IMG/VR virus record: IMGVR_UViG_3300045988_061800 | Coordinates: 1 to 54,645 of that record | Reading direction: 5' to 3' (one strand) | DNA: 54,645 bases | Origin: a virus | Part shown: piece after piece, positions 1-54,645 of the stretch | Numbering within the stretch: the first letter of the stretch is position 1 | Layout: every line of letters begins with the position of its first letter | Translations under genes and position numbers: made by a program | Notes under the pieces: generated by a model | Databases searched by the model: none | Told to the model about the DNA's origin: nothing | What the model saw: the letters and a program-made list of their open reading frames with translations, nothing else

Positions 1-55
1 TGCCGACCTGTTCGGTGCCAACCTGCGCGGTGCCAACCTGAGCGATGCCAACCTG
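1..55. repeat. Terminal direct repeat: bases 1-55 identical to 54591-54645 (circular-contig overlap)
   Basis: Both ends read tgccgacctgttcggtgccaacctgcgcggtgccaacctgagcgatgccaacctg. Confidence 0.95.
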
Positions 56-520
56 TGCAATGCCGACCTGTTCGGTGCCAACCTGAGCGATGCCAACCTG
101 CGCAATGCCGACCTGCGCAATGCCGACCTGCGCCGTGCCGACCTGTGCGGGGCATCTATAGATCAAATGATGTGGAATATTTATACGGTGTTCTATCCGT
201 TGCAATGTCCGGAATCCGGCTCTTATATCGGCTATAAAAAGGCAAGTGGCCTTGTTGTGGAGTTGGAAATCCCCGCAGATGCACGCCGGGCCTCCGCTAC
301 TAGCCGAAAATGCCGCGCCAGTAAGGCCAAGGTATTGAGTATCACAGATATCAACGGAAATCCTGCTGGCGGCCAGGTAAAGAGCAATTATGATCCGAAC
401 TTTGTTTATGCCATAGGCGAAACCGTTGAGGTGACTGATTTCGACGATAACCGATGGAACGAGTGCTCCACTGGCATTCATCACTTTATTACACGGGCGG
501 AGGCCGTTATTTACGAATAA
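2..520 (+). CDS. Pentapeptide-repeat protein, 3' portion (5' portion is 54424..54645; one gene across the junction)
   Basis: The frame is open from base 2 and reads [20 protein letters not shown] quintets. It runs in frame into listed ORF 167..520, whose C-terminal domain ends [20 protein letters not shown]. Confidence 0.85.
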
Positions 521-572
521 AAGCGCCGCTCCCCGGTGTGCGAGACCGGAGGGCGGCAAAAAGGAGAATAGA

Positions 573-773
573 ATGAAACCTATCATCATTAAAACATATC
601 CAGTAACGGAAAGCAAGTGTGAATTGGTTCGGCTTCAGAAGGATGCAAATAGAATTATCACACAGCTTCAACGTGAACGCAACCTTCGGAAATCTTACAT
701 TGTATCAGAGATTATCCGGCAAGCTGCTCCGTATGTAGAATTTCCTACAGAGGAGCCTTCTTATGAGGATTAA
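573..773 (+). CDS. Hypothetical small early protein (66 aa)
   Basis: ORF track. AAAGGAG lies about 7 nt upstream of the ATG. Confidence 0.6.
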   Translation: MKPIIIKTYPVTESKCELVRLQKDANRIITQLQRERNLRKSYIVSEIIRQAAPYVEFPTEEPSYED

Positions 774-1014
774 GCCACCGCTTCGTGATACTCAATTAGA
801 ATCTCCCGCCGGGTGGTGTATCAGATGCAGGAATGAGCTTGGTTCATATGATACTAACGGAATCTGTAAAACATGCAAGGAGGAAGAAGAAAATGATTGT
901 AAAGCCGGAGAACATGGATTTTTCCAACAAGAATATCATCATGATTATCAGTGGCCTTCCAGGGGTGGGGAAAACGACACTGGCCCTGTCCGCCCCGGAC
1001 GTGATACTTATTGA
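763..1014 (+). CDS. Putative small Zn-ribbon protein (CxxC...CxxC); 3' end overlaps the ATPase gene
   Basis: GAGGAG lies 7 nt before the ATG, and the start overlaps the previous stop. Contains GWCIRCRNELGSYDTNGICKTC. The tail after residue 45 looks non-protein-like. Confidence 0.35.
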   Translation: MRIKPPLRDTQLESPAGWCIRCRNELGSYDTNGICKTCKEEEENDCKAGEHGFFQQEYHHDYQWPSRGGENDTGPVRPGRDTY

Positions 1015-1825
1015 CGCTGACGAGGGCATGAGCCGTGTCAAGCCAGAGCACCGGAAGGACAGCTCTATGATCAAAACTTATGAGGAACTTCTGGCTGACA
1101 TCAAATCCTTTGAGGGACGCTACAAGACGGTTGTCATTGATACCTGTGGGGCACTGATTGACTTGATGAAGGACTGGGCCATGAGGAATGAGCCTGCCGC
1201 CAGCAAGAAGTCTGGAGGCTTCTCCCAGCAGGGATACGGCTTTGTCAAGACCGAATTTCTTCGCTTGTCCGCTGAGCTAAGGAAGAAGTTCAATGTGGTA
1301 TTCCTCTTCCATGCAGCCAAAGACCGGCAGGGAGACGACGTATTCTATGACATCGTGTGTGAGGGTTCCGCCAAGACGCTTGTCTGGCAGCCCGCCGACC
1401 TAGGGGCCTATCTCCATATCGTCAACGGGGAGCGCTATCTGGGCTTTACCCCCACTATGAACTACAACGCCAAAGCTGCCTATGGCATCAAGGGGCTCAT
1501 GAAGGTTCCGGAACTGAAGGACGGGGAACCTAATGACTTCCTGGCCCGTTTGTTCGCCCAGGTCAAAGAGAACATAGCGACAGAACACGCCTCGCTCCAG
1601 CCTCAGCAGGAGCAGTATGATGAGACGATGGCAGCAGGGCGGCTGGCCCTGGATTCCATTCAGAAGCCGGAGGACATACAGCCCGCCATGTCTGCTATCA
1701 AGGTCCTGAAGCACGCCCTGACCAGTGAACGGGAACTGAAAGCTGCTCTTTCCGAGCGGCTGAAGGAGCTTGGGATTATCTACAACAAGGAGACAAAAGC
1801 CTATGAGTGGGCCGAGCAGAAATAA
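893..1825 (+). CDS. Sak4-like RecA-fold AAA ATPase (single-strand annealing/recombination)
   Basis: Walker A GLPGVGKT and Walker B VVIDT. AAGGAGGAAG lies just upstream of ATG 893, preferred over track start 833. A DUF669-like SSB is encoded nearby. Confidence 0.75.
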   Translation: MIVKPENMDFSNKNIIMIISGLPGVGKTTLALSAPDVILIDADEGMSRVKPEHRKDSSMIKTYEELLADIKSFEGRYKTVVIDTCGALIDLMKDWAMRNEPAASKKSGGFSQQGYGFVKTEFLRLSAELRKKFNVVFLFHAAKDRQGDDVFYDIVCEGSAKTLVWQPADLGAYLHIVNGERYLGFTPTMNYNAKAAYGIKGLMKVPELKDGEPNDFLARLFAQVKENIATEHASLQPQQEQYDETMAAGRLALDSIQKPEDIQPAMSAIKVLKHALTSERELKAALSERLKELGIIYNKETKAYEWAEQK

Positions 1826-2408
1826 GTTCCTGCTGACGCAGAGTCTCTTATCCTCCTGGCAGTACGCATTAAAGGGCAGCTCGTTTGACGAATTTCTCTC
1901 CACGCTCCGCCGGGAAAAGAAGCCGCAATCAAAGGCCATGCTGGACGGTATCCGGTTTGAGAACGTGGTTCACGCTGTCAGCGAAGGGGCGGAAATTACC
2001 CCGGAGCAGGAGTGGTACAGGCCGGTCAAGGAGATCTGCGAAATCATCGCACATGGGCAGTATCAGGTCAAGGCATCGAGACCTCTGGTGGTGGACGGCG
2101 TAGAGTTCATCTGTTACGGCATTCTGGATTTCTTAAAAGCTGGAATCATATATGATACCAAGTTCAGTAAGACATACCACGTGGGGAAATACCTGGATAG
2201 CCCTCAGCACCCCATGTACTTCTACCTATGTCCGGAGGTTCAGAAATTCGAATATATCATCAGCGACGGGAGCTATGTATACCGGGAGTCATATCTGCCA
2301 GATGATACAGACCCAATTGAAAAAACTGTCCGCCAGTTCATGATCTGGATGGATCGGGCCGGACTGGTGGATCTGTACTGTGAGAACTGGAGGAGCAAAT
2401 ATGCTTGA
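1803..2408 (+). CDS. PD-(D/E)XK family nuclease (Cas4/exonuclease-like)
   Basis: Motif ILDFLKAGIIYDTKFSK (D...D-x-K). ATG 1803 overlaps the end of the ATPase gene. Confidence 0.6.
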   Translation: MSGPSRNKFLLTQSLLSSWQYALKGSSFDEFLSTLRREKKPQSKAMLDGIRFENVVHAVSEGAEITPEQEWYRPVKEICEIIAHGQYQVKASRPLVVDGVEFICYGILDFLKAGIIYDTKFSKTYHVGKYLDSPQHPMYFYLCPEVQKFEYIISDGSYVYRESYLPDDTDPIEKTVRQFMIWMDRAGLVDLYCENWRSKYA

Positions 2409-2517
2409 CAGAATCCGGCACTTTTTCAGGAGCCGCAAGACCTGCAAGGGGTTTTGCTTCACCTGCAAACACTACAAATTATGCGAGGAGGAAATGAAAC
2501 ATGGGAAACTGGGATGA
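2401..2517 (+). CDS. Putative 38-aa Cys-rich peptide (CKGFCFTCKHYKLC)
   Basis: Not in the track (under 60 aa). GGAGGAG lies 6 nt upstream of ATG 2401. Overlaps both neighbouring genes. Confidence 0.4.
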   Translation: MLDRIRHFFRSRKTCKGFCFTCKHYKLCEEEMKHGKLG

Positions 2518-2935
2518 TTATAAAAGAGAAGAGCGTAAGCGGCTGAAGCCTGGTAACTACCGGGTGGAGATCGTTAGCGTAGAAGATACGGAGAGTAAAA
2601 AGGGGAATCCCATGCTGGTCATCGTCATCCGGCCAAACGGAAGCAATATCCCCATCAAGCACTACATCGTCAAGAACGAATGGTTTAATCAGAACATGAC
2701 CGAGTTCTTTGATTCCTTCAACATTGATGACGGAGATTTTACCCTTCCGACTTGGGTTGGCGCTGTTGGCGCAGCCAAACTGAAAGAGGATGACCAGGGA
2801 TACCTCAAAGTTCAATATTTTCTTGACCAGGATAGAGCGGCGAAACTTCCCCCCTGGGAAGGCCCCATGCCGGAGCGTCAGGAGCTGGTGCAACTCAAAG
2901 AAGTTGACGATGACGAGGATCTTCCGTGGAACTGA
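2501..2935 (+). CDS. DUF669-like phage single-stranded DNA-binding protein
   Basis: Sits next to the Sak4-type ATPase. The acidic C-terminal tail DDDEDLPWN resembles SSB tails (DDDxPF). Confidence 0.65.
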   Translation: MGNWDDYKREERKRLKPGNYRVEIVSVEDTESKKGNPMLVIVIRPNGSNIPIKHYIVKNEWFNQNMTEFFDSFNIDDGDFTLPTWVGAVGAAKLKEDDQGYLKVQYFLDQDRAAKLPPWEGPMPERQELVQLKEVDDDEDLPWN

Positions 2936-2944
2936 GGTGGTCGG

Positions 2945-3454
2945 ATGCTGACCCACTACACCGATGCGGAGATCAAAAAGAAGCTGAAAGAACTGGTGGT
3001 CATAGCTGACAGCCGGGAGCAGGTTCATCAGCACATCATTTCCTGGCTGGACAAGCATAACATTCAGCACAAGAGCCGGGCCCTGGAGACTGGAGATTAC
3101 TCCGTCATGCTGGGTGACGCCACTTTCGAGGACGAGATTGTAGTAGAGCGCAAGGCCAACCTGGACGAGATTGCCGGGAACTTCACCAATGGCCGGGAGC
3201 GATTTGAGCGGGAGATGATACGGGCAAAGGCCGGTGGCATCAAGGTCTTTCTGATTGTGGAAAACGCCTCCTGGACAGACATCTTTCTGCATAATTATCG
3301 GTCAGAGCTTAAGCCTCAGAGCTTTGCCGCAACGCTCCTATCCTGGCAGGCTCGGTTTAACCTGACAGTTATCTTCTGTAAGCCATCAGAGACGGCCCAA
3401 ATCATTTACAGCACCCTCTATTACTGGGTGAGAGACCGCCTGAAGCGGGGGTAA
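2945..3454 (+). CDS. ERCC4/Mus81-type structure-specific nuclease (junction resolvase candidate)
   Basis: GDY...VVERKANLD matches the ERCC4 signature GDxn-ERKx3D. Confidence 0.7.
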   Translation: MLTHYTDAEIKKKLKELVVIADSREQVHQHIISWLDKHNIQHKSRALETGDYSVMLGDATFEDEIVVERKANLDEIAGNFTNGRERFEREMIRAKAGGIKVFLIVENASWTDIFLHNYRSELKPQSFAATLLSWQARFNLTVIFCKPSETAQIIYSTLYYWVRDRLKRG

Positions 3455-3458
3455 TCAT

Positions 3459-4031
3459 ATGGATATAGCTCCTGAAATCAAGCGGCTATTGCCTGCTCGG
3501 CAAATGGCGGAGACCTATGGATTCCAGGTAGGACGTTCAGGATTCATGAAATGCCCGTTCCACACTGGAGATCACACAGCCAGTTTAAAACTATATGATG
3601 GTGAAGGCGGCTTCCATTGCTTTGGGTGTGGGGCCCACGGATCTGTCATTGATTTTGTTATGCGCTTGTTTGATCTGAACTTTCGACAGGCCGTGCTCAG
3701 AATCAATGCCGATTTCCACCTGGGCCTCACATCCGGCAAACCAGACAGGATGGAACGGTCAAAGGTGCTAGAAGCCAGGCGTGAAGAGCAGCGGCGGAAA
3801 GACCGGGCTGAAACAAACTTCTATTTTATGCTTTCTGAACAGAGGTACTGGAAGGAGGCAATGGACGTGTTTGCACCCGTCGTTCAGGGCGAGAGATCCT
3901 ACTATCACCCGCTATATGTCGAGGCCGTCAGGCGCCTCCCTTATATTGAATACTGGCTTGACGACTTTATAGAGAAGGGAGGCAAAAAGCATTGGAAGAA
4001 TTGCCCGTATACACAAGGGACGACTACTTGA
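3459..4031 (+). CDS. CHC2 zinc-finger primase-like protein
   Basis: CPFHTGDHTASL...FHCFGCGAHGSVIDF is the CHC2 Zn-finger pattern of DnaG-type primases. Confidence 0.7.
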   Translation: MDIAPEIKRLLPARQMAETYGFQVGRSGFMKCPFHTGDHTASLKLYDGEGGFHCFGCGAHGSVIDFVMRLFDLNFRQAVLRINADFHLGLTSGKPDRMERSKVLEARREEQRRKDRAETNFYFMLSEQRYWKEAMDVFAPVVQGERSYYHPLYVEAVRRLPYIEYWLDDFIEKGGKKHWKNCPYTQGTTT

Positions 4032-5836
4032 CGACCACGAAACCGTTTGAATATTTATACGCTCACAAAGAAAACAAATTCGAGATGCGGCAGCTTATGG
4101 GGCGTATGTCCATCCAAGCGCAGGCGGTCGGAGTCAGAAACTTGGCAACGCTGTTCAAAGATTACATAGAGACAGTCAGCGGGACAGTGACGCCGGGCTT
4201 TAACCGAACGGATTTTACCGGACAGGAAATGGAACTGGACTGTGGGGGCTGGACGGCTACTGACACAGGTATTTACGGCACCGACAAGATGGGCTTTGAG
4301 GTCGTGGCCTGCTACCACCCCATCATGCCGGTTCAGCGGTTGGTAAACGTAGATACGCGGGAGCACAAGGTTATGCTTGCATACCGGCTTAGCCGCCGGT
4401 GGGACATTGTGATTGTGGATCGCAACGTAATTTCCGACAGCCGCTCTATCATCGGACTCTCCAAGTATGGAATCATGGTCAACAGTGAGACCGGCAAGGC
4501 CCTTGTACGATATCTGGCTGATGTGGAGCAGCTCAATTATGACCTGATCCCGGAGGTATCCAGCGTGGGGCGGCTGGGCTGGATTGAGGAATATGGCTTC
4601 TCGCCATATGAGGAAGAACTGGTCTTTGATGGAGAGGAAACCTACCGCACTCGTTTTGAGAGCATCCAGGAGCATGGGAGCCGGGAGGCCTGGCTGGACT
4701 GCGCGAGAGCTGTCCGGTCAGGCAAAACTCCCGGTAACGTGATCGCCCGTATCGTTCTAGCCGCTTCCTTCGCCTCTGTTCTGGTGGGACCGTGCCGTTG
4801 CCTACCATTTTTTGTACACCTGTGGGGCGGATCGGAAACCGGAAAGAGCCTGAGCCTGGTTCTGGCCGCCAGCGTGTGGGCCAATCCGGAGATCGGCGTT
4901 TACATCCAGACCTTCAACGCCACGGAGGTGGGGAAGGAACTGGGAGCGGCGTTCTGCAATTCCCTGCCCCTCATCATTGACGAGCTCCAACTGGTCAAGG
5001 ACAACCGGAAGGACTTCGACCGGATGATCTATCAGTTATCAGAAGGTGTGGGACGGGCCCGTGGCCGGAAGCAGGGAGGCCTCCAAAAGACACCTACCTG
5101 GAGGAACTGCGTCATCACCACAGGCGAATTTCCCATCATTTCCGCCAATAGTGGAGAGGGAGCAGTCAACCGGACAATTGAGGTGGACTGCCACGATACC
5201 AAACTCTTTGATGAGCCGAAAAAGACCGCCACCAGTCTGTACGCCAACTACGGTTTCGCTGGGCGGGAGTTTGTAGATCACCTGATGGCGGATGGCGTGA
5301 TAGAGCGCGTCCAGAAGCTCCAGGAGGACTTACAAAAGGCCATTAAGACCGGTGACACTATGGACAAGCAGACGGCATCTGCGGCCCTTATACTGGCCGC
5401 TGACAGGCTATCAGAGGAGTGGATCTTCCAAGATGGCGTTCTCCTTCAGCCAGACGATATCCGGCCATATCTGGTATCAAAAGAGACCGTCAACCAAAAC
5501 GCCCGCGCCCTGCAATACCTATATGACTTCATTAACATCAACCAATCCAGATTCTCGCCGGGTGCGGACGCCCACCAGGGCGAAGTGTGGGGCGATCTGG
5601 ACGATGATTACGCTTATATCATTCGCTCCAAATTCGACCAGATCCTTCAAGACGAGGGTTACAATGCCTCTGCTTTTCTCGGATGGGCGAAAAACAACAA
5701 CCTAATTCTTCCGGGTAAAGATGGGAAAATGACCCGAACAAAACGGATTAACGGGCGAGTTTCACGTTGTATTTGGCTCAAAATGGACAATTATTTGAAT
5801 GATTTTGAGGAAAACGTAGAGGAACTATTGCCGTAA
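3992..5836 (+). CDS. Replicative P-loop helicase/primase-associated ATPase (SF3/DUF927-like)
   Basis: Walker A GGSETGKS and Walker B LIIDEL. TTG start with GGGAGG 9 nt upstream. Follows the primase Zn-finger gene. Confidence 0.65.
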   Translation: MEELPVYTRDDYLTTTKPFEYLYAHKENKFEMRQLMGRMSIQAQAVGVRNLATLFKDYIETVSGTVTPGFNRTDFTGQEMELDCGGWTATDTGIYGTDKMGFEVVACYHPIMPVQRLVNVDTREHKVMLAYRLSRRWDIVIVDRNVISDSRSIIGLSKYGIMVNSETGKALVRYLADVEQLNYDLIPEVSSVGRLGWIEEYGFSPYEEELVFDGEETYRTRFESIQEHGSREAWLDCARAVRSGKTPGNVIARIVLAASFASVLVGPCRCLPFFVHLWGGSETGKSLSLVLAASVWANPEIGVYIQTFNATEVGKELGAAFCNSLPLIIDELQLVKDNRKDFDRMIYQLSEGVGRARGRKQGGLQKTPTWRNCVITTGEFPIISANSGEGAVNRTIEVDCHDTKLFDEPKKTATSLYANYGFAGREFVDHLMADGVIERVQKLQEDLQKAIKTGDTMDKQTASAALILAADRLSEEWIFQDGVLLQPDDIRPYLVSKETVNQNARALQYLYDFININQSRFSPGADAHQGEVWGDLDDDYAYIIRSKFDQILQDEGYNASAFLGWAKNNNLILPGKDGKMTRTKRINGRVSRCIWLKMDNYLNDFEENVEELLP

Positions 5837-5852
5837 TTGGGAATTCGAAGTT

Positions 5853-6043
5853 GTAACACCGTAACACCTTGTAACACCCTTTTTGATATGTTTCTATAAA
5901 ATAAAAAAATTGCGTGCGCACTTTTTTTAAAAATTCAAAGTTAAAAAATAGGTGTTACAGGTGTTACAGTTCTTTCAATCCGTTGCGGCGCAATGTTTAT
6001 AGCGTAACACCAGACGTGTTACAAAACGGTTACTTAGTGTTAC
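5853..6043. promoter_or_regulatory. Iteron array flanking an AT-rich core: candidate replication origin
   Basis: GTAACACC at 5853, 5861, 5871 and 6003. The inverse GGTGTTAC/GTGTTAC at 5951, 5960, 6016 and 6037. An AT-rich core spans 5879-5950. Lies immediately 3' of the helicase gene. Confidence 0.55.
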
Positions 6044-6055
6044 AAAGGAGAGACT

Positions 6056-6388
6056 ATGATATTTCCATTTGAAAGAGAAGCTGAGCAAGGGGCCCCCATG
6101 CCGGACGGTTTATCTCTTCCAGATCAGCTTGCGTTCCGTTTTTTGTCCAGCATGTATGCAAGTATTAGAGCGGGATCTATAACCAGAGAACGGGCGATTT
6201 CTGATAAGGGGAAAATGACGTATCAATATAATATAGCAAATGAATCCATGAAACAATGGAAGGAACTAGGGCAGCACTGGTCAAACATTATTAAGTATGT
6301 TGAGTTCGCACAAAGTCAATATAGAAAGAATCGTACTTTGGAAAATGCGGATGTACTAAGCAAGGCGTTAGATGGGGTGCTGATATGA
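6056..6388 (+). CDS. Hypothetical protein (110 aa)
   Basis: ORF track. AAGGAG lies 7 nt upstream. Confidence 0.6.
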   Translation: MIFPFEREAEQGAPMPDGLSLPDQLAFRFLSSMYASIRAGSITRERAISDKGKMTYQYNIANESMKQWKELGQHWSNIIKYVEFAQSQYRKNRTLENADVLSKALDGVLI

Positions 6389-6449
6389 TCACCAGAGACC
6401 CCTACGGCATCAGCGGAGCGGTGGGAAGCAGTCAAGGAGGTGCCGAACG

Positions 6450-6503
6450 ATGGACGATAAGACGCGCGCCCTGCTGGGAGACAAAGAGGCGGTGGAGCAA
6501 TGA
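6450..6503 (+). other. 17-codon ORF (MDDKTRALLGDKEAVEQ) duplicating the N-terminus of the Lar-like gene
   Basis: AAGGAGGTG lies 8 nt upstream. Peptide and DNA resemble 7092-7145 (DDIKLALLGNKEAAKR). Confidence 0.3.
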
Positions 6504-7099
6504 AAGTGCTGGTTGCCTGTGAGGAGTCGCAGGAAGTCTGCAAGGCGTTCCGGGCGTTGGGGCATGATGCGTACAGCTGCGACATTGAGCCGTGCAGCGG
6601 GGGGCATCCGGAGTGGCATCTGAGATGTGACGCGCTGGAGTTACTGAAAATACAGTGGGATATGATTCTGGCGTTTCCGCCCTGTACATACTTGTCAAAC
6701 GCTGGTGCTAAGCACCTGTTTCGCGGCGGCATCCTCAATCAGGAGCGATACCAGAAAGGTTTGGAGGCAAAGGAGTTTTTTCTGAAATTTCTGGACGCGG
6801 ACTGCCCGAAAATCTGTGTTGAAAATCCAGTATCAAGCAGAATTTATGAAATGCCGCCGCACAGCCAGGAGGTGCAGCCCTGGATGTTCGGGCATCCAGT
6901 ACAGAAAAAGACCCGTCTGTGGCTGAAGGGTCTGCCGCCATTGGAACCGACAGACATCGTAGACCCGGAGTGCGGCTGCCATGAGGCCGGTACGTGGTTT
7001 ATGCGAGGCGGGAAAGACCGTCAGAAAAACAGAGCCAAGACGTTTCCTGGATTGGCAAAGGCGATGGCCGAACAATGGGGAGGTATCTGTGGTGGATGA
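6500..7099 (+). CDS. Short C5-cytosine-methyltransferase-like protein (199 aa, no obvious motif I or target-recognition domain)
   Basis: AFPPCTYLSNAG resembles motif IV (PPCQxFSxAG) and VENP resembles motif VI (ENV). The N-terminus VLVACEESQ lacks the FxGxGG SAM loop. Confidence 0.5.
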   Translation: MKVLVACEESQEVCKAFRALGHDAYSCDIEPCSGGHPEWHLRCDALELLKIQWDMILAFPPCTYLSNAGAKHLFRGGILNQERYQKGLEAKEFFLKFLDADCPKICVENPVSSRIYEMPPHSQEVQPWMFGHPVQKKTRLWLKGLPPLEPTDIVDPECGCHEAGTWFMRGGKDRQKNRAKTFPGLAKAMAEQWGGICGG

Positions 7100-7400
7100 T
7101 ATCAAATTAGCCCTGCTTGGCAATAAAGAGGCAGCCAAGCGGCTGACGGAGGCGGGGGTGCTGGTTCCGTGCCCGTTCTGCGGGGGAGAAGCGGAAGTTG
7201 TAGCATATGGCCCAAGATTATTGCGCCCATCAAGGAACCATGTTTATAGCGTTTCTTGCAACGAATGTGAAATGATGTTCGGATGGGATGTTGACTATGG
7301 AGGGCGATATGACACTGAGTATGAGGTTATGCTCGCCTGGAACACCCGCGCGCCGATTCTGAGCGCGGAGGAATTGCAGAGATTGGAGGTCAAGCCATGA
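7089..7400 (+). CDS. lar: Lar-family restriction-alleviation protein
   Basis: PCPFCGGEAEV...CNECE...LAWNTRAP is the typical Lar pattern. GTG start with GGGGAGG 5 nt upstream. The track start 6981 lies inside the previous gene. Confidence 0.7.
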   Translation: MVDDIKLALLGNKEAAKRLTEAGVLVPCPFCGGEAEVVAYGPRLLRPSRNHVYSVSCNECEMMFGWDVDYGGRYDTEYEVMLAWNTRAPILSAEELQRLEVKP

Positions 7401-7705
7401 CGCGGGAAGAAGCGATTGAGTGCCTGAAAACTATACAGCGGTGGACTCCGGACTGGGATGACCGGGAAGATGGGCTGTCTTATTGGGATGCTATTGATAT
7501 GGCCCTCTCCGCCCTCCGCCCCGTCAGCCGGGAGCAGGTGGAGCGGCTGTGGCCTGGGTGTGACCGTTGCAAAGCAGCTGATACAGCAATCGCATGGGAG
7601 CGGTGGGGACACCAATACTGTTCTCAATGTGGTCGCCCTCTCACCCCAGAGGCGTGGGAGGAACTGAGAAAGAGACTGGAGGCGCTAAACAATGACAAAA
7701 AATGA
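7397..7705 (+). CDS. Hypothetical protein with C-terminal CxxC...CxxC
   Basis: ORF track. ATGA overlap with the upstream stop. Confidence 0.6.
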   Translation: MTREEAIECLKTIQRWTPDWDDREDGLSYWDAIDMALSALRPVSREQVERLWPGCDRCKAADTAIAWERWGHQYCSQCGRPLTPEAWEELRKRLEALNNDKK

Positions 7706-7895
7706 ATTTATAGCCCTAATTGGGCAAGACGTAGTTGTAGACTATCCATTTGGCCGAGAACTCCAGCGGTGGAGCATGAAAAACTTTTATATCGATGGAA
7801 ATGGCGAAGTCAAACATAATCGTCTCACGCTTATTATGGATGCTTTTATTGCCAACGCAAGAAATCCCCACAAAGGGAAGCCCACGCATGGTTAA
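7692..7895 (+). CDS. Hypothetical protein (67 aa)
   Basis: ORF track. Overlaps the upstream gene end. Confidence 0.5.
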   Translation: MTKNEFIALIGQDVVVDYPFGRELQRWSMKNFYIDGNGEVKHNRLTLIMDAFIANARNPHKGKPTHG

Positions 7896-7909
7896 GGAGG
7901 CGCTGAACG

Positions 7910-8284
7910 ATGGCAAGGGCGATTGATGGAGAGTTGCTCGAACTGGAGATTGCAAATATTGCAAATAAACTGGCAAAATCCGATGCACAAAAGGCATTGA
8001 TGGGACGGGTAATGTACTGCGTTGAGCATATGCCCACCCTCACCCCGCAGAACGAGCCGCTGACGCAGGCAGACCTTGATAGCATGGACTATGACAAGGT
8101 ATGGATTGACTATGGGGACGACGGTGAGTGGGCGCTGGTGGTAAACGGTCGAATCTATTGCCTGGCAGTACTAGAGGGCGCCGGGTTCGAGGACATCTTG
8201 CGGGAGGAGCTGGGCGGTGAGACCCTGGATCGCCCCAGTGGAGATTACACCGTGTACCGCCGCCCGACGGAGGTATCGCCATGA
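7910..8284 (+). CDS. Hypothetical protein (124 aa)
   Basis: AAGGAGG lies 9 nt upstream of the ATG. Confidence 0.6.
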   Translation: MARAIDGELLELEIANIANKLAKSDAQKALMGRVMYCVEHMPTLTPQNEPLTQADLDSMDYDKVWIDYGDDGEWALVVNGRIYCLAVLEGAGFEDILREELGGETLDRPSGDYTVYRRPTEVSP

Positions 8285-8499
8285 GACACCAATACACCCG
8301 CGCAGAGCTGGAATCCATCACCCAGGAGACGGCAATCTACATTGAGGGCGCAGGGATAGCCCAGCTCCAATGGGGCGGCCTGGAGATTGCAGAAGGGTGC
8401 AGGGATGGATATCTGTACTGCAAGCACATCAAGCCGTTTAGCCTGGAGCTGTACGGCCAATACTGGACGGCCTTTGACGGGCCGCCGGAGGAGGGGTGA
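8281..8499 (+). CDS. Hypothetical protein (72 aa)
   Basis: ATGA start/stop overlap with the upstream gene. Confidence 0.55.
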   Translation: MRHQYTRAELESITQETAIYIEGAGIAQLQWGGLEIAEGCRDGYLYCKHIKPFSLELYGQYWTAFDGPPEEG

Positions 8500-8780
8500 G
8501 CATGGAGAGACTGACATACTGGTGTGACAATGGGCATGGTGGTGGAAAATGGTTTGTAGCTATCGATGCCGAAGGAAGAGAAGATTACGGGCCGCACGTT
8601 GACCGCCTCGCAGCCTATGAGGAGACTGGCTTGGAGCCGGGGGAAATCGAACAGCTCAAAGGTGAAGCATTTGGTCTGAGAGTGGACAAGCAAGAGCTGG
8701 AGCAATATCGTGCTCTCGGCCCCATTGACCGCCTCCGCGAACTGGCCGAGGCCGCACTACGGAGGGAGCAGGATGGCTGA
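8496..8780 (+). CDS. Hypothetical protein (94 aa)
   Basis: Start/stop overlap with the upstream gene. Confidence 0.55.
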   Translation: MSMERLTYWCDNGHGGGKWFVAIDAEGREDYGPHVDRLAAYEETGLEPGEIEQLKGEAFGLRVDKQELEQYRALGPIDRLRELAEAALRREQDG

Positions 8781-8922
8781 TATTCTTACAATTATAGCCG
8801 CTGTGGAGTGGATGGCGCTTGGCCTGCTTGTCCTGTGGAAGCTCAAGGGGTGGAATCGAAAGATGGAAGAGTTATACGAAGACATGAAGAAACAGTGGGA
8901 GGCCGAGCATGAGACTAGTTGA
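8773..8922 (+). CDS. Small membrane protein (49 aa, one TM segment)
   Basis: ATG 8773 is preceded by GGAGGGAGCAGG. Hydrophobic IIAAVEWMALGLLVLW. Confidence 0.5.
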   Translation: MADILTIIAAVEWMALGLLVLWKLKGWNRKMEELYEDMKKQWEAEHETS

Positions 8923-9688
8923 TGCGGATAATGCACGAGAGTGCTTTGGTGGTGATGGGGTGACTGGAGCCGTCATGAAGCGTATGTTTGATAGCCTACC
9001 CACCATCGACGCTGTGCCTGTGGTCAGGAGGCCGGTTCCGGGATATGAGGGGTATTATGAAGTGGACAATCTTGGAAGAGTGTTTAGCGTTGACAGAATT
9101 ATTCATGTAAATGACAATGGGAGAATTTATGATAAGCCAGTACATGGGGCAGTATTAAAACAAACAAATCATTCCAGAGGGTATAAAACAGTCCCGTTAA
9201 CGAAAAACGGGAAGACAAAGCAGGAATATGTCCACCGTATTGTTGCCTCTGCATTTATTCCAAACCCGGACAATCTTCCGGCAGTAAACCACAAAGACGA
9301 AGACAAAACAAATAATTTTGTTGAAAATTTGGAATGGTGTACAGTTGCATATAACAACAATTATGGGGGAAAAACCAAGAAGCAAGCGGAAAAAATTAGA
9401 GGAATATCGCATAACGAAGCCCACCGGGAAAAAATATCAAGTTCGTTAAAACAGTATTATAAGACACATATTTCTGCAAGTGCTGGTAGGGAAAGCGAGA
9501 AAAGAAAGCCAATTTTTCAGTTTGATTTAGATGGGAATTTTATAAGAGAATATTCGTCTGTTCATGAAGCATCTAGCGGAATTATTTCACGGAGAAGAAA
9601 TATAACAGCAGTCTGTAACGGGAAAAGAAAAAGTGCCTATGGCTATATTTGGCGTTGGGGCCAGCGAAAGGAGGCCGACCATGGCTAA
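8909..9688 (+). CDS. NUMOD4/HNH_3-type homing endonuclease
   Basis: GYEGYYEVDNLGRVFS is the NUMOD4 motif. HRIVASAFIPNP...NHKDEDKTNNFVENLEW is the HNH_3 pattern. Paralogue at 23368..23916. Confidence 0.75.
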   Translation: MRLVDADNARECFGGDGVTGAVMKRMFDSLPTIDAVPVVRRPVPGYEGYYEVDNLGRVFSVDRIIHVNDNGRIYDKPVHGAVLKQTNHSRGYKTVPLTKNGKTKQEYVHRIVASAFIPNPDNLPAVNHKDEDKTNNFVENLEWCTVAYNNNYGGKTKKQAEKIRGISHNEAHREKISSSLKQYYKTHISASAGRESEKRKPIFQFDLDGNFIREYSSVHEASSGIISRRRNITAVCNGKRKSAYGYIWRWGQRKEADHG

Positions 9689-10337
9689 TCTGATGTTTGC
9701 TGATGCAGAGTGCCCTAACTGCGGCAGAAACTGCGGAAATGGAGGACGCGGAGATATCTTCTACTGCCCCTCCTGTGGCTGGAAGGGAAAAATCAAGGGT
9801 GCCGAAAATGACATGAAGTTTATCGAGGAATATATTCGGTTTTGCATCGAACGTGACAAGGAGGCCAACCTAGACGAAGCCATCGAAAAGTACCTGAAAA
9901 TCAAGGAGGAGGCCAACATGGACAAGCCGAGAATTTGCGAGGTGCTTGGGGTTGAACCAGAAGAAAAGTTTGAAATTAGAGGAAACACGTTAGGGCGATT
10001 TCGTATCAATAAATATGGGACATTCCAGATTGAAATATCAAATGACTGCTGGGGATTCTCCACTGTGGAATGTCTTAACAATCTCATAAATCATCCAGAA
10101 AACATCGCCCGCAAGCCCCGCTGGACGGAGCAGGAGGTGGAGAGGGCGAAGGCTATCAAAGTGCTATATCCAGTTGTTAAAACATTGGCATACGTTGATA
10201 TAGTGGGACAGACATTTTACATGTATGATGACGAAGACAACTATAAGGGCAGTCTTGATAACCTTGATGAAACGTTTCCTACGCTGAGGAGCATAAGGCG
10301 GGCCACATTGGACGAGATCATCGGAGGTGCCCAATGA
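9681..10337 (+). CDS. Hypothetical protein with N-terminal Zn ribbon (CPNCG...CPSCG)
   Basis: ATG 9681 follows AAGGAGG. The track start 9633 lies inside the HNH gene. Confidence 0.55.
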   Translation: MANLMFADAECPNCGRNCGNGGRGDIFYCPSCGWKGKIKGAENDMKFIEEYIRFCIERDKEANLDEAIEKYLKIKEEANMDKPRICEVLGVEPEEKFEIRGNTLGRFRINKYGTFQIEISNDCWGFSTVECLNNLINHPENIARKPRWTEQEVERAKAIKVLYPVVKTLAYVDIVGQTFYMYDDEDNYKGSLDNLDETFPTLRSIRRATLDEIIGGAQ

Positions 10338-10759
10338 CCAGAGAAATCCTTTTCAAAGCCAAGCGGCTGGATAATGGCGAGTGGGTGAAAGGAAGCTTGA
10401 TTTCGTTTGCAGATGGAGGGCGATCGATTTTACCATCTGAGAGTGCTGTGCTTTACAAGAAGGGCGAGTCTCTTTTTTCTACTGTAAATTGCCTTGAGGT
10501 CGACCCTTCCACGCTCTGCCAGTACACCGGCCTGACCGACAAGAACGGGAGGAAAGTGTTTGTTGGGGACATTGTAAAATGCAGCCGTGGTTGCACCCAT
10601 GAGGTGGTATGGGTTCAGGAACACGGCGGAACCTTTATCGGAGGAATGCCAGCAATCTATCTATCTGACTTGATGCCAGGATACGCATGGACTGGTGAGG
10701 AAGAAATCATCGGCTCCATCCACGACGGGGAGGGCGGGCAACATGAGCGAGTGGATTAG
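10334..10759 (+). CDS. YopX-family protein
   Basis: ILFKAKRLDNGEWVKGSL...QYTGLTDKNGRKVFVGDIV is the characteristic YopX pattern. Confidence 0.7.
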   Translation: MTREILFKAKRLDNGEWVKGSLISFADGGRSILPSESAVLYKKGESLFSTVNCLEVDPSTLCQYTGLTDKNGRKVFVGDIVKCSRGCTHEVVWVQEHGGTFIGGMPAIYLSDLMPGYAWTGEEEIIGSIHDGEGGQHERVD

Positions 10760-11027
10760 CGTCAAGGACAGGCTGCCGGAAAGTCAAGCGGATGTCCTTG
10801 TGGTGGCGTTTTGGCATGAACGCTGGCAGACCATGATGGGCTGGCATAGTGACATGGGAAAGAAGTGGCGTGTCATTACACCACACGGAGAAAGAGAGCC
10901 GGGCGGTGTCACCCACTGGATGCCCCTCCCAGACCCGCCGAAGGAGGGATTTGAAACGGACAGGGGAGCAAGAAAGTATACGGCGGGAGAAATTAAGGAA
11001 TTAGCAAAGAAAGCATTTGAGGCTTGA
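10743..11027 (+). CDS. DUF551-domain protein
   Basis: WISVKDRLPE...VTHWMPLPDPPKE. Start at internal ATG 10743. Confidence 0.65.
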   Translation: MSEWISVKDRLPESQADVLVVAFWHERWQTMMGWHSDMGKKWRVITPHGEREPGGVTHWMPLPDPPKEGFETDRGARKYTAGEIKELAKKAFEA

Positions 11028-11052
11028 CAGAACGATTATTTTACATTATGAT
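11024..11052 (+). promoter_or_regulatory. Sigma-70-type promoter TTGACA-17-TATGAT
   Basis: TTGACA 11024-11029 and TATGAT 11047-11052, in an AT-rich intergenic gap. Confidence 0.5.
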
Positions 11053-11117
11053 ATAAAGGGGGATTATAAATAAAAATGAAATAAGATATTTCAAGTCTAC
11101 TTAATGCAGTAGGAGCC

Positions 11118-11228
11118 ATGTCCGAAATGCTCAAAGTATTCTATGACAATCTGATAAAACAGGGGTTCTCCCAGAAAGAGGCTCTTTACCTGACCAGCGA
11201 CTATATGAAGGCGGTGTTTGGGAAATGA
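11118..11228 (+). CDS. Putative 36-aa protein (MSEMLKVFYDNLIKQGFSQKEALYLTSDYMKAVFGK)
   Basis: Under 60 aa, so absent from the track. AGGAG lies directly upstream. Confidence 0.4.
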   Translation: MSEMLKVFYDNLIKQGFSQKEALYLTSDYMKAVFGK

Positions 11229-11389
11229 AATATAGCAATCCCGCTTGGGAGCCTTACTTTGAGGACATTTCCCCAATCCTATCAAAACTCTACTTCCTGA
11301 CCAACTCAGGGACTATCAGATACATCATGGCGACTATGATTTTCAAGAAGATGTCCTTTCTCGAATGGAGGAACGAACATTGGACTTAA
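11225..11389 (+). CDS. Putative 54-aa protein
   Basis: ATGA overlap with the preceding small ORF. Overlaps the next ORF by 25 nt. Confidence 0.3.
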   Translation: MKYSNPAWEPYFEDISPILSKLYFLTNSGTIRYIMATMIFKKMSFLEWRNEHWT

Positions 11390-11679
11390 CAAAATACGAA
11401 ATGGAAACTATCTACAACTACAATCAGGAAGAGCCTCTTGCATCCTGCTATACGATGGATCGTGCCCTGATTCGCCGATTAGATGTACTTGCCGGAAAAC
11501 ACAAAGAAATTACTGTAGTTCGAACAGGTGAAGGTGTGAGGGAATATACTTTCCCCAAGAAGTGGATTAAAGTCCGCGCTCCGAAGGAACTATCGGACGA
11601 ACAGCGGGAAAACATGGCAAAGAGAGCAAGAGAGAGGTTTGGGTTTGCGAAAGAAGGTGACAACTCTGAACAAGAATGA
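11365..11679 (+). CDS. Hypothetical protein (104 aa)
   Basis: ORF track. Confidence 0.5.
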   Translation: MEERTLDLTKYEMETIYNYNQEEPLASCYTMDRALIRRLDVLAGKHKEITVVRTGEGVREYTFPKKWIKVRAPKELSDEQRENMAKRARERFGFAKEGDNSEQE

Positions 11680-11686
11680 TGTGACT

Positions 11687-12220
11687 ATGGAGCAGGTCGT
11701 AAAACGGAAAAGAAACCGTCCAGACCTACAGCAGTTCGGGTATGAACTTGCGGAGCCGGGAGATAACAGCAAAGCGACTATGTTTATCCAAGCCCTCAAC
11801 AAATTTGATAGAGTTGACCTCTCTGACGAGAATGCTGTAAAGCAGAGAATTGACGAGTTCTGGCAACTCTGCATCGACTTTGACACAAAGCCACAGGTAT
11901 CTGGTATGGCTGATGTGCTTGGACTTGATAGGCGGCGACTATGGGAAATTACTCATGATGTTGTCGGGAGAAACCTTGAATGCAGCTCTGCGACAAGGGA
12001 CTTGATAAAAAAAGAGTACAGAAAACTTGAGGTTTTATGGGAGTATTACATCCTGAATGGTAAGGTAAACCCGGTTTCTGCAATCTTTTTGGGGAAGAAC
12101 AACTTTGATTACGCAGACCGCCAAGAAATCACTCTCACGCCTGGAACACCTCTCGGCGACTCTCCCGACCAAAAGCAGCTTGAGGAACGGATCGCTAGGT
12201 CTGTAGTGGTGGATGAGTAA
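11687..12220 (+). CDS. terS: Terminase small subunit (candidate)
   Basis: HTH-like KPQVSGMADVLGLDRRRLWEI, plus GKVNPVSAIFLGKNNFDYADRQE, which resembles the conserved C-terminal motif of Firmicute phage TerS proteins. Confidence 0.55.
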   Translation: MEQVVKRKRNRPDLQQFGYELAEPGDNSKATMFIQALNKFDRVDLSDENAVKQRIDEFWQLCIDFDTKPQVSGMADVLGLDRRRLWEITHDVVGRNLECSSATRDLIKKEYRKLEVLWEYYILNGKVNPVSAIFLGKNNFDYADRQEITLTPGTPLGDSPDQKQLEERIARSVVVDE

Positions 12221-12524
12221 ACGACTATCGACTATAGTAGCGACTATGGCTGAAGATTCGCCAGGGACTAGCGACTATGACAGCCTCACGCGCGGGAGGT
12301 TGTGCCCACTAAAGGCTGCACAATCTCCAGGGCTGGCACTTTGGAGCCTAGACCCCGTGCCCGATTTGGCCGCAACGCTGAAAACTAGCGTGATTAAGTT
12401 CCAGGCCGACGGCAAGCTGCCCCGCGTGGAGTATATCGGCGGGCGTTGTGACGGCCCCCGCTGCGCCTGGTGGGACGCAGACAAAGAGCGCTGCGCCGTC
12501 CTATCGCTGGCCCGTAACAAATGA
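12213..12524 (+). CDS. Hypothetical protein (103 aa; start uncertain, alternative ATG 12246)
   Basis: ORF track. The N-terminal codons coincide with the CGACTAT repeat array. The C-terminus GGRCDGPRCAWWDADKERC looks protein-like. Confidence 0.4.
   Translation: MSKRLSTIVATMAEDSPGTSDYDSLTRGRLCPLKAAQSPGLALWSLDPVPDLAATLKTSVIKFQADGKLPRVEYIGGRCDGPRCAWWDADKERCAVLSLARNK
12222..12278 (+). repeat. Cluster of four direct CGACTAT heptamers (further copies at 11198, 11331, 11775)
   Basis: CGACTAT at 12222, 12229, 12241 and 12272, plus GACTA at 12266. All on the same strand, directly after the terS stop. Confidence 0.7.
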
Positions 12525-12529
12525 CAATG

Positions 12530-12570
12530 CCCCGGCTCTCTCCTGATGGAGTGGGCCGGGGTTGCTTTAT
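12530..12570 (+). terminator. Hairpin CCCCGGC...GCCGGGG followed by TTGCTTTAT
   Basis: 7-bp GC stem (12530-36 / 12555-61) directly after the stop at 12524. The T tract is weak. Confidence 0.5.
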
Positions 12571-12822
12571 GCATTGTGTGGCGCTGTGCGGTCCTCTGTA
12601 CGGAGTTTTGTGGCATTGGAATATAGAGACACCGCCAGACATTAAAACTGATCTACGGGCCTGTAAATGGCCTTTGCGGCGGTTCTGCTTTTTGGGGCGT
12701 GATCTCTTTGTTGGTCACGGGCGCAAAAATGCCGCTTGCTGACCGTAGGAGGCCACGCAAGCAGCGGGAAGTTGCTGGGGAGTGTAGGGATATGGGCGGA
12801 CACGCTGGAGGGACTGGAGGGC

Positions 12823-12848
12823 AAAAAAACCGCCCCATAGCGGGGCGG
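12823..12848 (-). terminator. Rho-independent terminator of the leftward operon
   Basis: The minus strand reads CCGCCCC-GCTAT-GGGGCGG followed by TTTTTTT. Confidence 0.7.
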
Positions 12849-13023
12849 GTGGTATCTAAGTTAGCATCCGACGCGGCAGATGCCTCCATCGGAAAAGAAA
12901 AGAGAGCCTACTTAGTAAGCCCTCTCTTCTTGCCGTATTAATATACATATCTATATTTCAATCCGTGGGGCCAGGGTCGAGGCCCACCAGAAAGCTGCGC
13001 CTCAGCCTCCCGACGCTTTTATA

Positions 13024-13287
13024 TTACACTTCGCGGCGGCCTTTGTCAACTCCCAGGTCAATAGCGGATTTGAGCAGAGACATAACCTTCCCGATATGCT
13101 GGGCAGGGTACTTGCTCCACCAATCATCCGGGATAAGGTCCACCAGCTCGGCACAAGTGTCAGGGTAGGCTCTCCAGCCGCTACACTCTTTTGCTTGTTC
13201 AACTTTTAGCGCCGACCGGCGTTCTTCTGCTGTCAGCCCCTCATAGGCTTCGCGGGTGAATACCTCTTTAGCAGTCAGCTTTTTCAT
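13024..13287 (-). CDS. Hypothetical protein (87 aa)
   Basis: ORF track. GAAGGGAGAG RBS upstream. Confidence 0.6.
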   Translation of the reverse strand: MKKLTAKEVFTREAYEGLTAEERRSALKVEQAKECSGWRAYPDTCAELVDLIPDDWWSKYPAQHIGKVMSLLKSAIDLGVDKGRREV

Positions 13288-13331
13288 GGTTTGCTCTCCC
13301 TTCTCCCCTGCGCGGGGCCTCCATTGTGTTG

Positions 13332-13360
13332 ATTGTATCGCGCCCGCTTAGGGCAGTCAA
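13332..13360 (-). promoter_or_regulatory. Internal leftward promoter TTGACT-17-TACAAT
   Basis: Read on the minus strand: TTGACTgccctaagcgggcgcgaTACAAT. Confidence 0.45.
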
Positions 13361-13418
13361 GATTTTTTCGCCGTCTCCCAGATCACCATCAAGGGAAGGG
13401 CAAGAATAAATAGGATAA

Positions 13419-13568
13419 TCAAGCGGGGGGCACCTCCTCGGCGCTTTGTGGGAACAGCGGCGGATCATCAAGCGGGCAGTCATATTGTACTTGATCGCAC
13501 ATATTCCGTTCTTGGCATTGGCTGCAATCTATCCGGCCCCAGTCGTCCGGGTTGTGCATGTTAAGCAT
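13419..13568 (-). CDS. Small acidic Cys-containing protein (49 aa)
   Basis: GGAGGAAATAAAAATG on the minus strand supports the start at 13568. MLNMHNPDDWGRIDCSQCQERNMCDQ... Confidence 0.5.
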   Translation of the reverse strand: MLNMHNPDDWGRIDCSQCQERNMCDQVQYDCPLDDPPLFPQSAEEVPPA

Positions 13569-13599
13569 TTTTATTTCCTCCATTCTCCCGGCGGGCGAG

Positions 13600-13794
13600 T
13601 CAAGCCCAATTAAATACAAGCTGCGGGAACATTTTTTCAATCTGCGCCGCCTCTTTTGCGAAATAATCTCCAATAATGCGCCCGTTTTTGTAGATATTCC
13701 CGCGATAAATGCAATCTAAATCAGAAAAGAAAATATCGATTTTATCAGCGTCGCGGGGGCTGTCTCCATACCACATATCAAGATATTTTCCCAT
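13600..13794 (-). CDS. Hypothetical protein (64 aa)
   Basis: ORF track. Tightly packed in the leftward operon. Confidence 0.55.
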   Translation of the reverse strand: MGKYLDMWYGDSPRDADKIDIFFSDLDCIYRGNIYKNGRIIGDYFAKEAAQIEKMFPQLVFNWA

Positions 13795-13797
13795 GTC

Positions 13798-14115
13798 TTA
13801 CACCTCATAACTAGAATCAATATATTCTGCTTTGTAACTGGCTTCTAAGCTGGCGGCAACAGCTCGGCGGGTTGCGGCGTTAAAAACCGTGTGCCACGTT
13901 GCAGGCTCTGCAAACTCCTTGCAATACAGCTTTGCGGCGGCCTCTGCGACGTGTTCCCACGCCTTGCAAGCCTTGGCCTTGTCATAAGTCCTGGCCTTGG
14001 CTTTGCGGGTCAGGTTGCGTATTGTGGGCACGGTGTAAGCATCATAGATGCGGCGGGTGTTTTCGGTGTACAATTCCAGCTCACGGGCTGCGGCCTGGTC
14101 AATGGTGGTTTTCAT
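13798..14115 (-). CDS. Hypothetical protein (105 aa)
   Basis: ORF track. AAGGAGGAAATCTAAATG on the minus strand. Confidence 0.6.
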   Translation of the reverse strand: MKTTIDQAAARELELYTENTRRIYDAYTVPTIRNLTRKAKARTYDKAKACKAWEHVAEAAAKLYCKEFAEPATWHTVFNAATRRAVAASLEASYKAEYIDSSYEV

Positions 14116-14128
14116 TTAGATTTCCTCC

Positions 14129-14157
14129 TTGTCATGGAGGGCCCGCCCTGGTATAAT
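14129..14157 (+). promoter_or_regulatory. Rightward (antisense) promoter TTGTCA-17-TGgTATAAT inside the leftward operon
   Basis: TTGTCA 14129-34, extended -10 TGg at 14149-51, TATAAT 14152-57. Three GCCCTGGT repeats at 14145, 14164 and 14195 overlap or follow it. Confidence 0.5.
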
Positions 14158-14233
14158 GGGCTTGCCCTGGTTGGTGGTTCTTCTGGGGTTTCTTGCCCTG
14201 GTCACTATTGCTAGTAGTGGCCGGGGCTTTTAT

Positions 14234-14428
14234 TTACCAAAAATCGTCCGGGCTAAATAGCGTGTCTGCGTATGCGTCATAGATTAGCCAGTCATCAACG
14301 ATTTTCTCAGCGTTTGCAATCTCTCCATAACTGGCGCACTCATCGCAAGTTTCCTGCAAGTGCTGGTCAAGATAGATTCCCTTTAGCTGGTTTATTTGTT
14401 CCCGTGTCAAGTCGTGCACTGTAAGCAT
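14234..14428 (-). CDS. Small acidic protein (64 aa)
   Basis: ORF track. AGGAGGG RBS. D/E-rich. Confidence 0.6.
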   Translation of the reverse strand: MLTVHDLTREQINQLKGIYLDQHLQETCDECASYGEIANAEKIVDDWLIYDAYADTLFSPDDFW

Positions 14429-14525
14429 TTTCTTTCCCTCCTGGCCTGTGACCTTGCTTTTCCCTGCCGGTTGTGTTATAGTGGGGGCGACATGTGGCAG
14501 GCCATGCCGCCCCGTGTTGTGCTTT

Positions 14526-14568
14526 AGGCTCCCTGTGCTGTGCTAGGCTGCGGGGAGCCTATTCTTTT
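14526..14568 (+). terminator. Plus-strand-specific terminator-like hairpin (AGGCTCCC...GGGAGCCT + ATTCTTTT)
   Basis: 8-bp stem 14526-33 / 14553-60. The T-rich tail exists only on the plus strand. Confidence 0.45.
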
Positions 14569-14698
14569 ACTGCTTGGGGATTGCGTCCCGGATAATGCGG
14601 GCCGCATCCTGCGGGTCTTTGGCTGTGGCCTCTACCAGCTTCGCCAGGGTTTCAAGGTAAGATGCTAACTCGATCTGGGTCATGCTATCAATCTCCAT
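14567..14698 (-). CDS. Putative 43-aa protein (MEIDSMTQIELASYLETLAKLVEATAKDPQDAARIIRDAIPKQ)
   Basis: Under 60 aa. AGGAGG lies 7 nt upstream on the minus strand. First gene of the leftward operon. Confidence 0.5.
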   Translation of the reverse strand: MEIDSMTQIELASYLETLAKLVEATAKDPQDAARIIRDAIPKQ

Positions 14699-14750
14699 TT
14701 CGTTACCTCCTGCCCGGTAGATTCAGCGCGGTTTCCCTTGCTGTGATTAT

Positions 14751-14779
14751 ATGATAGCATATTTGTTTGATGTAGTCAA
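14751..14779 (-). promoter_or_regulatory. Leftward promoter TTGACT-17-TATCAT
   Basis: Read on the minus strand, in the AT-rich divergent region. Confidence 0.45.
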
Positions 14780-14996
14780 TATGATTTGCAAATATTTTTA
14801 TTTATTTTTTGAGTGGGTGCGATTTGTGCCAAATTATTATTATATATGTGTAGGCTGTTTGGTATGGGTATACCCCAGATAATCAAGGTATTACAAGGAT
14901 AACGGGCCGCCGGGCACCCCCGGGGGATAGGACAGGGCGGCCACCCACCACCTGAGCCCCCCTACCACAGAAAAATTAAAAAAAGCAAAAAACATG

Positions 14997-15026
14997 TTGA
15001 CAAACAACAAAATTATTTGTTATAAT
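14997..15026 (+). promoter_or_regulatory. Near-consensus promoter TTGACA-18-TATAAT with TGt extended -10
   Basis: TTGACA 14997-15002 and TATAAT 15021-26, 30 nt upstream of the recombinase start. Confidence 0.65.
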
Positions 15027-15056
15027 GAATTTGCAAACAAAAGGAGGCGAGATGGG

Positions 15057-15722
15057 ATGGCTGAGAGCATTTGTGTTGGATATGCGCGGGTGTCCTCGAA
15101 AGACCAAAATGAGGAGCGGCAGACTAAAATGCTGAAAGAGGCCGGAGTGCCGGAGCGGTACATCTTCATTGATAAAGAGAGCGGGCGGGACTACAACCGG
15201 GACAAATGGAACGCGATGATGACTGTAATCCGAAAGGGTGATACGGTTTTTGTGTGCAGCCTTGACCGGCTCGGAAGAAATTACACTGAGACTGGAAAAC
15301 AGTGGGAACATATCACGAAGGAGATCGGAGCAGATATTGTTGTGCTGGATATGCCCATTTTGGATACCAGGAAAACGAACGATCTCACAGGAACGCTGAT
15401 TGCTGATATTGTATTGAAAGTTCTTTCGTATGTGGCTGAGAAGGAAAGAATCAACACGCATGAGCGGCAGGCCCAAGGGATTGCTCTTGCTAAGGACAGA
15501 GGCGCATATAAAGGAAGAAAGCCGATTGAAATAGATGAGGTGGCTTTCGATGCAGCCTACAAAGAAGTTCTGTCTGATGGGAGGACGAACAAGTGGGCGA
15601 TGGAAAAGTTGGGGTTGCGTCCAAACACCTACTATAAGGCAGTTGCGAAGTATCGGGCGGAACACGGGTTGCCTCCGCTGGAGAGCCGAAACAAAAAGGG
15701 GGTAAAAAAGGGGGATGTTTAA
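15057..15722 (+). CDS. Small serine recombinase (resolvase/invertase type, 221 aa)
   Basis: VGYARVSSKDQNEERQ holds the catalytic Ser motif. Also DRLGRN. AAGGAGG lies upstream of ATG 15057. Confidence 0.85.
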   Translation: MAESICVGYARVSSKDQNEERQTKMLKEAGVPERYIFIDKESGRDYNRDKWNAMMTVIRKGDTVFVCSLDRLGRNYTETGKQWEHITKEIGADIVVLDMPILDTRKTNDLTGTLIADIVLKVLSYVAEKERINTHERQAQGIALAKDRGAYKGRKPIEIDEVAFDAAYKEVLSDGRTNKWAMEKLGLRPNTYYKAVAKYRAEHGLPPLESRNKKGVKKGDV

Positions 15723-16860
15723 CGAGGCAAACAAGAAACAGGTTCTTGAAATGCAGGATCAGTTTTATTCTGACAGAATCGGGAAAGTGTACGGCGATTT
15801 TGAAGTTACCCGTGTTTGGTATGATTGGGAAACACATAAACAGATGTGGGAGCTAACCTGTCAGAAGTGCGGAAGGAAGAAAGTCACGCATAACGGGAAA
15901 GATTATGCGAAAGGGAAGAATCAAGGGATTTGTGGGTGTGAAACAAGAAAAAGAATAGCAGCGGAAAAGGAAACCGCAAGGATTAAAAGAGAAAATTTGC
16001 CAAGCAACCCAAAGTGGATTGGGCAGAAAATTGGATGCTGGGAGATAATTGGATATAAAACGGGATTCGGCTGGAAAACGAGATGTACCTTTTGTGGTGC
16101 AGAGAATTACCACGCTCCAAAGTTTTTGTTGAGAGAAAATCCTATGGTTTGTATTTGCCAAACAAACCGAGGAAAGTTTGATATAGAAAAATGGAGAGGT
16201 GTTCGAAAATACCATCTAACCGTTGTTGGAAAACGCAAAAAGATGTTTGTGTGCAGATGTGATTGCGGTAGATCAGTTGAAGTAAATCCGGTGCTTTTTG
16301 AAAATGGGAAAATAAAGAGTTGTGGAAAAGCAGATTGTATTCATCATAAGTCCCTTATTAGTACACATGGATTATCAAAAGATAGGATATACAGAATTTG
16401 GAGCGGAATGAAAGAGCGGTGTTATAACCACAAAAACCATGCGTGGAAAACATACGGTGGGCGAGGAATAGACATTTGTGATGAATGGAGAGAGGATGTG
16501 TTTGCGTTTAGGGATTGGGCTCTGTCGCATGGGTATGCCGATAATTTATCAATAGACCGAATTGATAACGACAAAGGGTACTCACCAGATAATTGTAGGT
16601 GGGCTGATGCAAAGGCGCAAGCAAACAATCAACATCCGAAATATACATTTACCGCAAGACCAACCGAAAAGCGGAGCAGGAAACGGAAACTGGAATGGGA
16701 GATTAATGGAGAAACGAAGTCGGCCATTGATTGGTGCGAGCAATACGGATTGAGCTTTTCTTTTGTATCTTACCGCATTAAGAAAATGGGCATGACACCA
16801 TACGAGGCATTAACCACGCCGAAAGTTACCGCTGGTAGGCCAAAAACGACAATATCCTAA
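15715..16860 (+). CDS. Endonuclease-like DNA-binding protein: three Zn-ribbon repeats plus a C-terminal domain paralogous to 28056..28520
   Basis: The module G-x2-(F/Y)G...W-x-C-x-C-x-CG...CGC repeats three times. C-terminal RIYRIWSGMKERCYNHKNHAWKTYGGRGIDICDEW...SIDRIDNDKGYSPDNCRW. Confidence 0.6.
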   Translation: MFNEANKKQVLEMQDQFYSDRIGKVYGDFEVTRVWYDWETHKQMWELTCQKCGRKKVTHNGKDYAKGKNQGICGCETRKRIAAEKETARIKRENLPSNPKWIGQKIGCWEIIGYKTGFGWKTRCTFCGAENYHAPKFLLRENPMVCICQTNRGKFDIEKWRGVRKYHLTVVGKRKKMFVCRCDCGRSVEVNPVLFENGKIKSCGKADCIHHKSLISTHGLSKDRIYRIWSGMKERCYNHKNHAWKTYGGRGIDICDEWREDVFAFRDWALSHGYADNLSIDRIDNDKGYSPDNCRWADAKAQANNQHPKYTFTARPTEKRSRKRKLEWEINGETKSAIDWCEQYGLSFSFVSYRIKKMGMTPYEALTTPKVTAGRPKTTIS

Positions 16861-17021
16861 AAAATAAAAAAAGACGGCTCCATCACAGTGGAGGCCGCCT
16901 GCAAGCAGATTGGGATTAGTAAGATCCAGTGGTATGTGCTGGAAAGGAGAGCTTTCTAAAATCCCGTGAAAAAAAGGCGCATTGAAAAATCGCCGCACAA
17001 AACAAAAAGAGGGTGGTTTTG

Positions 17022-17693
17022 GTGAGTAAGATGAAAGACCTCGCCGGTCAAAGGTTCGGGGAACTGATAGTAATAGAACCCGCTGGGCGCTCGCCCAAAG
17101 GCGCCATGCTTTGGCGGTGCATGTGCCGCAAGTGCGGAAATGAGTGCGTCGTTGAGGGGCAACGGTTAACCGATAAAAAATCGCCAAAGAAAGATTGTGG
17201 ATGCAATAAGCGTGAGAAAACGGAAGATCTTACCGGGAAAACCTATGGTGCGCTGACTGTATTGAAGCGAACCGGAATTGACAAACACGGGAACGCGCTG
17301 TATCTGTGCAAGTGTTCCATGTGCGGTTTCGAAAAGGAGTTCCCCGCACAGACGATAAGAAGCAAACCAAAGGGATGTGGCTGCCAGCAATACAAAAGCG
17401 AGAATATGAAAAAATACTCTGAACTTGCCGTTAAGGCCAAGTTTGCAAAAACGGGTGGCATAAAGCGCGCAGATATTGCGGCAGCGAAGACAGACAAAGC
17501 GATGCTAAGAAGCAAAACTGGTGTGCGTGGTGTTATGCCGGAGAAAAACGGGAAAACATACCGGGCAGCCGTACAGGTTTCCGGAGAGCGCTGGGTAAAG
17601 ACGGGTTTTATGTCTATTGAAAGCGCGAAGGCCGCTTATGATTCAAAGAAGAGGGAGCTATTAGAGAAATATGGACTGGATCAAATGCTGTGA
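17022..17693 (+). CDS. Zn-ribbon repeat plus AP2-like DNA-binding protein (homing-endonuclease-associated type)
   Basis: Two copies of GQRFGELIVIE...WRCMCRKCG...CGC. C-terminal GVRGV...GKTYRAAVQVSGERWVKTGFMSIESAKAAYD is AP2-like. GTG 17022 follows AGAGGGTGG. Confidence 0.55.
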   Translation: MSKMKDLAGQRFGELIVIEPAGRSPKGAMLWRCMCRKCGNECVVEGQRLTDKKSPKKDCGCNKREKTEDLTGKTYGALTVLKRTGIDKHGNALYLCKCSMCGFEKEFPAQTIRSKPKGCGCQQYKSENMKKYSELAVKAKFAKTGGIKRADIAAAKTDKAMLRSKTGVRGVMPEKNGKTYRAAVQVSGERWVKTGFMSIESAKAAYDSKKRELLEKYGLDQML

Positions 17694-17697
17694 TAGG

Positions 17698-17898
17698 ATG
17701 CCGCCGGATATGGAGCCGGTAATGGTGACGGTAAGAGTCAATGATGGAGGAAAGCAGACCTGGGTTGATGTCTGATACAATCCAGAGTACAAAGAATGGG
17801 AACAGCTTGCGGATGCTGTTGGAGATTACTGGGAAGGGCTTGGAAAGGATTATGAAGTAACTCATTGGATTCCGTACCCGGAACCGGCGGAAGATTGA
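17698..17898 (+). pseudogene. DUF551-like ORF interrupted by an in-frame TGA at 17773
   Basis: Reads MPPDMEPVMVTVRVNDGGKQTWVDV-TGA-YNPEYKEWEQLADAVGDYWEGLGKDYEVTHWIPYPEPAED, all in one frame. THW(I/M)P(Y/L)PEP matches the intact DUF551 gene at 10743. Confidence 0.5.
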
Positions 17899-17906
17899 AT
17901 AATTGT

Positions 17907-17951
17907 AGTGCCAAGTGCCTCTCCAGATGGAGCGAACAGTGCCAAGTGCCT
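17907..17951 (+). promoter_or_regulatory. Late-gene motif pair A: AGTGCCAAGTGCCT x2 (17907, 17938)
   Basis: Two exact 14-mers lie 31 nt apart, 34-78 nt 5' of the terL ATG. Confidence 0.7.
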
Positions 17952-17984
17952 TTTATCTGAAAGGATAGGAGGCACTTTATTTTT
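17944..17984 (+). terminator. Hairpin AAGTGCCT/AGGCACTT plus TATTTTT abutting the terL start; the 3' side of the hairpin contains the GGAGG
   Basis: 8-bp stem 17944-51 / 17970-77 with an inner TATC/GATA pairing. The T-run ends at the ATG 17985. Confidence 0.5.
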
Positions 17985-19607
17985 ATGGAAATTCGGGAGC
18001 TGGTGAAGAGGGCGTTCAAGCGTGACCTCTCCGACCCGTCTGCGTTATCTGATGCCTTTGATACGTTGCGGCTGCTAGAACCAGAAGATTTTACCTTGGC
18101 CCATGAGCGAAACAAGGAAGTACGTCGGCTGTCCGCAAGATTCGCCGCAGAACAAAAAAGCCTCCGTATGTTCGAGCTGAACAAGCGGAGTCTGCTGTTT
18201 GATGCGCCGTATGATTTTGATGCGGCGATAAGATATGCTGAGTGGGATAGAGAGCCGAAAAAGAAGTTTTATATGCCACGCAGAAAGCAGTTACTTCCGG
18301 TTGTTCAAGCTATGCAGCGGCTATCTGAACGGAAGATACGCATTTTGGGTGTTATGGCTCCCCCGGGCGTCGGGAAGACCACCATTGAATTGATGTTCAT
18401 GGTGATGGAGGGGTTAAAGAATCCAGATTTAAGCATTCTGATGGGGTCGCACTCAAATTCATTCCTGCGTGGGGCTTATGAAGAAGTTGGGCGGATGTTA
18501 GATCCTAAAGGGGAGTATTTGTGGAAAGATATTTTCCCATCTATTCAAGTTTGTAAAACCAACGCCCAAGACATGCGGATTGATCTCGGGAAACGAAAGC
18601 GGTTTGAGACCTTTGAGTTTTCGTCTATCGGATCCGGCAATGCAGGCAAGGTCCGTGCGTCAAACCTGTTGGTAGCAGATGACCTTGTACCTGATATTGA
18701 GTCCGCAATGAGTAAAGAGCGCATGGACAAGCTCTGGCAGCAGTATTATACAGACCTCATGCAGCGTATGATCGGAGATTGTGTCCAGCTTCTTGTCCAA
18801 ACACCTTGGACGTTACATGACCCCATTGACCGACTTGAACTAGCCCATGCAGAAGACCCAATGGCAGAGTTTATCCACCTACCTGCTCTGGATGAAAATG
18901 ATGAGAGTAATTTTGATTATCCGTATGGACTTGGGTTTACCACGGCATTCTATCACAATCAGAGAGATGTTATGGACGATGCTTCCTGGAGGGCACTATA
19001 CATGACTCAGCCCATTGAGCGTGAAGGACAGCTATACAATGAAGATGAGCTGCGCAGGTATTTTGAGCTTCCTGACGGGAAACCAGATGCAATCCTGTTT
19101 GTGTGCGATACGAAGGACAAGGGCACTGATTATTGCGTCATGCCAATTTGTTACCAGTACGGGAATGCCTTCTATTGTGAAGACGTAGTATGCGACAACA
19201 GCAATCCAGAGGTTGTAGAGGCGCGGCTGGTGTCAAAGCTCCTTCAGCATAAGGCTCAAATGGGCCAGTTTGAAAGCAACAGCGCTGGTGGGAAAGTAGC
19301 AGAAAAAGTTCAGAAAGAAGTTAAAGAAGCTGGCGGTATAGCGAAAATCACCACAAAATATACGACACAGCAAAAGGAAACAAAAATCATAGTGAACTCG
19401 CCGTGGGTGAAAGACCATGTGCTGTTCAAAGACAACTCTGTCATAAAGAAGGACAAGGAATATCGAAGGATGCTCAACTTCCTTTGCGGGTATACGATGG
19501 CAGGTAAAAATAAGCATGATGATGTTCCTGATGCTTGGGCAATGTTTGCTGAGTATGTTCAGCAACTCGAAGGGAACAAAGTAGAGGTGTTCCGCCGTCC
19601 ATTTTAA
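17985..19607 (+). CDS. terL: Terminase large subunit
   Basis: Walker A MAPPGVGKTT and Walker B-like LLVADDL. 540 aa, upstream of the portal gene. Confidence 0.85.
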   Translation: MEIRELVKRAFKRDLSDPSALSDAFDTLRLLEPEDFTLAHERNKEVRRLSARFAAEQKSLRMFELNKRSLLFDAPYDFDAAIRYAEWDREPKKKFYMPRRKQLLPVVQAMQRLSERKIRILGVMAPPGVGKTTIELMFMVMEGLKNPDLSILMGSHSNSFLRGAYEEVGRMLDPKGEYLWKDIFPSIQVCKTNAQDMRIDLGKRKRFETFEFSSIGSGNAGKVRASNLLVADDLVPDIESAMSKERMDKLWQQYYTDLMQRMIGDCVQLLVQTPWTLHDPIDRLELAHAEDPMAEFIHLPALDENDESNFDYPYGLGFTTAFYHNQRDVMDDASWRALYMTQPIEREGQLYNEDELRRYFELPDGKPDAILFVCDTKDKGTDYCVMPICYQYGNAFYCEDVVCDNSNPEVVEARLVSKLLQHKAQMGQFESNSAGGKVAEKVQKEVKEAGGIAKITTKYTTQQKETKIIVNSPWVKDHVLFKDNSVIKKDKEYRRMLNFLCGYTMAGKNKHDDVPDAWAMFAEYVQQLEGNKVEVFRRPF

Positions 19608-19632
19608 AACACAAAATATTGTGTATAATGCC

Positions 19633-19662
19633 TTGATTAAATCGTATATATTGTGGTATAAT
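19633..19662 (+). promoter_or_regulatory. Strong promoter TTGATT-18-TGgTATAAT driving the tRNA/ncRNA array
   Basis: TTGATT 19633-38, extended -10 TGg at 19654-56, TATAAT 19657-62, directly after the terL stop. Confidence 0.6.
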
Positions 19663-19767
19663 AAAGGAGGATAGATATTTGCCCATATCCGCCAGGTTTC
19701 TTTTCCAGCCTCCTTCACACGGGCGGGGTGGCGGCGGTGCAGCCGCTGCCCCTACTGTGTGCAATAT

Positions 19768-19842
19768 GCCCTTGTAGCTCAATGGTGAGAGCGATACCCT
19801 GATTTGGCATAGTGGACGCCGGTTCGATTCCGGCCGAGGGCT
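19768..19842 (+). tRNA. tRNA-like gene, anticodon GAU by position (Ile-like), atypical
   Basis: Acceptor GCCCTTG/CGAGGGC, D arm GCTC-AATGGTGA-GAGC, T arm GCCGG-TTCGATT-CCGGC. The anticodon arm ATACC-CTGATTT-GGCAT has an A.C mismatch and U at position 37. The variable loop is 7 nt. Confidence 0.6.
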
Positions 19843-20109
19843 TGGTGACCCGCACTTTTTGCGGTAGCCAACTTATTAAACCGCTCCAAAGTACACGGAG
19901 CTGACTGTGGAAAGACACTATACCGGAGGCTTAAAGCGTCAGTTATGCACCGGAGAAGGGTAACGGCGTCCGCCTGTCATGGAGGCGGAAGCGGTGGCAG
20001 CTATGACCTGCCCCGGCGCTATCCCACTGAAAACTGCCCTGCGAGTGGCTAATCATGATGTCGCCGCCGAGACCAGGGTGTGTCAATCTAAGCGAGACGG
20101 CGCAAATAT
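19843..20109 (+). ncRNA. GC-rich structured spacer without credible ORF (possibly part of the large ncRNA)
   Basis: Hairpins include CCGCACTTTTTGCGG and TCCGCCT-GTCATGG-AGGCGGA (19969-89). No RBS-led ORF. Confidence 0.3.
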
Positions 20110-20185
20110 GCCATCTTAGCTCAACTGGTAGAGCAACCGTCTTGTAATCGGTAGGTTGGAGGTTCGATTCCTCCCGGTGGCTCCA
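20110..20185 (+). tRNA. tRNA-Thr (anticodon UGU), CCA encoded
   Basis: Manual cloverleaf: GCCATCT acceptor, GCTC-AACTGGTA-GAGC, anticodon loop CTTGTAA, T arm GGAGG-TTCGATT-CCTCC, then CGGTGGC-T-CCA. Confidence 0.85.
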
Positions 20186-20798
20186 GAGATGCCCGGTGTA
20201 TGCCGGACAAAGCATCATCTTGTGGTGGTGCTTTATATGCCGAGTGCAGCAGCAGAAGCGAAAGCGGCGGCCATGGACAACGCCGTGGACGTGTGGCGGC
20301 TCAATGCCGCCTCTCGGCTCCAAACGCAGATGGAAAGCAAAAGAGGCACTGCGCGATTAAATTAAATGCCAATGGGCGGCTGGACAACCTACTGTCCGCC
20401 ATATGCCGCTCCTCGCCGCATGAGGCGGGCGGTGGCACCAGATGTATGGCACCACAGGTTAAAAGCAGACGGGCCTTCCTTGTGCGCTGTGCGAAAGCGG
20501 CAAGGTGAAAAAATTATTTTTGGCTGACCCCGGCCCTATAAAGATGAACGGTTCCGACTGACGACACCAGCGGAGGGGTTGAGATGTACCGTGATTGCTA
20601 TACGATGAAACTGGCCTACCCATGTGAGGCTGACGGATGTAGGTGTGGTTCCGGCTGTCTTAGGACAAGGCCGGATTGTAACAGGACGGCTGACGAAGAT
20701 TCGTATAGTAATTGTGATGTGATACCGCATAGCGGATTACATACAGGCCCGCGGCAAGCCTGACCAACCCCGCAGCATACCCCGAAAGGGGTATATCT
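20186..20798 (+). ncRNA. About 610-nt highly structured non-coding region between two tRNAs: candidate large ornate RNA (ROOL/GOLLD class)
   Basis: No credible ORF. Several GNRA-capped helices: ATACCCC-GAAA-GGGGTAT at 20777-94 and GCGAAAGC twice. Also GGCGGC-tcaat-GCCGCC at 20295-311 and a recurring CTGACG motif. tRNAs flank it and it has its own upstream promoter. Confidence 0.45.
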
Positions 20799-20872
20799 GG
20801 ACCATTGGCCCGATGGTCGGGCGGGCCCCTCATAAGGGCTTGGTCTTGGTTCGATTCCAAGATGGTCCACCA
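20799..20872 (+). tRNA. tRNA with CAU anticodon (elongator Met or Ile2-type), CCA encoded
   Basis: GGACCAT acceptor, GCCC-GATGGTC-GGGC, anticodon arm GGCCC-CTCATAA-GGGCT, T arm CTTGG-TTCGATT-CCAAG, then ATGGTCC-A-CCA. G1-C72 are paired, so it is not an initiator. Confidence 0.85.
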
Positions 20873-20898
20873 GAATTAGAAAGGAGTCGCCCAACTGA

Positions 20899-21066
20899 AT
20901 GAAGATTGACATTTATTGTCCGGTCTGTGCCGCTGCTGGCATCAATCATGGAAAAGGGCGGCTTTTGATGCAGGTGGATAGCAAAACAACTGGTATAGTT
21001 TATCCATACTGTAAGGCTTGCAAGAAAAACATCAAGATTGAGTTAAAAGGCGATAAAAGCGCCTGA
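20899..21066 (+). CDS. Com-like Zn-ribbon protein (55 aa)
   Basis: MKIDIYCPVCAAAG...VYPYCKACKKNIKIELK: two CxxC pairs about 30 aa apart, as in Mu Com-type regulators. Under 60 aa, so absent from the track. Confidence 0.5.
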   Translation: MKIDIYCPVCAAAGINHGKGRLLMQVDSKTTGIVYPYCKACKKNIKIELKGDKSA

Positions 21067-21079
21067 GAATATATAGTTT

Positions 21080-21128
21080 AGTGCCAAGTGCCTCCGGGCA
21101 ATGCCTGGACGAAGCGTGCCGAGTGCCG
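21080..21128 (+). promoter_or_regulatory. Late-gene motif pair B: AGTGCCAAGTGCCT (21080) and CGTGCCGAGTGCCG (21115)
   Basis: Same motif as at terL, 60-108 nt 5' of the portal start. Confidence 0.7.
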
Positions 21129-21171
21129 AGAGTAGACCTTATACGGGTCTGTTCTTGGCACTTTTTTGTTT
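21123..21171 (+). terminator. Strong intrinsic terminator between the Com-like gene and portal
   Basis: 16-bp stem GTGCCGAGAGTAGACC / GGGTCTGTTCTTGGCAC (with G.U pairs), a 7-nt loop, then TTTTTTGTTTG. The 5' arm starts inside motif copy 2. Confidence 0.75.
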
Positions 21172-21187
21172 GTCTGGAGGTGACAGA

Positions 21188-22663
21188 GTGACTGAAAACA
21201 ATACTGTTCGAGCTATATCCGAGTGGCCGGTCAATGGGCTGACTGGGCGTAGAAAAATTTACACCGCCAAAAAGAAAGTTACCCCGGAAAATGTGGTGGA
21301 GGTGCTGGGCAAGGCACTGGCCGTGCATCGCATCAACAGTGCGGAAATGTCCTATTTGTATGACTATTACAGAGGCAAACAGGACATCCGGCTGAAAGAT
21401 AAAATCGTCCGCCCGGAGATCAACAACAAGGTGATGATTAACCGGGCGAACGAAATCGTGGTATTCAAGTCTGCTTACCTTCTGGATGGCCCAATCCGTT
21501 ATGTGTCCAACGGCGGAGAAGATGATATTTCTTCTAATGTGAATACATTGAATGAATATATGCGAGCCGAGAGCAAAGACACTCTCGACAAAGAGCTGGC
21601 AGACTGGATGCACATCTGCGGTGTTGCGGTCCGCATGGTCCTCACTGACGAAGTCGGAGAAGAAGACGGGTCCCCGGCATCCATATATACCCTTGACCCA
21701 AGAGCGGCGTTTTGCATCTACCATAGCGGAGTAGGGCAGAAAAAGGTCGCTGGTGTGCTGGAACAGGTAGATGATGAGGGACAGCCCTACTTCTGCGTGT
21801 ACACCCCAGAATGGTATTTCGAGGTGCAGAACGGTCAGATCACTAAGCAGGAGGGCCGTACCATCCCCTACATCCCTATTGTGGAGTATGTGAACAATGA
21901 CGCCCGCATGGGTGCGTTTGAGCCGGTCATCCCAATCCTGAACGCAATCAACATGATTGAATCCAACCGGCTTGACAGTATTCAGGATTTCGTCAACGCC
22001 TTTGATGTGTTCCAAAACTGTGAGTTAGAGGACGGTCAATATAAGGAACTGGCAAAGGGCGGGATGGCAATTACTATCAAAAGCGTTCAGGCTGGTATGG
22101 AGGCCAAAGTATACCGCATCGCCTCTGAACTGAACCAGACCAACACGCAGACCATTGTGGACGATTTGGAGGACGCATACCTGACCATCTGCGGGATGCC
22201 GAACCGGAACGGAGGTTCCTCTACCAGCGACACTGGGCAGGCGGTCATTTACCGAGATGGATGGTCTGCCGCTGAGAGCCGGGCCAAGGACACGGAAAAG
22301 ACATGGGAGCGGTCGGAACGGGAGTTCCTGCGGCTGGTGCTGTATATCTGCCGTGAGACTGGCGATTTGGATTTGCAGTTGGCAGACATCAAGCCGGAGT
22401 TCACCCGCAAGAACCTGTCCAATATCCAGTCCAAGGCGCAAGTTCTGGCGGAGATGCTGAACAACAGCAAGATTCATCCGAAGTTAGCCTTCCAGTACAG
22501 TGGGCTATTCAGCGATCCCGAATCTGCGTACCGCGTAAGTATGGATTGGTACGAGGAAAACCAGCGCAAGATGGAGCGGAGCCTGCGGGATGAACTGGCG
22601 GCGGAACGATTTAATGGGAGCGACCCGGCCAATCCGCAGGCCGGCGGCGGTGATACTGAATGA
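21188..22663 (+). CDS. Portal protein (SPP1 gp6-like)
   Basis: GTG 21188 lies 7 nt after GGAGG. The track start 21101 would include the terminator. 491 aa, between terL and the MuF-like gene. Confidence 0.8.
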   Translation: MTENNTVRAISEWPVNGLTGRRKIYTAKKKVTPENVVEVLGKALAVHRINSAEMSYLYDYYRGKQDIRLKDKIVRPEINNKVMINRANEIVVFKSAYLLDGPIRYVSNGGEDDISSNVNTLNEYMRAESKDTLDKELADWMHICGVAVRMVLTDEVGEEDGSPASIYTLDPRAAFCIYHSGVGQKKVAGVLEQVDDEGQPYFCVYTPEWYFEVQNGQITKQEGRTIPYIPIVEYVNNDARMGAFEPVIPILNAINMIESNRLDSIQDFVNAFDVFQNCELEDGQYKELAKGGMAITIKSVQAGMEAKVYRIASELNQTNTQTIVDDLEDAYLTICGMPNRNGGSSTSDTGQAVIYRDGWSAAESRAKDTEKTWERSEREFLRLVLYICRETGDLDLQLADIKPEFTRKNLSNIQSKAQVLAEMLNNSKIHPKLAFQYSGLFSDPESAYRVSMDWYEENQRKMERSLRDELAAERFNGSDPANPQAGGGDTE

Positions 22664-23271
22664 GCGGGTTCTATGATCTTACCGACAAAGCCATTGACCT
22701 TTTGAACAAGAGGGCAGTCAAGCGGTTTGAGGATGCGAAAGACGAAGTTGCGCAGATGGGCTTTGATGAACTCAATGTGCTGGAAGTCACCCGAACACTA
22801 TATGACCAACTGCGCAAGGACAACCAAGATGTCTTTCTTGAACTAGCGCAAGAGCGGTATCAGGAGGCCGAACCGCATGGAGAGGAGCCGCCTAATTTAG
22901 CGTGGTTACTGGCATTGCTGGCGGCGTACAACGCTGTGACGAAATACCAGTATTCCCGCGAATGGGAGCGCAAGCGTGACCGCACAGCGGAGGCTATTAA
23001 CTCTACTACCGCAAAGGTCACAGAGTTTCGCCGGGGCCTTTCCTACTGGGCGCAGATGACGGAATGGTATGCGGTGGAAGTCACAGACCAGTCCACACTG
23101 AAAGCGTTCCAGGACAGCGGCGTGCGCTATGTGAAATGGAACACCATGAATGATGGGCGTGAGTGCTCCACTTGTAAGGAGCGAGACGGAAAAATTTATC
23201 CCATCCGGAGCATACCAAGCAAGCCCCACCCTGGTTGCCGGTGCTGGTATACCCCGGCGGAGAAAAAGTGA
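22660..23271 (+). CDS. Head morphogenesis protein (SPP1 gp7 / Mu F-like)
   Basis: C-terminal DGRECSTCKERDGKIY...HPGCRCW motif. Confidence 0.75.
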   Translation: MSGFYDLTDKAIDLLNKRAVKRFEDAKDEVAQMGFDELNVLEVTRTLYDQLRKDNQDVFLELAQERYQEAEPHGEEPPNLAWLLALLAAYNAVTKYQYSREWERKRDRTAEAINSTTAKVTEFRRGLSYWAQMTEWYAVEVTDQSTLKAFQDSGVRYVKWNTMNDGRECSTCKERDGKIYPIRSIPSKPHPGCRCWYTPAEKK

Positions 23272-23367
23272 ATAAACGGGCGGCTATCCCGACGGGGAGA
23301 AAAGTGGAGTGCCTTGCCACCTGCCGCCTGTTCATTCTACAAGGTTAACTATTGGAGGCGATAGTTG

Positions 23368-23916
23368 ATGGAAGAAATCTGGAAAGATATTGATGGGTAC
23401 GAGGGGAAATACCAAATAAGCAATTTGGGCAATGTAATGAGCCTTAATTATGCAGGAAGAGGATACGCGAGAAAACTTACACCAAAGTGTAATAACAGCG
23501 GGAGACTTTGGGTGGAGTTGCTTGATGGAGGGAAAAGAAAGTGTATGCTCATTCATCGGCTGGTTGCACTTGCGTTTATACCAAACCCAGAAAACCTGCC
23601 ACAGATAAATCATAAAGACGAAAACCCGAAAAACAATGCCGTAGAAAACCTTGAATGGTGTGACCAAAAATACAACATCCGATATTCATTGGAGAGGCAT
23701 CCAGAAAGATATAAAGAAAAGAGACAAACTGCCAAATATGGAAGACGGCTTAATTTGAAAGTAGACCAATTCGACAAAGATGGTAACTTCATTAAACGAT
23801 GGCCAAACTCAAGGACGATCCATGTTGAAACAAAAATGAGCGATTGGGGCATTTCTGAGTGTTGCAGAGGGAATAGGAAAACGGCTCATGGATTTATCTG
23901 GCGATATGCCAGTTAA
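23368..23916 (+). CDS. NUMOD4/HNH_3 homing endonuclease inserted between the head morphogenesis and scaffold genes
   Basis: GYEGKYQISNLGNVMS and HRLVALAFIPNPENLPQINHKDENPKNNAVENLEW. ATG 23368 lies 9 nt after GGAGG. Confidence 0.75.
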   Translation: MEEIWKDIDGYEGKYQISNLGNVMSLNYAGRGYARKLTPKCNNSGRLWVELLDGGKRKCMLIHRLVALAFIPNPENLPQINHKDENPKNNAVENLEWCDQKYNIRYSLERHPERYKEKRQTAKYGRRLNLKVDQFDKDGNFIKRWPNSRTIHVETKMSDWGISECCRGNRKTAHGFIWRYAS

Positions 23917-24031
23917 ATATGAGGGGAAGAGAATCCGCTCATCAAAGAAATTTCGCAGGCTCACAGAGATGTGAGGATAATCAAACGCAAGAATAAGTCG
24001 GAGATGACTATAAGCGCAGAGGAGAGTTTGT

Positions 24032-24604
24032 ATGCCTACCATTGACACCAGTACGATTGAGGGATTTGACAGTATGACTGCGGAGCAGAAGGTAGAGGCC
24101 CTTCTGAAAGCAGAAGTTCCCGAGAAGGTAGATTTGTCCCTGTATGTATCTAAAGACACCGCAGACAAATATGCGACAGAGGCGGCGGAACTGAAAAAGC
24201 AGCTCAAATCCAAGATGACCGATGACGAGGCCGCCAAAGCTCAGGCCGATGCTGACCGCAAGGCTCTGGAGGACAAGTACATCGAACTGCTGCGGAAGTC
24301 CACCATTGCCGAGCATACCGCCCGCTACATCACCATGCCTGGTTATGACGAGAAGTTAGCTAGGGAAACGGCAGAGGCCCTGTTTGATGGCGATATGGAG
24401 AAGGTCTTTGCCAACCAGCAGAAAGCCAATGCCGCCTATGAAAAGAAGCTGAGGGCTGATCTGGTGAAGCAGGACCCCAAGCCTTCCGGTGCTGGTGGTG
24501 GGAACGAAGAAAAGGACGAGGCCGTTGAGTTTGCTAAGAAGTTGGGTAAGCAGCGGGCCGACGCCCTCAAAAATGCAAACGAAGGTTTGAAACACTACTT
24601 TTGA
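24032..24604 (+). CDS. Scaffolding protein
   Basis: Helical, charged, Ala/Lys/Glu-rich 190-aa protein upstream of the capsid gene. Confidence 0.65.
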   Translation: MPTIDTSTIEGFDSMTAEQKVEALLKAEVPEKVDLSLYVSKDTADKYATEAAELKKQLKSKMTDDEAAKAQADADRKALEDKYIELLRKSTIAEHTARYITMPGYDEKLARETAEALFDGDMEKVFANQQKANAAYEKKLRADLVKQDPKPSGAGGGNEEKDEAVEFAKKLGKQRADALKNANEGLKHYF

Positions 24605-24622
24605 TGAAAAGGAGAGAAACAG

Positions 24623-24955
24623 ATGAAGTTTACCAAGACTTCTGTTGGCGGAACCGTTGAGATTCTGGCCGCTGACGATTTTGTGGCGATCCCCATTTGT
24701 GTCACGGAAACCGCTGCCGTCCCTGCTGGTATGCCCATGACTACTGCTGGGAAGAAGGTGGCTACTACCTCTTATGCTACCGCTGTTGGTATGCTGCTGT
24801 ATGATGTGGACCCGACCGAGAATCCCAATGGCGCTCTGCTGGTACAGGGAGTTGTGGACAAAAAGAAAGTCGAGTCCCATGCGAGCATTACGCTGGATGA
24901 TACTTTTGCTGTGCCCGGTATCATTCTGCGTGACAACATTGGCGTGAACGAGTAA
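24623..24955 (+). CDS. Putative head decoration / DUF2190-like protein
   Basis: 110 aa, between scaffold and major capsid. Function inferred from position and size only. Confidence 0.5.
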   Translation: MKFTKTSVGGTVEILAADDFVAIPICVTETAAVPAGMPMTTAGKKVATTSYATAVGMLLYDVDPTENPNGALLVQGVVDKKKVESHASITLDDTFAVPGIILRDNIGVNE

Positions 24956-24968
24956 GGAGGGATACATA

Positions 24969-26039
24969 ATGGATTTGAGAGAAGTTTTTACTCCTGCTGC
25001 GATTGCGGCCAACTGGATTGAGGTTGCCTCCAATCAGATTCCTTATCTGGGCGCGACCTTGTTCCCTGCCCGCAAGAAGGCCGGCCTTGACCTGTCCTGG
25101 CTGAAAGGCTCCCGTGGGCTACCTGTCTCTCTGATGCCCTCCGCATTCGACGCGAAGGCCACCTTCCGTGATCGGATTGGATTTGAGAAGCTGGAGACCG
25201 AGATGCCTTTCTTCCGTGAGGGATACAAGATCAAAGAGAAGGACCGGCAGGAGATGCTGCGGGTGCAGGAGTCTACCGACCCCTACGCTGCCGAAGTGAT
25301 TGCTCGTGTATTTGACGATACCCGAGATCTGGTTGACGGTGCAAATGTCGTGCCCGAGCGGATGATTATGCAGCTCCTGTTCCCCGAGGGTGGAGACGTT
25401 GGTATTGCCATTAAAGCAAACGGTGTGAATTACACGTACAAGTATGATACAGACGGTTCTTGGAAGACCTCCAACTACACCGCACTGACTGATACTGCAA
25501 CTTGGGACAAGCCCTCTACGGCTGACCCCTTTGCGGCGTTCAAGACAGTCAAAGACGCTATCCGATCTAAGACTGGAACTGAACTGACGGTCGCCATTAT
25601 GAACTCTTACACGTTCAATCTGCTTTCCAAGACGGATGCAGTAAAGAATCGTTATTTGACCACTAATGGCCTGTCTCTTGGCTATCTGACAGACGCCGAA
25701 GTAAAGGCGGTTGTGGAGTCTACTTCTGGTCTGCGGATTGCCATTTACGACAAGCAGTACCGGGACGAGAGCAAGGTAGCCCATGCATTTGTGCCCAATG
25801 GGTATGTCTGCCTGATTCCTGACGGCGCACTCGGTGGCACTTGGTATGGAACAACTCCGGAAGAGGCGGATCTGCGTGGAGCGTCCAGCGCAGAGGTTTC
25901 CATTGTGAATACAGGTGTTGCGATTACCCGTATTCTCCAGGAGCATCCTGTAAACATCAACACCTTCGCGTCTGAAATCGTCCTGCCCTCCTTCGAGCGT
26001 ATGGACGAGGTGGCTGTGCTCAACGTCCTGGGGGGATGA
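24969..26039 (+). CDS. Major capsid protein (lambda gpE-like family)
   Basis: 356 aa. N-terminal ...IPYLGATLFPARKKAGLDLSWLKG... and position fit the capsid-E family. Confidence 0.8.
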   Translation: MDLREVFTPAAIAANWIEVASNQIPYLGATLFPARKKAGLDLSWLKGSRGLPVSLMPSAFDAKATFRDRIGFEKLETEMPFFREGYKIKEKDRQEMLRVQESTDPYAAEVIARVFDDTRDLVDGANVVPERMIMQLLFPEGGDVGIAIKANGVNYTYKYDTDGSWKTSNYTALTDTATWDKPSTADPFAAFKTVKDAIRSKTGTELTVAIMNSYTFNLLSKTDAVKNRYLTTNGLSLGYLTDAEVKAVVESTSGLRIAIYDKQYRDESKVAHAFVPNGYVCLIPDGALGGTWYGTTPEEADLRGASSAEVSIVNTGVAITRILQEHPVNINTFASEIVLPSFERMDEVAVLNVLGG

Positions 26040-26405
26040 TCGGGTCTGACACTCTAAGCCTTTTCCCCGGCAGTCAGACCCTATTGTGGAAGCAGGTGTC
26101 CGAGCTGGTAGGAGATGACCTGGCGGTCAAGGCTGATGGATCTGTAGTCGGTACATTCCATCATGTGACGGATACACCGAGTTCAGTTCTGAGCCGGACG
26201 AGCAAGAAGGTTATTACTTTCCGTTTCACCTGACTAAGACCGGAAGCAAAATGACCTTCAAGAAAAATGGTTCACCTACTAAGCAGGACATTGCATTTGA
26301 CCCGGATATTATTTTCCGGGTTACGAAGACCGATGCTTTCGAAGTGTTGGTAGATAACCAAAGCGTTGTGACGTTCAATTTCTCTGGAGCTACATTCGAG
26401 AGTTA
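26036..26405 (+). pseudogene. Head-associated protein split by a -1 frame change near 26171-26175
   Basis: Frame A reads ...GTFHHVTD and stops at 26233. The -1 frame, open only from 26137, reads YTEFSSEPDEQEGYYFPFHLTKTGSKMTFKKNG...ATFES to 26405. No slippery heptamer at the junction. Confidence 0.45.
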
Positions 26406-26423
26406 AGAAAAGCGGGAGGCAGC

Positions 26424-26639
26424 ATGAAGTTTATTCCAAATTACCGCGTGTGTTATGGTGGCCGGTTTTATGAAGTTGGTGCCCAGGTCTCTATCAAGGC
26501 CGAAGACGCGGATATGATGAAGCGGCACGGGACGGTGTTGGATGAACCGACGCCGCCTCCCGCCGCACCTAAAAAGCCGGGTAGACCTAGGAGGGCGGAC
26601 AATGGACAATCTGGCGAGGTTGAAACTCCGCACGAATGA
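26424..26639 (+). CDS. Hypothetical protein with Pro/Arg-rich tail (71 aa)
   Basis: GGGAGG lies upstream of the ATG. Confidence 0.5.
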   Translation: MKFIPNYRVCYGGRFYEVGAQVSIKAEDADMMKRHGTVLDEPTPPPAAPKKPGRPRRADNGQSGEVETPHE

Positions 26640-26907
26640 GCCGGACGAGGCCATCCTGGAGGACTGCCTGGAGAGCGCAAAAGCGGCGATCATGGCGAGA
26701 CGGTATCCGTTCCAGGAATGGCCGGAGGAACTGGAGAGCCGGTATCTTGATTTGCAGTTCAGGTGTGCGCTTGACCTCTACAACAGAATCGGAGCAGAGG
26801 GACAGCTTAGTCATGGGGAAAACTCCATCAGTCGGGCTTGGGAGTCCTCTTGGATTTCTGAACCGCTCTTGCAGGAAGTGACGCCAGTTGCAAAGGTGGT
26901 GGGATGA
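26602..26907 (+). CDS. Head-tail connector (gp6-like)
   Basis: MDNLARLKLRTNEPDEAILEDCLESAKAAI... is the typical N-terminus of gp6-like connectors. AGGAGGG lies upstream of ATG 26602. Confidence 0.6.
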   Translation: MDNLARLKLRTNEPDEAILEDCLESAKAAIMARRYPFQEWPEELESRYLDLQFRCALDLYNRIGAEGQLSHGENSISRAWESSWISEPLLQEVTPVAKVVG

Positions 26908-27104
26908 TGGTTCATCCGAATGGACACAAAACCGTTATTGAATATTCCGGTGTGAATATTTGTGATATTTCTATTGATGGATTCCATTTAAAAAGCGTAT
27001 CAAAGTTAGATGTACATGATGGTGCGCCGGACGAATTTGCAGAAGTGACACTCACTTTTTCCCCTGGAGAAATCATCATCAAGCGAAAGGATGATGAGCT
27101 ATGA
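26904..27104 (+). CDS. Hypothetical protein (66 aa)
   Basis: ATGA overlap with the upstream gene. Confidence 0.5.
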   Translation: MMVHPNGHKTVIEYSGVNICDISIDGFHLKSVSKLDVHDGAPDEFAEVTLTFSPGEIIIKRKDDEL

Positions 27105-27601
27105 GATCGTTGCTCCGGAATCAACAGCCTGTTTTCTTCAAACTATACAAGGGTCAAGAGGAAATCGTAGATGAATATGGAAACCCGACCGGCTCATATG
27201 TCCCTATTTACAGCGAATTGAAATCCGCTATGCTGTGTGTTTCCCCGAACAAGGGCAATTCCGAGGTGGAGCAGTTCGGCTCACTGGAGGATTACGATCG
27301 AACGGCAACTACCGCAGATACGGCCTGCCAAATTGATGAGGATTCCGTTTTGTGGGTAGATGGGGCTGATACTGACGGCCCGTATAACTACATTGTGAAG
27401 CGGAAAGCTCCATGGAAGAATAGTATTCAATACGCTATCAAAAAGGTTTCTGTATCTGAGTACGAAGCGGAACAAAAATTGTTTGATAGAAAAGCAGAGA
27501 TTGAGGCGGCGATGCTAAGTGCCAAAAATAAAACTGAAGCTGAGCACGGACTCGATCAACCAAGCATTGAAGGAAGTCAAGGCGTATCAGAAGAAGGTTG
27601 A
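27101..27601 (+). CDS. Putative head closure / head-tail adaptor
   Basis: Position in the connector block. ATGA overlap. Confidence 0.5.
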   Translation: MRSLLRNQQPVFFKLYKGQEEIVDEYGNPTGSYVPIYSELKSAMLCVSPNKGNSEVEQFGSLEDYDRTATTADTACQIDEDSVLWVDGADTDGPYNYIVKRKAPWKNSIQYAIKKVSVSEYEAEQKLFDRKAEIEAAMLSAKNKTEAEHGLDQPSIEGSQGVSEEG

Positions 27602-28043
27602 GGGGGCTGGCGAGGAAATCGCAAAGCAGCTTAGCGAGATTGGCTACTCTGTCGCCTACAGCGTCATGCAGGGACATGTGTTTTCTGGTGAGACGATTGA
27701 AAGTTTGACACTGGATAAAAAAGGCGAAGGGCGGTATGTCCTATACGCCGAATCGCAAGCAATATTGTTCTTTGAGTTTGGCGCTGGCGTACGCTATGGT
27801 GGCGGGCATCCATGGGATGATGATTTTGGGTTTGGCCCAGGAACATATCCGGGGAACGGGCATTGGGATGATCCTAATGGCTGGTGGTTCCCGACAGATG
27901 ATCCAAGGCTTGTTATAAGAAGAGACAAAAATGGTCAGGGGTGGGGGCACTCCTACGGCAATAAGCCGCATATGCCATTCTATAATGCGGACAGGGCCAT
28001 GAGAGACAGTCTCTTGACAGTTGCCAAAGCGGTTTTGAGATAA
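27519..28043 (+). CDS. Putative tail completion protein (HK97 gp10-like); start uncertain
   Basis: ORF track (GTG start). Overlaps the previous ORF by 83 nt. Confidence 0.5.
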   Translation: MPKIKLKLSTDSINQALKEVKAYQKKVEGAGEEIAKQLSEIGYSVAYSVMQGHVFSGETIESLTLDKKGEGRYVLYAESQAILFFEFGAGVRYGGGHPWDDDFGFGPGTYPGNGHWDDPNGWWFPTDDPRLVIRRDKNGQGWGHSYGNKPHMPFYNADRAMRDSLLTVAKAVLR

Positions 28044-28055
28044 GGTTGGGATTTT

Positions 28056-28520
28056 GTGCAGTGGAGAAAGAACCCGTTTGGATTAAGCGAAACAGATTAC
28101 AAGAAAATTTATAACTCTTGGTGGAACATGAAGAACAGGTGTTCAAACCCAAAGTCGCAACGGTTCTATTCTTACGGAGAACGAGGAATAACCTTGTGCG
28201 AAGAATGGATGGACTCCCAGGTGTTTATCGGATGGGCAGTAAAAAACGGGTGGAGACCCGGATTGACTATTGAACGAATCGATGTAAATAAGGGATATTC
28301 TCCTGAAAACTGCACTATTATTCCGTATGCGTTACAAGCGCAAAACAAAACGACAAACATCAGAATCAAAATAAATGGGCAAGAAAAATGTTTGTCTGAG
28401 TGGTGCAGAATATTTAATTTCCCGTTCAAAAGAGCATGGAAAAGATATCACGTGTTTGGGTATCGAGATGTCGAAACCATTTTCTATGAAGGGGATTTGA
28501 GGAGGCGGTCGGTATCATAG
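28056..28520 (+). CDS. Endonuclease-like DNA-binding protein, paralogue of the C-terminal domain of 15715..16860
   Basis: KIYNSWWNMKNRCSNPKSQRFYSYGERGITLCEEW...TIERIDVNKGYSPENC aligns by eye with RIYRIWSGMKERCYNHKNHAWKTYGGRGIDICDEW...SIDRIDNDKGYSPDNC. Confidence 0.6.
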   Translation: MQWRKNPFGLSETDYKKIYNSWWNMKNRCSNPKSQRFYSYGERGITLCEEWMDSQVFIGWAVKNGWRPGLTIERIDVNKGYSPENCTIIPYALQAQNKTTNIRIKINGQEKCLSEWCRIFNFPFKRAWKRYHVFGYRDVETIFYEGDLRRRSVS

Positions 28521-28921
28521 ACATTGAATCGTTCCTTTTCAGTCAAATTGCAGGAGCGCTTCGAGCGTCCTATGAAGGAATTTTTGTGTCTGGCGAATAT
28601 GTAGACAGCCCCGCAAAATTTCCGGCCGTCACCATCGTTGAAAGCGACAACAGCGTGCTTCAAAAAATGAGAACAGCGGCACCAAATTTGGAAAACGCCG
28701 TGTCGCTGATGTACGAGGTAAACGTCTACACGAACAGTGTAGGGTACAAGAAGTCCGAGGCAAAGGATATCATTGAAACCATCGACAATGAGTTTTCCAA
28801 GATGGGATTCACTCGTACCATGTGCAATCCGGTGTCCAATTTGCAGGATGCCACTATTTACCGCATTGTCGCCCGGTATGAGGGCGTAGCGGACAAGGAT
28901 TTTAGAATCTACACAAACTAA
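28514..28921 (+). CDS. Tail-completion-type structural protein; likely non-canonical start (ATC/ATA) or truncated
   Basis: The in-frame sequence IIDIESFLFSQIAGALRASYEGIF precedes the track's GTG 28586 and looks like native N-terminus. GGAGG at 28501-05. No ATG/GTG/TTG in that stretch. Confidence 0.45.
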   Translation: MIDIESFLFSQIAGALRASYEGIFVSGEYVDSPAKFPAVTIVESDNSVLQKMRTAAPNLENAVSLMYEVNVYTNSVGYKKSEAKDIIETIDNEFSKMGFTRTMCNPVSNLQDATIYRIVARYEGVADKDFRIYTN

Positions 28922-28931
28922 AAGGGCTGAC

Positions 28932-28960
28932 AGTGCCGAGTGCCTCTGTGCCAAGTGCCT
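28932..28960 (+). promoter_or_regulatory. Late-gene motif pair C: AGTGCCGAGTGCCT (28932) and TGTGCCAAGTGCCT (28947)
   Basis: Same motif, 15-nt register, 29-57 nt 5' of the major tail ATG. Confidence 0.7.
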
Positions 28961-28988
28961 CCCTAAAAAATTAGGAGGTACTATTTTT
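28954..28988 (+). terminator. Hairpin AGTGCCTCC/GGAGGTACT plus ATTTTT abutting the major tail start; the 3' arm is the SD
   Basis: 9-bp stem 28954-62 / 28974-82 with one G.U pair. T-run 28984-88, ATG 28989. Confidence 0.5.
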
Positions 28989-29507
28989 ATGGCAGGAATC
29001 CAACTTAGCACAGCGGGCGTCACCCTGTTGTACGCCGCAGAAGCCACCGCTGGCACTCGCCCGACTACTGGGTACGAAAAAATCTCCGAAATCAAAAGCA
29101 TTCCTGAGTTGAACCCTGAGCCCGACAACCTGGAAACAACGACCTTGGAAGAGACGGAGTGGAAGACCTATGTCCCAGGCTTGAAGGACATCGGCGGCGC
29201 ACTGTCTTTTACGGCAAACCTGACCGAGGCATCTATGACCGAGTGGGAGGGCGTTGTCGATGCCTATGATACGGCAGCCGCCGGAAATAAGGCTACTTGG
29301 TTCTGTATCGTGATTCCTGGGCTGACCAAGGCACTGTATTTCACGGGTCAGCCCTCCCCGATGGGTATGCCCGCTATGGAGGTCTCTGCTGTTCTGGAAA
29401 CAACTCTCTACATCACCCCGACCGGTGCGCCTCAGTGGGCAGCAAAGCCTACTGATCTGGAAAGTATGAGTCTGAGATCTTCTACCAAGAAAAACGTTGA
29501 GGTTTGA
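28989..29507 (+). CDS. Major tail protein
   Basis: 172 aa, immediately upstream of the G/T chaperone pair and tape measure. Confidence 0.75.
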   Translation: MAGIQLSTAGVTLLYAAEATAGTRPTTGYEKISEIKSIPELNPEPDNLETTTLEETEWKTYVPGLKDIGGALSFTANLTEASMTEWEGVVDAYDTAAAGNKATWFCIVIPGLTKALYFTGQPSPMGMPAMEVSAVLETTLYITPTGAPQWAAKPTDLESMSLRSSTKKNVEV

Positions 29508-29521
29508 GGAGGAAATACCAT

Positions 29522-29893
29522 ATGAGTGATAATGTCGTGAGCATTCAGGATAGAGTGATGCCCGTTCGCGTCATCGACAATAAGACCGAGACGGCGTATG
29601 AACTTGATTTTAGCAGAGAAAGCGTTAAATTTGCCGAGAATCGTGGCTTTAAGGTGGACGAGCTGACAGTGTTCCCGGTGACTAGAATCCCGGAGCTGTT
29701 CTACTATGCTTTCCGAAAAAATCACAAGAATGTAGCCCGGTCTCAGACTGATGCCCTGCTGGATGGTATGGGCGGGATGACAAGTGCTCTTCTGGAACGT
29801 CTGGTTCAGCTCTACAATCAGGCAGCCCTTACCCACCTGATTGCAACTGACGAGGATGCGGCAAAAAACGCAGAGGTGACTGTGGAGCTGTAA
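29522..29893 (+). CDS. Tail assembly chaperone (gpG-like)
   Basis: Position. GAGGAGG lies 9 nt before ATG 29522. Contains the slippery site near its 3' end. Confidence 0.7.
   Translation: MSDNVVSIQDRVMPVRVIDNKTETAYELDFSRESVKFAENRGFKVDELTVFPVTRIPELFYYAFRKNHKNVARSQTDALLDGMGGMTSALLERLVQLYNQAALTHLIATDEDAAKNAEVTVEL
29863..29869 (+). promoter_or_regulatory. -1 programmed frameshift heptamer A_AAA_AAC
   Basis: Zero-frame codons are gca AAA AAC. The -1 frame is open from 29851 through 30273. Confidence 0.7.
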
Positions 29894-30273
29894 ATAGCCC
29901 ACGGTCTTATACGGAACTATTTGAGGCGGAGTGCCCCTACTATCTGTCCATCGGCATGACTTGGGAACAGTATTGGTATGGTGATGTATGGATGGTAGAG
30001 GCATACCGCCAAGCTGATAAGCAAAGGCTTGAGCGGGAAAACATGATGCTCTGGCTACAGGGCCTTTATAACTACGAAGCCCTTTGTGACACATCTCCGA
30101 TATTCCGGGATTTTGCCAAAAAGGGGACAAAACCAGTTCCATACCGAACGGAACCGTACCAACTAGGCAAGAAAAAAGAAGTACCAACCGAGCAGGAAGT
30201 TAAAAACGAACGTTTGAAAGCCACCCTGTTCTTTAAGAATTGGGCAAGGGCTGCTGAGAAAAAGTTCCGGTAG
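29869..30273 (+). CDS. gpT-like extension of the tail chaperone (made by -1 frameshift; track ORF 29956..30273 is its 3' part)
   Basis: The -1 frame reads KKRRGDCGAVNSPRSYTELFEAECPYYLSIGMTWEQYWYGD... with no stop. Confidence 0.65.
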   Translation, partial: RRGDCGAVNSPRSYTELFEAECPYYLSIGMTWEQYWYGDVWMVEAYRQADKQRLERENMMLWLQGLYNYEALCDTSPIFRDFAKKGTKPVPYRTEPYQLGKKKEVPTEQEVKNERLKATLFFKNWARAAEKKFR

Positions 30274-30322
30274 GCCCTGGTTTGCACCTTGCCAACTTCA
30301 TATGAGATAGCGGAGATTTTGA

Positions 30323-30351
30323 TTGCCTCCTTCCCCAAGTTGTGGTAAGAT
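30323..30351 (+). promoter_or_regulatory. Moron promoter TTGCCT-17-TGgTAAGAT
   Basis: -35 at 30323-28 and extended -10 at 30343-51. Confidence 0.45.
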
Positions 30352-30372
30352 TTGGGGGAGGAGGGATGAAAT

Positions 30373-30516
30373 GTGACAAGACGAAAGACAAGAACGGATG
30401 CAGATAAAGGCGTCATTGAATTGCTATGTTTCATTTTGTTGCTTATCCCGTTTGGGATATATCAGTTATGCAAGGGAATTGCTTTGATAATATCTGAAAT
30501 TTCTGGACGGAGGTAG
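30373..30516 (+). CDS. Putative 47-aa membrane peptide
   Basis: GTG start after GGAGGAGGG. Hydrophobic core VIELLCFILLLIPFGIYQLCKGIALII. Confidence 0.4.
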   Translation: MTRRKTRTDADKGVIELLCFILLLIPFGIYQLCKGIALIISEISGRR

Positions 30517-30520
30517 AAAA

Positions 30521-31297
30521 ATGAAAAAGCTAGTTTCTTTTATTTTGGCTGGATTGATGGTTGGTTTGATGATTTCCGGGTGTCAAGGTGAGGATATGGA
30601 CCAAGAAACCCATGAGTTGCTTGAAGACAATGAATTTACATCTCTTGTCACACAAACTTTTAATAAAATCGGGATAGATATTGGGGAAGAAAACATAAAA
30701 ATTGAGTCTGACATGGAAAACCATGGTGTGCGAAGCGTGAGCGTAGAGGTTATGTGTGATGACATAGAAATGCGTTTTTCTTGTTTCTATACAAGCGAAA
30801 CCTGGAGCCCTGTTAGTATTTCAGACGTAGAAACAGACCAATATTATTGGATTACTCCTTCAGCAGAAACATATGAAGATGTGTATGATTGGAAAACCGG
30901 AGAGATAATTAGCGAAAAAACAGAGGAATTTCCAGAATTCACAACTCAGAAAAGCCAACAGGCCGACGATTCTAAAGCAGTGTATCAAGATTATCAATCA
31001 ATTTTGGATGATTATTCAGAAAGAATTAGGGATGCTGTTCCGGAATTGATAGAGGAATACAAAATAGAAGCCGCAAATAACACAGAGGGGCTTCAAGGGC
31101 TTGCCACATTAAGTAACGAAAAGATAAGCGAACTGGCCGAAATATCAAATGAGGGAATTTCCAAAATGGCTGAATATTATTATCATGCCGGAAGCGGATC
31201 ATATGATGAGTATGAAGAATGGGCCGGGAAACTGATGGATGTTTATATGGAAGAAGCTACAAAAATTCAAGACGCATATATGGATTCAGCAATGTAA
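30521..31297 (+). CDS. Lipoprotein (moron between tail chaperone and tape measure)
   Basis: Signal peptide plus lipobox MKKLVSFILAGLMVGLMISG-C. Visibly AT-richer than neighbours. Has its own promoter and terminator. Confidence 0.75.
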   Translation: MKKLVSFILAGLMVGLMISGCQGEDMDQETHELLEDNEFTSLVTQTFNKIGIDIGEENIKIESDMENHGVRSVSVEVMCDDIEMRFSCFYTSETWSPVSISDVETDQYYWITPSAETYEDVYDWKTGEIISEKTEEFPEFTTQKSQQADDSKAVYQDYQSILDDYSERIRDAVPELIEEYKIEAANNTEGLQGLATLSNEKISELAEISNEGISKMAEYYYHAGSGSYDEYEEWAGKLMDVYMEEATKIQDAYMDSAM

Positions 31298-31331
31298 TCA
31301 AAGATATAATACCGGGCTTGTAAATCGAAGT

Positions 31332-31366
31332 CCCCGCTATCTTATATGAGGTGGCGGGGGCTTTTT
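31332..31366 (+). terminator. Terminator of the lipoprotein moron
   Basis: CCCCGC...GCGGGG stem followed by CTTTTT. Confidence 0.55.
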
Positions 31367-31374
31367 ATATCTTT

Positions 31375-31403
31375 AGTGCCAAGTGCTTCATTGCCAAGTG
31401 CCG
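31375..31403 (+). promoter_or_regulatory. Late-gene motif pair D (degenerate): AGTGCCAAGTGCTT (31375) and ATTGCCAAGTGCCG (31390)
   Basis: Same 15-nt register as pair C, 23-51 nt 5' of the tape-measure ATG. No convincing downstream hairpin. Confidence 0.6.
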
Positions 31404-31425
31404 TATTTCAGAAGGTGGTAGCATC

Positions 31426-34400
31426 ATGGCCGTTGATATTGATAGTCTGCAAATTGAAATAGAGGCAACTTCGAGTGATGCGGCGGCAAAAATCGACGCA
31501 TTGGCTACCGCGCTGACTAACCTGAAAACAGCGGCAAAGGGTGGAGCGGGGCTTACTACAGTTTCTAAGCAGATGCAGGCACTTGCAAATGCGGCAAAGC
31601 TGATAAATAGCAGCAGCATTAATACAGTAAAGTTAAAGGAAATGACAAGTGCACTTAACGGATTGTCTTCTATCCAGAAGTCCAGCGGCTTGTCCTCCAC
31701 AATCAACGCCCTTAAAAAGTTGCCTCAGATTAGCGAGTCCTTAGAAAAAGCAGATTTAGGAAAGTTTGCTGTTCAGATGAATCAGGTGGCGGACGCAATG
31801 CGCCCCCTGGCTACGGAGATGCAGAGAGTTTCCAGTGGGTTCTCAGCTTTCCCGATAAGGATTCAGAAGATCATCCAGAGCAATACCGGACTCGCCGCCT
31901 CGAACAATAAAGCAGCAAAAAGCTTCGGCGTTCTTGGGACTGGGATTAGTTCCGCACAGGCGAAGTTCGGCGTTTACCTGATTGCATTACGACAGATTGC
32001 TTCTGTTATGTCCAACTGGGTGAAGGAATCCAACGATTACGTCGAGAACTTGAATCTGTTCACTGTCGCCATGGGAGATTACGCAAAGGAAGCCAAAGCG
32101 TATGCAGAGGAAGTACATGCGGCAGTGGGCATTGACCCGTCTGAATGGATCAGAAACCAGGGCGTCTTTAAGCAAATAACTGGTGGCTTTGGAGTCATGG
32201 AAGAAAAAGCGAATCTTATGTCAAAAAACCTGACACAGTTAGGTTATGATATTTCTTCCTTCTATAACATTTCCATTGAAGAGGCCATGGAAAAACTGCA
32301 ATCCGGCATTGCAGGCGAAATTGAGCCACTGCGACGCCTTGGCTATGCAATTGACGTAGCTACCCTGCAAGAAGTGGCATATGCACATGGAATTGAGCAG
32401 AGTGTAAATACGATGAACCAAGCGCAAAAATCCCAGCTTCGTTATTTAGCGATTATGGAGCAGAGTGGGAACGTAATGGGGGATATGGCCCGGACGGTAC
32501 AGACCCCGGCTAATGCTTTGCGCATTCTAAATCAACAAATAACTCAGTTAACCAGAGCCTTAGGGAATTTATTGATTCCATTTTTACAGCAGATTATTCC
32601 GTATGTTCAGGCATTTGTGGAAGTCATTACTGATGCGATACAGGCATTGGCGCTTCTGGTTGGATTTGAATTGCCTGAGATTGATTATTCCGGGCTGGAT
32701 GGTGTGACATCTGGTGCCACAGATGCGGAAGATGCCATTGAAGGGGCTACTGGAGCGGCCAAAGAAATGAAAAAGGCGTTGCTCGGGATTGATGAATTGA
32801 CCATTCTGGAGCCGACTGCTTCTGGAGGCGGTGGTGGATCTGGTGGCGGAATTGGAGGCGATTTGGGTCTCGACCTTCCCGAGTATGACTTCTTAGCCGG
32901 GTTGGAAGAACAGGCATCTAAGATAAAAGAGCAGATGGAATCTATTTTGGGGCCAATCCTTTCTATTGGAGCTGGATTTGCTGCATGGAAAATTACTCCT
33001 AAAGTATTGAATTGGTTTAAGGATCTTAAGAATGGAAAGTTTAGCAAGATCGATAAACTCGCAGCGGGTATCGGGCTTGTAATTACGGGATTTACGCTTG
33101 AATGGCAAGGCGGATACGACATTGGTTACAATGGGCTGAACCTTGAGAACGCCATAAAAACAGCTATCGGAGCCGGACTAGGAATCGCTGGATCGCTCCT
33201 TATCTTTGGGACTGGGCCTCTTGGGTGGACAATTGGTATCGTAGCCGCGTTATCTGTTGCCATTGCAAGTATTACCATAGGGTATAACCGGAGACAAATA
33301 GATGACGAGATAAAAGAGCGGTTTGGAGAAATTGAACTGACAGTGGAAGAAGCCAAAGAACTGGCAGAAAGGATTATGTCATCTCCGCTTTCTATCCAAC
33401 TGGACATGTACGTGGAGGCAAAGACTGGTGCAAAAGAAGCAATCGAAAAGTATCTTGCATCTTCCGAAGAGTTTTCTTATCTGATTTGGAAGGTATCCGT
33501 TGGCTTTGAAGTAGATGATGCTGAATTGAGCAACAGTATTGATTCTATGATCGCTGACGCACAATCCTTCTTAAATGCACAGAGAGAAACGTATGCGCTT
33601 GCTGTCAACATCGGCTTTAGTGATGAAGGAATCAAAACTGAAATGGCGGCATTCGTAAACACGTATTTTTCTGAATCCTCCAGCGAAATGCAGCGTCTTG
33701 GGACGGAATTAAAGCAAACGATGCTAGATGCACTTGCCGATGGAGTCATTGATGAACAGGAAATGAAGACGATCAATGATTTGCAGTCTGAGGTAAACCA
33801 GATGCTTTCTATGGTTGCTGACGCTGAGTATAGAGCAAAGCTCAACAATGCAGTATATGAGCTTGGTGGAGACTTATCATATGAGAGTGTAAAGGACGTC
33901 AGTGAGAAATTGGGCAATATAGCGCAAGAGCAGCTTGATAGTTTAAAACAGACACATTTGGACGCACTGGCGGTTATCGAGCTAAAATATCAAACTGATG
34001 GTAATTATGAAGAATATACTGCGGCAATAGAAAACGAAATGCAGACTTATTTTGCAAATCAAGCACAGGTATCTGCAACCGCTTTTGAGCCTCTCATTGG
34101 AAAATTTAATGCGGCATTTTCTGACGCGCTTACAGAGGCGCAACCTGCGTTTGATCGGCCGGTAGAAGACCTCCTTGACAGGACGTTCCATCAATTCACT
34201 ACCGATGAAACCGGAGTGCTTGTCGGAGATAGTATAAGCGATTTTATGAGGAGCGTTGACCAACAATGGAAACTTGGGTTCCAAACGCTTGATATTACTC
34301 CAGAAGTGAGAGCTGCTTTGTCTGAAACGCTTGCCGCGTTGGAGCCTAGAGCAGAACAACTCCAAAAGATCGCTGATGATTCTAGAGCCGCAGGTATTGC

Positions 34401-35307
34401 TGTCCCGCAGTATGTTTCTGAGGGCCTGCATGACTACAACATGCTTGCAGCCATTTCCGGTGATATGGATGCTATCAACTATTTGCTTGGAGAAAAACTG
34501 TCTACAGACCCCAATTTCCTACAGGCACTTCAAACTGCGACAGATGCTGGCATGAACATCAATGAGGCTGTTGCAAATGGATTGTTAGACAATCTCGAAG
34601 TGAAAGAAAACGCTGATGGAACAATTTCGTTGATTAACGATACAATCGGCGAAAAAGTTCTAGAGGTTACACCAGCGTTAAAAGAAACCTTAAAAACTCT
34701 CGGTATAAATATGAGCAATGGGCTCATTGAGGGAGTTGAATCAAAGGACACAGAAGTATTTAACTCTGCAAATGGGATAGGTAAGCAGGTCGGAAACGGA
34801 ATTGCGGATGGACTTGATGATAGCACACGGGCAGTTAAGAACGCGGCAGATAGGCTTGTTGATATTGCGCTATCGGCAACAAAGACCGCAGCAAAAATTC
34901 ATTCACCATCTCGCTTGTTCCGTGATGAAGTTGGATTGAATATTGGCCTAGGTATTTCCGAAGGAATCGGTAATAGTAGAGATGCTATACTTTCGGAAAT
35001 TGAACTTACAAATCAGCGTATGGTGAGTGCTTTTTCAACTGGTTCGATTGGTAGTCTCTCTAGATCTTTTTCTGTGGAAGAAGTAAAGAGCATAAATACA
35101 CATACATCTGGAACCGTTACAGTAACAGACGGAAGAGAAGGCCAGCGGGAGATAAATCAAGAAATGATAAGCACATTGTTTGCCATAAGCCAGCAAATCA
35201 TTTCCGCAATTGAAGAGAACAGCGGAGACGTTTATCTGGATGGGGATAAGGTCGGAGAACGAGTAACGGAATACCAAAATAGGAAGAATCGCATTTTTGG
35301 CAGATAA
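31426..35307 (+). CDS. Tape measure protein
   Basis: 1293 aa, helical, with a Gly-rich segment GGGGGSGGGIGGDLG and TM segments. AAGGTGG lies 7 nt before ATG 31426. Confidence 0.85.
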   Translation: MAVDIDSLQIEIEATSSDAAAKIDALATALTNLKTAAKGGAGLTTVSKQMQALANAAKLINSSSINTVKLKEMTSALNGLSSIQKSSGLSSTINALKKLPQISESLEKADLGKFAVQMNQVADAMRPLATEMQRVSSGFSAFPIRIQKIIQSNTGLAASNNKAAKSFGVLGTGISSAQAKFGVYLIALRQIASVMSNWVKESNDYVENLNLFTVAMGDYAKEAKAYAEEVHAAVGIDPSEWIRNQGVFKQITGGFGVMEEKANLMSKNLTQLGYDISSFYNISIEEAMEKLQSGIAGEIEPLRRLGYAIDVATLQEVAYAHGIEQSVNTMNQAQKSQLRYLAIMEQSGNVMGDMARTVQTPANALRILNQQITQLTRALGNLLIPFLQQIIPYVQAFVEVITDAIQALALLVGFELPEIDYSGLDGVTSGATDAEDAIEGATGAAKEMKKALLGIDELTILEPTASGGGGGSGGGIGGDLGLDLPEYDFLAGLEEQASKIKEQMESILGPILSIGAGFAAWKITPKVLNWFKDLKNGKFSKIDKLAAGIGLVITGFTLEWQGGYDIGYNGLNLENAIKTAIGAGLGIAGSLLIFGTGPLGWTIGIVAALSVAIASITIGYNRRQIDDEIKERFGEIELTVEEAKELAERIMSSPLSIQLDMYVEAKTGAKEAIEKYLASSEEFSYLIWKVSVGFEVDDAELSNSIDSMIADAQSFLNAQRETYALAVNIGFSDEGIKTEMAAFVNTYFSESSSEMQRLGTELKQTMLDALADGVIDEQEMKTINDLQSEVNQMLSMVADAEYRAKLNNAVYELGGDLSYESVKDVSEKLGNIAQEQLDSLKQTHLDALAVIELKYQTDGNYEEYTAAIENEMQTYFANQAQVSATAFEPLIGKFNAAFSDALTEAQPAFDRPVEDLLDRTFHQFTTDETGVLVGDSISDFMRSVDQQWKLGFQTLDITPEVRAALSETLAALEPRAEQLQKIADDSRAAGIAVPQYVSEGLHDYNMLAAISGDMDAINYLLGEKLSTDPNFLQALQTATDAGMNINEAVANGLLDNLEVKENADGTISLINDTIGEKVLEVTPALKETLKTLGINMSNGLIEGVESKDTEVFNSANGIGKQVGNGIADGLDDSTRAVKNAADRLVDIALSATKTAAKIHSPSRLFRDEVGLNIGLGISEGIGNSRDAILSEIELTNQRMVSAFSTGSIGSLSRSFSVEEVKSINTHTSGTVTVTDGREGQREINQEMISTLFAISQQIISAIEENSGDVYLDGDKVGERVTEYQNRKNRIFGR

Positions 35308-35315
35308 ATTTTAAA

Positions 35316-35702
35316 TTGGAAGAAAGGGTGACAATATTGGTTCTTGAAATTGATGGGTTTGATATTGTCCCTTACATTTCATTTGGAGGAGTTAAGTGGC
35401 AACGGTCTGACGTGGACGGGGAAGGAGCGGGTCGTACTTTGGATGGCAAACTCAGAAGGAATCGGGTGGCAACAAAGCGGCGGCTGGATATTACCTGCCG
35501 TCCGCTCAATGCCGCCGAAACAAGTAAAGTCTTAACGGCAATTATGCCGGAATGGGTATCGGTTCGATATACAGACCCTCAAACAAACAGCATTGCAACA
35601 AGAAAAATGTATTCCAATAACAACCCGGCTACGTTTCAAATGAAGCAGAGGAACGGAGATGAACTATGGGGAGGGATCACATTCCCACTGATTGAGGAGT
35701 AA
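35316..35702 (+). CDS. Distal tail component (start uncertain: TTG 35316 or GTG 35328)
   Basis: Position directly after the tape measure. Confidence 0.55.
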   Translation: MEERVTILVLEIDGFDIVPYISFGGVKWQRSDVDGEGAGRTLDGKLRRNRVATKRRLDITCRPLNAAETSKVLTAIMPEWVSVRYTDPQTNSIATRKMYSNNNPATFQMKQRNGDELWGGITFPLIEE

Positions 35703-35705
35703 TAT

Positions 35706-36329
35706 ATGCCATACGAGTATCAAGTAGAAATTGGCGGAATAATGTACGGAATGGATAGCATTAAAAGCGCAAATATAAAGCAGCCGTTATTCGAGTATTT
35801 TGGAGCGGGGAATGCAATGCCTGCTGAGTTCCACATTACATTTATTCCTAAAGAGGAACCTCCCAGAATGGCAAAAATTGTACCATTCTGTAGAGAAGAA
35901 GGAGAAAAAGATTGGCATAAGCTAGGTATATTTTTTGTTGATGTAAGGAGTGAAGATAGACAGTGGAAAAATCTCATTGCCTATGACTCCATGCTGAAAA
36001 CCGAACAAACTTACTTGATTAGTGAAGATGTGGGTGAATGGCCAAGGGGGATGAAAGCGCTTGTTGCGGATATAGCAAGCCGTATAGATGTAGAAGTTGA
36101 TAGTAGAACAGTTATCAATGAAAGTTATGTGGTTGAATATCCAAACGATTATACAATGCGAGAAATTTTATGCCATATAGCAGCGGCCCATGCAGGGAAT
36201 TGGATTATTACGGCGGACGGGAAATTGTTGCTGGTTCCGCTTTTTACTGCAATGCCTCCAGAGACATATTACTTAATAGAAGACAGCGGAAGTGCCATAG
36301 TGTTTGGAGAGGATAGAATTTTGGTATGA
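35706..36329 (+). CDS. Tail/baseplate component
   Basis: Position. GAGGAG lies upstream. Confidence 0.55.
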   Translation: MPYEYQVEIGGIMYGMDSIKSANIKQPLFEYFGAGNAMPAEFHITFIPKEEPPRMAKIVPFCREEGEKDWHKLGIFFVDVRSEDRQWKNLIAYDSMLKTEQTYLISEDVGEWPRGMKALVADIASRIDVEVDSRTVINESYVVEYPNDYTMREILCHIAAAHAGNWIITADGKLLLVPLFTAMPPETYYLIEDSGSAIVFGEDRILV

Positions 36330-37534
36330 ATAACAAGTATTATGTAGGCCAAAAAGCATCTTCTTTTTTAAAATATGAAAAAACTCCTCCAGTTAGTAAA
36401 ATCCGGCTGTTTTGGGATGATGAAAATGCATTCGAAGCTGGAGATGATACAGGATACACAATAGAATTGTTTTGCCCATCAGCTACGCAGAAGATGGCAG
36501 ATAATATTTTGAATGCAGCAAAAGGATTTGTGTATCAAGGATTTTCGGCCCCTGGCTCAAGCCTAGTTCCAGAAGCGGAACTGGGGGATGGAGTAACGGT
36601 TGACGGTTTTTACGGAATGATAGCAAATCGGGATATAGAATTTGGCCCAGGGAATTTATCCGACATCTCTGCTCCAGGGGAAAAGGAAATTAACCATGAA
36701 TATCCTTATTTGAGCTCAGAAAGTAGAGAGCTAAAACGAAAAGTTACACTAGGGACTTCTTACTATGGCACTAAAATTACTCGAAAAAACGGATTAGAAA
36801 TTACCAAAACAGATAATAGCGGTGCAGAGAAAAGCCGGGTTATTTTAAACAGCGATATTTTGGCCTTTTATAATGACGATGGACAGGCAGCACTCTATTT
36901 TGATGCGGCCAGTGGAAGATACATTTTTCGCGGGGACATCAACATGCAAGGGGGATCTATTTATTGGGGAGATTCCTTCCCTTACAAGTCCCAGTTTTCA
37001 ACATCTCCGGATGGACCATGGCATGATAAGCAGCAAGAAGGAGATAAATACAGACGAGATACATATGATGGGGGAAAAACTTGGGAAGAGCCTTACCAAT
37101 TTGTCGGAACAGACGGACGAGACGGTATAGACGGTTCGGATGCAAGTGTTACATTCAACAATGTACTTCGAGCATTACAAAGAGCAGAGGCGACACAAAC
37201 AACATTTATTACAGCGGATGAGCTAGGGGCTCCCACCATTTATGGTGCCAAAATTTATGGTGCAGAGATATATGCTGGCGGTGTAGATGATATGGGTGGA
37301 CAAATTATTGGGCTCTTGGACACTGGGATGGTGGTATGGAACGGAGATGGAGAACGAGTATTAACTATTTCTGGAAATGCAGATACTGCGAGCCTTGTCA
37401 CGGGCTATAACATATTACGCTTTAACTGTCCGTATATGTCGGTAGAAGCCACATCATCAGTTTCCTTTCATGGACGATTAGTTTCTTTTGATGACGTAAA
37501 TGAGGTTTCAGGACTTTATCTGAGGTTTTCTTAA
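36326..37534 (+). CDS. Tail tip/baseplate protein (402 aa) with a short collagen-like GTDGRDGIDGSDA stretch
   Basis: ATGA overlap with the upstream gene. Position. Confidence 0.6.
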   Translation: MNNKYYVGQKASSFLKYEKTPPVSKIRLFWDDENAFEAGDDTGYTIELFCPSATQKMADNILNAAKGFVYQGFSAPGSSLVPEAELGDGVTVDGFYGMIANRDIEFGPGNLSDISAPGEKEINHEYPYLSSESRELKRKVTLGTSYYGTKITRKNGLEITKTDNSGAEKSRVILNSDILAFYNDDGQAALYFDAASGRYIFRGDINMQGGSIYWGDSFPYKSQFSTSPDGPWHDKQQEGDKYRRDTYDGGKTWEEPYQFVGTDGRDGIDGSDASVTFNNVLRALQRAEATQTTFITADELGAPTIYGAKIYGAEIYAGGVDDMGGQIIGLLDTGMVVWNGDGERVLTISGNADTASLVTGYNILRFNCPYMSVEATSSVSFHGRLVSFDDVNEVSGLYLRFS

Positions 37535-38682
37535 TGCTTCCTAAAATATATTCAGCGTTTCTCAACTTGACAAATGCATGTAACTTGGCGTGTCGCTATT
37601 GTTTTGTGGAACAGCATCCAGATATGATTTCCCTTCAGGTAGCGAAAGATGCAGCGGATTTTTTGGCCGCCAACGCGGGAGACGGGGTTCCGTCTATCAA
37701 CTTTTTCGGCGGGGAACCACTACTGATGTGGGACGCTATTATAGTCCCGCTGACCGAGTATGTCCGGGATCGGTATCCAGCATATAACCTTTCTATGACA
37801 AGCAATGGAACTCTGCTGAACCAGGAGCGGGCGGAGTATATGAGGAAGAAAGGAATAGGGCTCTTGCTTTCCATGGACGGAGACAGACGGACTCAGGAGC
37901 GCAATCGACCGCTTCAGGATGGCGGCTCCAGTTTCGACATTCTGGGGAAAAAGCTTCCTTTAATTTTGAAATACTTTCCTGATGTGATGTTCCGCTCTAC
38001 GGTAACACCGGAGACCGCAGTTGACTTGTTTCACGATATGATATTTGCAGAACAAGCTGGTTTCCGCACATTTTTTACTATGCCGGATAGTTTTGCAAAT
38101 TGGGACGGCACTGAGCCACTGGAGGAGGAACTTCGGCGCTATTCAGAGCATTATGTCGAGTGCTTAGAAAATGGATGGGAACCAATCTACTTCACACAGA
38201 TTGAAAAGTTTTTCCCCAAAATACTCTTGCACAACCAGGCGATCCAAGAGGGGGCAAACCGCGCCTATACCTCATGTATGGCCTGCGGCAAGTGCGGGCT
38301 GGGTTCTGGGCGCTATGCGGGGATTAACCTGAATGGAGATATCCTAGCTTGTCAGGAGTTCTTTTCACGAGGAGATAATCCATTCGTGATTGGAAATATC
38401 TATACTGGGGTGGTAGATGAGACGCGGAGACGACTTATGCAGAAATACGATAGCGCACAGGTTGAAGGGGATGGGTGCGATGAATGCCCCCTAAACCGCA
38501 TCTGTGATGGAGGGTGCGTGGCCAACAACTATATTCGATCGGGGAGTTTCCACCATATGCCCCCCATCTGCTGTCGGTGGAACCGTCTGCTATTCCGAGA
38601 GGCAATCTATCTAATGGAGCGGCTGGGCAAGGCAAGAAACAAACGCTTTTTAGAGAGGTGGCATATCTATGTTGCCAGATGA
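37534..38682 (+). CDS. Radical SAM enzyme with C-terminal SPASM domain (anSME/QhpD-like architecture, no N-terminal RRE)
   Basis: C16-x3-C20-x2-C23 (ACNLACRYC), GGEPLL, and SPASM pattern C-x13-G-x4-C ... C-x2-C-x5-C-x3-C (CDECPLNRICDGGC). TAATG overlap with the upstream tail gene. Confidence 0.85.
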   Translation: MLPKIYSAFLNLTNACNLACRYCFVEQHPDMISLQVAKDAADFLAANAGDGVPSINFFGGEPLLMWDAIIVPLTEYVRDRYPAYNLSMTSNGTLLNQERAEYMRKKGIGLLLSMDGDRRTQERNRPLQDGGSSFDILGKKLPLILKYFPDVMFRSTVTPETAVDLFHDMIFAEQAGFRTFFTMPDSFANWDGTEPLEEELRRYSEHYVECLENGWEPIYFTQIEKFFPKILLHNQAIQEGANRAYTSCMACGKCGLGSGRYAGINLNGDILACQEFFSRGDNPFVIGNIYTGVVDETRRRLMQKYDSAQVEGDGCDECPLNRICDGGCVANNYIRSGSFHHMPPICCRWNRLLFREAIYLMERLGKARNKRFLERWHIYVAR

Positions 38683-39601
38683 GCTGATCGAAGTACCGGA
38701 ATACCTGAAGGGGGAACTTACCGGTGCAAACGTCATGCCCATGTGCGACTTCTGTACGGAGATTGCCTGTGAGACAGATGGAATGGCCTGTGGTGAGACT
38801 TGCAGCCAAGGATGCCACGGGCAATGTACTGTGGTACAGTGCGGACAGTGTAGCGGCTGCCTGGGTGGATGCCAGATATGCGAATCATCCTGCCAAAATT
38901 CCTGTCAGTCCTGTCAGTCATCCTGCGAATCGGCAGCGCAAAACCCTACCAGCTATGGTTCCATCACGGTGGGTGAAGTTACCAGCCATACTATTGAAGT
39001 AACGCTGAAAGCCATTTCAAAAGCAACATCTTATGTGATCGCCTATCGGCCAGACAGCACGACCACTGCCCGAAATGTGGAAACTACGTCGCGAAATTAC
39101 ACGCTAACAAGCCTCGAGCCTAACCAGAGGTATGTAATTAACTACTATGGCAAGAACAGCTACGGAACCGGCCCTTATATGCCTTCCCCGGTCTATGCCA
39201 CCACAAGGCCAGAGATTGTAATTGAACCGTGGTCATGGACATCATCCAATGGGGCAGCGACGGACACACAGACCCGTAACGCCTACCAAATTTTACAGGG
39301 TAACCGGGCAGCGGATGACTTCCATCACAATGTATGGAACGACTTCATAGACAAGATTGTGGAGATGCGAGAGGCATACGGATTGTTTTGGACGACGGAC
39401 AGTGGGCGCTTTCCCTCCGCCTCCGGGTGCAAGGTGTCCGCCGGGGACACACTGACCGCCGAGATTTACAACGCGGCCAAGACCAATATAGGTTCCATAC
39501 AATCTACCGGGATACAGGATGTAGATCCGGGGGACGAGATAACCGGATACCACGTTCTTCACATCTCGGATGTTCTGAATGATATCATTGGAGGTCTGTA
39601 A
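38669..39601 (+). CDS. Cys-rich (16 Cys in residues 26-86) plus FN3-like domain protein; candidate rSAM substrate and virion component
   Basis: Overlaps the rSAM stop by 14 nt, with GAGAGGTGG RBS. CDFCTEIACETDGMACGETCSQGCHGQCTVVQCGQCSGCLGGCQICESSCQNSCQSCQSSC, then ITVGEVTSHTIEVTLKA...YVIAYRP...YTLTSLEPNQRYVINYYGKN (FN3-like). Confidence 0.8.
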   Translation: MLPDELIEVPEYLKGELTGANVMPMCDFCTEIACETDGMACGETCSQGCHGQCTVVQCGQCSGCLGGCQICESSCQNSCQSCQSSCESAAQNPTSYGSITVGEVTSHTIEVTLKAISKATSYVIAYRPDSTTTARNVETTSRNYTLTSLEPNQRYVINYYGKNSYGTGPYMPSPVYATTRPEIVIEPWSWTSSNGAATDTQTRNAYQILQGNRAADDFHHNVWNDFIDKIVEMREAYGLFWTTDSGRFPSASGCKVSAGDTLTAEIYNAAKTNIGSIQSTGIQDVDPGDEITGYHVLHISDVLNDIIGGL

Positions 39602-39762
39602 TGGATAGTCAAAAAATTATTCAAATGGCGGTAGCAATTAGAGAAGCAGCCTCTAGGATCACAGTATCTGGGCCAAACAATTGGACACAGTTGCTTGGTA
39701 TTATCCACACAGCGGAATCTATAGTTACAGAGGCGGGGAAGGAGGGAGAACATGGCGGATAA
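39601..39762 (+). CDS. Putative 53-aa protein
   Basis: TAATG overlap with the upstream gene. Under 60 aa, so absent from the track. Confidence 0.45.
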   Translation: MDSQKIIQMAVAIREAASRITVSGPNNWTQLLGIIHTAESIVTEAGKEGEHGG

Positions 39763-41827
39763 ACGGATTGGGGAATTGCCTCTTATCGAAGACCTTGATG
39801 ATGAGTCTTTTTTTGTGGCTGAACAACAAGGTGCAGCAGGACATATTACCGGCGCACAGATAAAGGGATTCGCCCGGAAGTCCGTGGAGGATATTGCAAA
39901 CGCTTCCCAGAAATCGGCTGAAGCGGCGGCGAAGAGTGCGTCTGCAGCCCAGGAGAGCGCTACTCAGGCGGAGGAAGCGCAGGAAGCAGCAGAGAGTGCC
40001 AAGAGTGGGGCAGAGGTTGCACAAAAAGCGGCGGAAACGGCACAAGGCGCCGCCGCGGACGCGCAGGCCGGGGCGGAGAGCGCCAAGACGGCAGCGGAGG
40101 CAGCGGCGGACGTTGCAGCGAAAGACGCCGCCGAAGGTGTGCGGGAAGAGCTCTCCGTCTATGTGGAGCAGACTAAGGCAAACGCCCAGGCGGCAGCAGA
40201 TTCGGCTTCGGAGGCCGCAGCGTCCCAAGAGGCCGCAGCAAAAAGCGCCCAGGGGGCGGCAGGCAGTGCAACTGCGGCGGCGCAGAACGCGGTGGATGCG
40301 GCGGATGCCAGAACGGCTGCCGAAGCGGCACAGGGCAAGGCGGAGGCCGCCCAGGTGGTTGCGGAAGCAGCCAAGAGCGGGGCGGAGACAGCGGCGGGCA
40401 CGGCCACTACAAAGGCCGAAGAAGCAAGCGCGAGCGCCGAGACCGCCAAGCAGTACAGCGGAAAACCGCCGAAGCCGCAGAATGGAACCTGGTGGGTATG
40501 GAACGCAGAGACCCAGGCGTATACCGATACCGGGATTAAGTCTGTTCTCTCCATTGTGAAATCCTATCCCTCTGTGGAGGCTATGGAGGCGGACAAGCTC
40601 AATATGCATGAGGGCGACCTAGTTATCATCGCCTCCACTGTAGATGACCCAGATAACTCCAAGCTCTATGTGCATGATGGCGTTGGCTGGGTGTATCTCT
40701 CCGATCTTTCCGGCGTGGAGGGCGTGGGGATTGCGGGCATCTCTCAGACTGACGGCAACCATGCGCCGGGCACCACGGACACCTACACAATTGAGCTGAC
40801 CGATGGGAGCTCATACGAGTTCACTGTCTACAATGGTGCGGATGGCGACGGAAGCGGAGACATGCAGTCTTCTACATATGACCCACAGGGCAAGGCGCAA
40901 GACATCTTCGGATATGCGGACAATGCAGCAAAAGGCAAGCAAGACAAGCTGAAAGGTACCGCTGGCCAGGTGGTAGGCTTTGACTCCGAAGGCAACGCAA
41001 TCCCCCAGGCGGCCCCCAGCGGATTGCCGGATGGCGGAACTGTGGGGCAGTTGCTGGAAAAAACGGAGGACGGGGCAGAGTGGGCAGACAAGCCTGTGAT
41101 GTATGTAAACATAACGCCACCGGCTGGAGATTCCCCGTTCGGAACGGCTGACCACACGATTGCTGAAATAACGCAAGCAGTCTTGAACGGGGTAACCGTG
41201 CTTTCAAAAATATCGGCAGGAACCGATACTAAAGTAATTCCACTTTCGACTGTAACAGACAGTGTGGCTTCCTTTTCGTCTACGTCTGTAGACTACGGCG
41301 GGTCTGTTATCGCCAATATTGTACCCCAAGAACAGTCCGAAGTGGTTATTATAGCGGAAGATCAATTTAGAGCAAGCCAGATTCTATACGATAAAGGAAC
41401 GAGTGGCCTTGATTCAGATGATGTGCAAGGCGCAATCAAAGAACTGGCTAAGAACAAGCAGGACTCCGCAGATGCTGTAACTGTTTCCGGCGGCGGCACG
41501 ATGCAGATGGGGGAGAGCCTGGGCAAAGGGCCGTACACCATTGAGGTGACAGAAGACGGAGAGGGCGGCGACCTCTCCGCCGAATATGTGGGCTACAGCA
41601 ACACGGGCAGCGGCCTGGAGGCCACCAATGTGCAAGAGGCTATCGACGAGCTGGCGGGGAAGGGCGGAGGCGAGTATCTGCCTTTGACTGGCGGGACTAT
41701 GACGGGGCCTCTCACTTTAAGCGGGCTGCCGACCAGCGAAAACCACGCCGCCAACAAGCAGTATGTGGATGGCTTGGTTGGTGACATCAATGCCATGCTG
41801 GATGCCATCAACGGGGAGGTGGTGTGA
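39752..41827 (+). CDS. Tail fibre with long Ala-rich coiled-coil repeats
   Basis: AAEAAQ/AKSA-type repeats over residues 45-240. C-terminal LPLTGGTMTGPL...AANKQYVD fibre motif. Confidence 0.8.
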   Translation: MADKRIGELPLIEDLDDESFFVAEQQGAAGHITGAQIKGFARKSVEDIANASQKSAEAAAKSASAAQESATQAEEAQEAAESAKSGAEVAQKAAETAQGAAADAQAGAESAKTAAEAAADVAAKDAAEGVREELSVYVEQTKANAQAAADSASEAAASQEAAAKSAQGAAGSATAAAQNAVDAADARTAAEAAQGKAEAAQVVAEAAKSGAETAAGTATTKAEEASASAETAKQYSGKPPKPQNGTWWVWNAETQAYTDTGIKSVLSIVKSYPSVEAMEADKLNMHEGDLVIIASTVDDPDNSKLYVHDGVGWVYLSDLSGVEGVGIAGISQTDGNHAPGTTDTYTIELTDGSSYEFTVYNGADGDGSGDMQSSTYDPQGKAQDIFGYADNAAKGKQDKLKGTAGQVVGFDSEGNAIPQAAPSGLPDGGTVGQLLEKTEDGAEWADKPVMYVNITPPAGDSPFGTADHTIAEITQAVLNGVTVLSKISAGTDTKVIPLSTVTDSVASFSSTSVDYGGSVIANIVPQEQSEVVIIAEDQFRASQILYDKGTSGLDSDDVQGAIKELAKNKQDSADAVTVSGGGTMQMGESLGKGPYTIEVTEDGEGGDLSAEYVGYSNTGSGLEATNVQEAIDELAGKGGGEYLPLTGGTMTGPLTLSGLPTSENHAANKQYVDGLVGDINAMLDAINGEVV

Positions 41828-41828
41828 T

Positions 41829-42299
41829 GTGGGCACTGCTGCGGATAAGCTAACCTATTTACAGGAGACGAAAGAGGCAATTCGGAAAGCAATTGAGGCG
41901 CAGGGGGGGACTGTGGCCGCGGGGCTCCCATTTCGTCAATATGCGGGATATATCACGCGCCTCACCCCGCCGAATGCTTTGGCGGTATCGGACGGTGACG
42001 TACAGGTTACCTGTAAGCTGGGCCACCCAGTACGGGTAGATGGGCCATTAGCCTACCCAACGGGTAAGACCTACTATCTGTCGCTAGAAGGGGACGGACT
42101 CCCTGAGATTGGGAATATGCGCTGCCCTAAAGGGGCGATTCTCTTAATTACCCCTCTATCGGCAGGAGGGAAAATCGCTGTAGAGGGTGGAGCGGAGGCA
42201 CTTGGCACATCCTCTGATGGCGGCCAGACATACCGAATAACAGGAGATTTTCTGATTTTTAGCTCAGGTGGTATGCACAGCGGCGGGAGCATCAACTAA
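41829..42299 (+). CDS. Tail-fibre-associated protein (156 aa)
   Basis: GTG 41829 lies 6 nt after GGGGAGGTGG. N-terminal KLTYLQETKEAIRKAIEAQGGTV. Confidence 0.6.
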   Translation: MGTAADKLTYLQETKEAIRKAIEAQGGTVAAGLPFRQYAGYITRLTPPNALAVSDGDVQVTCKLGHPVRVDGPLAYPTGKTYYLSLEGDGLPEIGNMRCPKGAILLITPLSAGGKIAVEGGAEALGTSSDGGQTYRITGDFLIFSSGGMHSGGSIN

Positions 42300-42340
42300 A
42301 GTAGATAACTACACGCACCACCTTCTTGGAGACATAAAAA

Positions 42341-42364
42341 GCCACCCCCGTCGGAGGGGGTGGC
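42341..42364. other. 9-bp GC hairpin GCCACCCCC/GGGGGTGGC with an A-run only on its 5' side
   Basis: On the minus strand it would read as stem plus CTTTTTAT, a terminator orientation opposite to all local genes. Confidence 0.4.
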
Positions 42365-42548
42365 ATGGACCAATGAAAGGTGAGGGGGTAAAAATGTTGG
42401 TCCGCGAAGTCATTATAGCATCCTGGAAGAGAATAGGCAAGCCTTCTAAGAAAGAGGAAGTGACGAATCAGTATGAAAAGAATCGACTTTGACAAGTACA
42501 CCACCGCGGTCGCCAGCATCGGCATGTGGCAATGGGTGGAGGTGTAAC

Positions 42549-43346
42549 ATGGCTATCGTTGTAAACGGCAAAAAAGTTGCCGGGGTGGGACTGCCTGGCA
42601 AAGACGGAGCTCCAGGGGCAGACGGCAAGGATGGTGCACCTGGAAAGTCCGCCTATCAGGCGGCAAAAGAGAAAGGATATACCGGAACCGAAGAGGAGTT
42701 TAACACCGCTCTGGCTGGTATGCAAAGTGCTCCATTCCTGCCGCTGAGCGGAGGAACAGTTGAGGGCGTTCTCGAAATTAGATCAGGGATTGAATTTGGC
42801 TATGGCAGCAATTCGATAGAACTATCTCCCTCATCTGCAAGTCGGCTTGAATTGGTGGCTAATGCTTCCGGCGGGTCCAGTGGCGGCTCGATTGGCGGAA
42901 CAGTTGAGCTGATAGGGTTGTCCGCGCCAACGGCATCCAATAGTGCCGCAAATAAGCAGTACGTGGACGAGCACGCGGGGTCGAGGGTTATTTTGGGGAG
43001 CTATGTGGGGACAGGAAAAACAGGTAAAAGCAACCCTAATCAAATAACCTTAGCCGAACCCTTTAAAATACTCTGTATTTATGGCATGCAATGGCCAGAT
43101 TCGTATCGAAGTATCGACAATTCTGGTACTGGCGAAACTTCTGTCATTATTCCCGGCAGCATTATCCCTACTGAGTATACAAGCGGCTTTGGTTTTTTCT
43201 ACTCTAGCAACTCAAGAGATTCTTACGGTAAAAAATCAGCGGATGGAAAAACTTTCAGTTGGTATTATGACTATACTCCATCTGATGCAGCAACTGTGCA
43301 GCTTAATTTATCTCAAGTTGTATATCACTACTACGCCATAGTTTAG
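42549..43346 (+). CDS. Tail fibre with collagen-like G-X-Y repeats
   Basis: GLPGKDGAPGADGKDGAPGKSAYQAAKEKGYTGTEEEF. GGAGGTG lies upstream of ATG 42549. Confidence 0.75.
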   Translation: MAIVVNGKKVAGVGLPGKDGAPGADGKDGAPGKSAYQAAKEKGYTGTEEEFNTALAGMQSAPFLPLSGGTVEGVLEIRSGIEFGYGSNSIELSPSSASRLELVANASGGSSGGSIGGTVELIGLSAPTASNSAANKQYVDEHAGSRVILGSYVGTGKTGKSNPNQITLAEPFKILCIYGMQWPDSYRSIDNSGTGETSVIIPGSIIPTEYTSGFGFFYSSNSRDSYGKKSADGKTFSWYYDYTPSDAATVQLNLSQVVYHYYAIV

Positions 43347-43366
43347 AAATAAGAGGTGAATTAAAT

Positions 43367-43678
43367 ATGACCATCATCCAAATTGACCCGCTGGAGACCG
43401 GCCAGCACCCGATCCAGAGCCAGAGCGGGCGGCACGCCTGCTGGCTGGAGGGCTACATAGAGGTGCCCGCCCACCTCCATGACGCGGTGTGGGCGACCTA
43501 TGGCTGGTGTGACCTCCAGATTGAGGGGGACAAGCTGGTGGGCATCACGCCTACTGAGCGGCCTCCAGAGCCGGAGCCGGAACCCCAGCCGCCCCTCGCA
43601 GAGGACATCACTCTGGACATGCTGTCCGAGCACGAGGAACGACTTTGTATGTTGGAAATCACCACCAATGCTGTTTGA
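43367..43678 (+). CDS. Hypothetical protein (103 aa) with a PEPEPEPQP linker
   Basis: ORF track. GAGGTG lies upstream. Confidence 0.55.
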   Translation: MTIIQIDPLETGQHPIQSQSGRHACWLEGYIEVPAHLHDAVWATYGWCDLQIEGDKLVGITPTERPPEPEPEPQPPLAEDITLDMLSEHEERLCMLEITTNAV

Positions 43679-43692
43679 GGAAGGGGAAGGAC

Positions 43693-43842
43693 ATGAACAC
43701 GGTATTTAATCTCTGCAAGCTGCTTATTGACCGGGGCCGCACCGACGGCCTCCAGGACAAGATGGATGTCTATCTCGCCGCCGACCGGCTCACCCCGGAG
43801 GAGTACCAGGAGCTGGCCGGGCTACTGGCCCCGGAACAGTAA
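43693..43842 (+). CDS. XkdX-family small protein
   Basis: 49 aa ending ...RLTPEEYQELAGLL, the typical XkdX pattern upstream of lysis genes. Confidence 0.55.
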   Translation: MNTVFNLCKLLIDRGRTDGLQDKMDVYLAADRLTPEEYQELAGLLAPEQ

Positions 43843-43871
43843 TCAACAGCGGGATCGCTGGATAAAAGGAT

Positions 43872-45227
43872 GTGAATCAAATGAGTAAGCTCATTACATA
43901 CATCCCGCTCTCGTCCGTGGAGCGTATGGAGCTGCGGATCACCAACTGCCGCAAGACACTTTCCCAGGTCAAGTCAGAGACTGGTGCCCACTATGTGTTG
44001 AATGGCGGCATGTGGAACCCAGATGGCTCGGCCTGCCCGCTGCTCAAGGTGGGTGGGGTAATGCGCTCCGGCACACCATGGAGGACAATGGGCTACGCCT
44101 GGGACAAGGGCCCGGACATCCGCATGACCTCCGAGTACGAGGGAGCGGCCAACTTTATCGCGGTTACTGCCCTCATTGCCTCCGGCAAGCCGGTGGATAA
44201 GCCCTCCTATGGCTCGGCCCAGGGGGGCAAGCGGGGGCGCAGCGTCATCGGCCTGCGCGGTGGCAGTCTGGCCCTTTACTGCTCCGGCAACGGTACCAGG
44301 GATACAGCCACGCCAGAGACTCTGCGGGACGAGCTGGCCGGGCTGAGCTGGTCCTCCGCCGTCATGCTGGACGGGGGCGGCTCCAGCCAGTGTGACTTTG
44401 GCGGAGAGCGCATTACCGCCAGCCGCAAGGTGCACAACTGGATTTGTGTCTGGCTCAAACAGGGCGGCCAGAAGCCGCCGGAAGAGGAGGACAAGCCTAT
44501 GAGCAAGCATACTGTATGCCTTGACCCCGGACACGGGCCGGGCAACGTCAACGGATCCCCGGACGGTACATACAAGGAGTGGGAGTTTACCTGGGATATT
44601 GCACAGCGTATCAAGCCGTTGCTGGAGGCCCAGGGGGTGGGCGTGGTGCTCACCAAGACGGCGGACAACTACCCCAGCCTGACGGAGAGGGCCAACATCA
44701 GCAATAAGGCAAAGCCGGATTGCTTTGTGAGCATCCACACCAACGCCGCCGGGGAGGGCGGATGGTCGAGCGCGTCCGGGCTGGAGATCTACACCAGCGC
44801 AGGGCCTATGACGGCGCAGCGCAATGTTCTGGCCTCCAAGCTGGTCAACGCGTTCCACGCCGCCGGGGTCTCCCTGAGAAGTGAACCTATCAAGCATGAG
44901 ATGTATACCGTGCTCGCCAAGACGGACGCCCCCGCCGCACTCATTGAGTACGGCTTCCACACCAACAAGACGGACACGGAGTATCTCAAGGATAGCAAGT
45001 ACCGGGACAAGCTGGCCGAAGCCACCGCAAAGGGCATCTGTGAGTTCCTGGGCGTGGTGTGGCAAGCCGAACAGGGGGAGGACAACGCGGAGTACACCCC
45101 GGACAAATGGGCCTCTGAGGCGTGGCAGAAGGCCAAAGACAAGGGAGTTCTGGACGGCACCCGGCCCCGCGATAATATGACCCGGCAGGAGCTGGCCGTC
45201 GTGCTGGATCGGTTGAATCTGATTTGA
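43872..45227 (+). CDS. Endolysin: NAGPA/DUF2233-like N-domain, Amidase_3 domain and SLH-like C-terminal motif
   Basis: MLDGGGSSQ, then LDPGHG...SIHTNA (MurNAc-LAA), then WQKAKDKGVLDGTRPRDNMTRQELAVVLDRL. Confidence 0.8.
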   Translation: MNQMSKLITYIPLSSVERMELRITNCRKTLSQVKSETGAHYVLNGGMWNPDGSACPLLKVGGVMRSGTPWRTMGYAWDKGPDIRMTSEYEGAANFIAVTALIASGKPVDKPSYGSAQGGKRGRSVIGLRGGSLALYCSGNGTRDTATPETLRDELAGLSWSSAVMLDGGGSSQCDFGGERITASRKVHNWICVWLKQGGQKPPEEEDKPMSKHTVCLDPGHGPGNVNGSPDGTYKEWEFTWDIAQRIKPLLEAQGVGVVLTKTADNYPSLTERANISNKAKPDCFVSIHTNAAGEGGWSSASGLEIYTSAGPMTAQRNVLASKLVNAFHAAGVSLRSEPIKHEMYTVLAKTDAPAALIEYGFHTNKTDTEYLKDSKYRDKLAEATAKGICEFLGVVWQAEQGEDNAEYTPDKWASEAWQKAKDKGVLDGTRPRDNMTRQELAVVLDRLNLI

Positions 45228-45241
45228 TGGAGGTACATATC

Positions 45242-45514
45242 ATGGACATTTCTTCTTTGGGTATCACCGGAGTAGCGGTTATCACTGTGATCTGCTTCCT
45301 CGTCGGGCAGGTCGTCAAAGCCACCGGCCTGGACAATAAGTGGATTCCCATTATCTGCGGTGTGTTTGGCGCGGTGCTTGGCATCCTCGGCATGTTTATT
45401 ATGCCCGAGTTCCCGGCCAGCGATTACCTAACAGCCGCCGCTGTTGGCATCGTCTCCGGTCTTGCGGCCACTGGTATCAATCAGGTCTATAAGCAGTTGA
45501 CTAAGGAGGGCTGA
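45242..45514 (+). CDS. Holin
   Basis: 90 aa with 2-3 TM segments, directly after the endolysin. GGAGG lies 9 nt upstream. Confidence 0.7.
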   Translation: MDISSLGITGVAVITVICFLVGQVVKATGLDNKWIPIICGVFGAVLGILGMFIMPEFPASDYLTAAAVGIVSGLAATGINQVYKQLTKEG

Positions 45515-45843
45515 TGCCCATGGAGTGGGTAGGCCCACTGATTTCCGGCGCGGCGGTCGTTCTGGTGGCAATCATTGAGGCGGTCGCCGCGCGGGAACGG
45601 AAACGTGTCAAGGCAGATAACCAAAAGAGCGACGCGCTCATGCAGGGCGTGCAGGCCCTCCTCAGGCGCGAAATCATTGCCGAGTACAACCACTACTCCG
45701 AACAACGTTATATCCCGATCTACGGCATGGAAAACGTGCTGGACATGTACAACGCCTACAAGGCGTTAGGCGGGAACGGAATGGCGGCAAAACTGGTGGA
45801 GGCCCTGAAACAACTGCCCACGGAGCCGCCGGAAGGGACGTGA
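45514..45843 (+). CDS. N-terminally membrane-anchored protein (lysis-associated?)
   Basis: TM segment WVGPLISGAAVVLVAIIEAV. ATG overlaps the holin stop. Confidence 0.55.
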   Translation: MPMEWVGPLISGAAVVLVAIIEAVAARERKRVKADNQKSDALMQGVQALLRREIIAEYNHYSEQRYIPIYGMENVLDMYNAYKALGGNGMAAKLVEALKQLPTEPPEGT

Positions 45844-45847
45844 CTGA

Positions 45848-46108
45848 ATGAGCGCAAGAGCGAAGTTACCGGAACCATTGGATAAACTCTTGCGCTCTCA
45901 GTTGGAGAACGCCATCCACGAGGCTGCCCTACACCGCGACGATGAATTGATCGCCAAGCGGCGCATCATTGATAAGTGGGGACAGATTGATGTTGCGGCG
46001 GAGCTGGGCTGGGATCGAAGCACAGTTAGCGACCACGAGAAATACATATTCCAGAGGGTTGAGGCTGTAGCAAAACAACTCTATACGAAAAAGGGAGCCG
46101 GGGATTAA
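45848..46108 (+). CDS. Small HTH protein resembling sigma-70 region 4 (candidate transcription regulator)
   Basis: IDVAAELGWDRSTVSDHEKYIFQRV helix-turn-helix. 86 aa. Confidence 0.5.
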   Translation: MSARAKLPEPLDKLLRSQLENAIHEAALHRDDELIAKRRIIDKWGQIDVAAELGWDRSTVSDHEKYIFQRVEAVAKQLYTKKGAGD

Positions 46109-46123
46109 CCCGGCTCCTTTTTT
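46094..46123. terminator. Bidirectional terminator GGAGCCGGG-gattaa-CCCGGCTCC flanked by an A-run and a T-run
   Basis: Perfect 9-bp stem followed by TTTTTT. Lies between convergent genes. Confidence 0.8.
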
Positions 46124-46409
46124 AATATTTTGTTGCAAACCATCCGATACACTGAGGGATTGGAAAATTTTCGTTGTAATATCGTTTCACACAAATATGT
46201 CTTGTGTCTTTCCACCCAGTTCTTTTATCCTCTATCCCATCTTCTTCCAATACAATATCATTTTTGGAAAATGCCTCTCCCATAACATCGTCAGTATGCT
46301 GCTTGACTATATACTCTTTCATATCCTCTACATTATTAAATTCTTTTGCTTCTGACATAGCCTCTTTCAGTCCGCCTCTATGGGGCCGATATATAATCAT
46401 ATTTTTCAC
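46122..46409 (-). CDS. Hypothetical protein (95 aa), AT-rich reverse-strand moron
   Basis: ORF track. The only minus-strand gene in the late region. Confidence 0.6.
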   Translation of the reverse strand: MKNMIIYRPHRGGLKEAMSEAKEFNNVEDMKEYIVKQHTDDVMGEAFSKNDIVLEEDGIEDKRTGWKDTRHICVKRYYNENFPIPQCIGWFATKY

Positions 46410-46602
46410 GCTCCCTTTCTATTATAAAGTAACATCTCAAAAAGTAAATACAAAAAATTACGCGAATCCCCCATAACTTCCACACAACCCCCACATGTGT
46501 GCCGCCCATGCGGGGTTATTTTATGCGACAATATAGACATGGAGGACGTGAGGAACAAGGGTTGGTACACGTCGCCGCCCTCCTCACGGACTCCTTATTT
46601 TT

Positions 46603-46782
46603 ATGGACAAGGACGTGTTTGATATGACTTTGATTGAGAGGATGGTAGCTGCTGGAATGTCCCGTGATTGTGCCGCCGAAACCGCGATGTGGTACATGGC
46701 ACAGGGAGATGACGAGGGGCTGGAGGATTACGTGACCGCCATAGAGGCAGGGAAGGAGGCGCATCAATATGGCGTTTCCTAA
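46603..46782 (+). CDS. Putative 59-aa protein (start uncertain)
   Basis: Under 60 aa. No clear SD. Preceded by a 12/14-bp hairpin plus TTATTTTT (46541-46602). Confidence 0.35.
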   Translation: MDKDVFDMTLIERMVAAGMSRDCAAETAMWYMAQGDDEGLEDYVTAIEAGKEAHQYGVS

Positions 46783-47248
46783 CTATACCTATCCAGCGTA
46801 TGGGGCCTACAATCCTGTTACCCCATTTGCGGCTCCACAAGTATATCAGCCCCAGCAGACTACTCAGCAACCTTCACAGGCCATTCAGGCGCAGGGGAGT
46901 GTAAACACACAGCCCGCTTTTTTCTGCCGCCCTGTGGCCTCCAGAGAGGAAGCGCTGGGGGTTCCGGTAGATTTTATGGGTGCTCCCATGTTCTTCCCTG
47001 ACCTTGCCCATAATGTGGTCTACATGAAACGATTCAACACCAACACCGGCGCGGCGGATGTGTTTGAGTTTCACGGCCAACAGCAGGCAAGAGAACAGCA
47101 GGTAGAGAATCCGCTCCCAGCTTTTGCACCGCTGGATGAGTTTATGGACATGAAGGACACCATCAACAATTTGAAAGATGAAATAGAGCGGCTGAAAAAG
47201 CCTGTCCCCAGCGGAAAGGCAGGGAAAAAGAATGATGCCGATGAATAA
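46769..47248 (+). CDS. Hypothetical protein with Q/P/Y-rich N-terminus (159 aa)
   Basis: GGAAGGAGG RBS. ORF track. Confidence 0.6.
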   Translation: MAFPNYTYPAYGAYNPVTPFAAPQVYQPQQTTQQPSQAIQAQGSVNTQPAFFCRPVASREEALGVPVDFMGAPMFFPDLAHNVVYMKRFNTNTGAADVFEFHGQQQAREQQVENPLPAFAPLDEFMDMKDTINNLKDEIERLKKPVPSGKAGKKNDADE

Positions 47249-47465
47249 CCCCATGATGGCTATGATGCAGATGATGCAGTCGGGAAGGAATCCCATGCAG
47301 CTCCTCCAACAGATGGCAGGGCAAAACCCGCAGGCGGCACAGGCTATGCGGCTCATCCAGGGTAAAAATCCCCAGCAACTCCGACAGACTGCGGAAAACA
47401 TGGCAAAGCAACGGGGAACTTCGATTGAGGAGATCGCAAGGCAACTTGGTATCCCCATGAAATAA
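47232..47465 (+). CDS. Met/Gln-rich small protein (77 aa)
   Basis: MMPMNNPMMAMMQMMQSGRNPMQLLQQMAGQNPQ... Confidence 0.55.
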   Translation: MMPMNNPMMAMMQMMQSGRNPMQLLQQMAGQNPQAAQAMRLIQGKNPQQLRQTAENMAKQRGTSIEEIARQLGIPMK

Positions 47466-47571
47466 AATAGCGCACTCTTTATCAGTTTTCGGGTCTTGAT
47501 AAAAACCGCTCTTTGGAAACATCCGGGGAGCGTACGGCCCCGATGTAATAACTGACAAAGGAGTATATACA

Positions 47572-48333
47572 ATGGATAACGATTTTGCGACTGGCTATGC
47601 TCTTGGCTCCGACTCCAACGGCGGCAACTGTAACAATGGCGGCTTTTGGGGTGGCGATGGCTGGTGGGCTATCATCATCTTCGCCATGATTTTTGGCTGG
47701 GGCCGCGGCGGCTTCGGTGGTTTCGGCGGTGGCGGTGCCAGCACCGATCCCGGCCTCGAGGGCCTAGCCACCCGTGCCGATGTGAACGAGGCCATTGCGT
47801 TCAATGGCGTTGAGCGCGGCATCTCTGCTATCCAGCAGGGCATCTGTGACAGCACCTATGCGCTGAATAACAGCATCACCAGCGGCTTCAACAACACCAA
47901 TGTGGCACTTCTCCAGGGCTTCAACGGCGTCCAGTCTCAGATGTGCAACATGGCCGCTCAGGCACAGGACTGCTGCTGCCAGACCCAGCGCGCTATCGAC
48001 GGCGTGAACTACAACATGGCGACCAACACCTGCGCCATCCAGAATACCATCCAGAATAGCACACGAGATATCATTGACAGCCAGAACGCTGGTACTCGTG
48101 AAATCCTGAATTTCTTGACTCAGGATAAGATCGCCTCCCTCCAGTCTGAGAATCAGGCGTTGAAGTTCCAGGCCAGCCAGACCGCACAGAACTCTTATCT
48201 TGCTGCCATGTCTGACGCTCAGACCTCTGAGCTGATTCGGCGCATCAACCCCATGCCCGTACCCGCTTACCAAGTGCCCGCCCCCTATCCCTATTGCGGG
48301 ACCTACAGCAGCGGCTGCGGCTGTGGCTGCTAA
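47572..48333 (+). CDS. Gly/Asn-rich membrane-anchored protein with Cys clusters (253 aa)
   Basis: AAAGGAG RBS. GGFWGGDGWWAIIIFAMIFGWGRGGFGGFGGGG, an internal CCC, and the C-terminus CGTYSSGCGCGC. Confidence 0.65.
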   Translation: MDNDFATGYALGSDSNGGNCNNGGFWGGDGWWAIIIFAMIFGWGRGGFGGFGGGGASTDPGLEGLATRADVNEAIAFNGVERGISAIQQGICDSTYALNNSITSGFNNTNVALLQGFNGVQSQMCNMAAQAQDCCCQTQRAIDGVNYNMATNTCAIQNTIQNSTRDIIDSQNAGTREILNFLTQDKIASLQSENQALKFQASQTAQNSYLAAMSDAQTSELIRRINPMPVPAYQVPAPYPYCGTYSSGCGCGC

Positions 48334-48431
48334 ACTGGTCGAAATCGACCACTTTAAATTTCCGGCTCTGCCGTGACTATTTCGGGGCGGCGGGCTAAAT
48401 GTCTGCCGCCCCTGATTTCTGGAGGTATTTT

Positions 48432-48827
48432 ATGTCTTGTAAGCCTGTTTGCCGTCTGTGCGACAACCTGGTGCTAAGCCAGGCGGTCACCTTTACTGGA
48501 GGGAATCTTGAAATCAATCTGCCTGCCGGCGCCTACAACAACGGCGGGAAGTATTGCATTGTGGTAGCTCAGTCCATCCCGGCCACAACTACCATCAATG
48601 CACCTGTGTACATTACTATTGGGACGGGGACAGAGCTATATCCCCTTACCAAGCGTAACTGCGCTCAGGTGACTGCCTGCGGCATCCGCACTCGCACCCG
48701 CTACTCCGTCTGTGTGGTGACTACCCCCACCGGCGGCTCGTTCCGCATGTTGGGGCAGCCCTGCTGCTCTCCCAGCAACAATCTTGCCAGTATTGACGGC
48801 GGTACTGCACCCGCCCCTACGGCGTAA
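48432..48827 (+). CDS. Cys-containing beta-rich protein (131 aa)
   Basis: GGAGG lies 7 nt before ATG 48432. MSCKPVCRLCDN... Confidence 0.6.
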   Translation: MSCKPVCRLCDNLVLSQAVTFTGGNLEINLPAGAYNNGGKYCIVVAQSIPATTTINAPVYITIGTGTELYPLTKRNCAQVTACGIRTRTRYSVCVVTTPTGGSFRMLGQPCCSPSNNLASIDGGTAPAPTA

Positions 48828-48839
48828 GGAGGGGTCAAA

Positions 48840-49634
48840 ATGAAACGATCTACTCGGATGATGCTCATGTCCGGCGGACGCAAGGATGACCGCCGTTATG
48901 ACCGGGAGCCCGAGGACAAATTGCGCGACCGCCGTGGCCGGGAACACTACGACAATGGCCGTTATGCACCGCGCTCTGAGATGATGGAGCCGGAGGATCG
49001 GGGCTATCGTCGCTACTCTGATGGGCGCTTTGCCCCACGCAACGATGGTGGCATGTGGGTAGATAGCCGCTACTGGGATGACCGGATGTACGGCCCTCAG
49101 TCTCACTACGGCTACCCCTACGTCCCCCCGGTCTATCGGGAGGATGGGAGCGCATACACAGAGCGACGGGAGATGAATCGGCCCATGAACAAAATCGGAT
49201 TCGCTATCTCTGGCGAAGGAGAAATGAGAACTCCGAGAGAGTTTGACCATGACTACCGCATGGACGAGATGGCGTACAGAAAAGGTGGAGAACGCATGAC
49301 AGGTTATGGGGCTGCTTCCGGCTATATCCCTTTCACGAAGGAGATGGCCGATGAATGGTCTAAGCATATGGATAACGAAGACGGCACCCGTGGCGCTCAC
49401 TGGACGCTGGAGCAGGCAAAGCAGGTCATGGCCCAGCGCGGGATAGAGTGCGATCCCGTCCAGTTCTGGGCGGCCCTCAACATGGTCTATAGTGACTACG
49501 TTAAGGTAGCCAAGAAACACGGTGTTGGCGATAAGATTGATTTCTATGCCGACATGGCAAAATCGTTCCTCTGTGACAAGGACGCACCGGAGGACAAGCT
49601 GGCCCGCTACTACGAGTACATCGTGAGGGGCTAA
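48840..49634 (+). CDS. Protein with R/D/Y-rich disordered N-half and globular C-half (264 aa)
   Basis: AGGAGGGG RBS. ORF track. Confidence 0.65.
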   Translation: MKRSTRMMLMSGGRKDDRRYDREPEDKLRDRRGREHYDNGRYAPRSEMMEPEDRGYRRYSDGRFAPRNDGGMWVDSRYWDDRMYGPQSHYGYPYVPPVYREDGSAYTERREMNRPMNKIGFAISGEGEMRTPREFDHDYRMDEMAYRKGGERMTGYGAASGYIPFTKEMADEWSKHMDNEDGTRGAHWTLEQAKQVMAQRGIECDPVQFWAALNMVYSDYVKVAKKHGVGDKIDFYADMAKSFLCDKDAPEDKLARYYEYIVRG

Positions 49635-49639
49635 ACAAG

Positions 49640-49672
49640 GGGCGGGGGCAATAGCCTCCGCCCTCTATTTTT
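49640..49672 (+). terminator. Terminator GGGCGGGGGC-AATA-GCCTCCGCCC plus TCTATTTTT
   Basis: 10-bp stem with one G.U pair, directly after the stop at 49634. Confidence 0.75.
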
Positions 49673-49728
49673 GAACTTTTTCATCGGTTTGCTATTTGCA
49701 CATATTTACACCGAAAGTTACGCACTAG
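49668..49728 (+). repeat. attP-region direct repeat, copy 1
   Basis: TTTTTGAACTTTTT...CTATTTGCACATATTTA...GAAAGTTAC is repeated 204 bp downstream. Confidence 0.75.
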
Positions 49729-49871
49729 CTACATACTAGATACAAAAAATCCTGCAACCATTGCAATTACTAGGTTTCTTTTTCTGAGGAATTACAAACA
49801 CATTAAAAGTCAATCTAATTTTAGAACTAAAAATACTAGAACAACAATAAAAATCCACAACAAAAACAACT

Positions 49872-49932
49872 TTTTTGAACTTTTTGTTCGTTGTTCTATT
49901 TGCACATATTTAAAAAGAAAGTTACAAATACT
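49872..49932 (+). repeat. attP-region direct repeat, copy 2 (abuts the integrase stop)
   Basis: Identical 13-mer and 17-mer blocks in the same order as copy 1. Confidence 0.75.
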
Positions 49933-50963
49933 TAGGAAACCTTCTGGATCTCTTTAGCCAAAAACGAAACATCTACGTGCGTATAGTGCTCGGTAACATC
50001 TCCATCGGAATGCCCTAAGATACGCTTTATAGCGACTTCGTCCACCCCGGCCATCCTCATCCGAGACGCGGCGGTATGTCTGCACCAATGAGGGGTTGCG
50101 GAAGGAAGTCCTAATTCTTCCATAACTTTAGAGAATAGCGGGCGGTATTTGTATGCGGGGATTGCATTCCCGTCATCATCACAGATAATAGTTTTACCGC
50201 CCCTGGACAGCCACTTGGTCAGATATGGCATGATTTTAGGATGCACCGGGACAATGCGATTTTTCCCGGCCTGGGTTTTTAGACCTCCTTGCAAATAATT
50301 CGCCTCCGAATGATACGAGAATCTGGTAAGCCCCAAAAACTCGGACACCCGGAATCCAGTATAACATAGCATTAGTACGGTATCAGCCCAAGGGAATCCA
50401 GAGGACGCCAGGTTCTCCAATTTACGCATTGTGATATCATCAAAAGCACCCTTTTCGTGCTTTGCTTCAACTCCTGGAAGTTCCACAAAAGCGGAATAGT
50501 CTTTATACACGATATCGCGCTCTGTTGCGTGCTTAAAAAGTGCTTTCATAAGCATTTTGTCATTGCTAATACTAGATTTCGATAATCCGTTTGCCTCGTC
50601 TTGGTCAATAATAGATTGTAGGTCGTCAATCGTAACCTTGCACATATCCTTTTTTTCTAGCACACAGAGGCGCGCCCAAGAAGCCTTATAGCTGGCGATA
50701 GAGGCAGCTCCTGCCTTTGCATACTTTTTGGCAGACCACTGATTGTATACGTCTCCCCAGGTAACGGCGAGTGACTTTGCCGGGATATTAGATGCCAAAT
50801 ATTTGTCAAGGGCCTCCTGTGCTTCTTTGGCAGTTCTGTGGTAGGATAGATACTTTTGCTTCCACAGTCCGGGCCGCTCCAAATACGACACCCTGACGGC
50901 GTATCGGTTTCTGCGGTTCGGGCCAAGATTTACAATACTTCCAGTTCCGTTCGCTCTTCTCAT
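49932..50963 (-). CDS. int: Tyrosine integrase
   Basis: HWCRHTAASRMRMAGVDEVAIKRILGHSDGDVTEHYTHV (R, HxxR, Y catalytic pattern). 343 aa. Confidence 0.9.
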   Translation of the reverse strand: MRRANGTGSIVNLGPNRRNRYAVRVSYLERPGLWKQKYLSYHRTAKEAQEALDKYLASNIPAKSLAVTWGDVYNQWSAKKYAKAGAASIASYKASWARLCVLEKKDMCKVTIDDLQSIIDQDEANGLSKSSISNDKMLMKALFKHATERDIVYKDYSAFVELPGVEAKHEKGAFDDITMRKLENLASSGFPWADTVLMLCYTGFRVSEFLGLTRFSYHSEANYLQGGLKTQAGKNRIVPVHPKIMPYLTKWLSRGGKTIICDDDGNAIPAYKYRPLFSKVMEELGLPSATPHWCRHTAASRMRMAGVDEVAIKRILGHSDGDVTEHYTHVDVSFLAKEIQKVS

Positions 50964-50985
50964 TGACTTTTCCCCCTATTCTGGT

Positions 50986-51026
50986 AAAATAAAGGGGTGA
51001 TATGGCACCCAAACCTTATCACCCCT
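50986..51026 (-). terminator. Leftward terminator between the lysogeny operon and int
   Basis: The minus strand reads AGGGGTGATA...TATCACCCCT (10 bp) followed by TTATTTT. Confidence 0.6.
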
Positions 51027-51069
51027 ATGTGAGCCGTCCCTGGTGTTGGTAGCACCGGGGGCGGCATTT

Positions 51070-51351
51070 TTATTGCGCCTTTTTCAGTTTCTCCATTTCA
51101 CGGTTCAGCTTCTTCCCCATAGCCTCAAGGGCAGTGATCCGAGTGTCCATGACCTCCATGTCGTCCAGGTGCTCCAGTTTCTCCAGGATGGCGCTCTGGC
51201 CCTCTGCGAGCAAATTAAACCGCTTTTCAAATTTGGTTTCCATCATCATTACGGTGTTTTTGGTGATGCGCTGTTCAGCGTCCGCGATAATGGATTGGAT
51301 TGCCTGCAAATCTTTTTTGTCCAACATACGTAAAATCTCCTTATTGTTCAC
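51070..51351 (-). CDS. Coiled-coil protein (93 aa)
   Basis: ORF track. Heptad-like K/E/L-rich sequence. Confidence 0.6.
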   Translation of the reverse strand: MNNKEILRMLDKKDLQAIQSIIADAEQRITKNTVMMMETKFEKRFNLLAEGQSAILEKLEHLDDMEVMDTRITALEAMGKKLNREMEKLKKAQ

Positions 51352-52049
51352 TCTAAGCCAAACTGCGCTTTATTGACTACTTTGCCATCTTGGAACATCA
51401 CATTTTCGTTAGCCCCAATAGACCCTTTACCTTCCCACATCCACATTGTAGTTACATATTCTGACCCAATGCCAAGATCTGATTCGGATAGCAGTTCTCC
51501 TTTCGATCCAATAATCGAAACTACTTCGTCGTATGTCATCCCATTTTTAATCTGGTTAAACTCATCTAAGCTAATTTTCTCGTCATTATAGGTAACTGCT
51601 TCCCCAAAAACATCAAACATAACTTTATCGCCAGTGACAGTAAGATATATTTCTCCAGCTTCTGACTGCTTGAGGTAAATGGCGCATCGTGTAGTATCTT
51701 GGAGTAATGGAGCATTCTTAGATAGCTCGACAAGAGTTGATTTAATATCCTCCCAGTTAGCTGGCGCAGACCCCGCTTCCTTCGCTTCTTGTATAAGCGC
51801 GGCTATGTCAGGGTCATAGATACTCACTGTGGTCATATCTCCAAATAGGGAGATCTCTATAAATGAGGTATCACAGAAGGACGAGAATGTAGCAGTGATA
51901 TTGTCTTTTATTGGGTCACTTTCGGGTGTGGCTACAATGGTCTGTTCCGGGGGAGGGCTTTTGCTCACATCTACTGTTGACTCAGCAGTACAAGCGGACA
52001 GCGGGATTATTAGCGCCAATCCCCAAGCGGCCATTCTTTTCCATCCCAT
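51348..52049 (-). CDS. Lipoprotein with DUF3862-like C-terminal domain (superinfection-exclusion candidate)
   Basis: Signal peptide plus lipobox ...LALIIPLSA-C. C-terminal FNQIKNGMTYDEVVSIIGSKGELLSES. Confidence 0.7.
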   Translation of the reverse strand: MGWKRMAAWGLALIIPLSACTAESTVDVSKSPPPEQTIVATPESDPIKDNITATFSSFCDTSFIEISLFGDMTTVSIYDPDIAALIQEAKEAGSAPANWEDIKSTLVELSKNAPLLQDTTRCAIYLKQSEAGEIYLTVTGDKVMFDVFGEAVTYNDEKISLDEFNQIKNGMTYDEVVSIIGSKGELLSESDLGIGSEYVTTMWMWEGKGSIGANENVMFQDGKVVNKAQFGLE

Positions 52050-52189
52050 TTCCCATTCTCCTCTCTATTTTACCGCACTCTGGCGGTTCTTTTACGCTCA
52101 TGCAAAAGTCCGATAATCCGTGCATTATATCGGAAGGCGATCAAACGCGCACAGAAAATTTACACTTCTTTTTTGGTGATATTCCCATC

Positions 52190-52217
52190 TTGAAAAATGG
52201 AACTAATGTTCTATAAT
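52190..52217 (+). promoter_or_regulatory. Promoter TTGAAA-16-TATAAT pointing rightwards inside the leftward lysogeny operon
   Basis: TTGAAA 52190-95 and TATAAT 52212-17. Confidence 0.5.
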
Positions 52218-52375
52218 AATAGTCAACAGAAACAAATTTTCCAGCATCGACAAAACCTGACAGAATATAAGGTAAACAGGGCGTATAGTGCAAACAGAGG
52301 CTACAAAATGTGCCAAAATTAGAAAAATTACATAGTTCTGATTGGGAGTGGCACAAACTGGGAGGATGGTGCAGA

Positions 52376-52483
52376 ATGACGCCGAAAGAAAAATTGCTAG
52401 AGTCGATCGAAAGGCTTATATCCGCAATGGACGAGGAAAAATTAAAAAATGTTTACCAGTTTGTCCTGCACATTTCTAAATAG
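52376..52483 (+). CDS. Putative 35-aa protein (MTPKEKLLESIERLISAMDEEKLKNVYQFVLHISK)
   Basis: GGGAGGATGG RBS. Followed by a terminator. Confidence 0.45.
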   Translation: MTPKEKLLESIERLISAMDEEKLKNVYQFVLHISK

Positions 52484-52495
52484 CACCGATACCAT

Positions 52496-52530
52496 GCCGT
52501 CCCCTTATTCGGGGGACGGCTTTTCTTTTT
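52496..52530 (+). terminator. Terminator GCCGTCCCC-ttattcg-GGGGACGGC plus TTTTCTTTTT (the loop contains the repressor stop codon)
   Basis: Perfect 9-bp stem. The T-run is on the plus strand only. Confidence 0.7.
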
Positions 52531-52891
52531 GCATTTCTTCTACAAGCATATTCGCCATATCGGCCAACATTTGCCATTGGTCAACGGATAATCTTGACAT
52601 AACCGAAATTAGACGGTGCTTAAAGTCTGGCTCACCATTGAGCAGGTCGCCGAAAAATGCGGAAAGCTCCTCGTTCCGACTCCTCTGCAAAAACATTGGT
52701 TCCGCCCCGTTCTTTAACCAGTCCTCATTTACGTTGAACTCTCGGCAAATAAGATCCACAAACAGTGGCTTTGGCTCCACCTTGTTAAGTTCTATATTCG
52801 TAATTGCTCCCCGCGTAACTCCGAGCCTTTTACCAAATTCTTCTTGCGAAATCCCCAGTGCCAAACGCACAGCTTTAATTCGTTCATTCAC
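52505..52891 (-). CDS. CI-like repressor (XRE-family HTH)
   Basis: IKAVRLALGISQEEFGKRLGVTRGAITNIE. GTG start after AGGGGGTG. Divergent from the early operon. Confidence 0.85.
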   Translation of the reverse strand: MNERIKAVRLALGISQEEFGKRLGVTRGAITNIELNKVEPKPLFVDLICREFNVNEDWLKNGAEPMFLQRSRNEELSAFFGDLLNGEPDFKHRLISVMSRLSVDQWQMLADMANMLVEEMQKEKPSPE

Positions 52892-52917
52892 ATGATCACC
52901 CCCTTGCTACATTAGAT

Positions 52918-52946
52918 ATTATACTATTCATTTTCTGTATTGTCAA
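52918..52946 (-). promoter_or_regulatory. Leftward (repressor) promoter TTGACA-17-TATAAT
   Basis: Read on the minus strand. The -35 lies inside operator 52937-52949. Confidence 0.6.
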
Positions 52947-52949
52947 TAC
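52937..52949. promoter_or_regulatory. Operator palindrome GTATTGTCAATAC
   Basis: 13-bp perfect palindrome. A second copy lies 40 bp away. Confidence 0.65.
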
Positions 52950-52976
52950 AAACAAAGTAATATAATTTCAAAAAAT

Positions 52977-52989
52977 GTATTGACAATAC
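52977..52989. promoter_or_regulatory. Operator palindrome GTATTGACAATAC
   Basis: 13-bp perfect palindrome that overlaps the rightward -35. Confidence 0.65.
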
Positions 52990-53008
52990 GAAAAAATAGG
53001 TGTAGAAT
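52980..53008 (+). promoter_or_regulatory. Rightward early promoter TTGACA-17-TAGAAT
   Basis: TTGACA 52980-85 and TAGAAT 53003-08. Confidence 0.6.
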
Positions 53009-53040
53009 GTATCCAGAAAACGAATGAGAGGGGTGACAAT

Positions 53041-53202
53041 ATGAGCGAAAAAGAGCGCAATATTGCCGAAAGCCTGACGCGTGCTTGTGAACTTCTTCCC
53101 GACGGAAAGAAAGAGTATTTGATCGGGTATGCAGAAGGCGTAGCAGCTATGGCGGAGAAGGCCAAGGAGCACACTAATGGAGAAAAAGAAGCCCGCCCCT
53201 GA
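53041..53202 (+). CDS. First early protein (53 aa, Cro position; no obvious HTH)
   Basis: GAGAGGGGTG RBS. Under 60 aa, so absent from the track. Confidence 0.5.
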   Translation: MSEKERNIAESLTRACELLPDGKKEYLIGYAEGVAAMAEKAKEHTNGEKEARP

Positions 53203-53226
53203 CGGGGCGGAGAAGGAGGGAATATA

Positions 53227-53361
53227 ATGATCGAGTCCAAGCATGTAATAATCAATCACCTCAACAGGTGGGTGGAATCATATGACATCGTAAAAGAATG
53301 GGATTCCGACGGACATATCATCCGACAGGAAGTGGTTAATTATCGGCGCGAATGGACCTAA
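53227..53361 (+). CDS. Putative 44-aa early protein
   Basis: GGAGAAGGAGGG RBS. Confidence 0.45.
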   Translation: MIESKHVIINHLNRWVESYDIVKEWDSDGHIIRQEVVNYRREWT

Positions 53362-53514
53362 TCACGAATCCAGCCCCGGAGTCACGAGGGAAAAATAAGC
53401 GCCCCGGCCGGTGTGCGACCACCGACCAGGGCATGACACCACGTACCGAAGCTACGAGGTATCGGAGACAGTATATCACATCCTCCGGCCTCTGGCAAGA
53501 TTGGAGGATTTTTT

Positions 53515-53721
53515 ATGACCAAAGATGGGCAACTCAACGAGAGTAGCACGAAGCGGGAGATTGAGAACCGTTTCGCAAATGCACGCCGCGTCATGGACGA
53601 CCTATGCCGGGCTTACTATGGGATGACTTGGGATGAGCATGAGCGGCTCCACGGGGAGAAGGGAGGCGAAAACGATGAGGCCAAGAACCAGAGCGCGGCC
53701 GCCGATCCCAACGGACGCTGA
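53515..53721 (+). CDS. Hypothetical early protein (68 aa)
   Basis: GGAGG lies 7 nt upstream. Confidence 0.55.
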   Translation: MTKDGQLNESSTKREIENRFANARRVMDDLCRAYYGMTWDEHERLHGEKGGENDEAKNQSAAADPNGR

Positions 53722-54004
53722 GATACTAGCGTATGACAATGTTCCAGTGGACGTTGCGGCCCGGTATTTAGACTGGCCGGAACAGACGGTAAGGCTGGCG
53801 CTCAGAGAGGGCCGGGCAACCTTCGGGATTGCGGTCAAGGACAAGGCGCTTACATACAAGATCAGCCCCGGCGGGCTGGTTAAGTACAAGCGAGAGGGCG
53901 TACCGTGCTTTGACTACGAAACCATCGTACACATGATACGGACTGCGGTGGCGAGCACCATTCAAAGCGAAATGAGCGATTTCAAGACAGAGCTTTTCAA
54001 CTAA
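53675..54004 (+). CDS. Putative DNA-binding early protein (109 aa)
   Basis: VPVDVAARYLDWPEQTVRLALREGR is HTH-like. ATG 53675 follows GGGAGG. Confidence 0.5.
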   Translation: MRPRTRARPPIPTDAEILAYDNVPVDVAARYLDWPEQTVRLALREGRATFGIAVKDKALTYKISPGGLVKYKREGVPCFDYETIVHMIRTAVASTIQSEMSDFKTELFN

Positions 54005-54022
54005 TGAAAGAGAGTGAAAATT

Positions 54023-54184
54023 ATGGGAGCACAAACCGAGCGCGACAGGCGCGCAAAAGCATACAGCTACCGGGCCTACCGCCGCCGGGTACAGCAGGCG
54101 CAGGCGATGGCCCAGCGGGTACAACTGGCGGTGGTTGCCGGAGCGGCGCTGGTGCTGGCTATTCTGGTGGCGGTCAGCCTATGA
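54023..54184 (+). CDS. Putative 53-aa tail-anchored membrane protein
   Basis: MGAQTERDRRAKAYSYRAYRRRVQQAQAMAQRVQLAVVAGAALVLAILVAVSL. Preferred over the Gly-rich frame of track ORF 54004. Confidence 0.4.
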   Translation: MGAQTERDRRAKAYSYRAYRRRVQQAQAMAQRVQLAVVAGAALVLAILVAVSL

Positions 54185-54411
54185 AGAAACAACTGATCGT
54201 GACCATTGCATATCTCTTTCTGCTGCTGGCGCTGATTGCACTAGTTGAAATCATCTGGGGCCAGGAACCGGAGAGCCAGGCCATTGAGACACAGGTGGCA
54301 ACCACCACCCCGGCCCCCACGCCAACCGGACCGCTCACCATCCAGATCACCGGACTGGAGGGCGCGGAGAGCATCGACGATGTGTGGGCGGTCATAGAAA
54401 TCCCACATTGA
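54181..54411 (+). CDS. Small membrane protein (76 aa)
   Basis: ATGA overlap. MKKQLIVTIAYLFLLLALIALVEIIW. Confidence 0.5.
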   Translation: MKKQLIVTIAYLFLLLALIALVEIIWGQEPESQAIETQVATTTPAPTPTGPLTIQITGLEGAESIDDVWAVIEIPH

Positions 54412-54423
54412 GGAGGGAGCAAA

Positions 54424-54645
54424 ATGGACTTAAAAAAGATTTTGGACGAGCATCTCCTTTGGCTGAATGGAGAGGGCGGCAGCCGTGCCAACCTGCGCTG
54501 TGCCGACCTGTTCGGTGCCAACCTGCGCGGTGCCAACCTGAGCAATGCCGACCTGCGCGATGCCGACCTGCGCTGTGCCGACCTGCGCTGTGCCGACCTG
54601 TTCGGTGCCAACCTGCGCGGTGCCAACCTGAGCGATGCCAACCTG
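54424..54645 (+). CDS. Pentapeptide-repeat protein, 5' portion (continues at base 2 after removing the 55-bp overlap)
   Basis: [60 protein letters not shown]... Confidence 0.85.
54591..54645. repeat. Terminal direct repeat (identical to 1-55)
   Basis: See the feature at 1-55. Confidence 0.95.

Follow-up and report, generated by a model that had tools for sequence, protein, structure and literature searches.

GUGCC dyads at the base of putatively inhibitory hairpins in phage late-gene leaders and a Com-like zinc-ribbon protein as their candidate reader

Four late genes of the virus studied here are each preceded by a pair of short direct repeats, which raises the question of whether these repeats act as DNA or as RNA and which factor might read them. 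The window, i.e., the whole stretch of 54,645 nt that was analyzed, had been described preliminarily as carrying the repeat pairs exclusively on the plus strand, and two readings had been offered, namely an RNA-level switch analogous to Com/mom or a DNA-level late promoter or Q-type loading site. An exhaustive search of both strands returned all eight positions of the preliminary description, i.e., the sense-strand pairs at 17907/17938 (terL), 21080/21115 (portal), 28932/28947 (major tail) and 31375/31390 (tape measure). The repeated 12-mer consists of two GUGCC pentamers with AA or GA between them. Eight exact matches to GTGCCRAGTGCY are present in the 54.6 kb, compared to 0.04 expected from shuffles, and nine dyad copies are found if up to two mismatches are allowed, with the copy at 31390 (the eighth on the sense strand) showing one mismatch. 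The remaining copy is an orphan within a coding sequence, which is close to chance expectation and is considered at the end of this text. The downstream genes were assigned via PHROGs as terL (17985..19607), portal (21188..22663, with a GTG start) and major tail protein (28989..29507), and the tape measure is a 1293-aa open reading frame starting at 31426.

The leaders of these genes contain the following features, as derived from the motif search, a terminator scan and RNA folding:

17907..17950, plus strand: putative operator of the terL leader, made up of dyad 1 (17907-17919), a spacer (17920-17937) and dyad 2 (17938-17950)
17920-17937, plus strand: spacer of the terL operator, predicted to form the hairpin CUCCAGAUGGAG, which is followed by a CGAAC tail
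17944..17984, plus strand: predicted terminator and SD-sequestering hairpin of terL with a 15-bp stem at 17944-17977 (terminator scan)
21080..21127, plus strand: putative operator of the portal leader, made up of dyad 1 (21080-21092), the spacer hairpin UCCGGGCAAUGCCUGGA (21093-21109) and dyad 2 (21115-21127)
21121..21173, plus strand: predicted intrinsic terminator of the portal leader with a 19-bp stem at 21121-21163 and a U-run at 21164-21173 (terminator scan)
28932..28988, plus strand: major-tail leader with dyads at 28932-28944 and 28947-28959, i.e., four pentamers spaced 2-3 nt apart
31327..31364, plus strand: strong intrinsic terminator of a Sie-like moron, directly before the tape-measure operator and not part of the proposed switch (terminator scan)
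31375..31425, plus strand: tape-measure leader with the degenerate dyads AGUGCCAAGUGCU (31375-31387) and AUUGCCAAGUGCC (31390-31402)

The terminator scan and folding reproduced the hairpin previously noticed before terL, which overlaps AGGAGG, and also the run of TATTTTT leading into the ATG. The arms of this hairpin are AAGTGCCT.../...AGGCACTT (17944-17977), with AGGAGG (17967-17972) contained in the 3' arm, and the U-run UAUUUUU (17978-17984) directly abuts the start codon at 17985. The fold of the terL leader shows an MFE of -29.1 kcal/mol and a z-score of -2.64. The coupling of the motif to a hairpin had been described for terL only, but it is also present at the portal and major tail genes. 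At the portal gene, the stem at 21121-21163 is followed by UUUUUUGUUUG, and the leader folds with an MFE of -52.3 kcal/mol (z = -4.53). Because the SD sequence GGAGG (21176-21180), like the GTG start (21188), lies downstream of the terminator and thus outside the hairpin, control of this gene by the hairpin would have to be transcriptional. The major-tail hairpin (28954-28982; z = -2.14) holds the SD sequence GGAGG (28974-28978) in its 3' arm and is followed by AUUUUU (U-run at 28984-28988) before the ATG at 28989. The 5' arm begins with the last pentamer of copy 2 at all three of these genes, and a GC-rich stem with a U-run, representing an intrinsic terminator, is present in the leaders of three of the four loci. 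Folding of the 5' leaders, as had been suggested earlier, gave only a weak hairpin (z = +0.20) at the tape-measure gene, where the SD sequence GAAGGUGG (31411-31418) precedes an ATG at 31426. Insertions are located before several of the window elements, i.e., HNH genes before that of terL, a tRNA block before that of the portal gene and the Sie-like moron before that of the tape measure.

Searching IMG/VR for paired motif copies yielded at least 107 loci, with 80 distinct contexts among the matches listed. The preliminary description had considered that the position of the motif might not be kept in relatives; instead, its layout proved to be conserved across the at least 107 loci listed and in Clostridia prophages. 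In these at least 107 viral contigs and the prophages L108-L111, the motif is co-directional with the genes throughout. Among the matches listed, the element precedes terL in 59 cases, a portal gene in 49, a tape-measure gene and a major-tail gene in 13 each and a DNA methyltransferase gene in 4. By the distance between the starts of the copies, these matches form two classes, one of 7, 14 or 15 nt and the other of 29-35 nt. Each of the 18 distinct spacers in the long-spacing class folds as a small hairpin followed by a YRAAsA tail, and about ten stems without mutual sequence similarity are used for this.

We defined terminator-grade hairpins by a dG of -10 kcal/mol or lower, at least five U in eight positions and a start at the A/AGUGCC of the last pentamer. 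Such hairpins are present in 60 of the 81 distinct elements among the matches listed, with the SD sequence within the stem in 23 of the 60. Another 12 of the 81 elements contain a hairpin without a U-run; these are chiefly of the tape-measure type, in which the SD sequence serves as the 3' arm and the hairpin ends at the AUG. The tape-measure-type relatives show a clear SD-occluding hairpin of -9 to -14 kcal/mol. The mean computed dG of the hairpins is -20.5 kcal/mol, compared to -5.9 kcal/mol in controls with shuffled downstream sequence. In essentially all elements, the A/AGUGCC of the last pentamer fixes the base of the hairpin, and the remaining stem is variable. The inner stems are unrelated across lineages, with compensation of the type AGUGCU...AGCACU being observed, and 207 of 1192 stem pairs (17%) are G.U pairs. 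Because G.U pairs are frequent and pairing of the spacers is kept despite changed sequence, the structures make sense only in sense-strand RNA. The leaders of the methyltransferase genes contain a TTGCAT-17-TATAAT promoter some 20 nt 5' of the motif, and because this sigma70-type promoter precedes the motif, the latter is transcribed in these leaders. Of the two earlier readings, the RNA switch in analogy to Com/mom is favored by the hairpin anchored at the last GUGCC, the varying inner stem and the G.U pairs, and additionally by the retained spacer pairing, the promoter upstream in the methylase leaders and a syntenic candidate regulator. The RNA-structure, promoter and synteny results all stay unexplained if the repeats are read as a DNA promoter or Q-type loading site. 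We regard it as very likely that the repeats represent an RNA-level operator which competes with the hairpin.

As the candidate regulator, we consider the product of a small gene located between terL and the portal gene, which is preceded by a predicted promoter:

19633..19662, plus strand: sigma70-like promoter, TTGATT-18-TATAAT with TG, just past the terL stop codon (predicted from the consensus, with presumed function)
20899..21066, plus strand: gene for a 55-aa CxxC...CxxC zinc-ribbon protein, the proposed trans-acting RNA-binding activator

The promoter is followed by genes for tRNA-Ile, tRNA-Thr and tRNA-Met and then by the zinc-ribbon gene. Because this gene is located downstream of the terL terminator, it needs a promoter of its own such as the one predicted here. 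Among 11 lineages inspected, 8 show a comparable sigma70-like promoter between the terL stop codon and this gene. A word-indexed search assigned 27 clusters to the protein family, which is small and lacks annotation, and an exhaustive profile search extended it to 92 representatives at 50% identity. The members range from 49 to 55 aa, and their genes are directly upstream of a portal-type element in several divergent lineages. All of the 52 assessable portal-type elements are preceded by a zinc-ribbon gene within 450 nt. The pairing of element and gene also occurs in prophages of Flavonifractor sp. An92 and of Ruminococcaceae/Clostridiales MAGs. Residues C7, C10, C38 and C41 do not vary among 34 diverse family members, and an AF2 model of the zinc ribbon shows a beta-ribbon topology with a pLDDT of 89.9. 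In relatives of the L182 type, one of the zinc-ligand Cys residues is lost and the element is absent. Two cultured Flavonifractor phages contain neither the zinc-ribbon protein nor the element and have no more than the tRNA block in common with the window.

Database searches with the protein returned no matches in PHROGs, an empty result in a PDB sequence search and no gene for it in deposited phage genomes. Pfam gave only weak matches of the family to DUF3797 and Cys_rich_KTR, the latter in 14 of 34 members, and a Foldseek search with the AF2 model gave no significant match, with ribosomal zinc ribbons as the top non-significant ones. The preliminary description had named two candidate regulators, of which the one encoded at 20899..21066 gained support from its synteny with the element and from a Com-like profile signal. 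The other one (45848..46108), an 86-aa open reading frame without a PHROGs match, gained none.

Distant family members share a CxxC...KLLFK...CxxCK pattern, which we took to be reminiscent of Com. Because of this resemblance in the KLLFK-type pattern, we compared the family with authentic Com from the Mu record. Alignment by hhalign gave a probability of 71% against Mu Com alone and of 88.5% (E 2.7e-6, 44 columns) against an alignment of 14 Com proteins, values which are suggestive but refer to very short proteins and a shallow Com profile. The 44 aligned columns take in the KLLFK motif and both knuckles. In null comparisons, the probability was 6% and 43% with reversed alignments, stayed at or below 1% when columns were shuffled and did not exceed 22% when the shuffles left the four Cys in place. 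Mu Com itself matches PF10122 (Zn_ribbon_Com) with 36.8 bits, but none of 34 family members does so at E <= 0.05, and because of this difference, we rate the zinc-ribbon protein as a probable remote homolog of Com and not as a demonstrated member of its family.

The RNA target of Com has been experimentally defined as 5'-CC(N)2-3GAG-3', with GAGNNCC(N)2-3GAGNNCC as a bipartite SELEX consensus, and adjoins the hairpin which inhibits the translation of mom (PMC6483171). In other Mu-like prophages (FluMu, Pnm1 and B3), Com homologs precede DNA methyltransferases (PMC3299994), and a DNA methyltransferase is likewise located behind the element in four of the loci related to the window. In the Mu record (L113), the Com site is found at 876-894 in the 3' part of com (769-957), just 5' of the mom start at 908. 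Mu Com and the proteins studied here are alike in their very small size (about 55-62 aa) and in having a CCCC zinc ribbon at the N-terminus, and their genes are immediately upstream of a target in both cases. The RNA site is located in or just after the 3' coding end of the regulator gene in both systems, directly 5' of an inhibitory hairpin over the translation start of the target. At the sequence level, the RNA grammar of the family, CC-N2-4-G(A/U)G, resembles the CC(N)2-3GAG of Mu Com (PMC6483171). The window dyads show CC-AA/GA-GUG overlapping the 5' arm of the hairpin and thus match the Com-type placement, as judged by sequence.

The two systems also differ in several respects. The targets in the window are terL, portal, major tail and tape measure with several sites per genome, whereas Mu Com acts on one DNA-modification gene. 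Most hairpins observed here are intrinsic terminators with U-runs, whereas control of mom by Com is translational. The pentamer of the window is GUGCC instead of the GAG type of Mu Com, and the pentamers look single-stranded here, whereas the site of Mu Com is presented in a hairpin loop. Finally, the hosts are Clostridia (Oscillospiraceae) in one case and Proteobacteria in the other.

The pentamer sequence varies across the protein subfamilies. AGUGCC-UA-AGUGCC with a terminator is present at three late leaders in L114, and GUGCC-N3-4-GUGCC in L115 and L116. In L111, whose protein is 45% identical to that of the window, the array reads GAGCC-CA-GAGCC-AUA-GAGCC-AA-GUGCC. The most Com-like subgroup (L196-L201) uses GAGCC-N2-4-GAGCC at or after the end of the zinc-ribbon coding sequence in six of six sampled members, and the second pentamer starts a terminator with a U-run before a portal-like gene. 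A second dyad is located before a large upstream gene in L197 and L201. The dyad is often placed inside the 3' end of the zinc-ribbon coding sequence in L114-L116 and also in L196-L199, and the recurrent C-terminal '...EPLSR' peptides of the L196-L201 subgroup arise because the dyad falls in the end of the coding sequence. The identity of the pentamer (GUGCC vs. GAGCC) therefore covaries with the protein subfamily, a correlation confounded by shared ancestry.

We consider it probable from these sequence features that a Com-type protein binds the leader repeats and thereby lifts termination as well as SD occlusion in every late leader. The operator in the leader would consist of two to four GUGCC pentamers, either 2-3 nt apart or bridged by a small hairpin, with the last pentamer making up the initial half of the inhibitory hairpin's 5' arm. 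By default, this hairpin would form, and the gene would not be transcribed and/or not translated. The zinc-ribbon protein, made from its own promoter along with the three tRNAs, would bind to CC-N2-3-GUG junctions (CC-N2-4-G(A/U)G for the family) on the nascent RNA while the 3' arm has yet to be transcribed; a candidate target RNA of the 55-aa protein is GUGCCAAGUGCC. With the protein bound, the 5' arm would stay single-stranded, which should allow readthrough by RNA polymerase and expose the SD sequence. Such a switch would be non-processive and repeated at every late leader. The portal hairpin would serve as a pure intrinsic terminator with an effect on transcription, the terL and major-tail hairpins as terminators which also bury the SD sequence and affect both transcription and translation, and the tape-measure stem would only mask the SD sequence and affect translation alone. 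The transcription unit of the regulator would end at a terminator which is relieved by the regulator itself, resulting in a feed-forward into the portal and head genes. The motif statistics, the conserved architecture, the hairpins, the synteny, the remote-homology signal and the covariation of pentamer and protein are computed results, whereas RNA binding by the zinc-ribbon protein, the activating direction and the timing are inferred from them as the most likely reading.

Alternatively, the RNA operator and its hairpins may be real, but the factor binding the pentamers could be another phage protein, a host protein or ribosomes translating an upstream reading frame, with the zinc-ribbon protein as a bystander. 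The Pfam and Foldseek searches were indeed uninformative on this protein, and the elements of terL, major tail and tape measure are far from its gene. Coupling to ribosomes would suit L114-L116 and L196-L199, where the dyad and the 5' arm are within the zinc-ribbon coding sequence and translation could melt the terminator, but it fails for elements following non-coding gaps, tRNAs or terminators, as at terL, the tape measure and in L200. Against any other factor stand the synteny in 52 of 52 cases and the change from GUGCC to GAGCC, which follows the protein subfamily, and the similarity to Com together with the fit to the published Com motif (PMC6483171) would have to be coincidental. We therefore consider a different reader of the pentamers unlikely.

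It is also conceivable that the hairpins are plain terminators or attenuators insulating morons, tRNAs and homing endonucleases, and that the GUGCC array is a determinant of RNA processing or stability. Several window elements do come after insertions (HNH genes, the tRNA block and the Sie-like moron). RegB of phage T4, a phage endoribonuclease with sequence-specific targets, provides a precedent for processing. However, three findings are left unexplained by this view, namely the overlap of pentamer and 5' arm across all lineages, the frequent position of the SD sequence in the 3' arm and the correspondence between the pentamer sequence and a Com-like protein. Moreover, terL, portal and tape measure are essential and yet are located behind strong terminators, and therefore a relief mechanism is needed. 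We judge insulation or processing as a very improbable explanation.

RHH proteins and stoperator repressors use oriented repeats. A DNA-level site, i.e., a promoter or activator site for late transcription, a Q-type loading site plus promoter-proximal terminator, an omega/RHH heptad operator or a stoperator-like repressor site, might be suggested by the direct repeats with their 7-bp period, intergenic location, single orientation and AT-rich upstream sequence, but is hardly credible in view of the variable dyad spacing (7, 14, 15 or 29-35 nt) without -35/-10 elements at a fixed distance, the last pentamer always being the base of an RNA hairpin, the G.U-rich stems and the spacer pairing under sequence change, which make sense only in sense-strand RNA, the sigma70 promoter upstream of the motif in the methylase leaders, the dyads within coding sequence in distant lineages, the near-invariance of the motif over at least 107 contigs, unlike immunity operators, and the fact that a processive Q-type factor would not need a site before each gene.

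The proposed mode of action of the Com-type protein shares its principle with passive antitermination by HutP, BglG/SacY-RAT, ANTAR and GlpP, where a sequence-specific site likewise covers the 5' arm of a leader terminator. TRAP and PyrR represent the inverse of this logic. The repeated short words with variable spacers and the two-part linked site also recall the repeats of HutP and TRAP and the dual hairpins of ANTAR targets. No sequence relationship of the zinc-ribbon protein to the passive-antitermination protein families was found in Pfam. Compared to HutP, BglG, SacY, ANTAR and GlpP, the regulator proposed here is phage-encoded, its putative regulon is for phage morphogenesis and no ligand sensing is apparent. 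Phage-encoded late control at terminators is common to our system and to lambda N/nut, Q/qut, HK022 put and P4 Psu. However, the RNA polymerase is modified once and ignores many terminators in those cases, whereas the site is repeated at each terminator here. Because it is repeated in this way and overlaps the stem, local hairpin competition is indicated. The arrangement of a QBE within a promoter, as for Q-type factors, was not found in the terminator and promoter scan of the window or in the related contexts listed.

Rfam 15 yielded no family at the gathering threshold for the four window loci and none at E <= 1 for three related loci, and permissive Rfam scans of the leaders gave only noise far below threshold. 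In the literature, we found nothing on the motif, on antitermination by zinc ribbons or on Com-like control of structural genes, portal genes or terminators. The nearest known system appears to be Mu Com/mom, and by sequence comparison, the new features would be the multi-site control of morphogenesis, the relief of terminators in addition to SD unmasking, the GUGCC code and the Clostridia hosts. We lean slightly towards the broader view that an unrecognized branch of the Com family may serve as the master late switch of many human-gut Clostridia phages, reading GUGCC or GAGCC dyads on nascent RNA and acting as a local antiterminator and translational activator at the leaders of terL, portal, tail, tape-measure and DNA methylase genes.

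Com has long been treated as a one-off case, i.e., a zinc finger by which Mu-like phages unlock the translation of just one DNA-modification gene. If the broader view is true, Com/mom would be the degenerate remnant, reduced to one target, of a regulatory principle with much wider use. Com relatives would then run the whole morphogenetic program of abundant gut Clostridia phages by hairpin-competition antitermination, a type of late control which differs from the N, Q and put paradigms as well as from RinA/ArpU-type activators. The protein-RNA code would be compact and apparently programmable, consisting of GUGCC vs. GAGCC, spacers of 2-4 nt and a protein of 55 residues. The sequence signature may be used to annotate late operons and their regulators in uncultured gut phages, and the small orthogonal terminator switch could possibly be useful in Firmicutes synthetic biology.

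Some further assignments of the dyads were considered and rejected. A pac site or a binding site for TerS does not agree with several sites per genome, some of which are before tail genes, and the use of motif copies 1 and 2 as -35 and -10 elements does not agree with their variable spacing. The view that all copies are on the plus strand holds for the eight paired copies, but one exact match is on the other strand:

42197..42208, minus strand: orphan dyad copy, an exact match inside the coding sequence 41790..42299 (window scan)

About 0.6 generic dyads (0.63) are expected by chance in the window, and this copy is probably coincidental. A trans-acting antisense RNA produced from it was also rejected, since it is a single orphan within a coding sequence, is near the chance expectation and is absent from relatives, with no antisense dyad copies found among the at least 107 related loci listed. 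In prophage L108 of Flavonifractor sp. An92, which contains nine dyad copies, every one of them is on the sense strand.

In one lineage of related loci, a sigma70 promoter close to consensus stands, together with a degenerate double dyad and a terminator, 5' of a gene for a DNA methyltransferase (MKLYCADCMDIL...DLPYGTT). Elements of this type are found in loci L014 (position 1604), L053 (433), L074 (3651) and L105 (178), and their placement resembles the control of mom or methyltransferase genes in Mu-like phages by Com, the zinc-finger translational activator. In another related locus, L070, the element (position 3086, minus strand of the locus) precedes a gene whose 62-aa product (MVIKTHGCLYEKPFECSVCGC...CPECGHG) contains several CxxC motifs and would be a second small zinc-binding protein controlled in this way.

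The bare search pattern is not fully specific, because two further matches appear unrelated to the system. At L039 5554 the AGTGCCA heptad is repeated four or five times in tandem, and the GC-rich region around it has no terminator; the match at L106 1199 is a proline/glutamine-rich coding repeat. An exact antisense copy of GTGCCAAGTGCC is also present on the minus strand of the window (42197-42208) inside the CDS 41790..42299, where it encodes ...AEALGTS...; this is probably a chance occurrence. A strong terminator (42340-42366) is located about 130 nt downstream of this copy, and, if the region is transcribed, its mRNA would bear a perfect complement of the operator. The G+C content amounts to 58-60% over positions 40000-46000, covering the distal tail/fibre and lysis region, vs. 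about 45-52% elsewhere in the window, which suggests that this part is a mosaic segment of different origin.

The terL gene with its operator is flanked by the following features:

14994..15722, plus strand: serine invertase/recombinase gene
14997-15026, plus strand: perfect match to a TTGACA-18-TATAAT promoter
15715..16860 and 17013..17693, plus strand: two HNH-endonuclease genes
17671-17898, plus strand: small gene with an in-frame stop at codon 35 (MDWIKC...WVDV*YNPEYKEW...PEPAED*)
19633-20872, plus strand: tRNA-Ile(GAT), tRNA-Thr(TGT) and tRNA-Met(CAT) with a preceding sigma70-like promoter

The recombinase and the two HNH-endonuclease genes stand directly 5' of terL, and no small terminase subunit could be recognised. 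The stop codon of the small gene is separated from the terL operator by 9 nt. Intact versions of 75-89 aa occur in the relatives L012, L029 and L082. The interruption at codon 35 in the window means that the gene is a pseudogene, that the stop is read through, or that the sequence contains an error. The tRNA block, situated between terL and the zinc-ribbon gene, is the sole segment that the window has in common with Castelnaud and Chenonceau, two cultured phages of Flavonifractor (87-93% identity), in which it is annotated as hypothetical proteins.

Two RNAs were matched in Rfam:

23277-23344, plus strand: int-alpA RNA (RF02996), 57.5 bits vs. a gathering score of 35.8
46541-46594, plus strand: RAGATH-31 RNA (RF03101), 84.4 bits vs. 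a gathering score of 71.8

The int-alpA RNA is intergenic, 3' of the gene for the minor head protein (22660..23271) and 5' of the ORF that follows in the head module (23365..23916). Its location within a late operon deserves remark. The RAGATH-31 RNA lies 3' of the lysis region, where the predicted ORFs are weak and confined to the minus strand.

Follow-up and report, generated by a model that had tools for sequence, protein, structure and literature searches.

Large structured RNAs encoded in the tRNA islands of phages are a standing puzzle, and for two of them, ROOL and GOLLD, recent work has shown assembly into RNA-only homo-oligomeric nanocages (PMC12286853). ROOL is encoded by phages and prophages, in many cases close to tRNA islands; covariation indicates a non-coding RNA with a multi-junction fold, for which neither a protein partner nor a function is known (PMC5737381, PMC12286853). 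In the case of GOLLD, tRNAs can be physically linked to the RNA, and one example lies downstream of a tRNA-Met (PMC12286853).

tmRNA, which can be phage-encoded, joins a large structured RNA to a tRNA-like domain that has no anticodon arm. The tRNA cluster of phage T4, a virulent coliphage, reportedly also yields two stable RNAs that are not tRNAs ("species 1 and 2", ~120–140 nt), which are co-transcribed with the tRNAs and freed by the tRNA-processing machinery. In MALAT1/mascRNA, MEN-beta and the tRNA-miRNA units of gammaherpesviruses, a non-decoding tRNA mimic is kept beside another RNA and sets the end of this neighbour via recognition by RNase P or RNase Z. These handles are eukaryotic or viral-eukaryotic, and are located 3' of a long RNA or 5' of miRNA hairpins; no example of a tRNA-like handle on a large structured RNA of a bacterial phage was found in the literature searched.

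Here we analyse a viral sequence of 54,645 nt (IMG/VR record IMGVR_UViG_3300045988_061800, referred to as the window), in which the 613 bases between two tRNA genes (20186–20798) had been proposed to encode a single ROOL/GOLLD-class RNA of about 610 nt. Judged by conservation and module boundaries, the interval is instead a composite of spacers and decayed tRNA look-alikes, the latter followed by one folded RNA of ~265–280 nt, termed the core.

Organization of the cassette

The order of elements is promoter, tRNA-Ile, tRNA-Thr, tRNA-like remnants, RNA core, tRNA-Met, small ORF and terminator. The interval is best explained as a piece of this self-contained phage cassette, which is inserted between the large terminase (TerL) and portal genes. 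The features are as follows.

19633–19662, + strand: predicted sigma-70-type promoter, TTGATT-18 nt-TATAAT, with an upstream TG (extended -10, TG-n-TATAAT)
19768–19842, + strand: tRNA-Ile(GAU) (ARAGORN; Rfam tRNA model, 55.2 bits)
19947–20030, + strand: conserved spacer ("module A") with acceptor-like pairing GCACCGG/CCGGCGC and hairpins with loops of 7–9 nt
20110–20185, + strand: tRNA-Thr(UGU), left border of the interval (ARAGORN; Rfam, 60.3 bits)
20186–20238, + strand: spacer with two local hairpins, closest relatives only (fold)
20239–20322, + strand: tRNA-shaped element with acceptor-like stem GCCGAG/CUCGGC and 3' U-CCA
20323–20404, + strand: A-rich linker with hairpin GGCGG-CU-GGACA-ACCUAC-UGUCC-GCC, lineage-specific (near-identical relatives only)
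20405–20440, + strand: acceptor-type minihelix with GCCGC/GUGGC stem, CUCGCC-GCAUGA-GGCGGG hairpin and 3' A-CCA (fold, -22.8 kcal/mol)
20441–20720, + strand: conserved structured RNA core (nhmmer, alignments A2 and A3, RNAalifold, pair counts)
20721–20798, + strand: 3' trailer of three hairpins, one of them the GAAA-capped hairpin at 20777–94 (alignment A2, columns beyond ~425; fold)
20799–20872, + strand: tRNA-Met(CAU), right border of the interval (ARAGORN and Rfam)
20899–21066, + strand: 55-aa ORF with CxxC...CxxC (zinc-ribbon-like), at the cassette end (ORF list)
21121–21163, + strand: intrinsic-terminator-like hairpin of 19 pairs with a U-run, at the cassette end (consensus scan)

Much of the preliminary description of this locus is borne out. 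ARAGORN and Rfam confirm the exact tRNA borders, and a consensus scan of the proposed promoter, the predicted start of the tRNA/RNA cassette, matches 10 of the 12 consensus positions in addition to the upstream TG. The hairpins that had been listed are all present (ATACCCC-GAAA-GGGGTAT at 20777–20794, GCGAAAGC near 20261 and 20490, GGCGGC-tcaat-GCCGCC at 20295–20311, and GGACA-acctac-TGTCC near 20385), as are the internal repeats: GGTTCCGRCTG occurs twice in the whole window, both times in the interval, against an expectation of 0.07, CTGACG three times within 140 nt, and GGCACCA twice within 21 nt. The zinc-ribbon-like ORF has no match in Pfam or PHROG and occurs in just 24 of the 239 loci that carry the RNA, which are all close relatives; it is therefore no general partner of the core RNA.

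The elements upstream of the core behave as separate modules, which have been shuffled between phages. The sequence 5' of 20235 is wholly different from locus to locus. The element at 20239–20322 is a discrete module, conserved from AUAU-GCCGAG to CUCGGCUCCA with both flanks variable, and is also carried by Flavonifractor phage Castelnaud. It contains the T-arm-like hairpin GGCGGC-UCAAU-GCCGCC, and ARAGORN calls a tRNA (20222–20322) solely at the 80% pseudogene threshold. Neither this element nor the minihelix at 20405–20440 matches the Rfam tRNA model at E<=10, and 20239–20322 is no recognisable decoding tRNA. The minihelix lies directly 5' of the core, with ACCA at 20437–20440; in other lineages this place is taken by a tRNA or a tRNA remnant with a terminal NCCA. 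Module A is found in about 25–31 related loci, in which CCGG/CCGG is swapped for CCAG/CUGG; a tRNA is called there by ARAGORN solely at the 70% pseudogene threshold, and the module might tentatively be regarded as a decayed tRNA. On the 3' side, the trailer is common to close relatives only, and other lineages have a different sequence at this position.

Distribution of the core

Exact-motif scans detected the core in at least 151 IMG/VR viral contigs, at least 118 metagenome contigs, 3 species-representative genomes and 1 uncultured phage in GenBank, and a BLAST search identified a second GenBank record (MT835513). The copies form at least 18 clusters at 85% identity. In the scan of the genome collection, 62 of the 65 matches were due to chance, in GC-rich genomes. 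Nearly all of the named metagenome contigs among the matches listed are from the human gut, and the core is present in genomes of Flavonifractor plautii and Colidextribacter. No description of this RNA was found in the literature searched. The best explanation is an uncatalogued RNA family that is widespread among phages and prophages of the human gut whose hosts are Flavonifractor, Colidextribacter and their relatives; it is abundant in human-gut phages of Oscillospiraceae-type Clostridia. The culturable host F. plautii ATCC 29863 carries the core, making both genetics and RNA-seq feasible.

Structure and strand of the core

Copies were compared by nhmmer and by MAFFT/RNAalifold alignments. 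An nhmmer profile of 40 members finds one copy in the window, at 20445–20717 (E=5e-63). The fold is closed by helix P1 (20453–55/20714–16), within which Pa (20478–88/20496–20505) and Pb (20522–26/20531–35) form hairpins, Pc (20548–60/20568–92) is a two-part helix with a strongly conserved internal loop, and Pd (20595–20605/20701–11) is a long helix around a branched domain with hairpin Pe (20650–59/20664–75). The family is recognised by the Pa block GCGCUGUNCGAAAGCG, the Pb block GGCUGNCNCCGG, the Pc block ACGG...ACC.GCG.A.GGG.UGA.A.GU.CCGU, the long covarying helix Pd, a terminal UUGUG, and the NCCA of a tRNA or tRNA-like element immediately 5'. The window copy has all of these and aligns through every helix. 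Its length is ~265–280 nt, while 325 nt separate the flanking tRNAs in a divergent homologue (L003).

Covariation among homologues, one of the checks that had been suggested, was assessed by pair counts in 40 non-redundant copies, with slid pairing partners and 500 shuffles as controls. In a 74-pair model that came from the same alignment as was used in the counting, 91.3% of cells are paired, versus 34–49% with slid partners. Compensatory changes occur in 30 of the 74 pairs (13–21 with slid partners) and the covariation score is 0.252 (0.05–0.10); 176 individual cells are changed on both sides (33–66), many of which stem from few events because effective diversity is modest, with two main clades and Neff ~13. 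None of the 500 shuffles matched the observed pairing values. Helix Pd comes in at least 8 sequence versions, every one of which pairs, and one Pc pair is U-A, C-G or A-U according to lineage. The 40-copy alignment does not resolve the inner branches of the Pd domain or the P1 helix by covariation.

G-U and U-G cells far outnumber A-C and C-A cells in the core pairs (496 versus 67), indicating that the + strand is the RNA; the flanking tRNAs are all on this strand. Taken together, comparison of the aligned sequences establishes that the family exists, that its structure is conserved, and that it is non-coding, with the + strand as the RNA.

The earlier characterization of the interval as helix-dense holds for the whole, for which the folding z-score is -5.6 on the + strand and -2.2 on the - strand (only 20 shuffles), but not for the core, whose minimum free energy does not stand out from that of shuffles (20441–20720, z = -0.5, 200 shuffles). 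The upstream part, 20186–20440, has a z-score of -2.4 (200 shuffles). Single-sequence folding was consequently abandoned as an argument for the core: single-sequence thermodynamics misses the important part, which is picked out by comparative evidence.

Several tertiary or protein-binding motifs were considered. No pseudoknot in the core is supported: mutual information with APC gave a signal that was mostly phylogeny (Neff ~13), and pairing of an invariant GAGGC with a 5' GCCUU, noticed by eye, fails in two loci (L108 and L025). A GAAA tetraloop with an 11-nt receptor (UAUGG/CCUAAG) was rejected since the motif varies across types, and CsrA-type GGA or GGAUGU sites were rejected since GGA is not enriched according to a rough estimate from base composition.

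Comparison with known RNAs

All 4227 models of Rfam 15 were compared with both strands by cmscan, using gathering thresholds for the window and E<=10 with lax filters for 19500–21200. The interval had been proposed as a candidate for the ROOL/GOLLD class, and this identity is not upheld, as ROOL, GOLLD, HEARO, OLE and raiA have no match in it even at E<=10. The models for RNase P RNA, group I and II introns, self-cleaving ribozymes, 6S and SRP are likewise unmatched, and the best non-tRNA matches are at chance level (e.g., sX15, 16.4 bits, E=9.2). No tmRNA is found in the window by Rfam or by ARAGORN at default settings, and permuted tmRNA gives only a chance-level partial match of 12.8 bits over a T arm. 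There is also no family match over the core of the divergent homologue, nor over the core in 12 loci at gathering score. The Rfam matches in the window, the homologue and the 12 loci (tRNAs, one tmRNA, DUF3800-VIII and int-alpA) all lie outside the core.

The core nonetheless shares the tRNA-island setting reported for ROOL and GOLLD (PMC12286853, PMC5737381), being found in phages and prophages, flanked by tRNAs and, in the window, located between terminase and portal genes. It differs from ROOL in its size of 265–325 nt, in its lack of detectable similarity to the Rfam model and in its fusion to a tRNA-like handle. GOLLD is often >800 nt with a conserved 3' half; the core is far smaller and does not match the model, and whereas the tRNAs of GOLLD lie in an internal linker, the tRNAs or tRNA-like elements here flank the core. 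The earlier alternative of a new RNA of similar scale holds in kind, but the RNA has roughly half the length proposed. The family would join ROOL and GOLLD as a third large tRNA-island RNA of phages, smaller than these two and unrelated to them.

As for the other precedents, the T4 RNAs follow the processing route that we propose below for the core. The tRNA remnants upstream of the core resemble the tRNA mimics in having lost the anticodon arm and kept the acceptor, D and T arms. In tmRNA the body lies between two acceptor strands, whereas the body of the core lies 3' of the CCA and has no tag ORF.

The tRNA handle and the packaging module

Among the matches listed, the core is always 3' of a tRNA or a tRNA remnant, and another tRNA often follows. 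NCCA lies immediately 5' of the core at 128 distinct junctions, of which 83 have a 7-bp acceptor-type stem, versus 15 in shuffled controls. A comparison of 29 distinct upstream tRNAs from 63 loci shows conservation of the ACCA end, the acceptor stem, the D arm and, with compensatory changes, the T arm, while the region of the anticodon arm has been rewritten or deleted; the total length is between 72 and 91 nt. The upstream element belongs to at least 7 frameworks, among which are real tRNAs (Glu, Trp-like, Thr) as well as bare minihelices. Fusion to remnants that miss just the anticodon arm amounts to a natural experiment on which features of a tRNA are selected, and points to tRNA-processing enzymes as the route by which such RNAs arise.

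On the 3' side, a tRNA begins no more than 120 nt from the core in 43 of 157 distinct contexts; in 113 of the 157, the downstream genes follow the core with no intervening tRNA or terminator. The genes downstream are TerS and TerL, or a ParB-methyltransferase gene followed by terminase, with TerL from several families. The core is usually ahead of the terminase genes, while in the window it is between TerL and portal. One locus (L199) has the order tRNA-core-tRNA with a true tmRNA ~1 kb downstream, and another (L108) has an intrinsic terminator directly 3' of the core. A search for protein partners within ~6 kb returned the packaging genes, genes confined to particular lineages and, in 44 loci, an XRE-type HTH regulator located upstream, and no co-occurring general partner beyond these neighbours. 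As far as gene order can tell, the association of the core with tRNA or tRNA-like elements and with the packaging module is well established.

Possible origin and action of the core RNA

On balance we favour the interpretation that the core is a new tRNA-island RNA of phages, which exists free and acts in trans; we infer its transcription, processing, stability and action from sequence. The RNA would be co-transcribed with the phage tRNAs and is probably cut out by tRNA-processing enzymes. The tRNA fused to its 5' side, or the remnant without an anticodon arm, would be a handle for host RNase P and 3'-end trimming; in the window this handle may be the minihelix at 20405–20440. The 3' cut would be supplied by the downstream tRNA where there is one, such that cleavage by RNase P at the 5' end of tRNA-Met(CAU) would set the 3' end of the RNA in the window. 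The product would be a discrete stable RNA, or alternatively the tRNA-like handle might stay on as a 5' cap. An encoded CCA normally blocks RNase Z in the maturation of Bacillus subtilis tRNAs, which places the candidate enzyme for the 5' cut in doubt. Once released, the RNA would act in trans, like other large tRNA-island RNAs of phages.

It is possible, though on present evidence unlikely, that the core is instead a cis-acting 5' leader of the late (packaging/morphogenesis) operon, whose fold would work on the transcript or polymerase bearing it, for example in processive antitermination or mRNA stabilisation, rather than as a free RNA. The 113 contexts in which the next gene follows without a tRNA or terminator fit a leader equally well. 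The next genes are TerS/TerL or a ParB-methyltransferase ahead of terminase. In one locus (L011), where no sigma-70 promoter is seen, a terminator-like hairpin closes the upstream unit, so that the core would head the late transcript; in the window, late transcription must read through the strong terminator at 21121–21163, between the cassette and the portal gene. Against a leader, a tRNA intervenes between the core and the downstream genes in the window and in 43 other contexts, the core of L199 is inside a tRNA/tmRNA island, that of L108 is terminated at once, and that of the window is between TerL and portal with a promoter of its own. Furthermore, the antitermination RNAs known so far are much shorter (~70 nt in the case of HK022 put), and a leader has no need of a conserved tRNA handle. 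Also unlikely is the idea that the tRNA remnant and the 280-nt core form one chimeric effector that hijacks tRNA recognition, possibly as a third family of tRNA-island RNAs that self-assemble. The tRNA part, unable to decode but still equipped with acceptor stem, elbow and CCA end, would bring a large folded domain to machinery that reads the shape of tRNA, for example the ribosome, RNase P, the CCA-adding enzyme or a host defence directed at tRNAs; if true, this would be a new functional class of phage RNA.

The remaining explanations are improbable. Decay of a tRNA array into spacer, raised earlier as the refuting alternative, does describe the surroundings of the core: 20239–20322 and 20405–20440 are tRNA remnants, 19947–20030 outside the interval may be another, phage Chenonceau has a tRNA-Thr with a 26-nt internal deletion, and modules are exchanged between phages. 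As an account of the whole interval it is very unlikely, since the core lacks tRNA features, is much more strongly conserved than the neighbouring tRNAs, retains its 74 pairs through compensatory change, and is kept beside at least 7 tRNA frameworks in phages with different terminases. That the core is a divergent ROOL, GOLLD or other described large RNA (HEARO, OLE, raiA, RNase P, tmRNA, group I/II intron) is highly improbable: the niche is the same (PMC12286853, PMC5737381), and the GNRA-capped helices and multi-junction fold are reminiscent of such RNAs, but 4227 models are unmatched at E<=10 in both the window and the divergent homologue, and ROOL has ~580 nt and GOLLD >800 nt. We give equally little credence to a protein-coding core, on either strand, or to a DNA-level site (pac/cos or attP). 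pac or cos sites are often found upstream of terS, where the core usually lies, and tRNA 3' ends are often involved in attP sites; however, there is no adjacent integrase, and the tolerance of G-U over A-C makes sense only for a + strand RNA. Antisense ORFs of >=70 aa overlap the core in 178 of 274 loci, but have shifting boundaries and junk composition and are missing from the window and 95 other loci; the conserved antisense "protein" clusters are spurious.

The view that the interval contains no credible ORF is supported. Its ORFs are short and overlapping, and the longest (20200–20508, 102 aa) is rich in Arg, Ala, Gly, Cys and Ser and has no Shine-Dalgarno sequence; over the core, no ORF of the window copy reaches 70 aa. 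An ORF at 20584–20763 with GGAGG 7 nt upstream was rejected, as both its start codon and its Shine-Dalgarno sequence are missing in the other of the two main types. Between these types there are three separate 1-nt indels inside the most conserved segment of the core, and the variable columns are spread over the codon phases without periodicity (21/26/25 and 39/39/37). The "hypothetical proteins" placed here by gene callers in deposited phage genomes are explained by the structured RNA at this position.

A conserved structured RNA between tRNA-Thr and tRNA-Met

The interval between tRNA-Thr and tRNA-Met holds a conserved core of about 265-280 nt (20441-20720, + strand), which very probably represents a new family of structured RNA. 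Homologous regions were collected, as the preliminary description had proposed, and covariation was looked for. Forty non-redundant copies of the core were aligned with MAFFT (alignment A3), for which RNAalifold gave a structure of 74 pairs in 12 helices. Pairs were counted on the same alignment from which the structure had been drawn, with a control in which the 3' partners were slid by 1-3 columns; 30 pairs were changed on both sides.

Pairing in alignment A3 (observed; slid control)
Cells paired: 91.3%; 34-49%
Pairs changed on both sides: 30; 13-21
Cells with both-side changes: 176; 33-66
Covariation score: 0.252; 0.05-0.10

In 500 column shuffles the observed values were never reached; the diversity of the alignment lies mostly in two clades (Neff about 13).

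Helices of the core in the window
20453-55/20714-16: P1 (predicted)
20478-88/20496-20505: Pa
20522-26/20531-35: Pb
20548-60/20568-92: Pc
20595-20605/20701-20711: Pd, UUGCUAUACGA paired with UCGUAUAGUAA
20650-59/20664-75: Pe

The clearest case of covariation is Pd, which occurs in at least 8 different sequence versions, all of them pairing. In Pc, one base pair appears as U-A, C-G or A-U according to lineage.

Paired cells include 496 G-U or U-G combinations versus 67 A-C or C-A, an excess that marks the + strand, that of all neighbouring tRNAs, as the folded molecule. A DNA-level site is a very improbable reading of the core, and the same holds for a protein-coding sequence: the two main types of core differ by three separate 1-nt indels within the most conserved block, and no 3-nt periodicity was found among variable columns (21/26/25 in one type, 39/39/37 in the other). 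Antisense ORFs of at least 70 aa overlap the core in 178 of 274 loci, with shifting ends and junk composition; the window has none.

Membership of the ROOL/GOLLD class, proposed initially, did not hold up. When all 4227 Rfam 15 families were run with cmscan, only the three tRNAs were returned in this region, both over the entire window with gathering thresholds and over 19500-21200 with E<=10. Scans of L003, a divergent homologue, and of 12 other loci had the same outcome, without a match to the core. The niche reported for ROOL and GOLLD is that of the core (PMC12286853, PMC5737381); that the core belongs to a known RNA family is nevertheless highly unlikely. No description of it was found in a literature search of incomplete coverage.

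Distribution of the core

Searched for by exact motifs from three different conserved blocks, the core was located in at least 151 IMG/VR viral contigs and at least 118 metagenome contigs, nearly all named ones being from human gut. It is also present in two uncultured GenBank phages (MT835520, MT835513). Among species-representative genomes, three contain it: those of Flavonifractor plautii ATCC 29863 and Colidextribacter sp. OB.20, and a MAG with the label Staphylococcaceae. None of the isolated phages in the collection searched contains it, and it was absent from Flavonifractor phages Castelnaud and Chenonceau. Core copies form 18 clusters at 85% identity, in two main types. The window holds a single copy (nhmmer, 20445-20717, E=5e-63).

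Layout of the cassette

Features of the cassette in the window
17985-19607: large terminase gene, flanking the cassette
19633-19662: promoter-like site with extended -10
19768-19842 (+): tRNA-Ile(GAU), ARAGORN and Rfam
20110-20185 (+): tRNA-Thr(UGU), ARAGORN and Rfam
20239-20322: tRNA-shaped module with stem GCCGAG/CUCGGC, T-like hairpin GGCGGC-UCAAU-GCCGCC and 3' UCCA
20405-20440: acceptor-type minihelix, 3' end ACCA
20799-20872 (+): tRNA-Met(CAU), ARAGORN and Rfam
21121-21163: terminator, 19-pair stem

Given its promoter, its terminator and the flanking genes for terminase and an SPP1-type portal, the whole arrangement has the appearance of a self-contained cassette that was inserted between two genes for packaging. 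Much of the preliminary description agrees with this layout. The coordinates of tRNA-Thr and tRNA-Met, set by ARAGORN and Rfam calls, bound the interval exactly (613 nt, 20186-20798), the upstream promoter is represented by the site at 19633-19662, and every hairpin named was found in the interval. A credible ORF is indeed absent: ORFs in the interval are short and overlapping, and the longest (20200-20508, 102 aa), rich in Arg, Ala, Gly, Cys and Ser, has no ribosome-binding site. The repeats were likewise recovered. GGTTCCGRCTG occurs twice in the 54.6-kb window, versus 0.07 expected, both times in the interval, as the 5' strands of Pc and Pe; CTGACG has 3 copies inside 140 nt; and of the 2 copies of GGCACCA, inside 21 nt, one forms the NCCA end of the minihelix and the other the start of the core. 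Fold stability gave z = -5.6 for the full interval (20 shuffles only); with 200 shuffles, z was -2.4 for the 5' part and only -0.5 for the conserved core.

A very stable G+C-rich hairpin followed by a short leader, AAUAU, precedes the first tRNA or tRNA-like element of each array, both in the window (19700-19767, GGGGUGGCGGCGGUGCAGCCGCUGCCCC) and in loci of the L011 type (GGGCGGGGC-UUCG-GCUCCGCCC in L011). Within the window, all tRNAs and tRNA-like units have an AUAU leader in front of them (19764, 20106, 20235, 20401). tRNA-Met is followed by an ORF of 55 aa (20899-21066), zinc-ribbon-like with its two CxxC pairs and with AAAGGAG ahead of it; neither Pfam nor PHROG gave a match, and the ORF is confined to 24 close relatives at 93-100% identity. 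The terminator-like hairpin falls within the longest portal ORF (ATG at 21101), thus the true portal start is probably further downstream, near GGAGGTG and then GTG at about 21170-21181.

Composite nature of the interval

The single RNA of about 610 nt first envisaged is not upheld, since the interval is a composite in which phages share separate pieces and conservation is highest in the middle. By BLAST against deposited phages, Castelnaud and Chenonceau share 19902-20041, 20235-20332, 20156-20242 and 20401-20441, and the fecal phage contig MT835520 shares 20472-20597. Among about 90 related loci, conservation is maximal at 20470-20680 and drops on either side. The 3' 80 nt (20721-20798), including the GAAA hairpin of the preliminary description, are common to close relatives only. 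The tRNA-shaped module at 20239-20322 is kept as a block while both its flanks vary among phages. Neither it nor the minihelix is called as a tRNA at normal thresholds; ARAGORN makes a call at 20222-20322 only at the 80% pseudogene setting.

Decay of tRNAs is seen in Chenonceau, where 3055-3167 corresponds to window 20105-20242 and tRNA-Thr carries a 26-nt internal deletion (window 20130-20155) and has thereby lost its anticodon arm along with the 3' half of the D stem. ARAGORN makes no tRNA call on it, and the record annotates hypothetical proteins there. As an explanation of the entire interval, pure tRNA decay has very little probability. Within the spacer between tRNA-Ile and tRNA-Thr (19895-20040), a further module is conserved in about 25-31 loci including Castelnaud. 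One or more compensatory swaps (CCGG/CCGG to CCAG/CUGG) occur in it, and it has a conserved hairpin, CCGCC-UGUCAUGGA-GGCGG, whose loop resembles the anticodon loop of a CAU tRNA. No Rfam family matches this module, which probably represents either a tRNA in decay or another small structured RNA.

A tRNA handle 5' of the core

NCCA lies directly 5' of the core in 128 distinct junctions (ACCA 102, GCCA 19, UCCA 5, CCCA 2). In 83 of the 128, the preceding 7 nt can pair in full with an upstream segment as an acceptor-type stem of 7 bp, versus 15 in shuffled controls. The upstream elements comprise at least 7 frameworks: some are genuine tRNAs, for instance Glu(UUC) in L199 or Thr(CGU) in L033, and elsewhere they are remnants; in the window and Colidextribacter types a bare minihelix is present.

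One scaffold, with acceptor stem GCAGACG/CGUCUGC, accounts for 29 distinct upstream tRNAs (L009, L010, L012, L014, L020, L033, L054, L089 and others; the roughly 100 nt up to the NCCA). All 29 keep the acceptor stem, D arm, T arm (with compensatory changes) and ACCA, while the region of the anticodon arm has been rewritten, made shorter or enlarged, for total lengths of 72-91 nt. Because this arm varies from locus to locus, ARAGORN assigns them as Thr, Cys, Gly, Ile, Arg, Trp or Gln; they are plainly one lineage. The acceptor/T-arm helix is what RNase P recognises, and minihelices are substrates as well. The pattern of kept and variable arms suggests that selection retains the tRNA parts recognised by processing enzymes, not the decoding part.

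Genomic neighbourhood and proposed processing

A tRNA starts within 120 nt 3' of the core in 43 of 157 distinct contexts, mostly Gly(UCC), with Met(CAU) in the window type. In L199, a 114-kb IMG/VR contig, the order is tRNA-core-tRNA within an island that also holds a tmRNA (3203-3612, 114.9 bits, about 1 kb downstream of the core) and at least 7 tRNAs. In 113 of the 157 contexts the core leads into TerS/TerL, or into a ParB-methyltransferase gene and then terminase; the nearby TerL proteins belong to several unrelated families. A small XRE-type regulator lies about 1 kb upstream in 44 loci, and no general co-occurring protein partner was found among related loci.

We suggest that the core would be co-transcribed with the phage tRNAs, from its own promoter in the window and at the head of the late region elsewhere, and that the host tRNA-maturation system would excise or cap it via the flanking tRNA or tRNA-like elements. 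This predicted route is rather likely. The phage T4 tRNA cluster has stable non-tRNA species, and mascRNA exemplifies a tRNA-like processing handle; the route proposed here may resemble both by analogy. The product would be a stable RNA of about 280-400 nt, for which action in trans is predicted more tentatively. The main rival, a cis-acting leader of the late operon, would fit the many loci with no barrier between core and terS, but in others tRNAs or an intrinsic terminator, directly 3' of the core in L108, separate it from downstream genes, and we regard it as unlikely.

Catalogued RNAs also occur in these genomes. In Colidextribacter sp. OB.20 (L150), about 115 nt separate a DUF3800-VIII RNA (3073-3137, 53.4 bits) from the tRNA-Met/minihelix/core unit downstream of it, another case of catalogued and uncatalogued RNAs clustered in one prophage region. 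An int-alpA RNA, above its gathering score, lies at 23277-23344 (+, 57.5 bits) in the window, just after a Mu-F-like head gene (22660-23271), with a second match in a related locus (L219, 4790-4854). A full-length match to Rfam RAGATH-31 is found in the window at 46541-46594 (+, 84.4 bits).

Follow-up and report, generated by a model that had tools for sequence, protein, structure and literature searches.

A radical SAM/SPASM enzyme gene beside a cysteine-rich protein gene in a phage tail module: a candidate system for thioether stapling

Our data lead us to favor, with some reserve, the reading that two adjoining phage genes encode an enzyme and its substrate, in which a radical SAM/SPASM enzyme installs thioether staples in the phage's own tail-region protein. 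The pair lies in a viral sequence of 54,645 nucleotides (the window, by which we mean the whole stretch of DNA analyzed) that derives from a temperate siphovirus-type gut phage, probably with a host among the Clostridia. The observations that carry this reading are the class of the enzyme, its intact motifs, the domain anatomy of the neighboring protein, the strict co-occurrence of the two genes in relatives, their joint gain or loss, and enzyme clades that track the type of cysteine-rich core.

The enzyme and its nearest relatives

The gene of the proposed maturase shares 1 nt with the upstream 402-aa tail gene (TAATG) and has the following features.

37534..38682, plus strand: radical SAM/SPASM enzyme gene, proposed maturase, 382 aa, without an N-terminal RRE
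37579..37602, plus strand: CX3CX2C radical-SAM cluster motif (C16, C20, C23), found by regular expression in the translation
37708..37725, plus strand: GGEPLL, SAM-binding motif, residues 59-64, found by motif search of the translation
38275..38574, plus strand: SPASM region, auxiliary-cluster cysteines C248, C251, C254, C273, C315, C318, C324, C328, C346, and C347

An earlier note on this DNA had described the radical-SAM motif, GGEPLL, the SPASM pattern, the gene overlaps and, in the neighboring protein, 16 cysteines in 61 residues and an FN3 domain; all were confirmed in the sequence. The SPASM pattern comprises C254-x13-G-x4-C273, C315-x2-C-x5-C-x3-C328 (CDECPLNRICDGGC), and C346/C347, a full seven-cysteine set. 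The HMM search suggested in that note gave scores above the cutoffs for both Pfam Radical_SAM (PF04055; E 2.8e-13, 50.8 bits versus a gathering cutoff of 29.5) and the NCBIfam SPASM model TIGR04085 (48.8 bits, cutoff 27), and the ORF is assigned by sequence to the SPASM subfamily of the Radical SAM superfamily. C16, C20, C23, and the other catalytic Cys and Gly residues are unvarying in 20 homologues at 46-77% identity, as are G59, G60, E61, and P62 in the same alignment. The PHROG match is PHROG 1802 (E 2.6e-39).

The top NCBIfam families of the enzyme (PapB, nif11-rSAM, SCIFF maturase, QhpD, and CcpM) are Cys-directed thioether maturases. The best match was the PapB model NF047865 with 180.8 bits (cutoff, 340), and this model ranked first in each of the four enzyme clades tested, with 170-205 bits. 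Scores were lower with the SCIFF maturase model ScfB/CteB (TIGR03974; 130.4 bits, equivalog cutoff of 425) and the QhpD model (TIGR03906; 116.2 bits, cutoff of 453), and lower still with the CXXX-repeat maturase (TIGR04115/TIGR04117; 79.2 bits, cutoff of 350) and anSME models (TIGR03942; 73.9 bits, cutoff of 349). Sactipeptide, cyclophane, and anSME models were matched at 50-80 bits. Because the enzyme reaches the curated cutoff of no named family in NCBIfam, the reaction type of the enzyme is an extrapolation. The best solved structure was that of the SCIFF maturase CteB (5WGG; E 1.8e-32, CteB residues 99-435), with C248, C254, C273, C315, C318, C324, C328, and C347 of the phage enzyme aligned opposite CteB cysteines. 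Judged by its sequence, the enzyme most closely resembles thioether-forming maturases and not the nucleoside or cofactor enzymes that the earlier note had considered as a counter-case.

An N-terminal RRE is absent; the radical-SAM motif already lies at residue 16, and alignments begin at position 100 of TIGR03974 and residue 99 of CteB. The architecture had been compared to that of anSME and QhpD, and only the first half of this comparison stood. The QhpD model extends about 95 positions further at the N terminus, so the enzyme shares its RRE-less build with anSME, the CXXX-repeat maturase, and the PapB model rather than with QhpD. The 53-aa ORF downstream of the pair was considered as an RRE acting in trans and dropped, having no Pfam match and being shorter than PqqD-type RREs, which are roughly 90 aa long.

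The cysteine-rich protein and its position in the tail module

The second gene of the pair and its surroundings are made up as follows.

35706..37534, plus strand: tail-tip genes of 207 and 402 aa, immediately upstream of the pair, PHROG 32308 and PHROG 6616 (tail protein)
38669..39601, plus strand: substrate gene, 310 aa, with leader, Cys-rich core, FN3 domain, and four-helix domain
38669..38682, plus strand: overlap of enzyme and substrate genes, 14 nt, read as translational coupling
38669..38743, plus strand: leader-like N-terminal segment, residues 1-25, acidic and Cys-free
38687..38707, plus strand: leader motif IEVPEYL, conserved, consensus hydrophobic-x-[ILV]-P-x-x-L
38744..38926, plus strand: Cys-rich core, residues 26-86, 16 Cys in 61 residues with CxxC/CxxxC spacing
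38960..39202, plus strand: fibronectin type III domain, residues ~98-178 (Pfam fn3, AF2 pLDDT > 90, Foldseek)
39221..39598, plus strand: C-terminal four-helix domain of ~130 aa (PWSWTSSNG...VWND..DK...GD.ITGY...LN; AF2 pLDDT 95.8)
39601..41827, plus strand: 53-aa ORF and 691-aa tail-fibre-like gene directly downstream (PHROG tail hits)

The substrate gene starts 14 nt before the stop of the enzyme gene and is preceded by a Shine-Dalgarno-like GAGAGGTGG; the abutting or overlapping layout of the two genes recurs in all relatives. Among the Cys-rich relatives, 35 of 56 have the leader motif, as opposed to none of 15 among the Cys-less ones, and the leader is missing from many substrates among the relatives. 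Within the core, cysteines often precede Gln or Glu (after 44% of the Cys; the C-terminal end of the core reads ...CESSCQNSCQSCQSSCES), and Asp makes up 3%. AF2 gave the core no confident fold (pLDDT < 50 at residues 20-35 and 37-75). The likeness to SCIFF peptides proposed in the earlier note held for composition only, as neither a SCIFF model nor any other NCBIfam precursor model was matched by the full protein (E <= 0.1) or by residues 1-97 (E <= 10). The Cxxx-repeat target model also left the window core unmatched, its sole marginal match (E 0.94) being a small ORF of another locus (L118).

Pfam fn3 covers residues 98-170 (30.6 bits, cutoff of 25), and Foldseek found FN3 matches at E of about 1e-7; the search with the whole AF2 model returned generic FN3 matches only. 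Searched on its own, the four-helix domain matched no PDB fold (best Foldseek E, 3.1), and therefore the fold gave no functional clue. It is the conserved core of the family, also occurs in other architectures that have neither the cysteines nor the radical SAM gene, and is possibly an attachment module. PHROGs gave no function for long proteins bearing this domain, and for the substrate itself they returned only family 37329, of unassigned function, and a weak match to an FN3 domain of a major tail protein. A tblastn search of cultured and GenBank phages with the 310-aa protein gave no match, and the four-helix domain alone gave only insignificant matches to Bacillus phages (E 0.2).

According to PHROG matches, tape-measure and tail-tip genes lie 5' of the pair and tail-fibre-like genes 3' of it. 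The slot of the substrate is conserved among relatives, after the Dit/tail-tip genes and before the fibres. Homologues of the tail-tip genes stand directly 5' of Cys-less relatives in other phages, and the order of the 53-aa ORF and the tail-fibre-like gene is also kept. From this gene position, the substrate would be placed in the virion.

Co-occurrence of the enzyme and the cysteine-rich extension

Relatives were gathered through the C-terminal domain and counted as non-redundant clusters. Seven clusters had both the Cys-rich extension and a radical SAM gene and 26 had neither, whereas the two mixed classes, Cys-rich without and Cys-less with radical SAM, were empty (Fisher p = 2.3e-7, a value in which the shared ancestry of the relatives is uncorrected). 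Furthermore, an abutting radical SAM gene was found for all four additional Cys-rich proteins looked up (P0024, P0046, P0050, and P0045) and for neither of two Cys-less ones (P0038 and P0036). The earlier note had asked whether Cys-rich homologues occur without an adjacent radical SAM gene; none was found, nor was a Cys-less homologue ever found with one.

The enzyme and the Cys-rich extension are gained or lost jointly among related phages. Two syntenic tail modules differ only by these two elements: locus L121 has the order 1,151-aa protein, radical SAM enzyme, 401-aa Cys-rich protein, 70 aa, 128 aa, Gp80, and 318 aa, and locus L126 has Dit, 1,168-aa protein, 235-aa Cys-less protein, 92 aa, 131 aa, Gp80, and 310 aa. 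A third locus (L069) has the gene order of the window with both the enzyme and the extension missing. Co-occurrence and joint gain and loss together argue that the phage very probably staples its own tail-region protein.

An enzyme-based search of IMG/VR gave 32 distinct viral loci that could be assessed, and in ~31 of them a Cys-rich gene adjoins the enzyme gene, on varied protein bodies and in most cases immediately downstream of it (-24 to +90 nt). The loci that have both genes include TAG-recoded phages, e.g., Phass-1. For metagenome and genome scans, the tighter alignment A2 was used, A1 being too diverse, and the pairing is repeated over hundreds of metagenomic relatives. It is far more widespread than the window locus alone.

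In the core survey, Gln or Glu followed 59% of about 815 Cys, and 542 of 771 intervals had CxxC or CxxxC spacing. The enzyme clades track the core type (Cys-Gln/Glu versus Cys-x1-3-Asp) in an NJ tree without support values, in which a separate clade unites the enzymes whose paired cores are of the Asp type (every Cys in a C-x1-3-D unit). Nevertheless, the C-terminal domain of one Asp-type substrate (L036) is 65% identical to the one in the window.

Proposed reaction and alternative readings

In our model, the RRE-less enzyme would be co-produced with the 310-aa protein by translational coupling in an anaerobic host and would act on the N-terminal extension, docking probably on the hydrophobic-x-[ILV]-P-x-x-L motif of the leader. 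It would most likely take a hydrogen from a side-chain carbon beside a carbonyl, as PapB, CteB, and QhpD do, on the Gln/Glu that frequently follows Cys or, in the sister clade, on Asp. The acceptor carbon would then be joined to a Cys sulfur bound by an auxiliary Fe-S cluster, and repeated rounds may give several intramolecular thioether bridges. The stapled module would remain on the FN3 and four-helix body, in the fixed slot between tail-tip genes and tail fibres, and the outcome would be a rigid appendage on a distal-tail protein, resistant to reduction and protease. In this model, we infer the thioether chemistry and its acceptor, the retention rather than cleavage of the module, its presence in the virion, and its biological role.

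In known ranthipeptides, the carbon that takes part in the link has an amide, hydroxyl, or acid group as its neighbor (PMC8326336). There is no direct precedent for Gln in the acceptor role, the nearest being Asn in NxxcA. CteB/ScfB with SCIFF (ranthipeptides, e.g., thermocellin) shares with the phage pair the radical SAM and seven-Cys SPASM architecture, the adjacent substrate gene, C-Q-x-x-C type repeats, and anaerobic Clostridia hosts. In contrast, CteB has the N-terminal RRE that is lacking here, and SCIFF is a peptide of roughly 45 aa, whereas the window substrate is the N terminus of a folded 310-aa protein in a phage tail module. PapB joins Cys to an Asp or Glu further toward the C terminus (i+1 to i+7), accepts Glu and variable spacing, and reportedly uses its RRE to dock the leader (PMC12373016), a domain absent from the phage enzyme. 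The multiple repeated Cys-acceptor units of PapA (freyrasin, Cys-X3-Asp thioethers) are mirrored in the phage cores, and the sister-clade cores recall its CX3D motifs, whereas the window core has mostly Gln/Glu straight after Cys and little Asp. QhpD, like the proposed enzyme, cross-links a protein (QhpC of quinohemoprotein amine dehydrogenase) and not a released peptide; its thioethers join Cys to Asp at C-beta and to Glu at C-gamma (PMC8326336). However, it serves the maturation of a cellular redox enzyme and the window pair belongs to a virus; a dehydrogenase subunit corresponding to QhpC/QhpA was not among the window ORFs scanned. anSME, the usual label of phage SPASM genes, is likewise RRE-less, measures about 370 aa, and acts on Cys or Ser of a folded protein. 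Its chemistry was rejected, because the window core contains no Arg and a C-x-[PA]-x-R motif (anSME substrates have C/S-x-P/A-x-R) is therefore impossible; no sulfatase gene lies near the pair.

It is imaginable, but unlikely, that the pair is real and its chemistry another one: sactionine (S-C-alpha), C-C, formylglycine, or another Cys-centered modification in place of side-chain thioethers. The scores under all equivalog cutoffs would suit this view, as would the sactipeptide, cyclophane, and anSME matches and the fact that SPASM enzymes of similar sequence run different reactions (PMC8326336). It has to contend with five top families that are all Cys-directed thioether enzymes, with the first rank of the ranthipeptide-type PapB model in every clade tested, and with the enrichment of Gln/Glu/Asp beside Cys, which suits side-chain acceptors. 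We also regard as quite unlikely that leader and core are a RiPP precursor on an FN3/helical carrier, from which a SCIFF-like signal or antimicrobial peptide would be cleaved after modification and freed when the cell lyses. The leader-core layout and SCIFF-like composition point that way, SCIFF peptides have been linked to quorum sensing in clostridia (PMC8326336), and free-standing Cys-rich ORFs of 49-89 aa stand beside the enzyme at some viral loci (L100 and L118). Yet the window holds no peptidase or exporter gene, all of its ORFs of at least 500 aa having replication, packaging, or tail functions, and a conserved double-glycine type cleavage site is absent at both ends of the core. Moreover, cores lie N-terminally, internally (L091), or C-terminally (L108 and L115) in large proteins and have up to 54 Cys, and therefore a structural module fits better than a diffusible peptide.

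That the segment is a metal, Fe-S, or disulfide-bonded domain, with the radical SAM enzyme serving another purpose or cluster handling only, appears improbable to us. Dense CxxC/CxxxC arrays do look like metal-binding sequences, the missing confident fold of the core would agree with this, and the only match in a phmmer search of PDB sequences, which we consider spurious, was a Cys-containing stretch of alcohol dehydrogenase (E 0.5). Against it, strict joint gain and loss, overlapping genes, and clades tracking core type indicate a direct coupling of enzyme and substrate, and neither Gln/Glu at Cys+1 nor the all-Asp variant has an evident part in metal binding, whereas both match known thioether acceptors (PMC8326336, PMC12373016). 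Phage radical SAM genes are frequently annotated with no known partner, so that a passenger (moron) gene placed here by chance might be conceived; the 7/0/0/26 distribution, the four further Cys-rich look-ups, the near-complete pairing in enzyme-found viral loci, and the overlap of the genes make this a hardly credible reading, effectively refuted by co-occurrence.

Stapling of a tail-region protein, if true, would mean that a radical SAM enzyme covalently modifies a protein of the virus particle, and the enzymes would be a new clade of protein-modifying thioether synthases guided by a leader motif. Our literature searches found no published description of a phage radical SAM enzyme paired with a Cys-rich virion protein, in agreement with the earlier note, whose author knew of no such case. 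So far, radical SAM/SPASM thioether chemistry has been almost confined to small secreted peptides (RiPPs) and one cellular subunit (QhpC), and phages appear to have taken such machinery for their own tail-region proteins. We give about even chances to the broader reading that many phages of anaerobes, TAG-recoded gut phages included, bear on tail or surface proteins RiPP-like Cys-repeat modules of 6 to 54 cysteines that grow by tandem duplication and are cross-linked by the phages' own RRE-less radical SAM enzymes. Confirmation would add a new class of posttranslational modification to virion biology and explain many orphan phage genes labeled "radical SAM" or "sulfatase maturase." It would also provide compact RRE-less enzymes for folded fusion proteins, useful in peptide and protein stapling, and the naturally matched phages with and without the module would serve to test the effect of stapling on particle stability or gut adsorption.

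The capsid of HK97 is a "chainmail" held by autocatalytic Lys-Asn isopeptide cross-links. The presumed virion location of the window protein would make both cases of posttranslational covalent reinforcement of a virion protein, with the difference that the links proposed here are Cys-based and would be made by a radical enzyme dedicated to them. Some of the long cores in the relatives show a 3-4-4 spacing of cysteines, which could fit a helical or coiled-coil arrangement.

The enzyme and its proposed substrate

The window belongs to a temperate phage of the siphovirus type. Among its gene products are the large terminase, the portal, the major head and major tail proteins, the tape measure protein, an endolysin and a tyrosine integrase; the integrase gene, at 49932-50963 on the minus strand, indicates the temperate lifestyle. 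Among cultured phages, Clostridium phage Maintenon has the closest terminase (39%). Near-identical copies are contained in human-gut viral contigs, and genome bins of Oscillospiraceae, Lawsonibacter and Ruminiclostridium contain more distant relatives of the gene pair described here. An HNH/NUMOD homing-endonuclease-like gene (8909-9688) lies within the replication region.

Genes of the tail region
35706-36329: 207-aa ORF, match to PHROG family 32308
36326-37534: 402-aa ORF, match to PHROG family 32308
37534-38682, plus strand: radical SAM/SPASM (rSAM) enzyme, 382 aa, proposed maturase
38669-39601, plus strand: proposed substrate, 310 aa
39601-39762: 53-aa ORF

The 207-aa and 402-aa ORFs overlap and match positions 104-223 and 389-584 of PHROG 32308 (709 aa); they seem to be one tail-tip gene that is split in two in the window. 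The enzyme ORF shares 1 nt with the 402-aa gene (TAATG), and the substrate ORF, preceded by the Shine-Dalgarno-like GAGAGGTGG, starts 14 nt 5' of the enzyme stop. In a 942-nt contig, the N-terminus of the substrate is joined in frame to the C-terminus of the enzyme (P0010, 277 aa), which is probably a frameshift or an assembly error at the 14-nt overlap. The 53-aa ORF has one base (39601) in common with the substrate stop codon and is kept by several relatives at 54-64%; a search for family matches to it found none.

The earlier note had proposed that the adjacent rSAM enzyme staples the tail-region protein by thioether bonds, and the sequence features it listed for both ORFs were all found where it had placed them. 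The enzyme carries C16-x3-C20-x2-C23, GGEPLL at residue 59 and the SPASM pattern C254-x13-G-x4-C273, C315-x2-C-x5-C-x3-C328 plus C346/C347. It is matched by Pfam Radical_SAM (E = 2.8e-13) and by the NCBIfam SPASM model (48.8 bits; cutoff, 27). Its five top family matches are all Cys-directed thioether enzymes, not a nucleoside or cofactor family, and since it stays below the cutoff in each, it is an unclassified relative and a member of none of them.

Top family models matched by the enzyme (bits)
PapB: 180.8 (cutoff 340)
nif11-rSAM: 138 (cutoff 518.7)
SCIFF maturase: 130 (cutoff 425)
QhpD: 116 (cutoff 453)
CcpM: 100 (cutoff 500)

The suspected SCIFF relationship did not extend to family membership, and searches of the substrate core against precursor models found no match at thresholds as loose as E <= 10. 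The top solved structure is the SCIFF maturase CteB (5WGG, E = 1.8e-32), in an alignment that spans CteB residues 99-435 and leaves out its N-terminal RRE. The SPASM-motif cysteines of the enzyme align opposite cysteines of CteB. In CteB, the open iron of an auxiliary cluster holds the substrate Cys. The RRE-less build had been called anSME/QhpD-like; it does resemble anSME, the CXXX-repeat maturase and the model of PapB, but not QhpD, because the QhpD model has ~95 additional N-terminal positions. Catalytic residues are invariant across 20 homologues (46-77% identity). The family is large, with 692 proteins at E <= 1e-20 among word-sharing candidates, and almost all of the best 120 of these 692 are 350-420 aa long. 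Its phage members are already gathered in PHROG 1802 as "radical SAM domain-containing protein". One homologue of 531 aa (P0094) contains Hint/intein Pfam domains, suggesting that its gene is interrupted by an intein.

The substrate begins with a Cys-free leader of 25 aa, followed by a core with 16 Cys within residues 26-86, an fn3 domain (residues 98-170; Pfam, 30.6 bits; cutoff, 25) and a C-terminal domain of ~130 aa. AlphaFold gave a pLDDT above 90 for the FN3 and four-helix C-terminal domains and below 50 for the Cys-rich part. Modeled by itself, the helical domain (39221-39598) reached 95.8, and no fold match to it was found in the PDB (best E = 3.1). A search of 5.8 billion proteins returned 52 relatives, all metagenomic, about two thirds of which have a leader and a Cys-rich core that differs widely in length; the remaining ones start straight at the FN3 domain. 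We found no cultured phage with this family. The helical domain is a mobile module that other phages also have free of Cys, at the N-terminus of ~760- to 800-aa proteins and the C-terminus of ~600-aa proteins. It probably anchors the substrate to the tail tip, since it stands N-terminally in long proteins encoded directly after homologues of the 402-aa tail-tip gene; these long proteins matched no PHROG family.

Over 48 substrates with 5 to 54 Cys each, CxxC (221) and CxxxC (321) make up most of the 771 Cys intervals. The residues before Cys are small, and the residue after is Gln (284) or Glu (196) in 59% of ~815 Cys. In a 721-aa relative, the core of 39 Cys (L086, 2141-2579) is a 57-nt (19-aa) tandem repeat of 7.6 copies with 82% identity, indicating that cores expand by tandem duplication; in the window, there is just one repeat of 9 nt in 2.2 copies (38900-38919). 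A leader motif, which reads IEVPEYL in the window and hydrophobic-x-[ILV]-P-x-x-L as a consensus, is present in 35 of 56 Cys-rich relatives, compared to 0 of 15 relatives without the core.

Co-occurrence of the enzyme and the Cys-rich extension

With the C-terminal domain as the seed, viral, metagenome and genome collections yielded 72 loci, each of which was scored for a Cys-rich segment and an rSAM gene. For the contingency counts, sequences were clustered at ~90% identity, and loci needed 1.3 kb or more of sequence upstream.

Clusters by type of substrate relative
Cys-rich: rSAM present 7, rSAM absent 0
Cys-less: rSAM present 0, rSAM absent 26

Fisher's test gives p = 2.3e-7, a statistic that ignores shared ancestry. 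By exact-sequence look-up, four of four additional Cys-rich relatives (P0024, P0046, P0050 and P0045) abut an rSAM gene, which is absent at both additional Cys-less relatives. Cys-rich homologues occurring widely on their own, which the earlier note had named as evidence against its proposal, were thus not seen. That the two genes adjoin by chance is scarcely credible, and a metal-binding or disulfide-bonded domain beside an unrelated enzyme is very unlikely.

Gene order at three loci (g207 and g402, the 207-aa and 402-aa tail-tip genes)
L121: 1151aa - rSAM - Cys-rich 401aa - 70 - 128 - Gp80 - 318
L126: Dit - 1168aa - Cys-less 235aa - 92 - 131 - Gp80 - 310
L069: TMP - g128 - g207 - g402 - protein - fibre, as in the window; enzyme and extension both absent

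This synteny indicates that the enzyme and the extension (leader plus core) are gained or lost as one unit, at a constant position in the distal-tail module. Judged from sequence, enzyme and core type also change together. In a neighbor-joining tree of 30 enzymes, built without support values, the three enzymes of Asp-type cores make a separate clade, a second clade holds enzymes with leaderless substrates, and a third those with substrates beginning MALKEDDIKDLG. In Asp-type cores, such as that of L121, every Cys is part of a C-x1-3-D motif and Cys-Gln/Glu is absent; one substrate with such a core (L036) has a helical domain 65% identical to that of the window.

Proposed cross-links and alternative readings

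PapB joins Cys to the carbon beside the carboxylate of an Asp or Glu that follows on the C-terminal side, between positions i+1 and i+7 (PMC12373016). In the known ranthipeptide acceptors (Asn, Thr, Asp), the linked carbon sits beside a functional group, and QhpD makes Cys-Asp and Cys-Glu links within a protein subunit (PMC8326336). By analogy, repeated bridges from Cys-S to Gln/Glu C-gamma would form in the substrate core, and the sister clade would make bridges to Asp C-beta instead. With these bridges, the extension would become a covalently stapled module kept on the protein, for which we propose a role in rigidity, in resistance to proteases or reduction, or in adhesion.

A different chemistry on the same substrate is rather unlikely. 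Slightly less probable is a RiPP that is cleaved off and released: a peptidase or exporter gene is absent from the window, no cleavage motif is conserved, and cores vary in position and can be very long. With respect to the proposed stapling, the enzyme type and the cross-linking of a Cys-rich substrate encoded alongside are already known, and a full-text literature search found no description of a phage rSAM enzyme paired with a Cys-rich tail-region protein. The novelty lies in the combination: the enzymes form a phage-encoded, RRE-less clade, their proposed substrates are extensions of tail-region proteins, and the association is broad.

Breadth across viral loci

Scanning viral contigs with the enzyme as the seed gave 48 loci, ~32 of which are distinct, assessable and not the window itself. 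The adjacency that had been suggested for survey proved general, with a Cys-rich gene adjoining the enzyme in ~31 of these ~32, mostly directly downstream (-24 to +90 nt). The bodies that bear the cores are varied and include proteins of 194-790 aa, several of which match a "Hoc-like" Ig/FN3 PHROG. The core is internal at L091 and, at L108, C-terminal on a 959-aa protein encoded upstream. In two viral contigs (L100, 3811-4214; L118, 10-766), the rSAM gene is preceded by short, free-standing ORFs of 49-89 aa that are rich in Cys and look like classical RiPP precursors; L100 has a large Cys-rich protein alongside. The sole assessable loci without a Cys-rich neighbor, L111 and L112, have an rSAM protein 37% identical to that of the window and a downstream gene starting MSYIVGGTTYPDPEIAC, and may mark another substrate type.

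In the TAG-recoded phages (Phass-1, L109, L115 and L116), reading TAG as Gln yields a ~200-aa protein with Cys clusters on either side of a helical domain of the type found in the window. In Phass-1 (L073, OQ749652), its unannotated gene lies right after the rSAM gene, at ~6138-6660, and the recoded TAG codons bring back Cys-Gln pairs.

Follow-up and report, generated by a model that had tools for sequence, protein, structure and literature searches.

The stretch of DNA analysed here (the window, 54,645 nucleotides; positions 1 to 54,645 of IMG/VR virus record IMGVR_UViG_3300045988_061800) represents a temperate siphovirus whose hosts are gut Clostridia, and its tail module includes a radical SAM (rSAM) gene paired with a gene encoding a Cys-rich segment. 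The features of this region are as follows.

31351-35307: tape measure gene.
35316-35702: phrog_1194 gene.
35706-36329 and 36326-37534, plus strand: two overlapping ORFs, one similar to the N-part and the other to the C-part of tail protein phrog_32308/phrog_6616.
37534..38682, plus strand: radical SAM/SPASM enzyme of 382 aa, a predicted maturase (Pfam, NCBIfam and PDB matches).
38669..39601, plus strand: putative substrate and carrier protein of 310 aa (ORF and translation, 52 homologues, AF2 model).
38669..38743, plus strand: leader-like segment, residues 1-25 of that protein (motif listing, alignment invariants).
38744..38926, plus strand: Cys-rich core, residues 26-86, with 16 Cys; predicted site of multiple thioether cross-links.
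38960..39208, plus strand: Fn3 domain, approximately residues 98-180 (Pfam fn3, AF2, Foldseek).
39221..39598, plus strand: C-terminal four-helix domain, residues 185-310 (AF2 pLDDT 96.5).
39601..39762, plus strand: conserved small downstream ORF of 53 aa.
39752..41827, plus strand: tail-fibre-like protein of 691 aa (phrog_32072/8780 'tail protein').

The tape measure gene is followed by phrog_1194 and then directly by the overlapping ORFs (35706..37534). The rSAM gene lies directly upstream of the 38669-39601 ORF, which it overlaps by 14 nt at its stop, and a Shine-Dalgarno-like GAGAGGTGG is found 5' of the start codon of this ORF. The encoded protein consists of the leader-like N-terminus, the Cys-rich segment, the Fn3 domain and the C-terminal helical domain, in that order. 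Homologues of the 53-aa ORF come after the carrier gene in loci with and without the rSAM gene and the Cys segment; by this distribution, it appears to belong to the tail module and not to the rSAM cassette. A role of this ORF as a stand-alone RRE was rejected, since its homologues occur in loci that lack rSAM. A genome scan with a narrow alignment identified Oscillospiraceae, Lawsonibacter, Ruminiclostridium and Acutalibacteraceae as hosts, all of which are strict anaerobes.

Re-translation of 38669-39601 reproduced exactly the translation and the quasi-periodic Cys repeat that a preliminary description of this DNA had placed at residues 26-86. This segment (CDFCTEIACETDGMACGETCSQGCHGQCTVVQCGQCSGCLGGCQICESSCQNSCQSCQSSC) is preceded by MLPDELIEVPEYLKGELTGANVMPM and followed by 224 residues, and it contains 16 Cys in 61 residues, with successive gaps of 2, 4, 6, 3, 3, 3, 4, 2, 2, 3, 2, 3, 3, 2 and 3. 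Cys makes up 1.17% of the residues in 18 further long ORFs of the window, and against this background a 61-residue segment would have at least 16 Cys with a binomial probability of 1.5e-17; elsewhere in the window, no stop-free 61-aa stretch in any frame contained more than 11 Cys. An origin of the region as a DNA tandem repeat was ruled out, as only one 9-nt unit was found, with 2.2 copies.

The Cys segment is kept in 52 homologues. Alignment of 12 N-termini with pairwise identities of 30-64% revealed that eight Cys columns, P10, L13 and E35 are invariant. The core is built from a conserved block, CxFCxE(V/I)ACETDxMxCGExC, and, after it, C(Q/E)xxC units that differ in number; gain and loss of units takes the Cys count from 8 to 41 across homologues. 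In the Cys-rich homologues, the residue after Cys is Gln or Glu in 62% of gaps of the CX3C type and in 90% of those of the CX5C type, and in a sister clade (D-type) Asp is found at Cys+3 in 75-100% of the gaps of 4-6 residues. Aromatic residues are scarce in the core (W 0.3%, F 0.7%, Y 1%). Structure prediction with AF2 yielded no confident fold for the Cys segment: pLDDT was below 50 over residues 19-72 and above 90 in the flanking domains, and a helix at residues 73-89 was of low confidence. The junction between core and carrier is conserved (CESSAQNPTSYGSI), and no conserved cleavage motif is present there.

The suggestion that the first 25 residues resemble a RiPP leader is supported by a conserved motif, hydrophobic-x-I/V-P-x-x-L, which reads LIEVPEYL here (residues 6-13, nt 38684-38707) and includes the invariant P10 and L13. 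It was found in 20 of the 25 Cys-rich representatives, disappears jointly with the Cys segment, and tracks the Cys segment and the rSAM clades, not the carrier domains.

The Fn3 domain was matched by Pfam fn3 (E 3.9e-7; 30.6 bits, cut-off 25), modeled by AF2 with pLDDT above 90, and matched by Foldseek to Fn3 structures in the PDB (E 9e-8, TM up to 0.88 on the target); a search with the whole model gave Fn3 matches only. The C-terminal domain, with the signature PWSWTSSNG...F(S/H)HxVWND..., recurs widely among phages (E<=1e-3, 606 representative clusters), and a Foldseek search with it against BFVD and PDB gave no structural relatives at E<0.01. In BFVD, an entry with the name 'Six-cysteine peptide SCIFF [Myoviridae sp.]' came up at E 0.66 only and was given no weight. 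Gene position and Fn3/Hoc-like relatives suggest that the carrier is a virion-surface component.

The Cys segment had been recommended for comparison with SCIFF, QhpC and metallothionein-like families, and it fell in none of them: searches of Pfam and NCBIfam at E<=10 with the N-terminal 95 residues returned no family, and NCBIfam likewise returned none for four diverse homologues. Membership of the segment among SCIFF substrates, QhpC, metallothioneins and CXXX-repeat peptides was therefore rejected, and identity with QhpC is also contradicted by the context, as the neighbours are phage tail genes. The 310-aa protein had no match by tblastn in 50,697 GenBank phage records, in which the rSAM enzyme had only distant matches (at most 32% identity, mostly in unannotated fecal contigs). 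A profile of the 12 N-termini matched 3 of 5.8 billion proteins, a yield that probably reflects composition filtering and short length, and a metagenome scan mostly recovered the same phage again. The system was found in many uncultured gut phages and in no cultured phage of the collection searched, which may explain why it has not been described; our literature search found no report of an rSAM enzyme acting on a phage structural protein.

The upstream enzyme carries the CX3CX2C motif (C16/C20/C23) and eight SPASM Cys that are conserved across 10 phage homologues (C248, 254, 273, 315, 318, 324, 328 and 347). Pfam detected Radical_SAM (E 2.8e-13) and, as the sole other match, Fer4_12, while the SPASM model TIGR04085 scored 48.8 bits, above its cut-off of 27. 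The best NCBIfam matches were PapB, nif11 rSAM, the SCIFF maturase and QhpD. The top matches of known chemistry were PapB (180.8 bits, cut-off 340), SCIFF (130.4, cut-off 425), QhpD (116.2, cut-off 453) and CcpM (99.7, cut-off 500), all of them formers of Cys thioethers, and the enzyme is below the curated cut-off of every characterised thioether family (PapB, SCIFF/ScfB, QhpD, CcpM, RumMC, StsB). The same picture was obtained for five other phage rSAM relatives, with PapB ranking top in four of the five. The nearest PDB structure is CteB (5wgg, E 1.8e-32), aligned over CteB residues 99-435. The enzyme begins at the rSAM core, and Pfam found no RRE (PqqD-like) domain in it, so that recognition of the leader would need a different surface.

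The leader plus Cys segment and the rSAM gene were present or absent jointly in about 25 independent loci, a count that, like our other co-occurrence counts, comes from a few dozen loci and carries no phylogenetic correction. The rSAM gene lies directly upstream in every assessable Cys-rich homologue (the window, L010, L022, L044, L045, L046, L048, L049, L050, L051 and L109), and none was found within 5-6 kb of the Cys-less homologues (L011-L021, L023-L025, L047, L110 and L111). Syntenic plus/minus pairs (L046 versus L047, L049 versus L111) showed that rSAM and leader/Cys segment are gained or lost as a unit. In the reverse search, which started from rSAM enzymes at least 38% identical, a Cys-rich ORF adjoined the gene in 17 of 17 distinct IMG/VR loci, directly downstream in 16 and upstream in L079, and the carriers varied. 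Leader types map onto rSAM clades, and by this pattern leader and enzyme appear to co-evolve. The Cys module was found at the N- or C-terminus of at least four unrelated structural carriers, within structural operons. Some related phage loci have very long CExx arrays (L082, L091), and others have small stand-alone Cys-rich peptides near the rSAM gene (L073, 133 aa; L074, 79 and 49 aa; L086, 83 and 119 aa). Neither in the window nor in those related loci for which genes were listed does a peptidase or exporter gene adjoin the pair.

Altogether, we consider it probable that an N-terminal extension of a virion-surface protein receives several Cys thioether staples from the enzyme, the formation of thioethers being suggested by the homology of the enzyme to CteB, PapB and QhpD. 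The idea of RiPP-like chemistry on a full-size protein, raised in the preliminary description, gains support from context that this description does not cite, namely the adjoining rSAM gene, the strict co-occurrence and the leader motif, which make this chemistry plausible. The N-terminal 86 residues would constitute an add-on module, comprising a short recognition leader and the Cys-rich core, that serves as substrate of the upstream rSAM/SPASM enzyme and would be translationally coupled to it. The enzyme would cleave SAM reductively, and the resulting radical would remove hydrogen from an acceptor residue, at a carbon of either its backbone or its side chain. The Gln/Glu after most Cys are the candidates for this residue, and in the sister clade the candidate is the Asp fixed at Cys+3. 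Bonding of the Cys sulfur to the same carbon would then give a thioether, and up to 16 such rounds could take place. As with QhpC, the stapled segment would not be detached from the rest of the protein (here the Fn3 and helical domains), and it may form a rigid, protease-resistant and redox-insensitive virion element that replaces disulfides in phages whose hosts are strict anaerobes. We infer which residues are the acceptors, that the virion keeps the segment, and that its role is stabilising.

Other explanations can be offered for the same locus. The very high Cys density and the CX2C/CX3C spacing could be those of a knot that binds metal or Fe-S, or of a Cys ladder in a trimeric fibre, with no covalent modification and with the rSAM enzyme doing something else. 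Some phage fibres contain metal ions, and the low-confidence AF2 helix at residues 73-89 would align Cys residues spaced i, i+4 along a single face. However, no metal-binding family was matched in Pfam or NCBIfam at E<=10, which speaks against the metal/Fe-S knot that had earlier been put forward as the alternative. Moreover, the Cys number varies among relatives, unlike that of a fixed metal site, AF2 gave the segment no confident fold, unlike the flanking domains, and joint gain and loss with an rSAM enzyme of the thioether group would be left unexplained; we regard this explanation as unlikely. An ordinary disulfide-rich stalk that adjoins an rSAM gene by chance would agree with the general knowledge that extracellular Cys-rich modules are commonly disulfide-bonded, but it is disfavored by co-occurrence that is strict in both directions, by the apparent co-evolution of leader and enzyme, and by hosts that are strict anaerobes with assembly taking place in the cytoplasm, and we consider it very improbable.

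If the segment is instead a genuine RiPP precursor that the carrier bears as a fusion, it would, once modified, be cleaved and released at lysis as a ranthipeptide or sactipeptide, e.g. as a bacteriocin or a signal. The leader/core architecture and the stand-alone Cys-rich peptides of L073, L074 and L086 are consistent with this, but the lack of an adjoining peptidase or exporter gene in the window and in the related loci with genes listed, the conserved junction at which the core passes into the carrier and which has no conserved cleavage motif, and the occurrence of the module on at least four unrelated carriers inside structural operons make it improbable. Finally, since all family scores of the enzyme lie below the curated cut-offs, it might perform another Cys-directed reaction, and the rSAM enzyme could modify the segment by formylglycine formation (anSME), epimerisation, C-C cyclophane-type links or methylation. 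Matches to anSME were indeed among those obtained (73.9 bits; PDB 4k37, E 1.7e-8), and anSME also works on full-size proteins without an RRE. Nevertheless, PapB, SCIFF and QhpD rank first for the window enzyme and the five phage relatives, and cyclophane-type links are disfavored by the rarity of aromatic residues in the core. An anSME-type reaction was ranked low because the core has no C/S-x-P/A-x-R sulfatase motif. Such other chemistry is, in our judgment, doubtful.

Returning to thioether stapling, a wider reading, to which we give about even chances, is that many phages of gut anaerobes staple their own virion-surface proteins via dedicated RRE-less radical SAM/SPASM enzymes, with arrays of 8 to more than 50 thioether macrocycles per chain kept in the particle. 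The targets would include large tail proteins, Hoc-like Ig decoration proteins and tail accessory proteins. The stapled tip might act as an adhesion or receptor-contact element. If stapling is confirmed, radical SAM 'RiPP' chemistry would extend beyond small secreted peptides to structural proteins that viruses harden or functionalise, and it would represent a new kind of covalent virion modification, with a rationale for redox-proof links instead of disulfides in anaerobes. It would also provide ranthipeptide-type cross-links with a first concrete structural function; to our knowledge, SCIFF-type peptides have no settled biological role. Compact RRE-less enzymes that use a short linear motif and tolerate fusion at either terminus of large folded proteins are predicted to be potential tools for stapling recombinant proteins.

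Among known systems, SCIFF/CteB (ScfB) of Clostridia resembles the window pair in having an rSAM enzyme with a SPASM domain and two auxiliary clusters, an adjoining precursor gene, a Cys core rich in Q/S/T/E, and a clostridial setting. It differs in that the N-terminal RRE region of CteB, approximately 98 residues, is absent from the window enzyme, and in that the SCIFF peptide has about 45 aa and 6 Cys, whereas the window substrate is a phage protein of several domains, 310 aa and 16 Cys; the leader motifs also differ, and the SCIFF substrate model gave no match. The PapA/PapB (freyrasin) system shares with the phage pair its repeated short Cys-to-acceptor units. In the CSAND motif of PapB the acceptor is C-terminal to the Cys, and substrate recognition by PapB has been ascribed to its RRE (PMC12373016). 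The D-type phage substrates resemble CSAND in that each Cys is followed, at a constant distance on its C-terminal side, by Asp, whereas the candidate acceptors in the window are mainly Gln/Glu at Cys+1 and not CX3D, its enzyme has no detectable RRE, and its substrate is a structural protein.

The CXXX-repeat targets TIGR04114/TIGR04117 (maturase TIGR04115), which are defined bioinformatically, have Cys at every fourth residue and an adjoining rSAM/SPASM gene. The window enzyme scored 79.2 bits with the maturase model (cut-off 350), its substrate had no match, and the L073 stand-alone peptide was the only phage peptide to match the CXXX-repeat model, at a sub-threshold 15 bits. As in sactipeptides and ranthipeptides generally, a Cys-rich substrate with a conserved leader lies beside the maturase, but in place of a short precursor whose core is freed by proteolysis we found a substrate of 310 aa with folded domains. 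QhpD is an rSAM/SPASM enzyme that puts several Cys thioethers into QhpC, the small periplasmic subunit of quinohemoprotein amine dehydrogenase, in which three links and a quinone cofactor are retained in the functional protein. The window substrate differs from QhpC in having no sequence relation to it, in being a phage structural protein, and in having far more Cys. With respect to the role that we propose, i.e., covalent hardening of a virion protein, the closest parallels are disulfide-linked phage proteins and the HK97 capsid, in which an isopeptide chainmail hardens the virion covalently; the HK97 bond is a lattice isopeptide, whereas the one predicted here is an S-C bond installed by an rSAM enzyme on an appendage or decoration protein.

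Translation of window positions 38669-39601 (+), the 310-aa ORF under study, reproduced exactly the Cys-rich sequence that the preliminary description had read at residues 26-86. This segment contains 16 Cys in 61 residues, separated by 2-6 residues, against a Cys content of 1.17% in the window's other long ORFs (binomial P = 1.5e-17), and every other open 61-residue stretch, in all frames of the window, has at most 11 Cys. No DNA tandem repeat was found in the region. The start codon, preceded by a GAGAGGTGG ribosome-binding sequence, lies 14 nt within the 3' end of an upstream radical SAM (rSAM) gene. To the proposal of RiPP-like chemistry on a full-size protein the preliminary description had attached, as a check, alignment to known substrate and metal-binding families; neither Pfam nor NCBIfam gave the segment a match, even with the threshold relaxed to E<=10, and its AlphaFold pLDDT is below 50. 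An Fn3 domain follows at about residues 98-180 (Pfam and AlphaFold/Foldseek concordant), and residues 185-310 are confidently predicted as a four-helix domain (AlphaFold pLDDT 96.5). The latter has no structural relative in the PDB or BFVD and is widespread in sequence (606 clusters at 50% identity match at E<=1e-3). In proteins of 200-600 aa it is C-terminal, in those of ~790 aa (loci L015-L021) N-terminal, and it may be a docking domain.

Features of the window
17985-19607, large terminase
21101-22663, portal
24969-26039, major head protein
28989-29507, major tail protein
31351-35307, tape measure protein
37534-38682 (+), radical SAM/SPASM enzyme, 382 aa, with a Pfam Radical_SAM match
39221-39598 (+), C-terminal four-helix domain, PWSWTSSNG..F(S/H)HxVWND.., a large uncharacterised phage module
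43872-45227, endolysin
49932-50963 (minus), integrase

The window represents the genome of a temperate siphovirus, and the ORF lies in its tail module, whose genes abut or overlap in the order tape measure, phrog_1194, two tail ORFs matching phrog_32308/6616, rSAM, Cys-rich ORF, 53-aa ORF, 691-aa tail-fibre-like protein and 285-aa tail-fibre protein. Near-identical phages were repeatedly present in human gut metagenomes and IMG/VR, and remoter relatives in MAGs of strict anaerobes (Oscillospiraceae, Lawsonibacter, Ruminiclostridium and Acutalibacteraceae). The two tail ORFs (35706-36329 and 36326-37534) overlap by 4 nt and match N- and C-terminal parts of the PHROG tail protein family phrog_32308 (profile positions 104-223 and 389-584). 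This may reflect a single gene that is split or frameshifted, or a pair of true tail-tip genes; relatives have either two genes (204+378 aa; 225+423 aa) or a single ~1150-aa protein at this position. The first ~230 residues of the 691-aa protein (39752-41827) are Ala/Glu/Gln-rich, of low complexity and probably coiled-coil, and they produce long spurious ORFs of 294, 221 and 131 aa in alternative frames and on the opposite strand (39725-40609). Both window ends (1-149 and 54485-54645) share one 15-nt tandem repeat, which in the correct frame encodes a pentapeptide-repeat protein whose reading resumes at position 2, so the window is apparently a genome, circular or permuted, that was cut within that gene; since a simple join of the ends leaves the frames off by one base, the repeat copies probably overlap. 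A few genes 3' of the carrier gene, relatives L046 (9272-10924) and L110 (8883-10696) encode giant proteins of 3453 aa and 2977 aa with polyvalent-protein-type domains (ART-PolyVal, LPD3, PBECR5).

The ORF has 52 homologues, all from uncultured material, with a modular layout: a leader of ~25 residues, a core with 8 to >25 Cys, 0-3 Ig-like/Fn3 domains and lastly the helical domain. The leader carries the motif hydrophobic-x-(I/V/L)-P-x-x-L (variants LIEVPEYL, LIEIPESL, LIPIPQSL, IQIPAFL and FDGLPESL), which P0014, P0074 and P0083 have doubled in tandem before the core (e.g. IIIPEYL...IAIPSFL; IDIPSAL...ISIPLFL). An alignment of 12 N-termini (30-64% identity) showed P10, L13, E35 and eight Cys to be invariant, and the core consists of a conserved first block, CxFCxE(V/I)ACETDxMxCGExC, followed by C(Q/E)xxC units in variable number. 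Some homologues start at the Ig-like domain without leader and core; among the top 150 helical-domain representatives the Cys-rich extension was present in 25 (20 with the leader motif) and absent in 125. In Q/E-type cores, Gln/Glu directly follows Cys in 62% of gaps of the CX3C type and 90% of the CX5C type; for CX6C gaps, Glu takes this place in 81%. A D-type clade (P0016, P0019, P0024, P0025, P0026, P0045) has Asp at Cys+3 in 75-100% of 4-6-residue gaps and CxDC in every 2-residue gap. PapB relies on a carboxylate at a fixed place C-terminal to each Cys, its minimal unit being CSAND and the acceptor obligatorily C-terminal to the donor (PMC12373016). The likeness of the phage cores to this arrangement is suggestive of candidate acceptor positions, short of proving the attacked carbon.

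The predicted maturase scored highest in NCBIfam against the PapB ranthipeptide maturase (180.8 bits), followed by the nif11-peptide maturase, SCIFF thioether maturase, ScfB-related orphans, QhpD and CcpM. Each of these scores was well below its curated cut-off, and the generic SPASM domain model was above its cut-off. The nearest solved structure is CteB, the SCIFF maturase (E 1.8e-32), and the alignment begins at CteB residue 99, indicating that the N-terminal RiPP recognition element (RRE) region is absent. C16, C20 and C23 (CX3CX2C) and eight C-terminal Cys are kept across ten phage homologues, a pattern that fits a single radical SAM cluster plus two auxiliary ones.

Every Cys-rich homologue with a readable neighbourhood (the window, L010, L022, L044, L045, L046, L048, L049, L050, L051 and L109) has an rSAM gene directly upstream, abutting or overlapping, and none was found within 5-6 kb of Cys-less homologues (L011-L021, L023-L025, L047, L110, L111). 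Two natural control pairs were available. L046, with rSAM and the Cys-rich P0012, has the same neighbours as L047, where P0027 is Cys-less; L049 reads Dit, 1151-aa tail protein, rSAM, Cys-rich P0024, Gp80-like, and L111 reads Dit, 1168-aa tail protein, Cys-less P0038, Gp80-like. Thus, the enzyme and the leader/core segment come and go as one unit. The 53-aa downstream ORF occurs in both states and was therefore excluded from the cassette. For the reverse test, the aligned phage enzymes were used to scan IMG/VR, and nearby Cys-rich ORFs were listed. A Cys-rich ORF adjoined the enzyme in 17/17 distinct loci (enzyme >=38% identical), directly downstream in 16 and upstream in L079. A neighbour-joining enzyme tree placed leader types in separate clades, as would be expected from enzyme-leader co-evolution.

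The carriers in the reverse test were very varied. Some are 194-739-aa proteins with the same leader motif, and one clade has another leader (MALKEDDIKDLGLEIGEE) on ~500-aa proteins matching Hoc-like Ig decoration proteins (phrog_10993, E 1e-84), of which cultured Faecalibacterium phage versions lack the Cys part. Remoter enzymes (22-28% identity, and L079 at 39%) adjoin 930-990-aa tail-like proteins, with C-terminal arrays of ~50 CExx or CDxCDx units in L079, L082 and L091. Other enzymes adjoin small stand-alone Cys-rich peptides (L073, L074, L086). The large phage proteins at L082:36-2837, L091:38-2977, L079:1062-3941 and L081:1939-3126 (395-979 aa, 55-74 Cys), beside distant rSAM/SPASM genes, end in very long arrays, e.g. 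CETGCETSCETGCEVTCETGCE... or CDTCDACLFCDDCDTC..., and did not match CXXX-repeat target models; L084 weakly matches central tail fibre J. The stand-alone peptides (49-133 aa; L073:2135-2536, L074:2811-2960 and 2975-3214, L086:3476-3727 and 3603-3962) occur in L073 and L074 besides a Cys-rich Hoc-like carrier, and the L073 peptide gave sub-threshold scores for TIGR04114/TIGR04117. Directly 3' of an rSAM homologue 32% identical to the window enzyme, phage Phass-1 (OQ749652.1), which uses genetic code 15, has an unannotated 174-aa ORF (L052:5138-5662), readable solely with TAG = Gln and Cys-rich at both ends (...CNTCNVGCDIQCRTCITCNSCKDRSCSDSD).

Altogether, these results are best explained by a predicted leader-guided thioether stapling, in which the enzyme would recognize the short leader without an RRE and put multiple Cys thioether links into the core; once stapled, this segment would stay joined to a putative virion-surface Fn3 protein. 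The variety of structural carriers and the absence of a peptidase beside the gene pair make a released RiPP a poor fit. The preliminary description's alternative, a metal or Fe-S knot, leaves both the strict coupling to the enzyme and the variable Cys number unexplained, and the two-way co-occurrence speaks against ordinary disulfides with an rSAM gene nearby by chance. The stapled segment could plausibly serve as a rigid, protease-resistant element independent of disulfides, which are unreliable for phages that are assembled in, and set free into, anoxic, reducing habitats. Some other Cys-directed chemistry by the rSAM enzyme is possible, given that its scores fall under every family cut-off.

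The Cys segment belongs to no described target family, and a full-text literature search found no description of an rSAM enzyme paired with a phage structural protein. What would set this system apart is the predicted ranthipeptide/QhpC-like chemistry on virion proteins, phage-encoded, RRE-less and with a new leader motif. Known thioether RiPP systems share with this one the enzyme architecture and an adjacent, leader-bearing Cys substrate; unlike them, it falls under the family cut-offs, lacks an RRE and would use a 310-aa substrate in place of a short released peptide. In QhpC/QhpD, a functional protein retains its thioether links, making this pair the nearest functional precedent for a stapled segment that stays within its protein.
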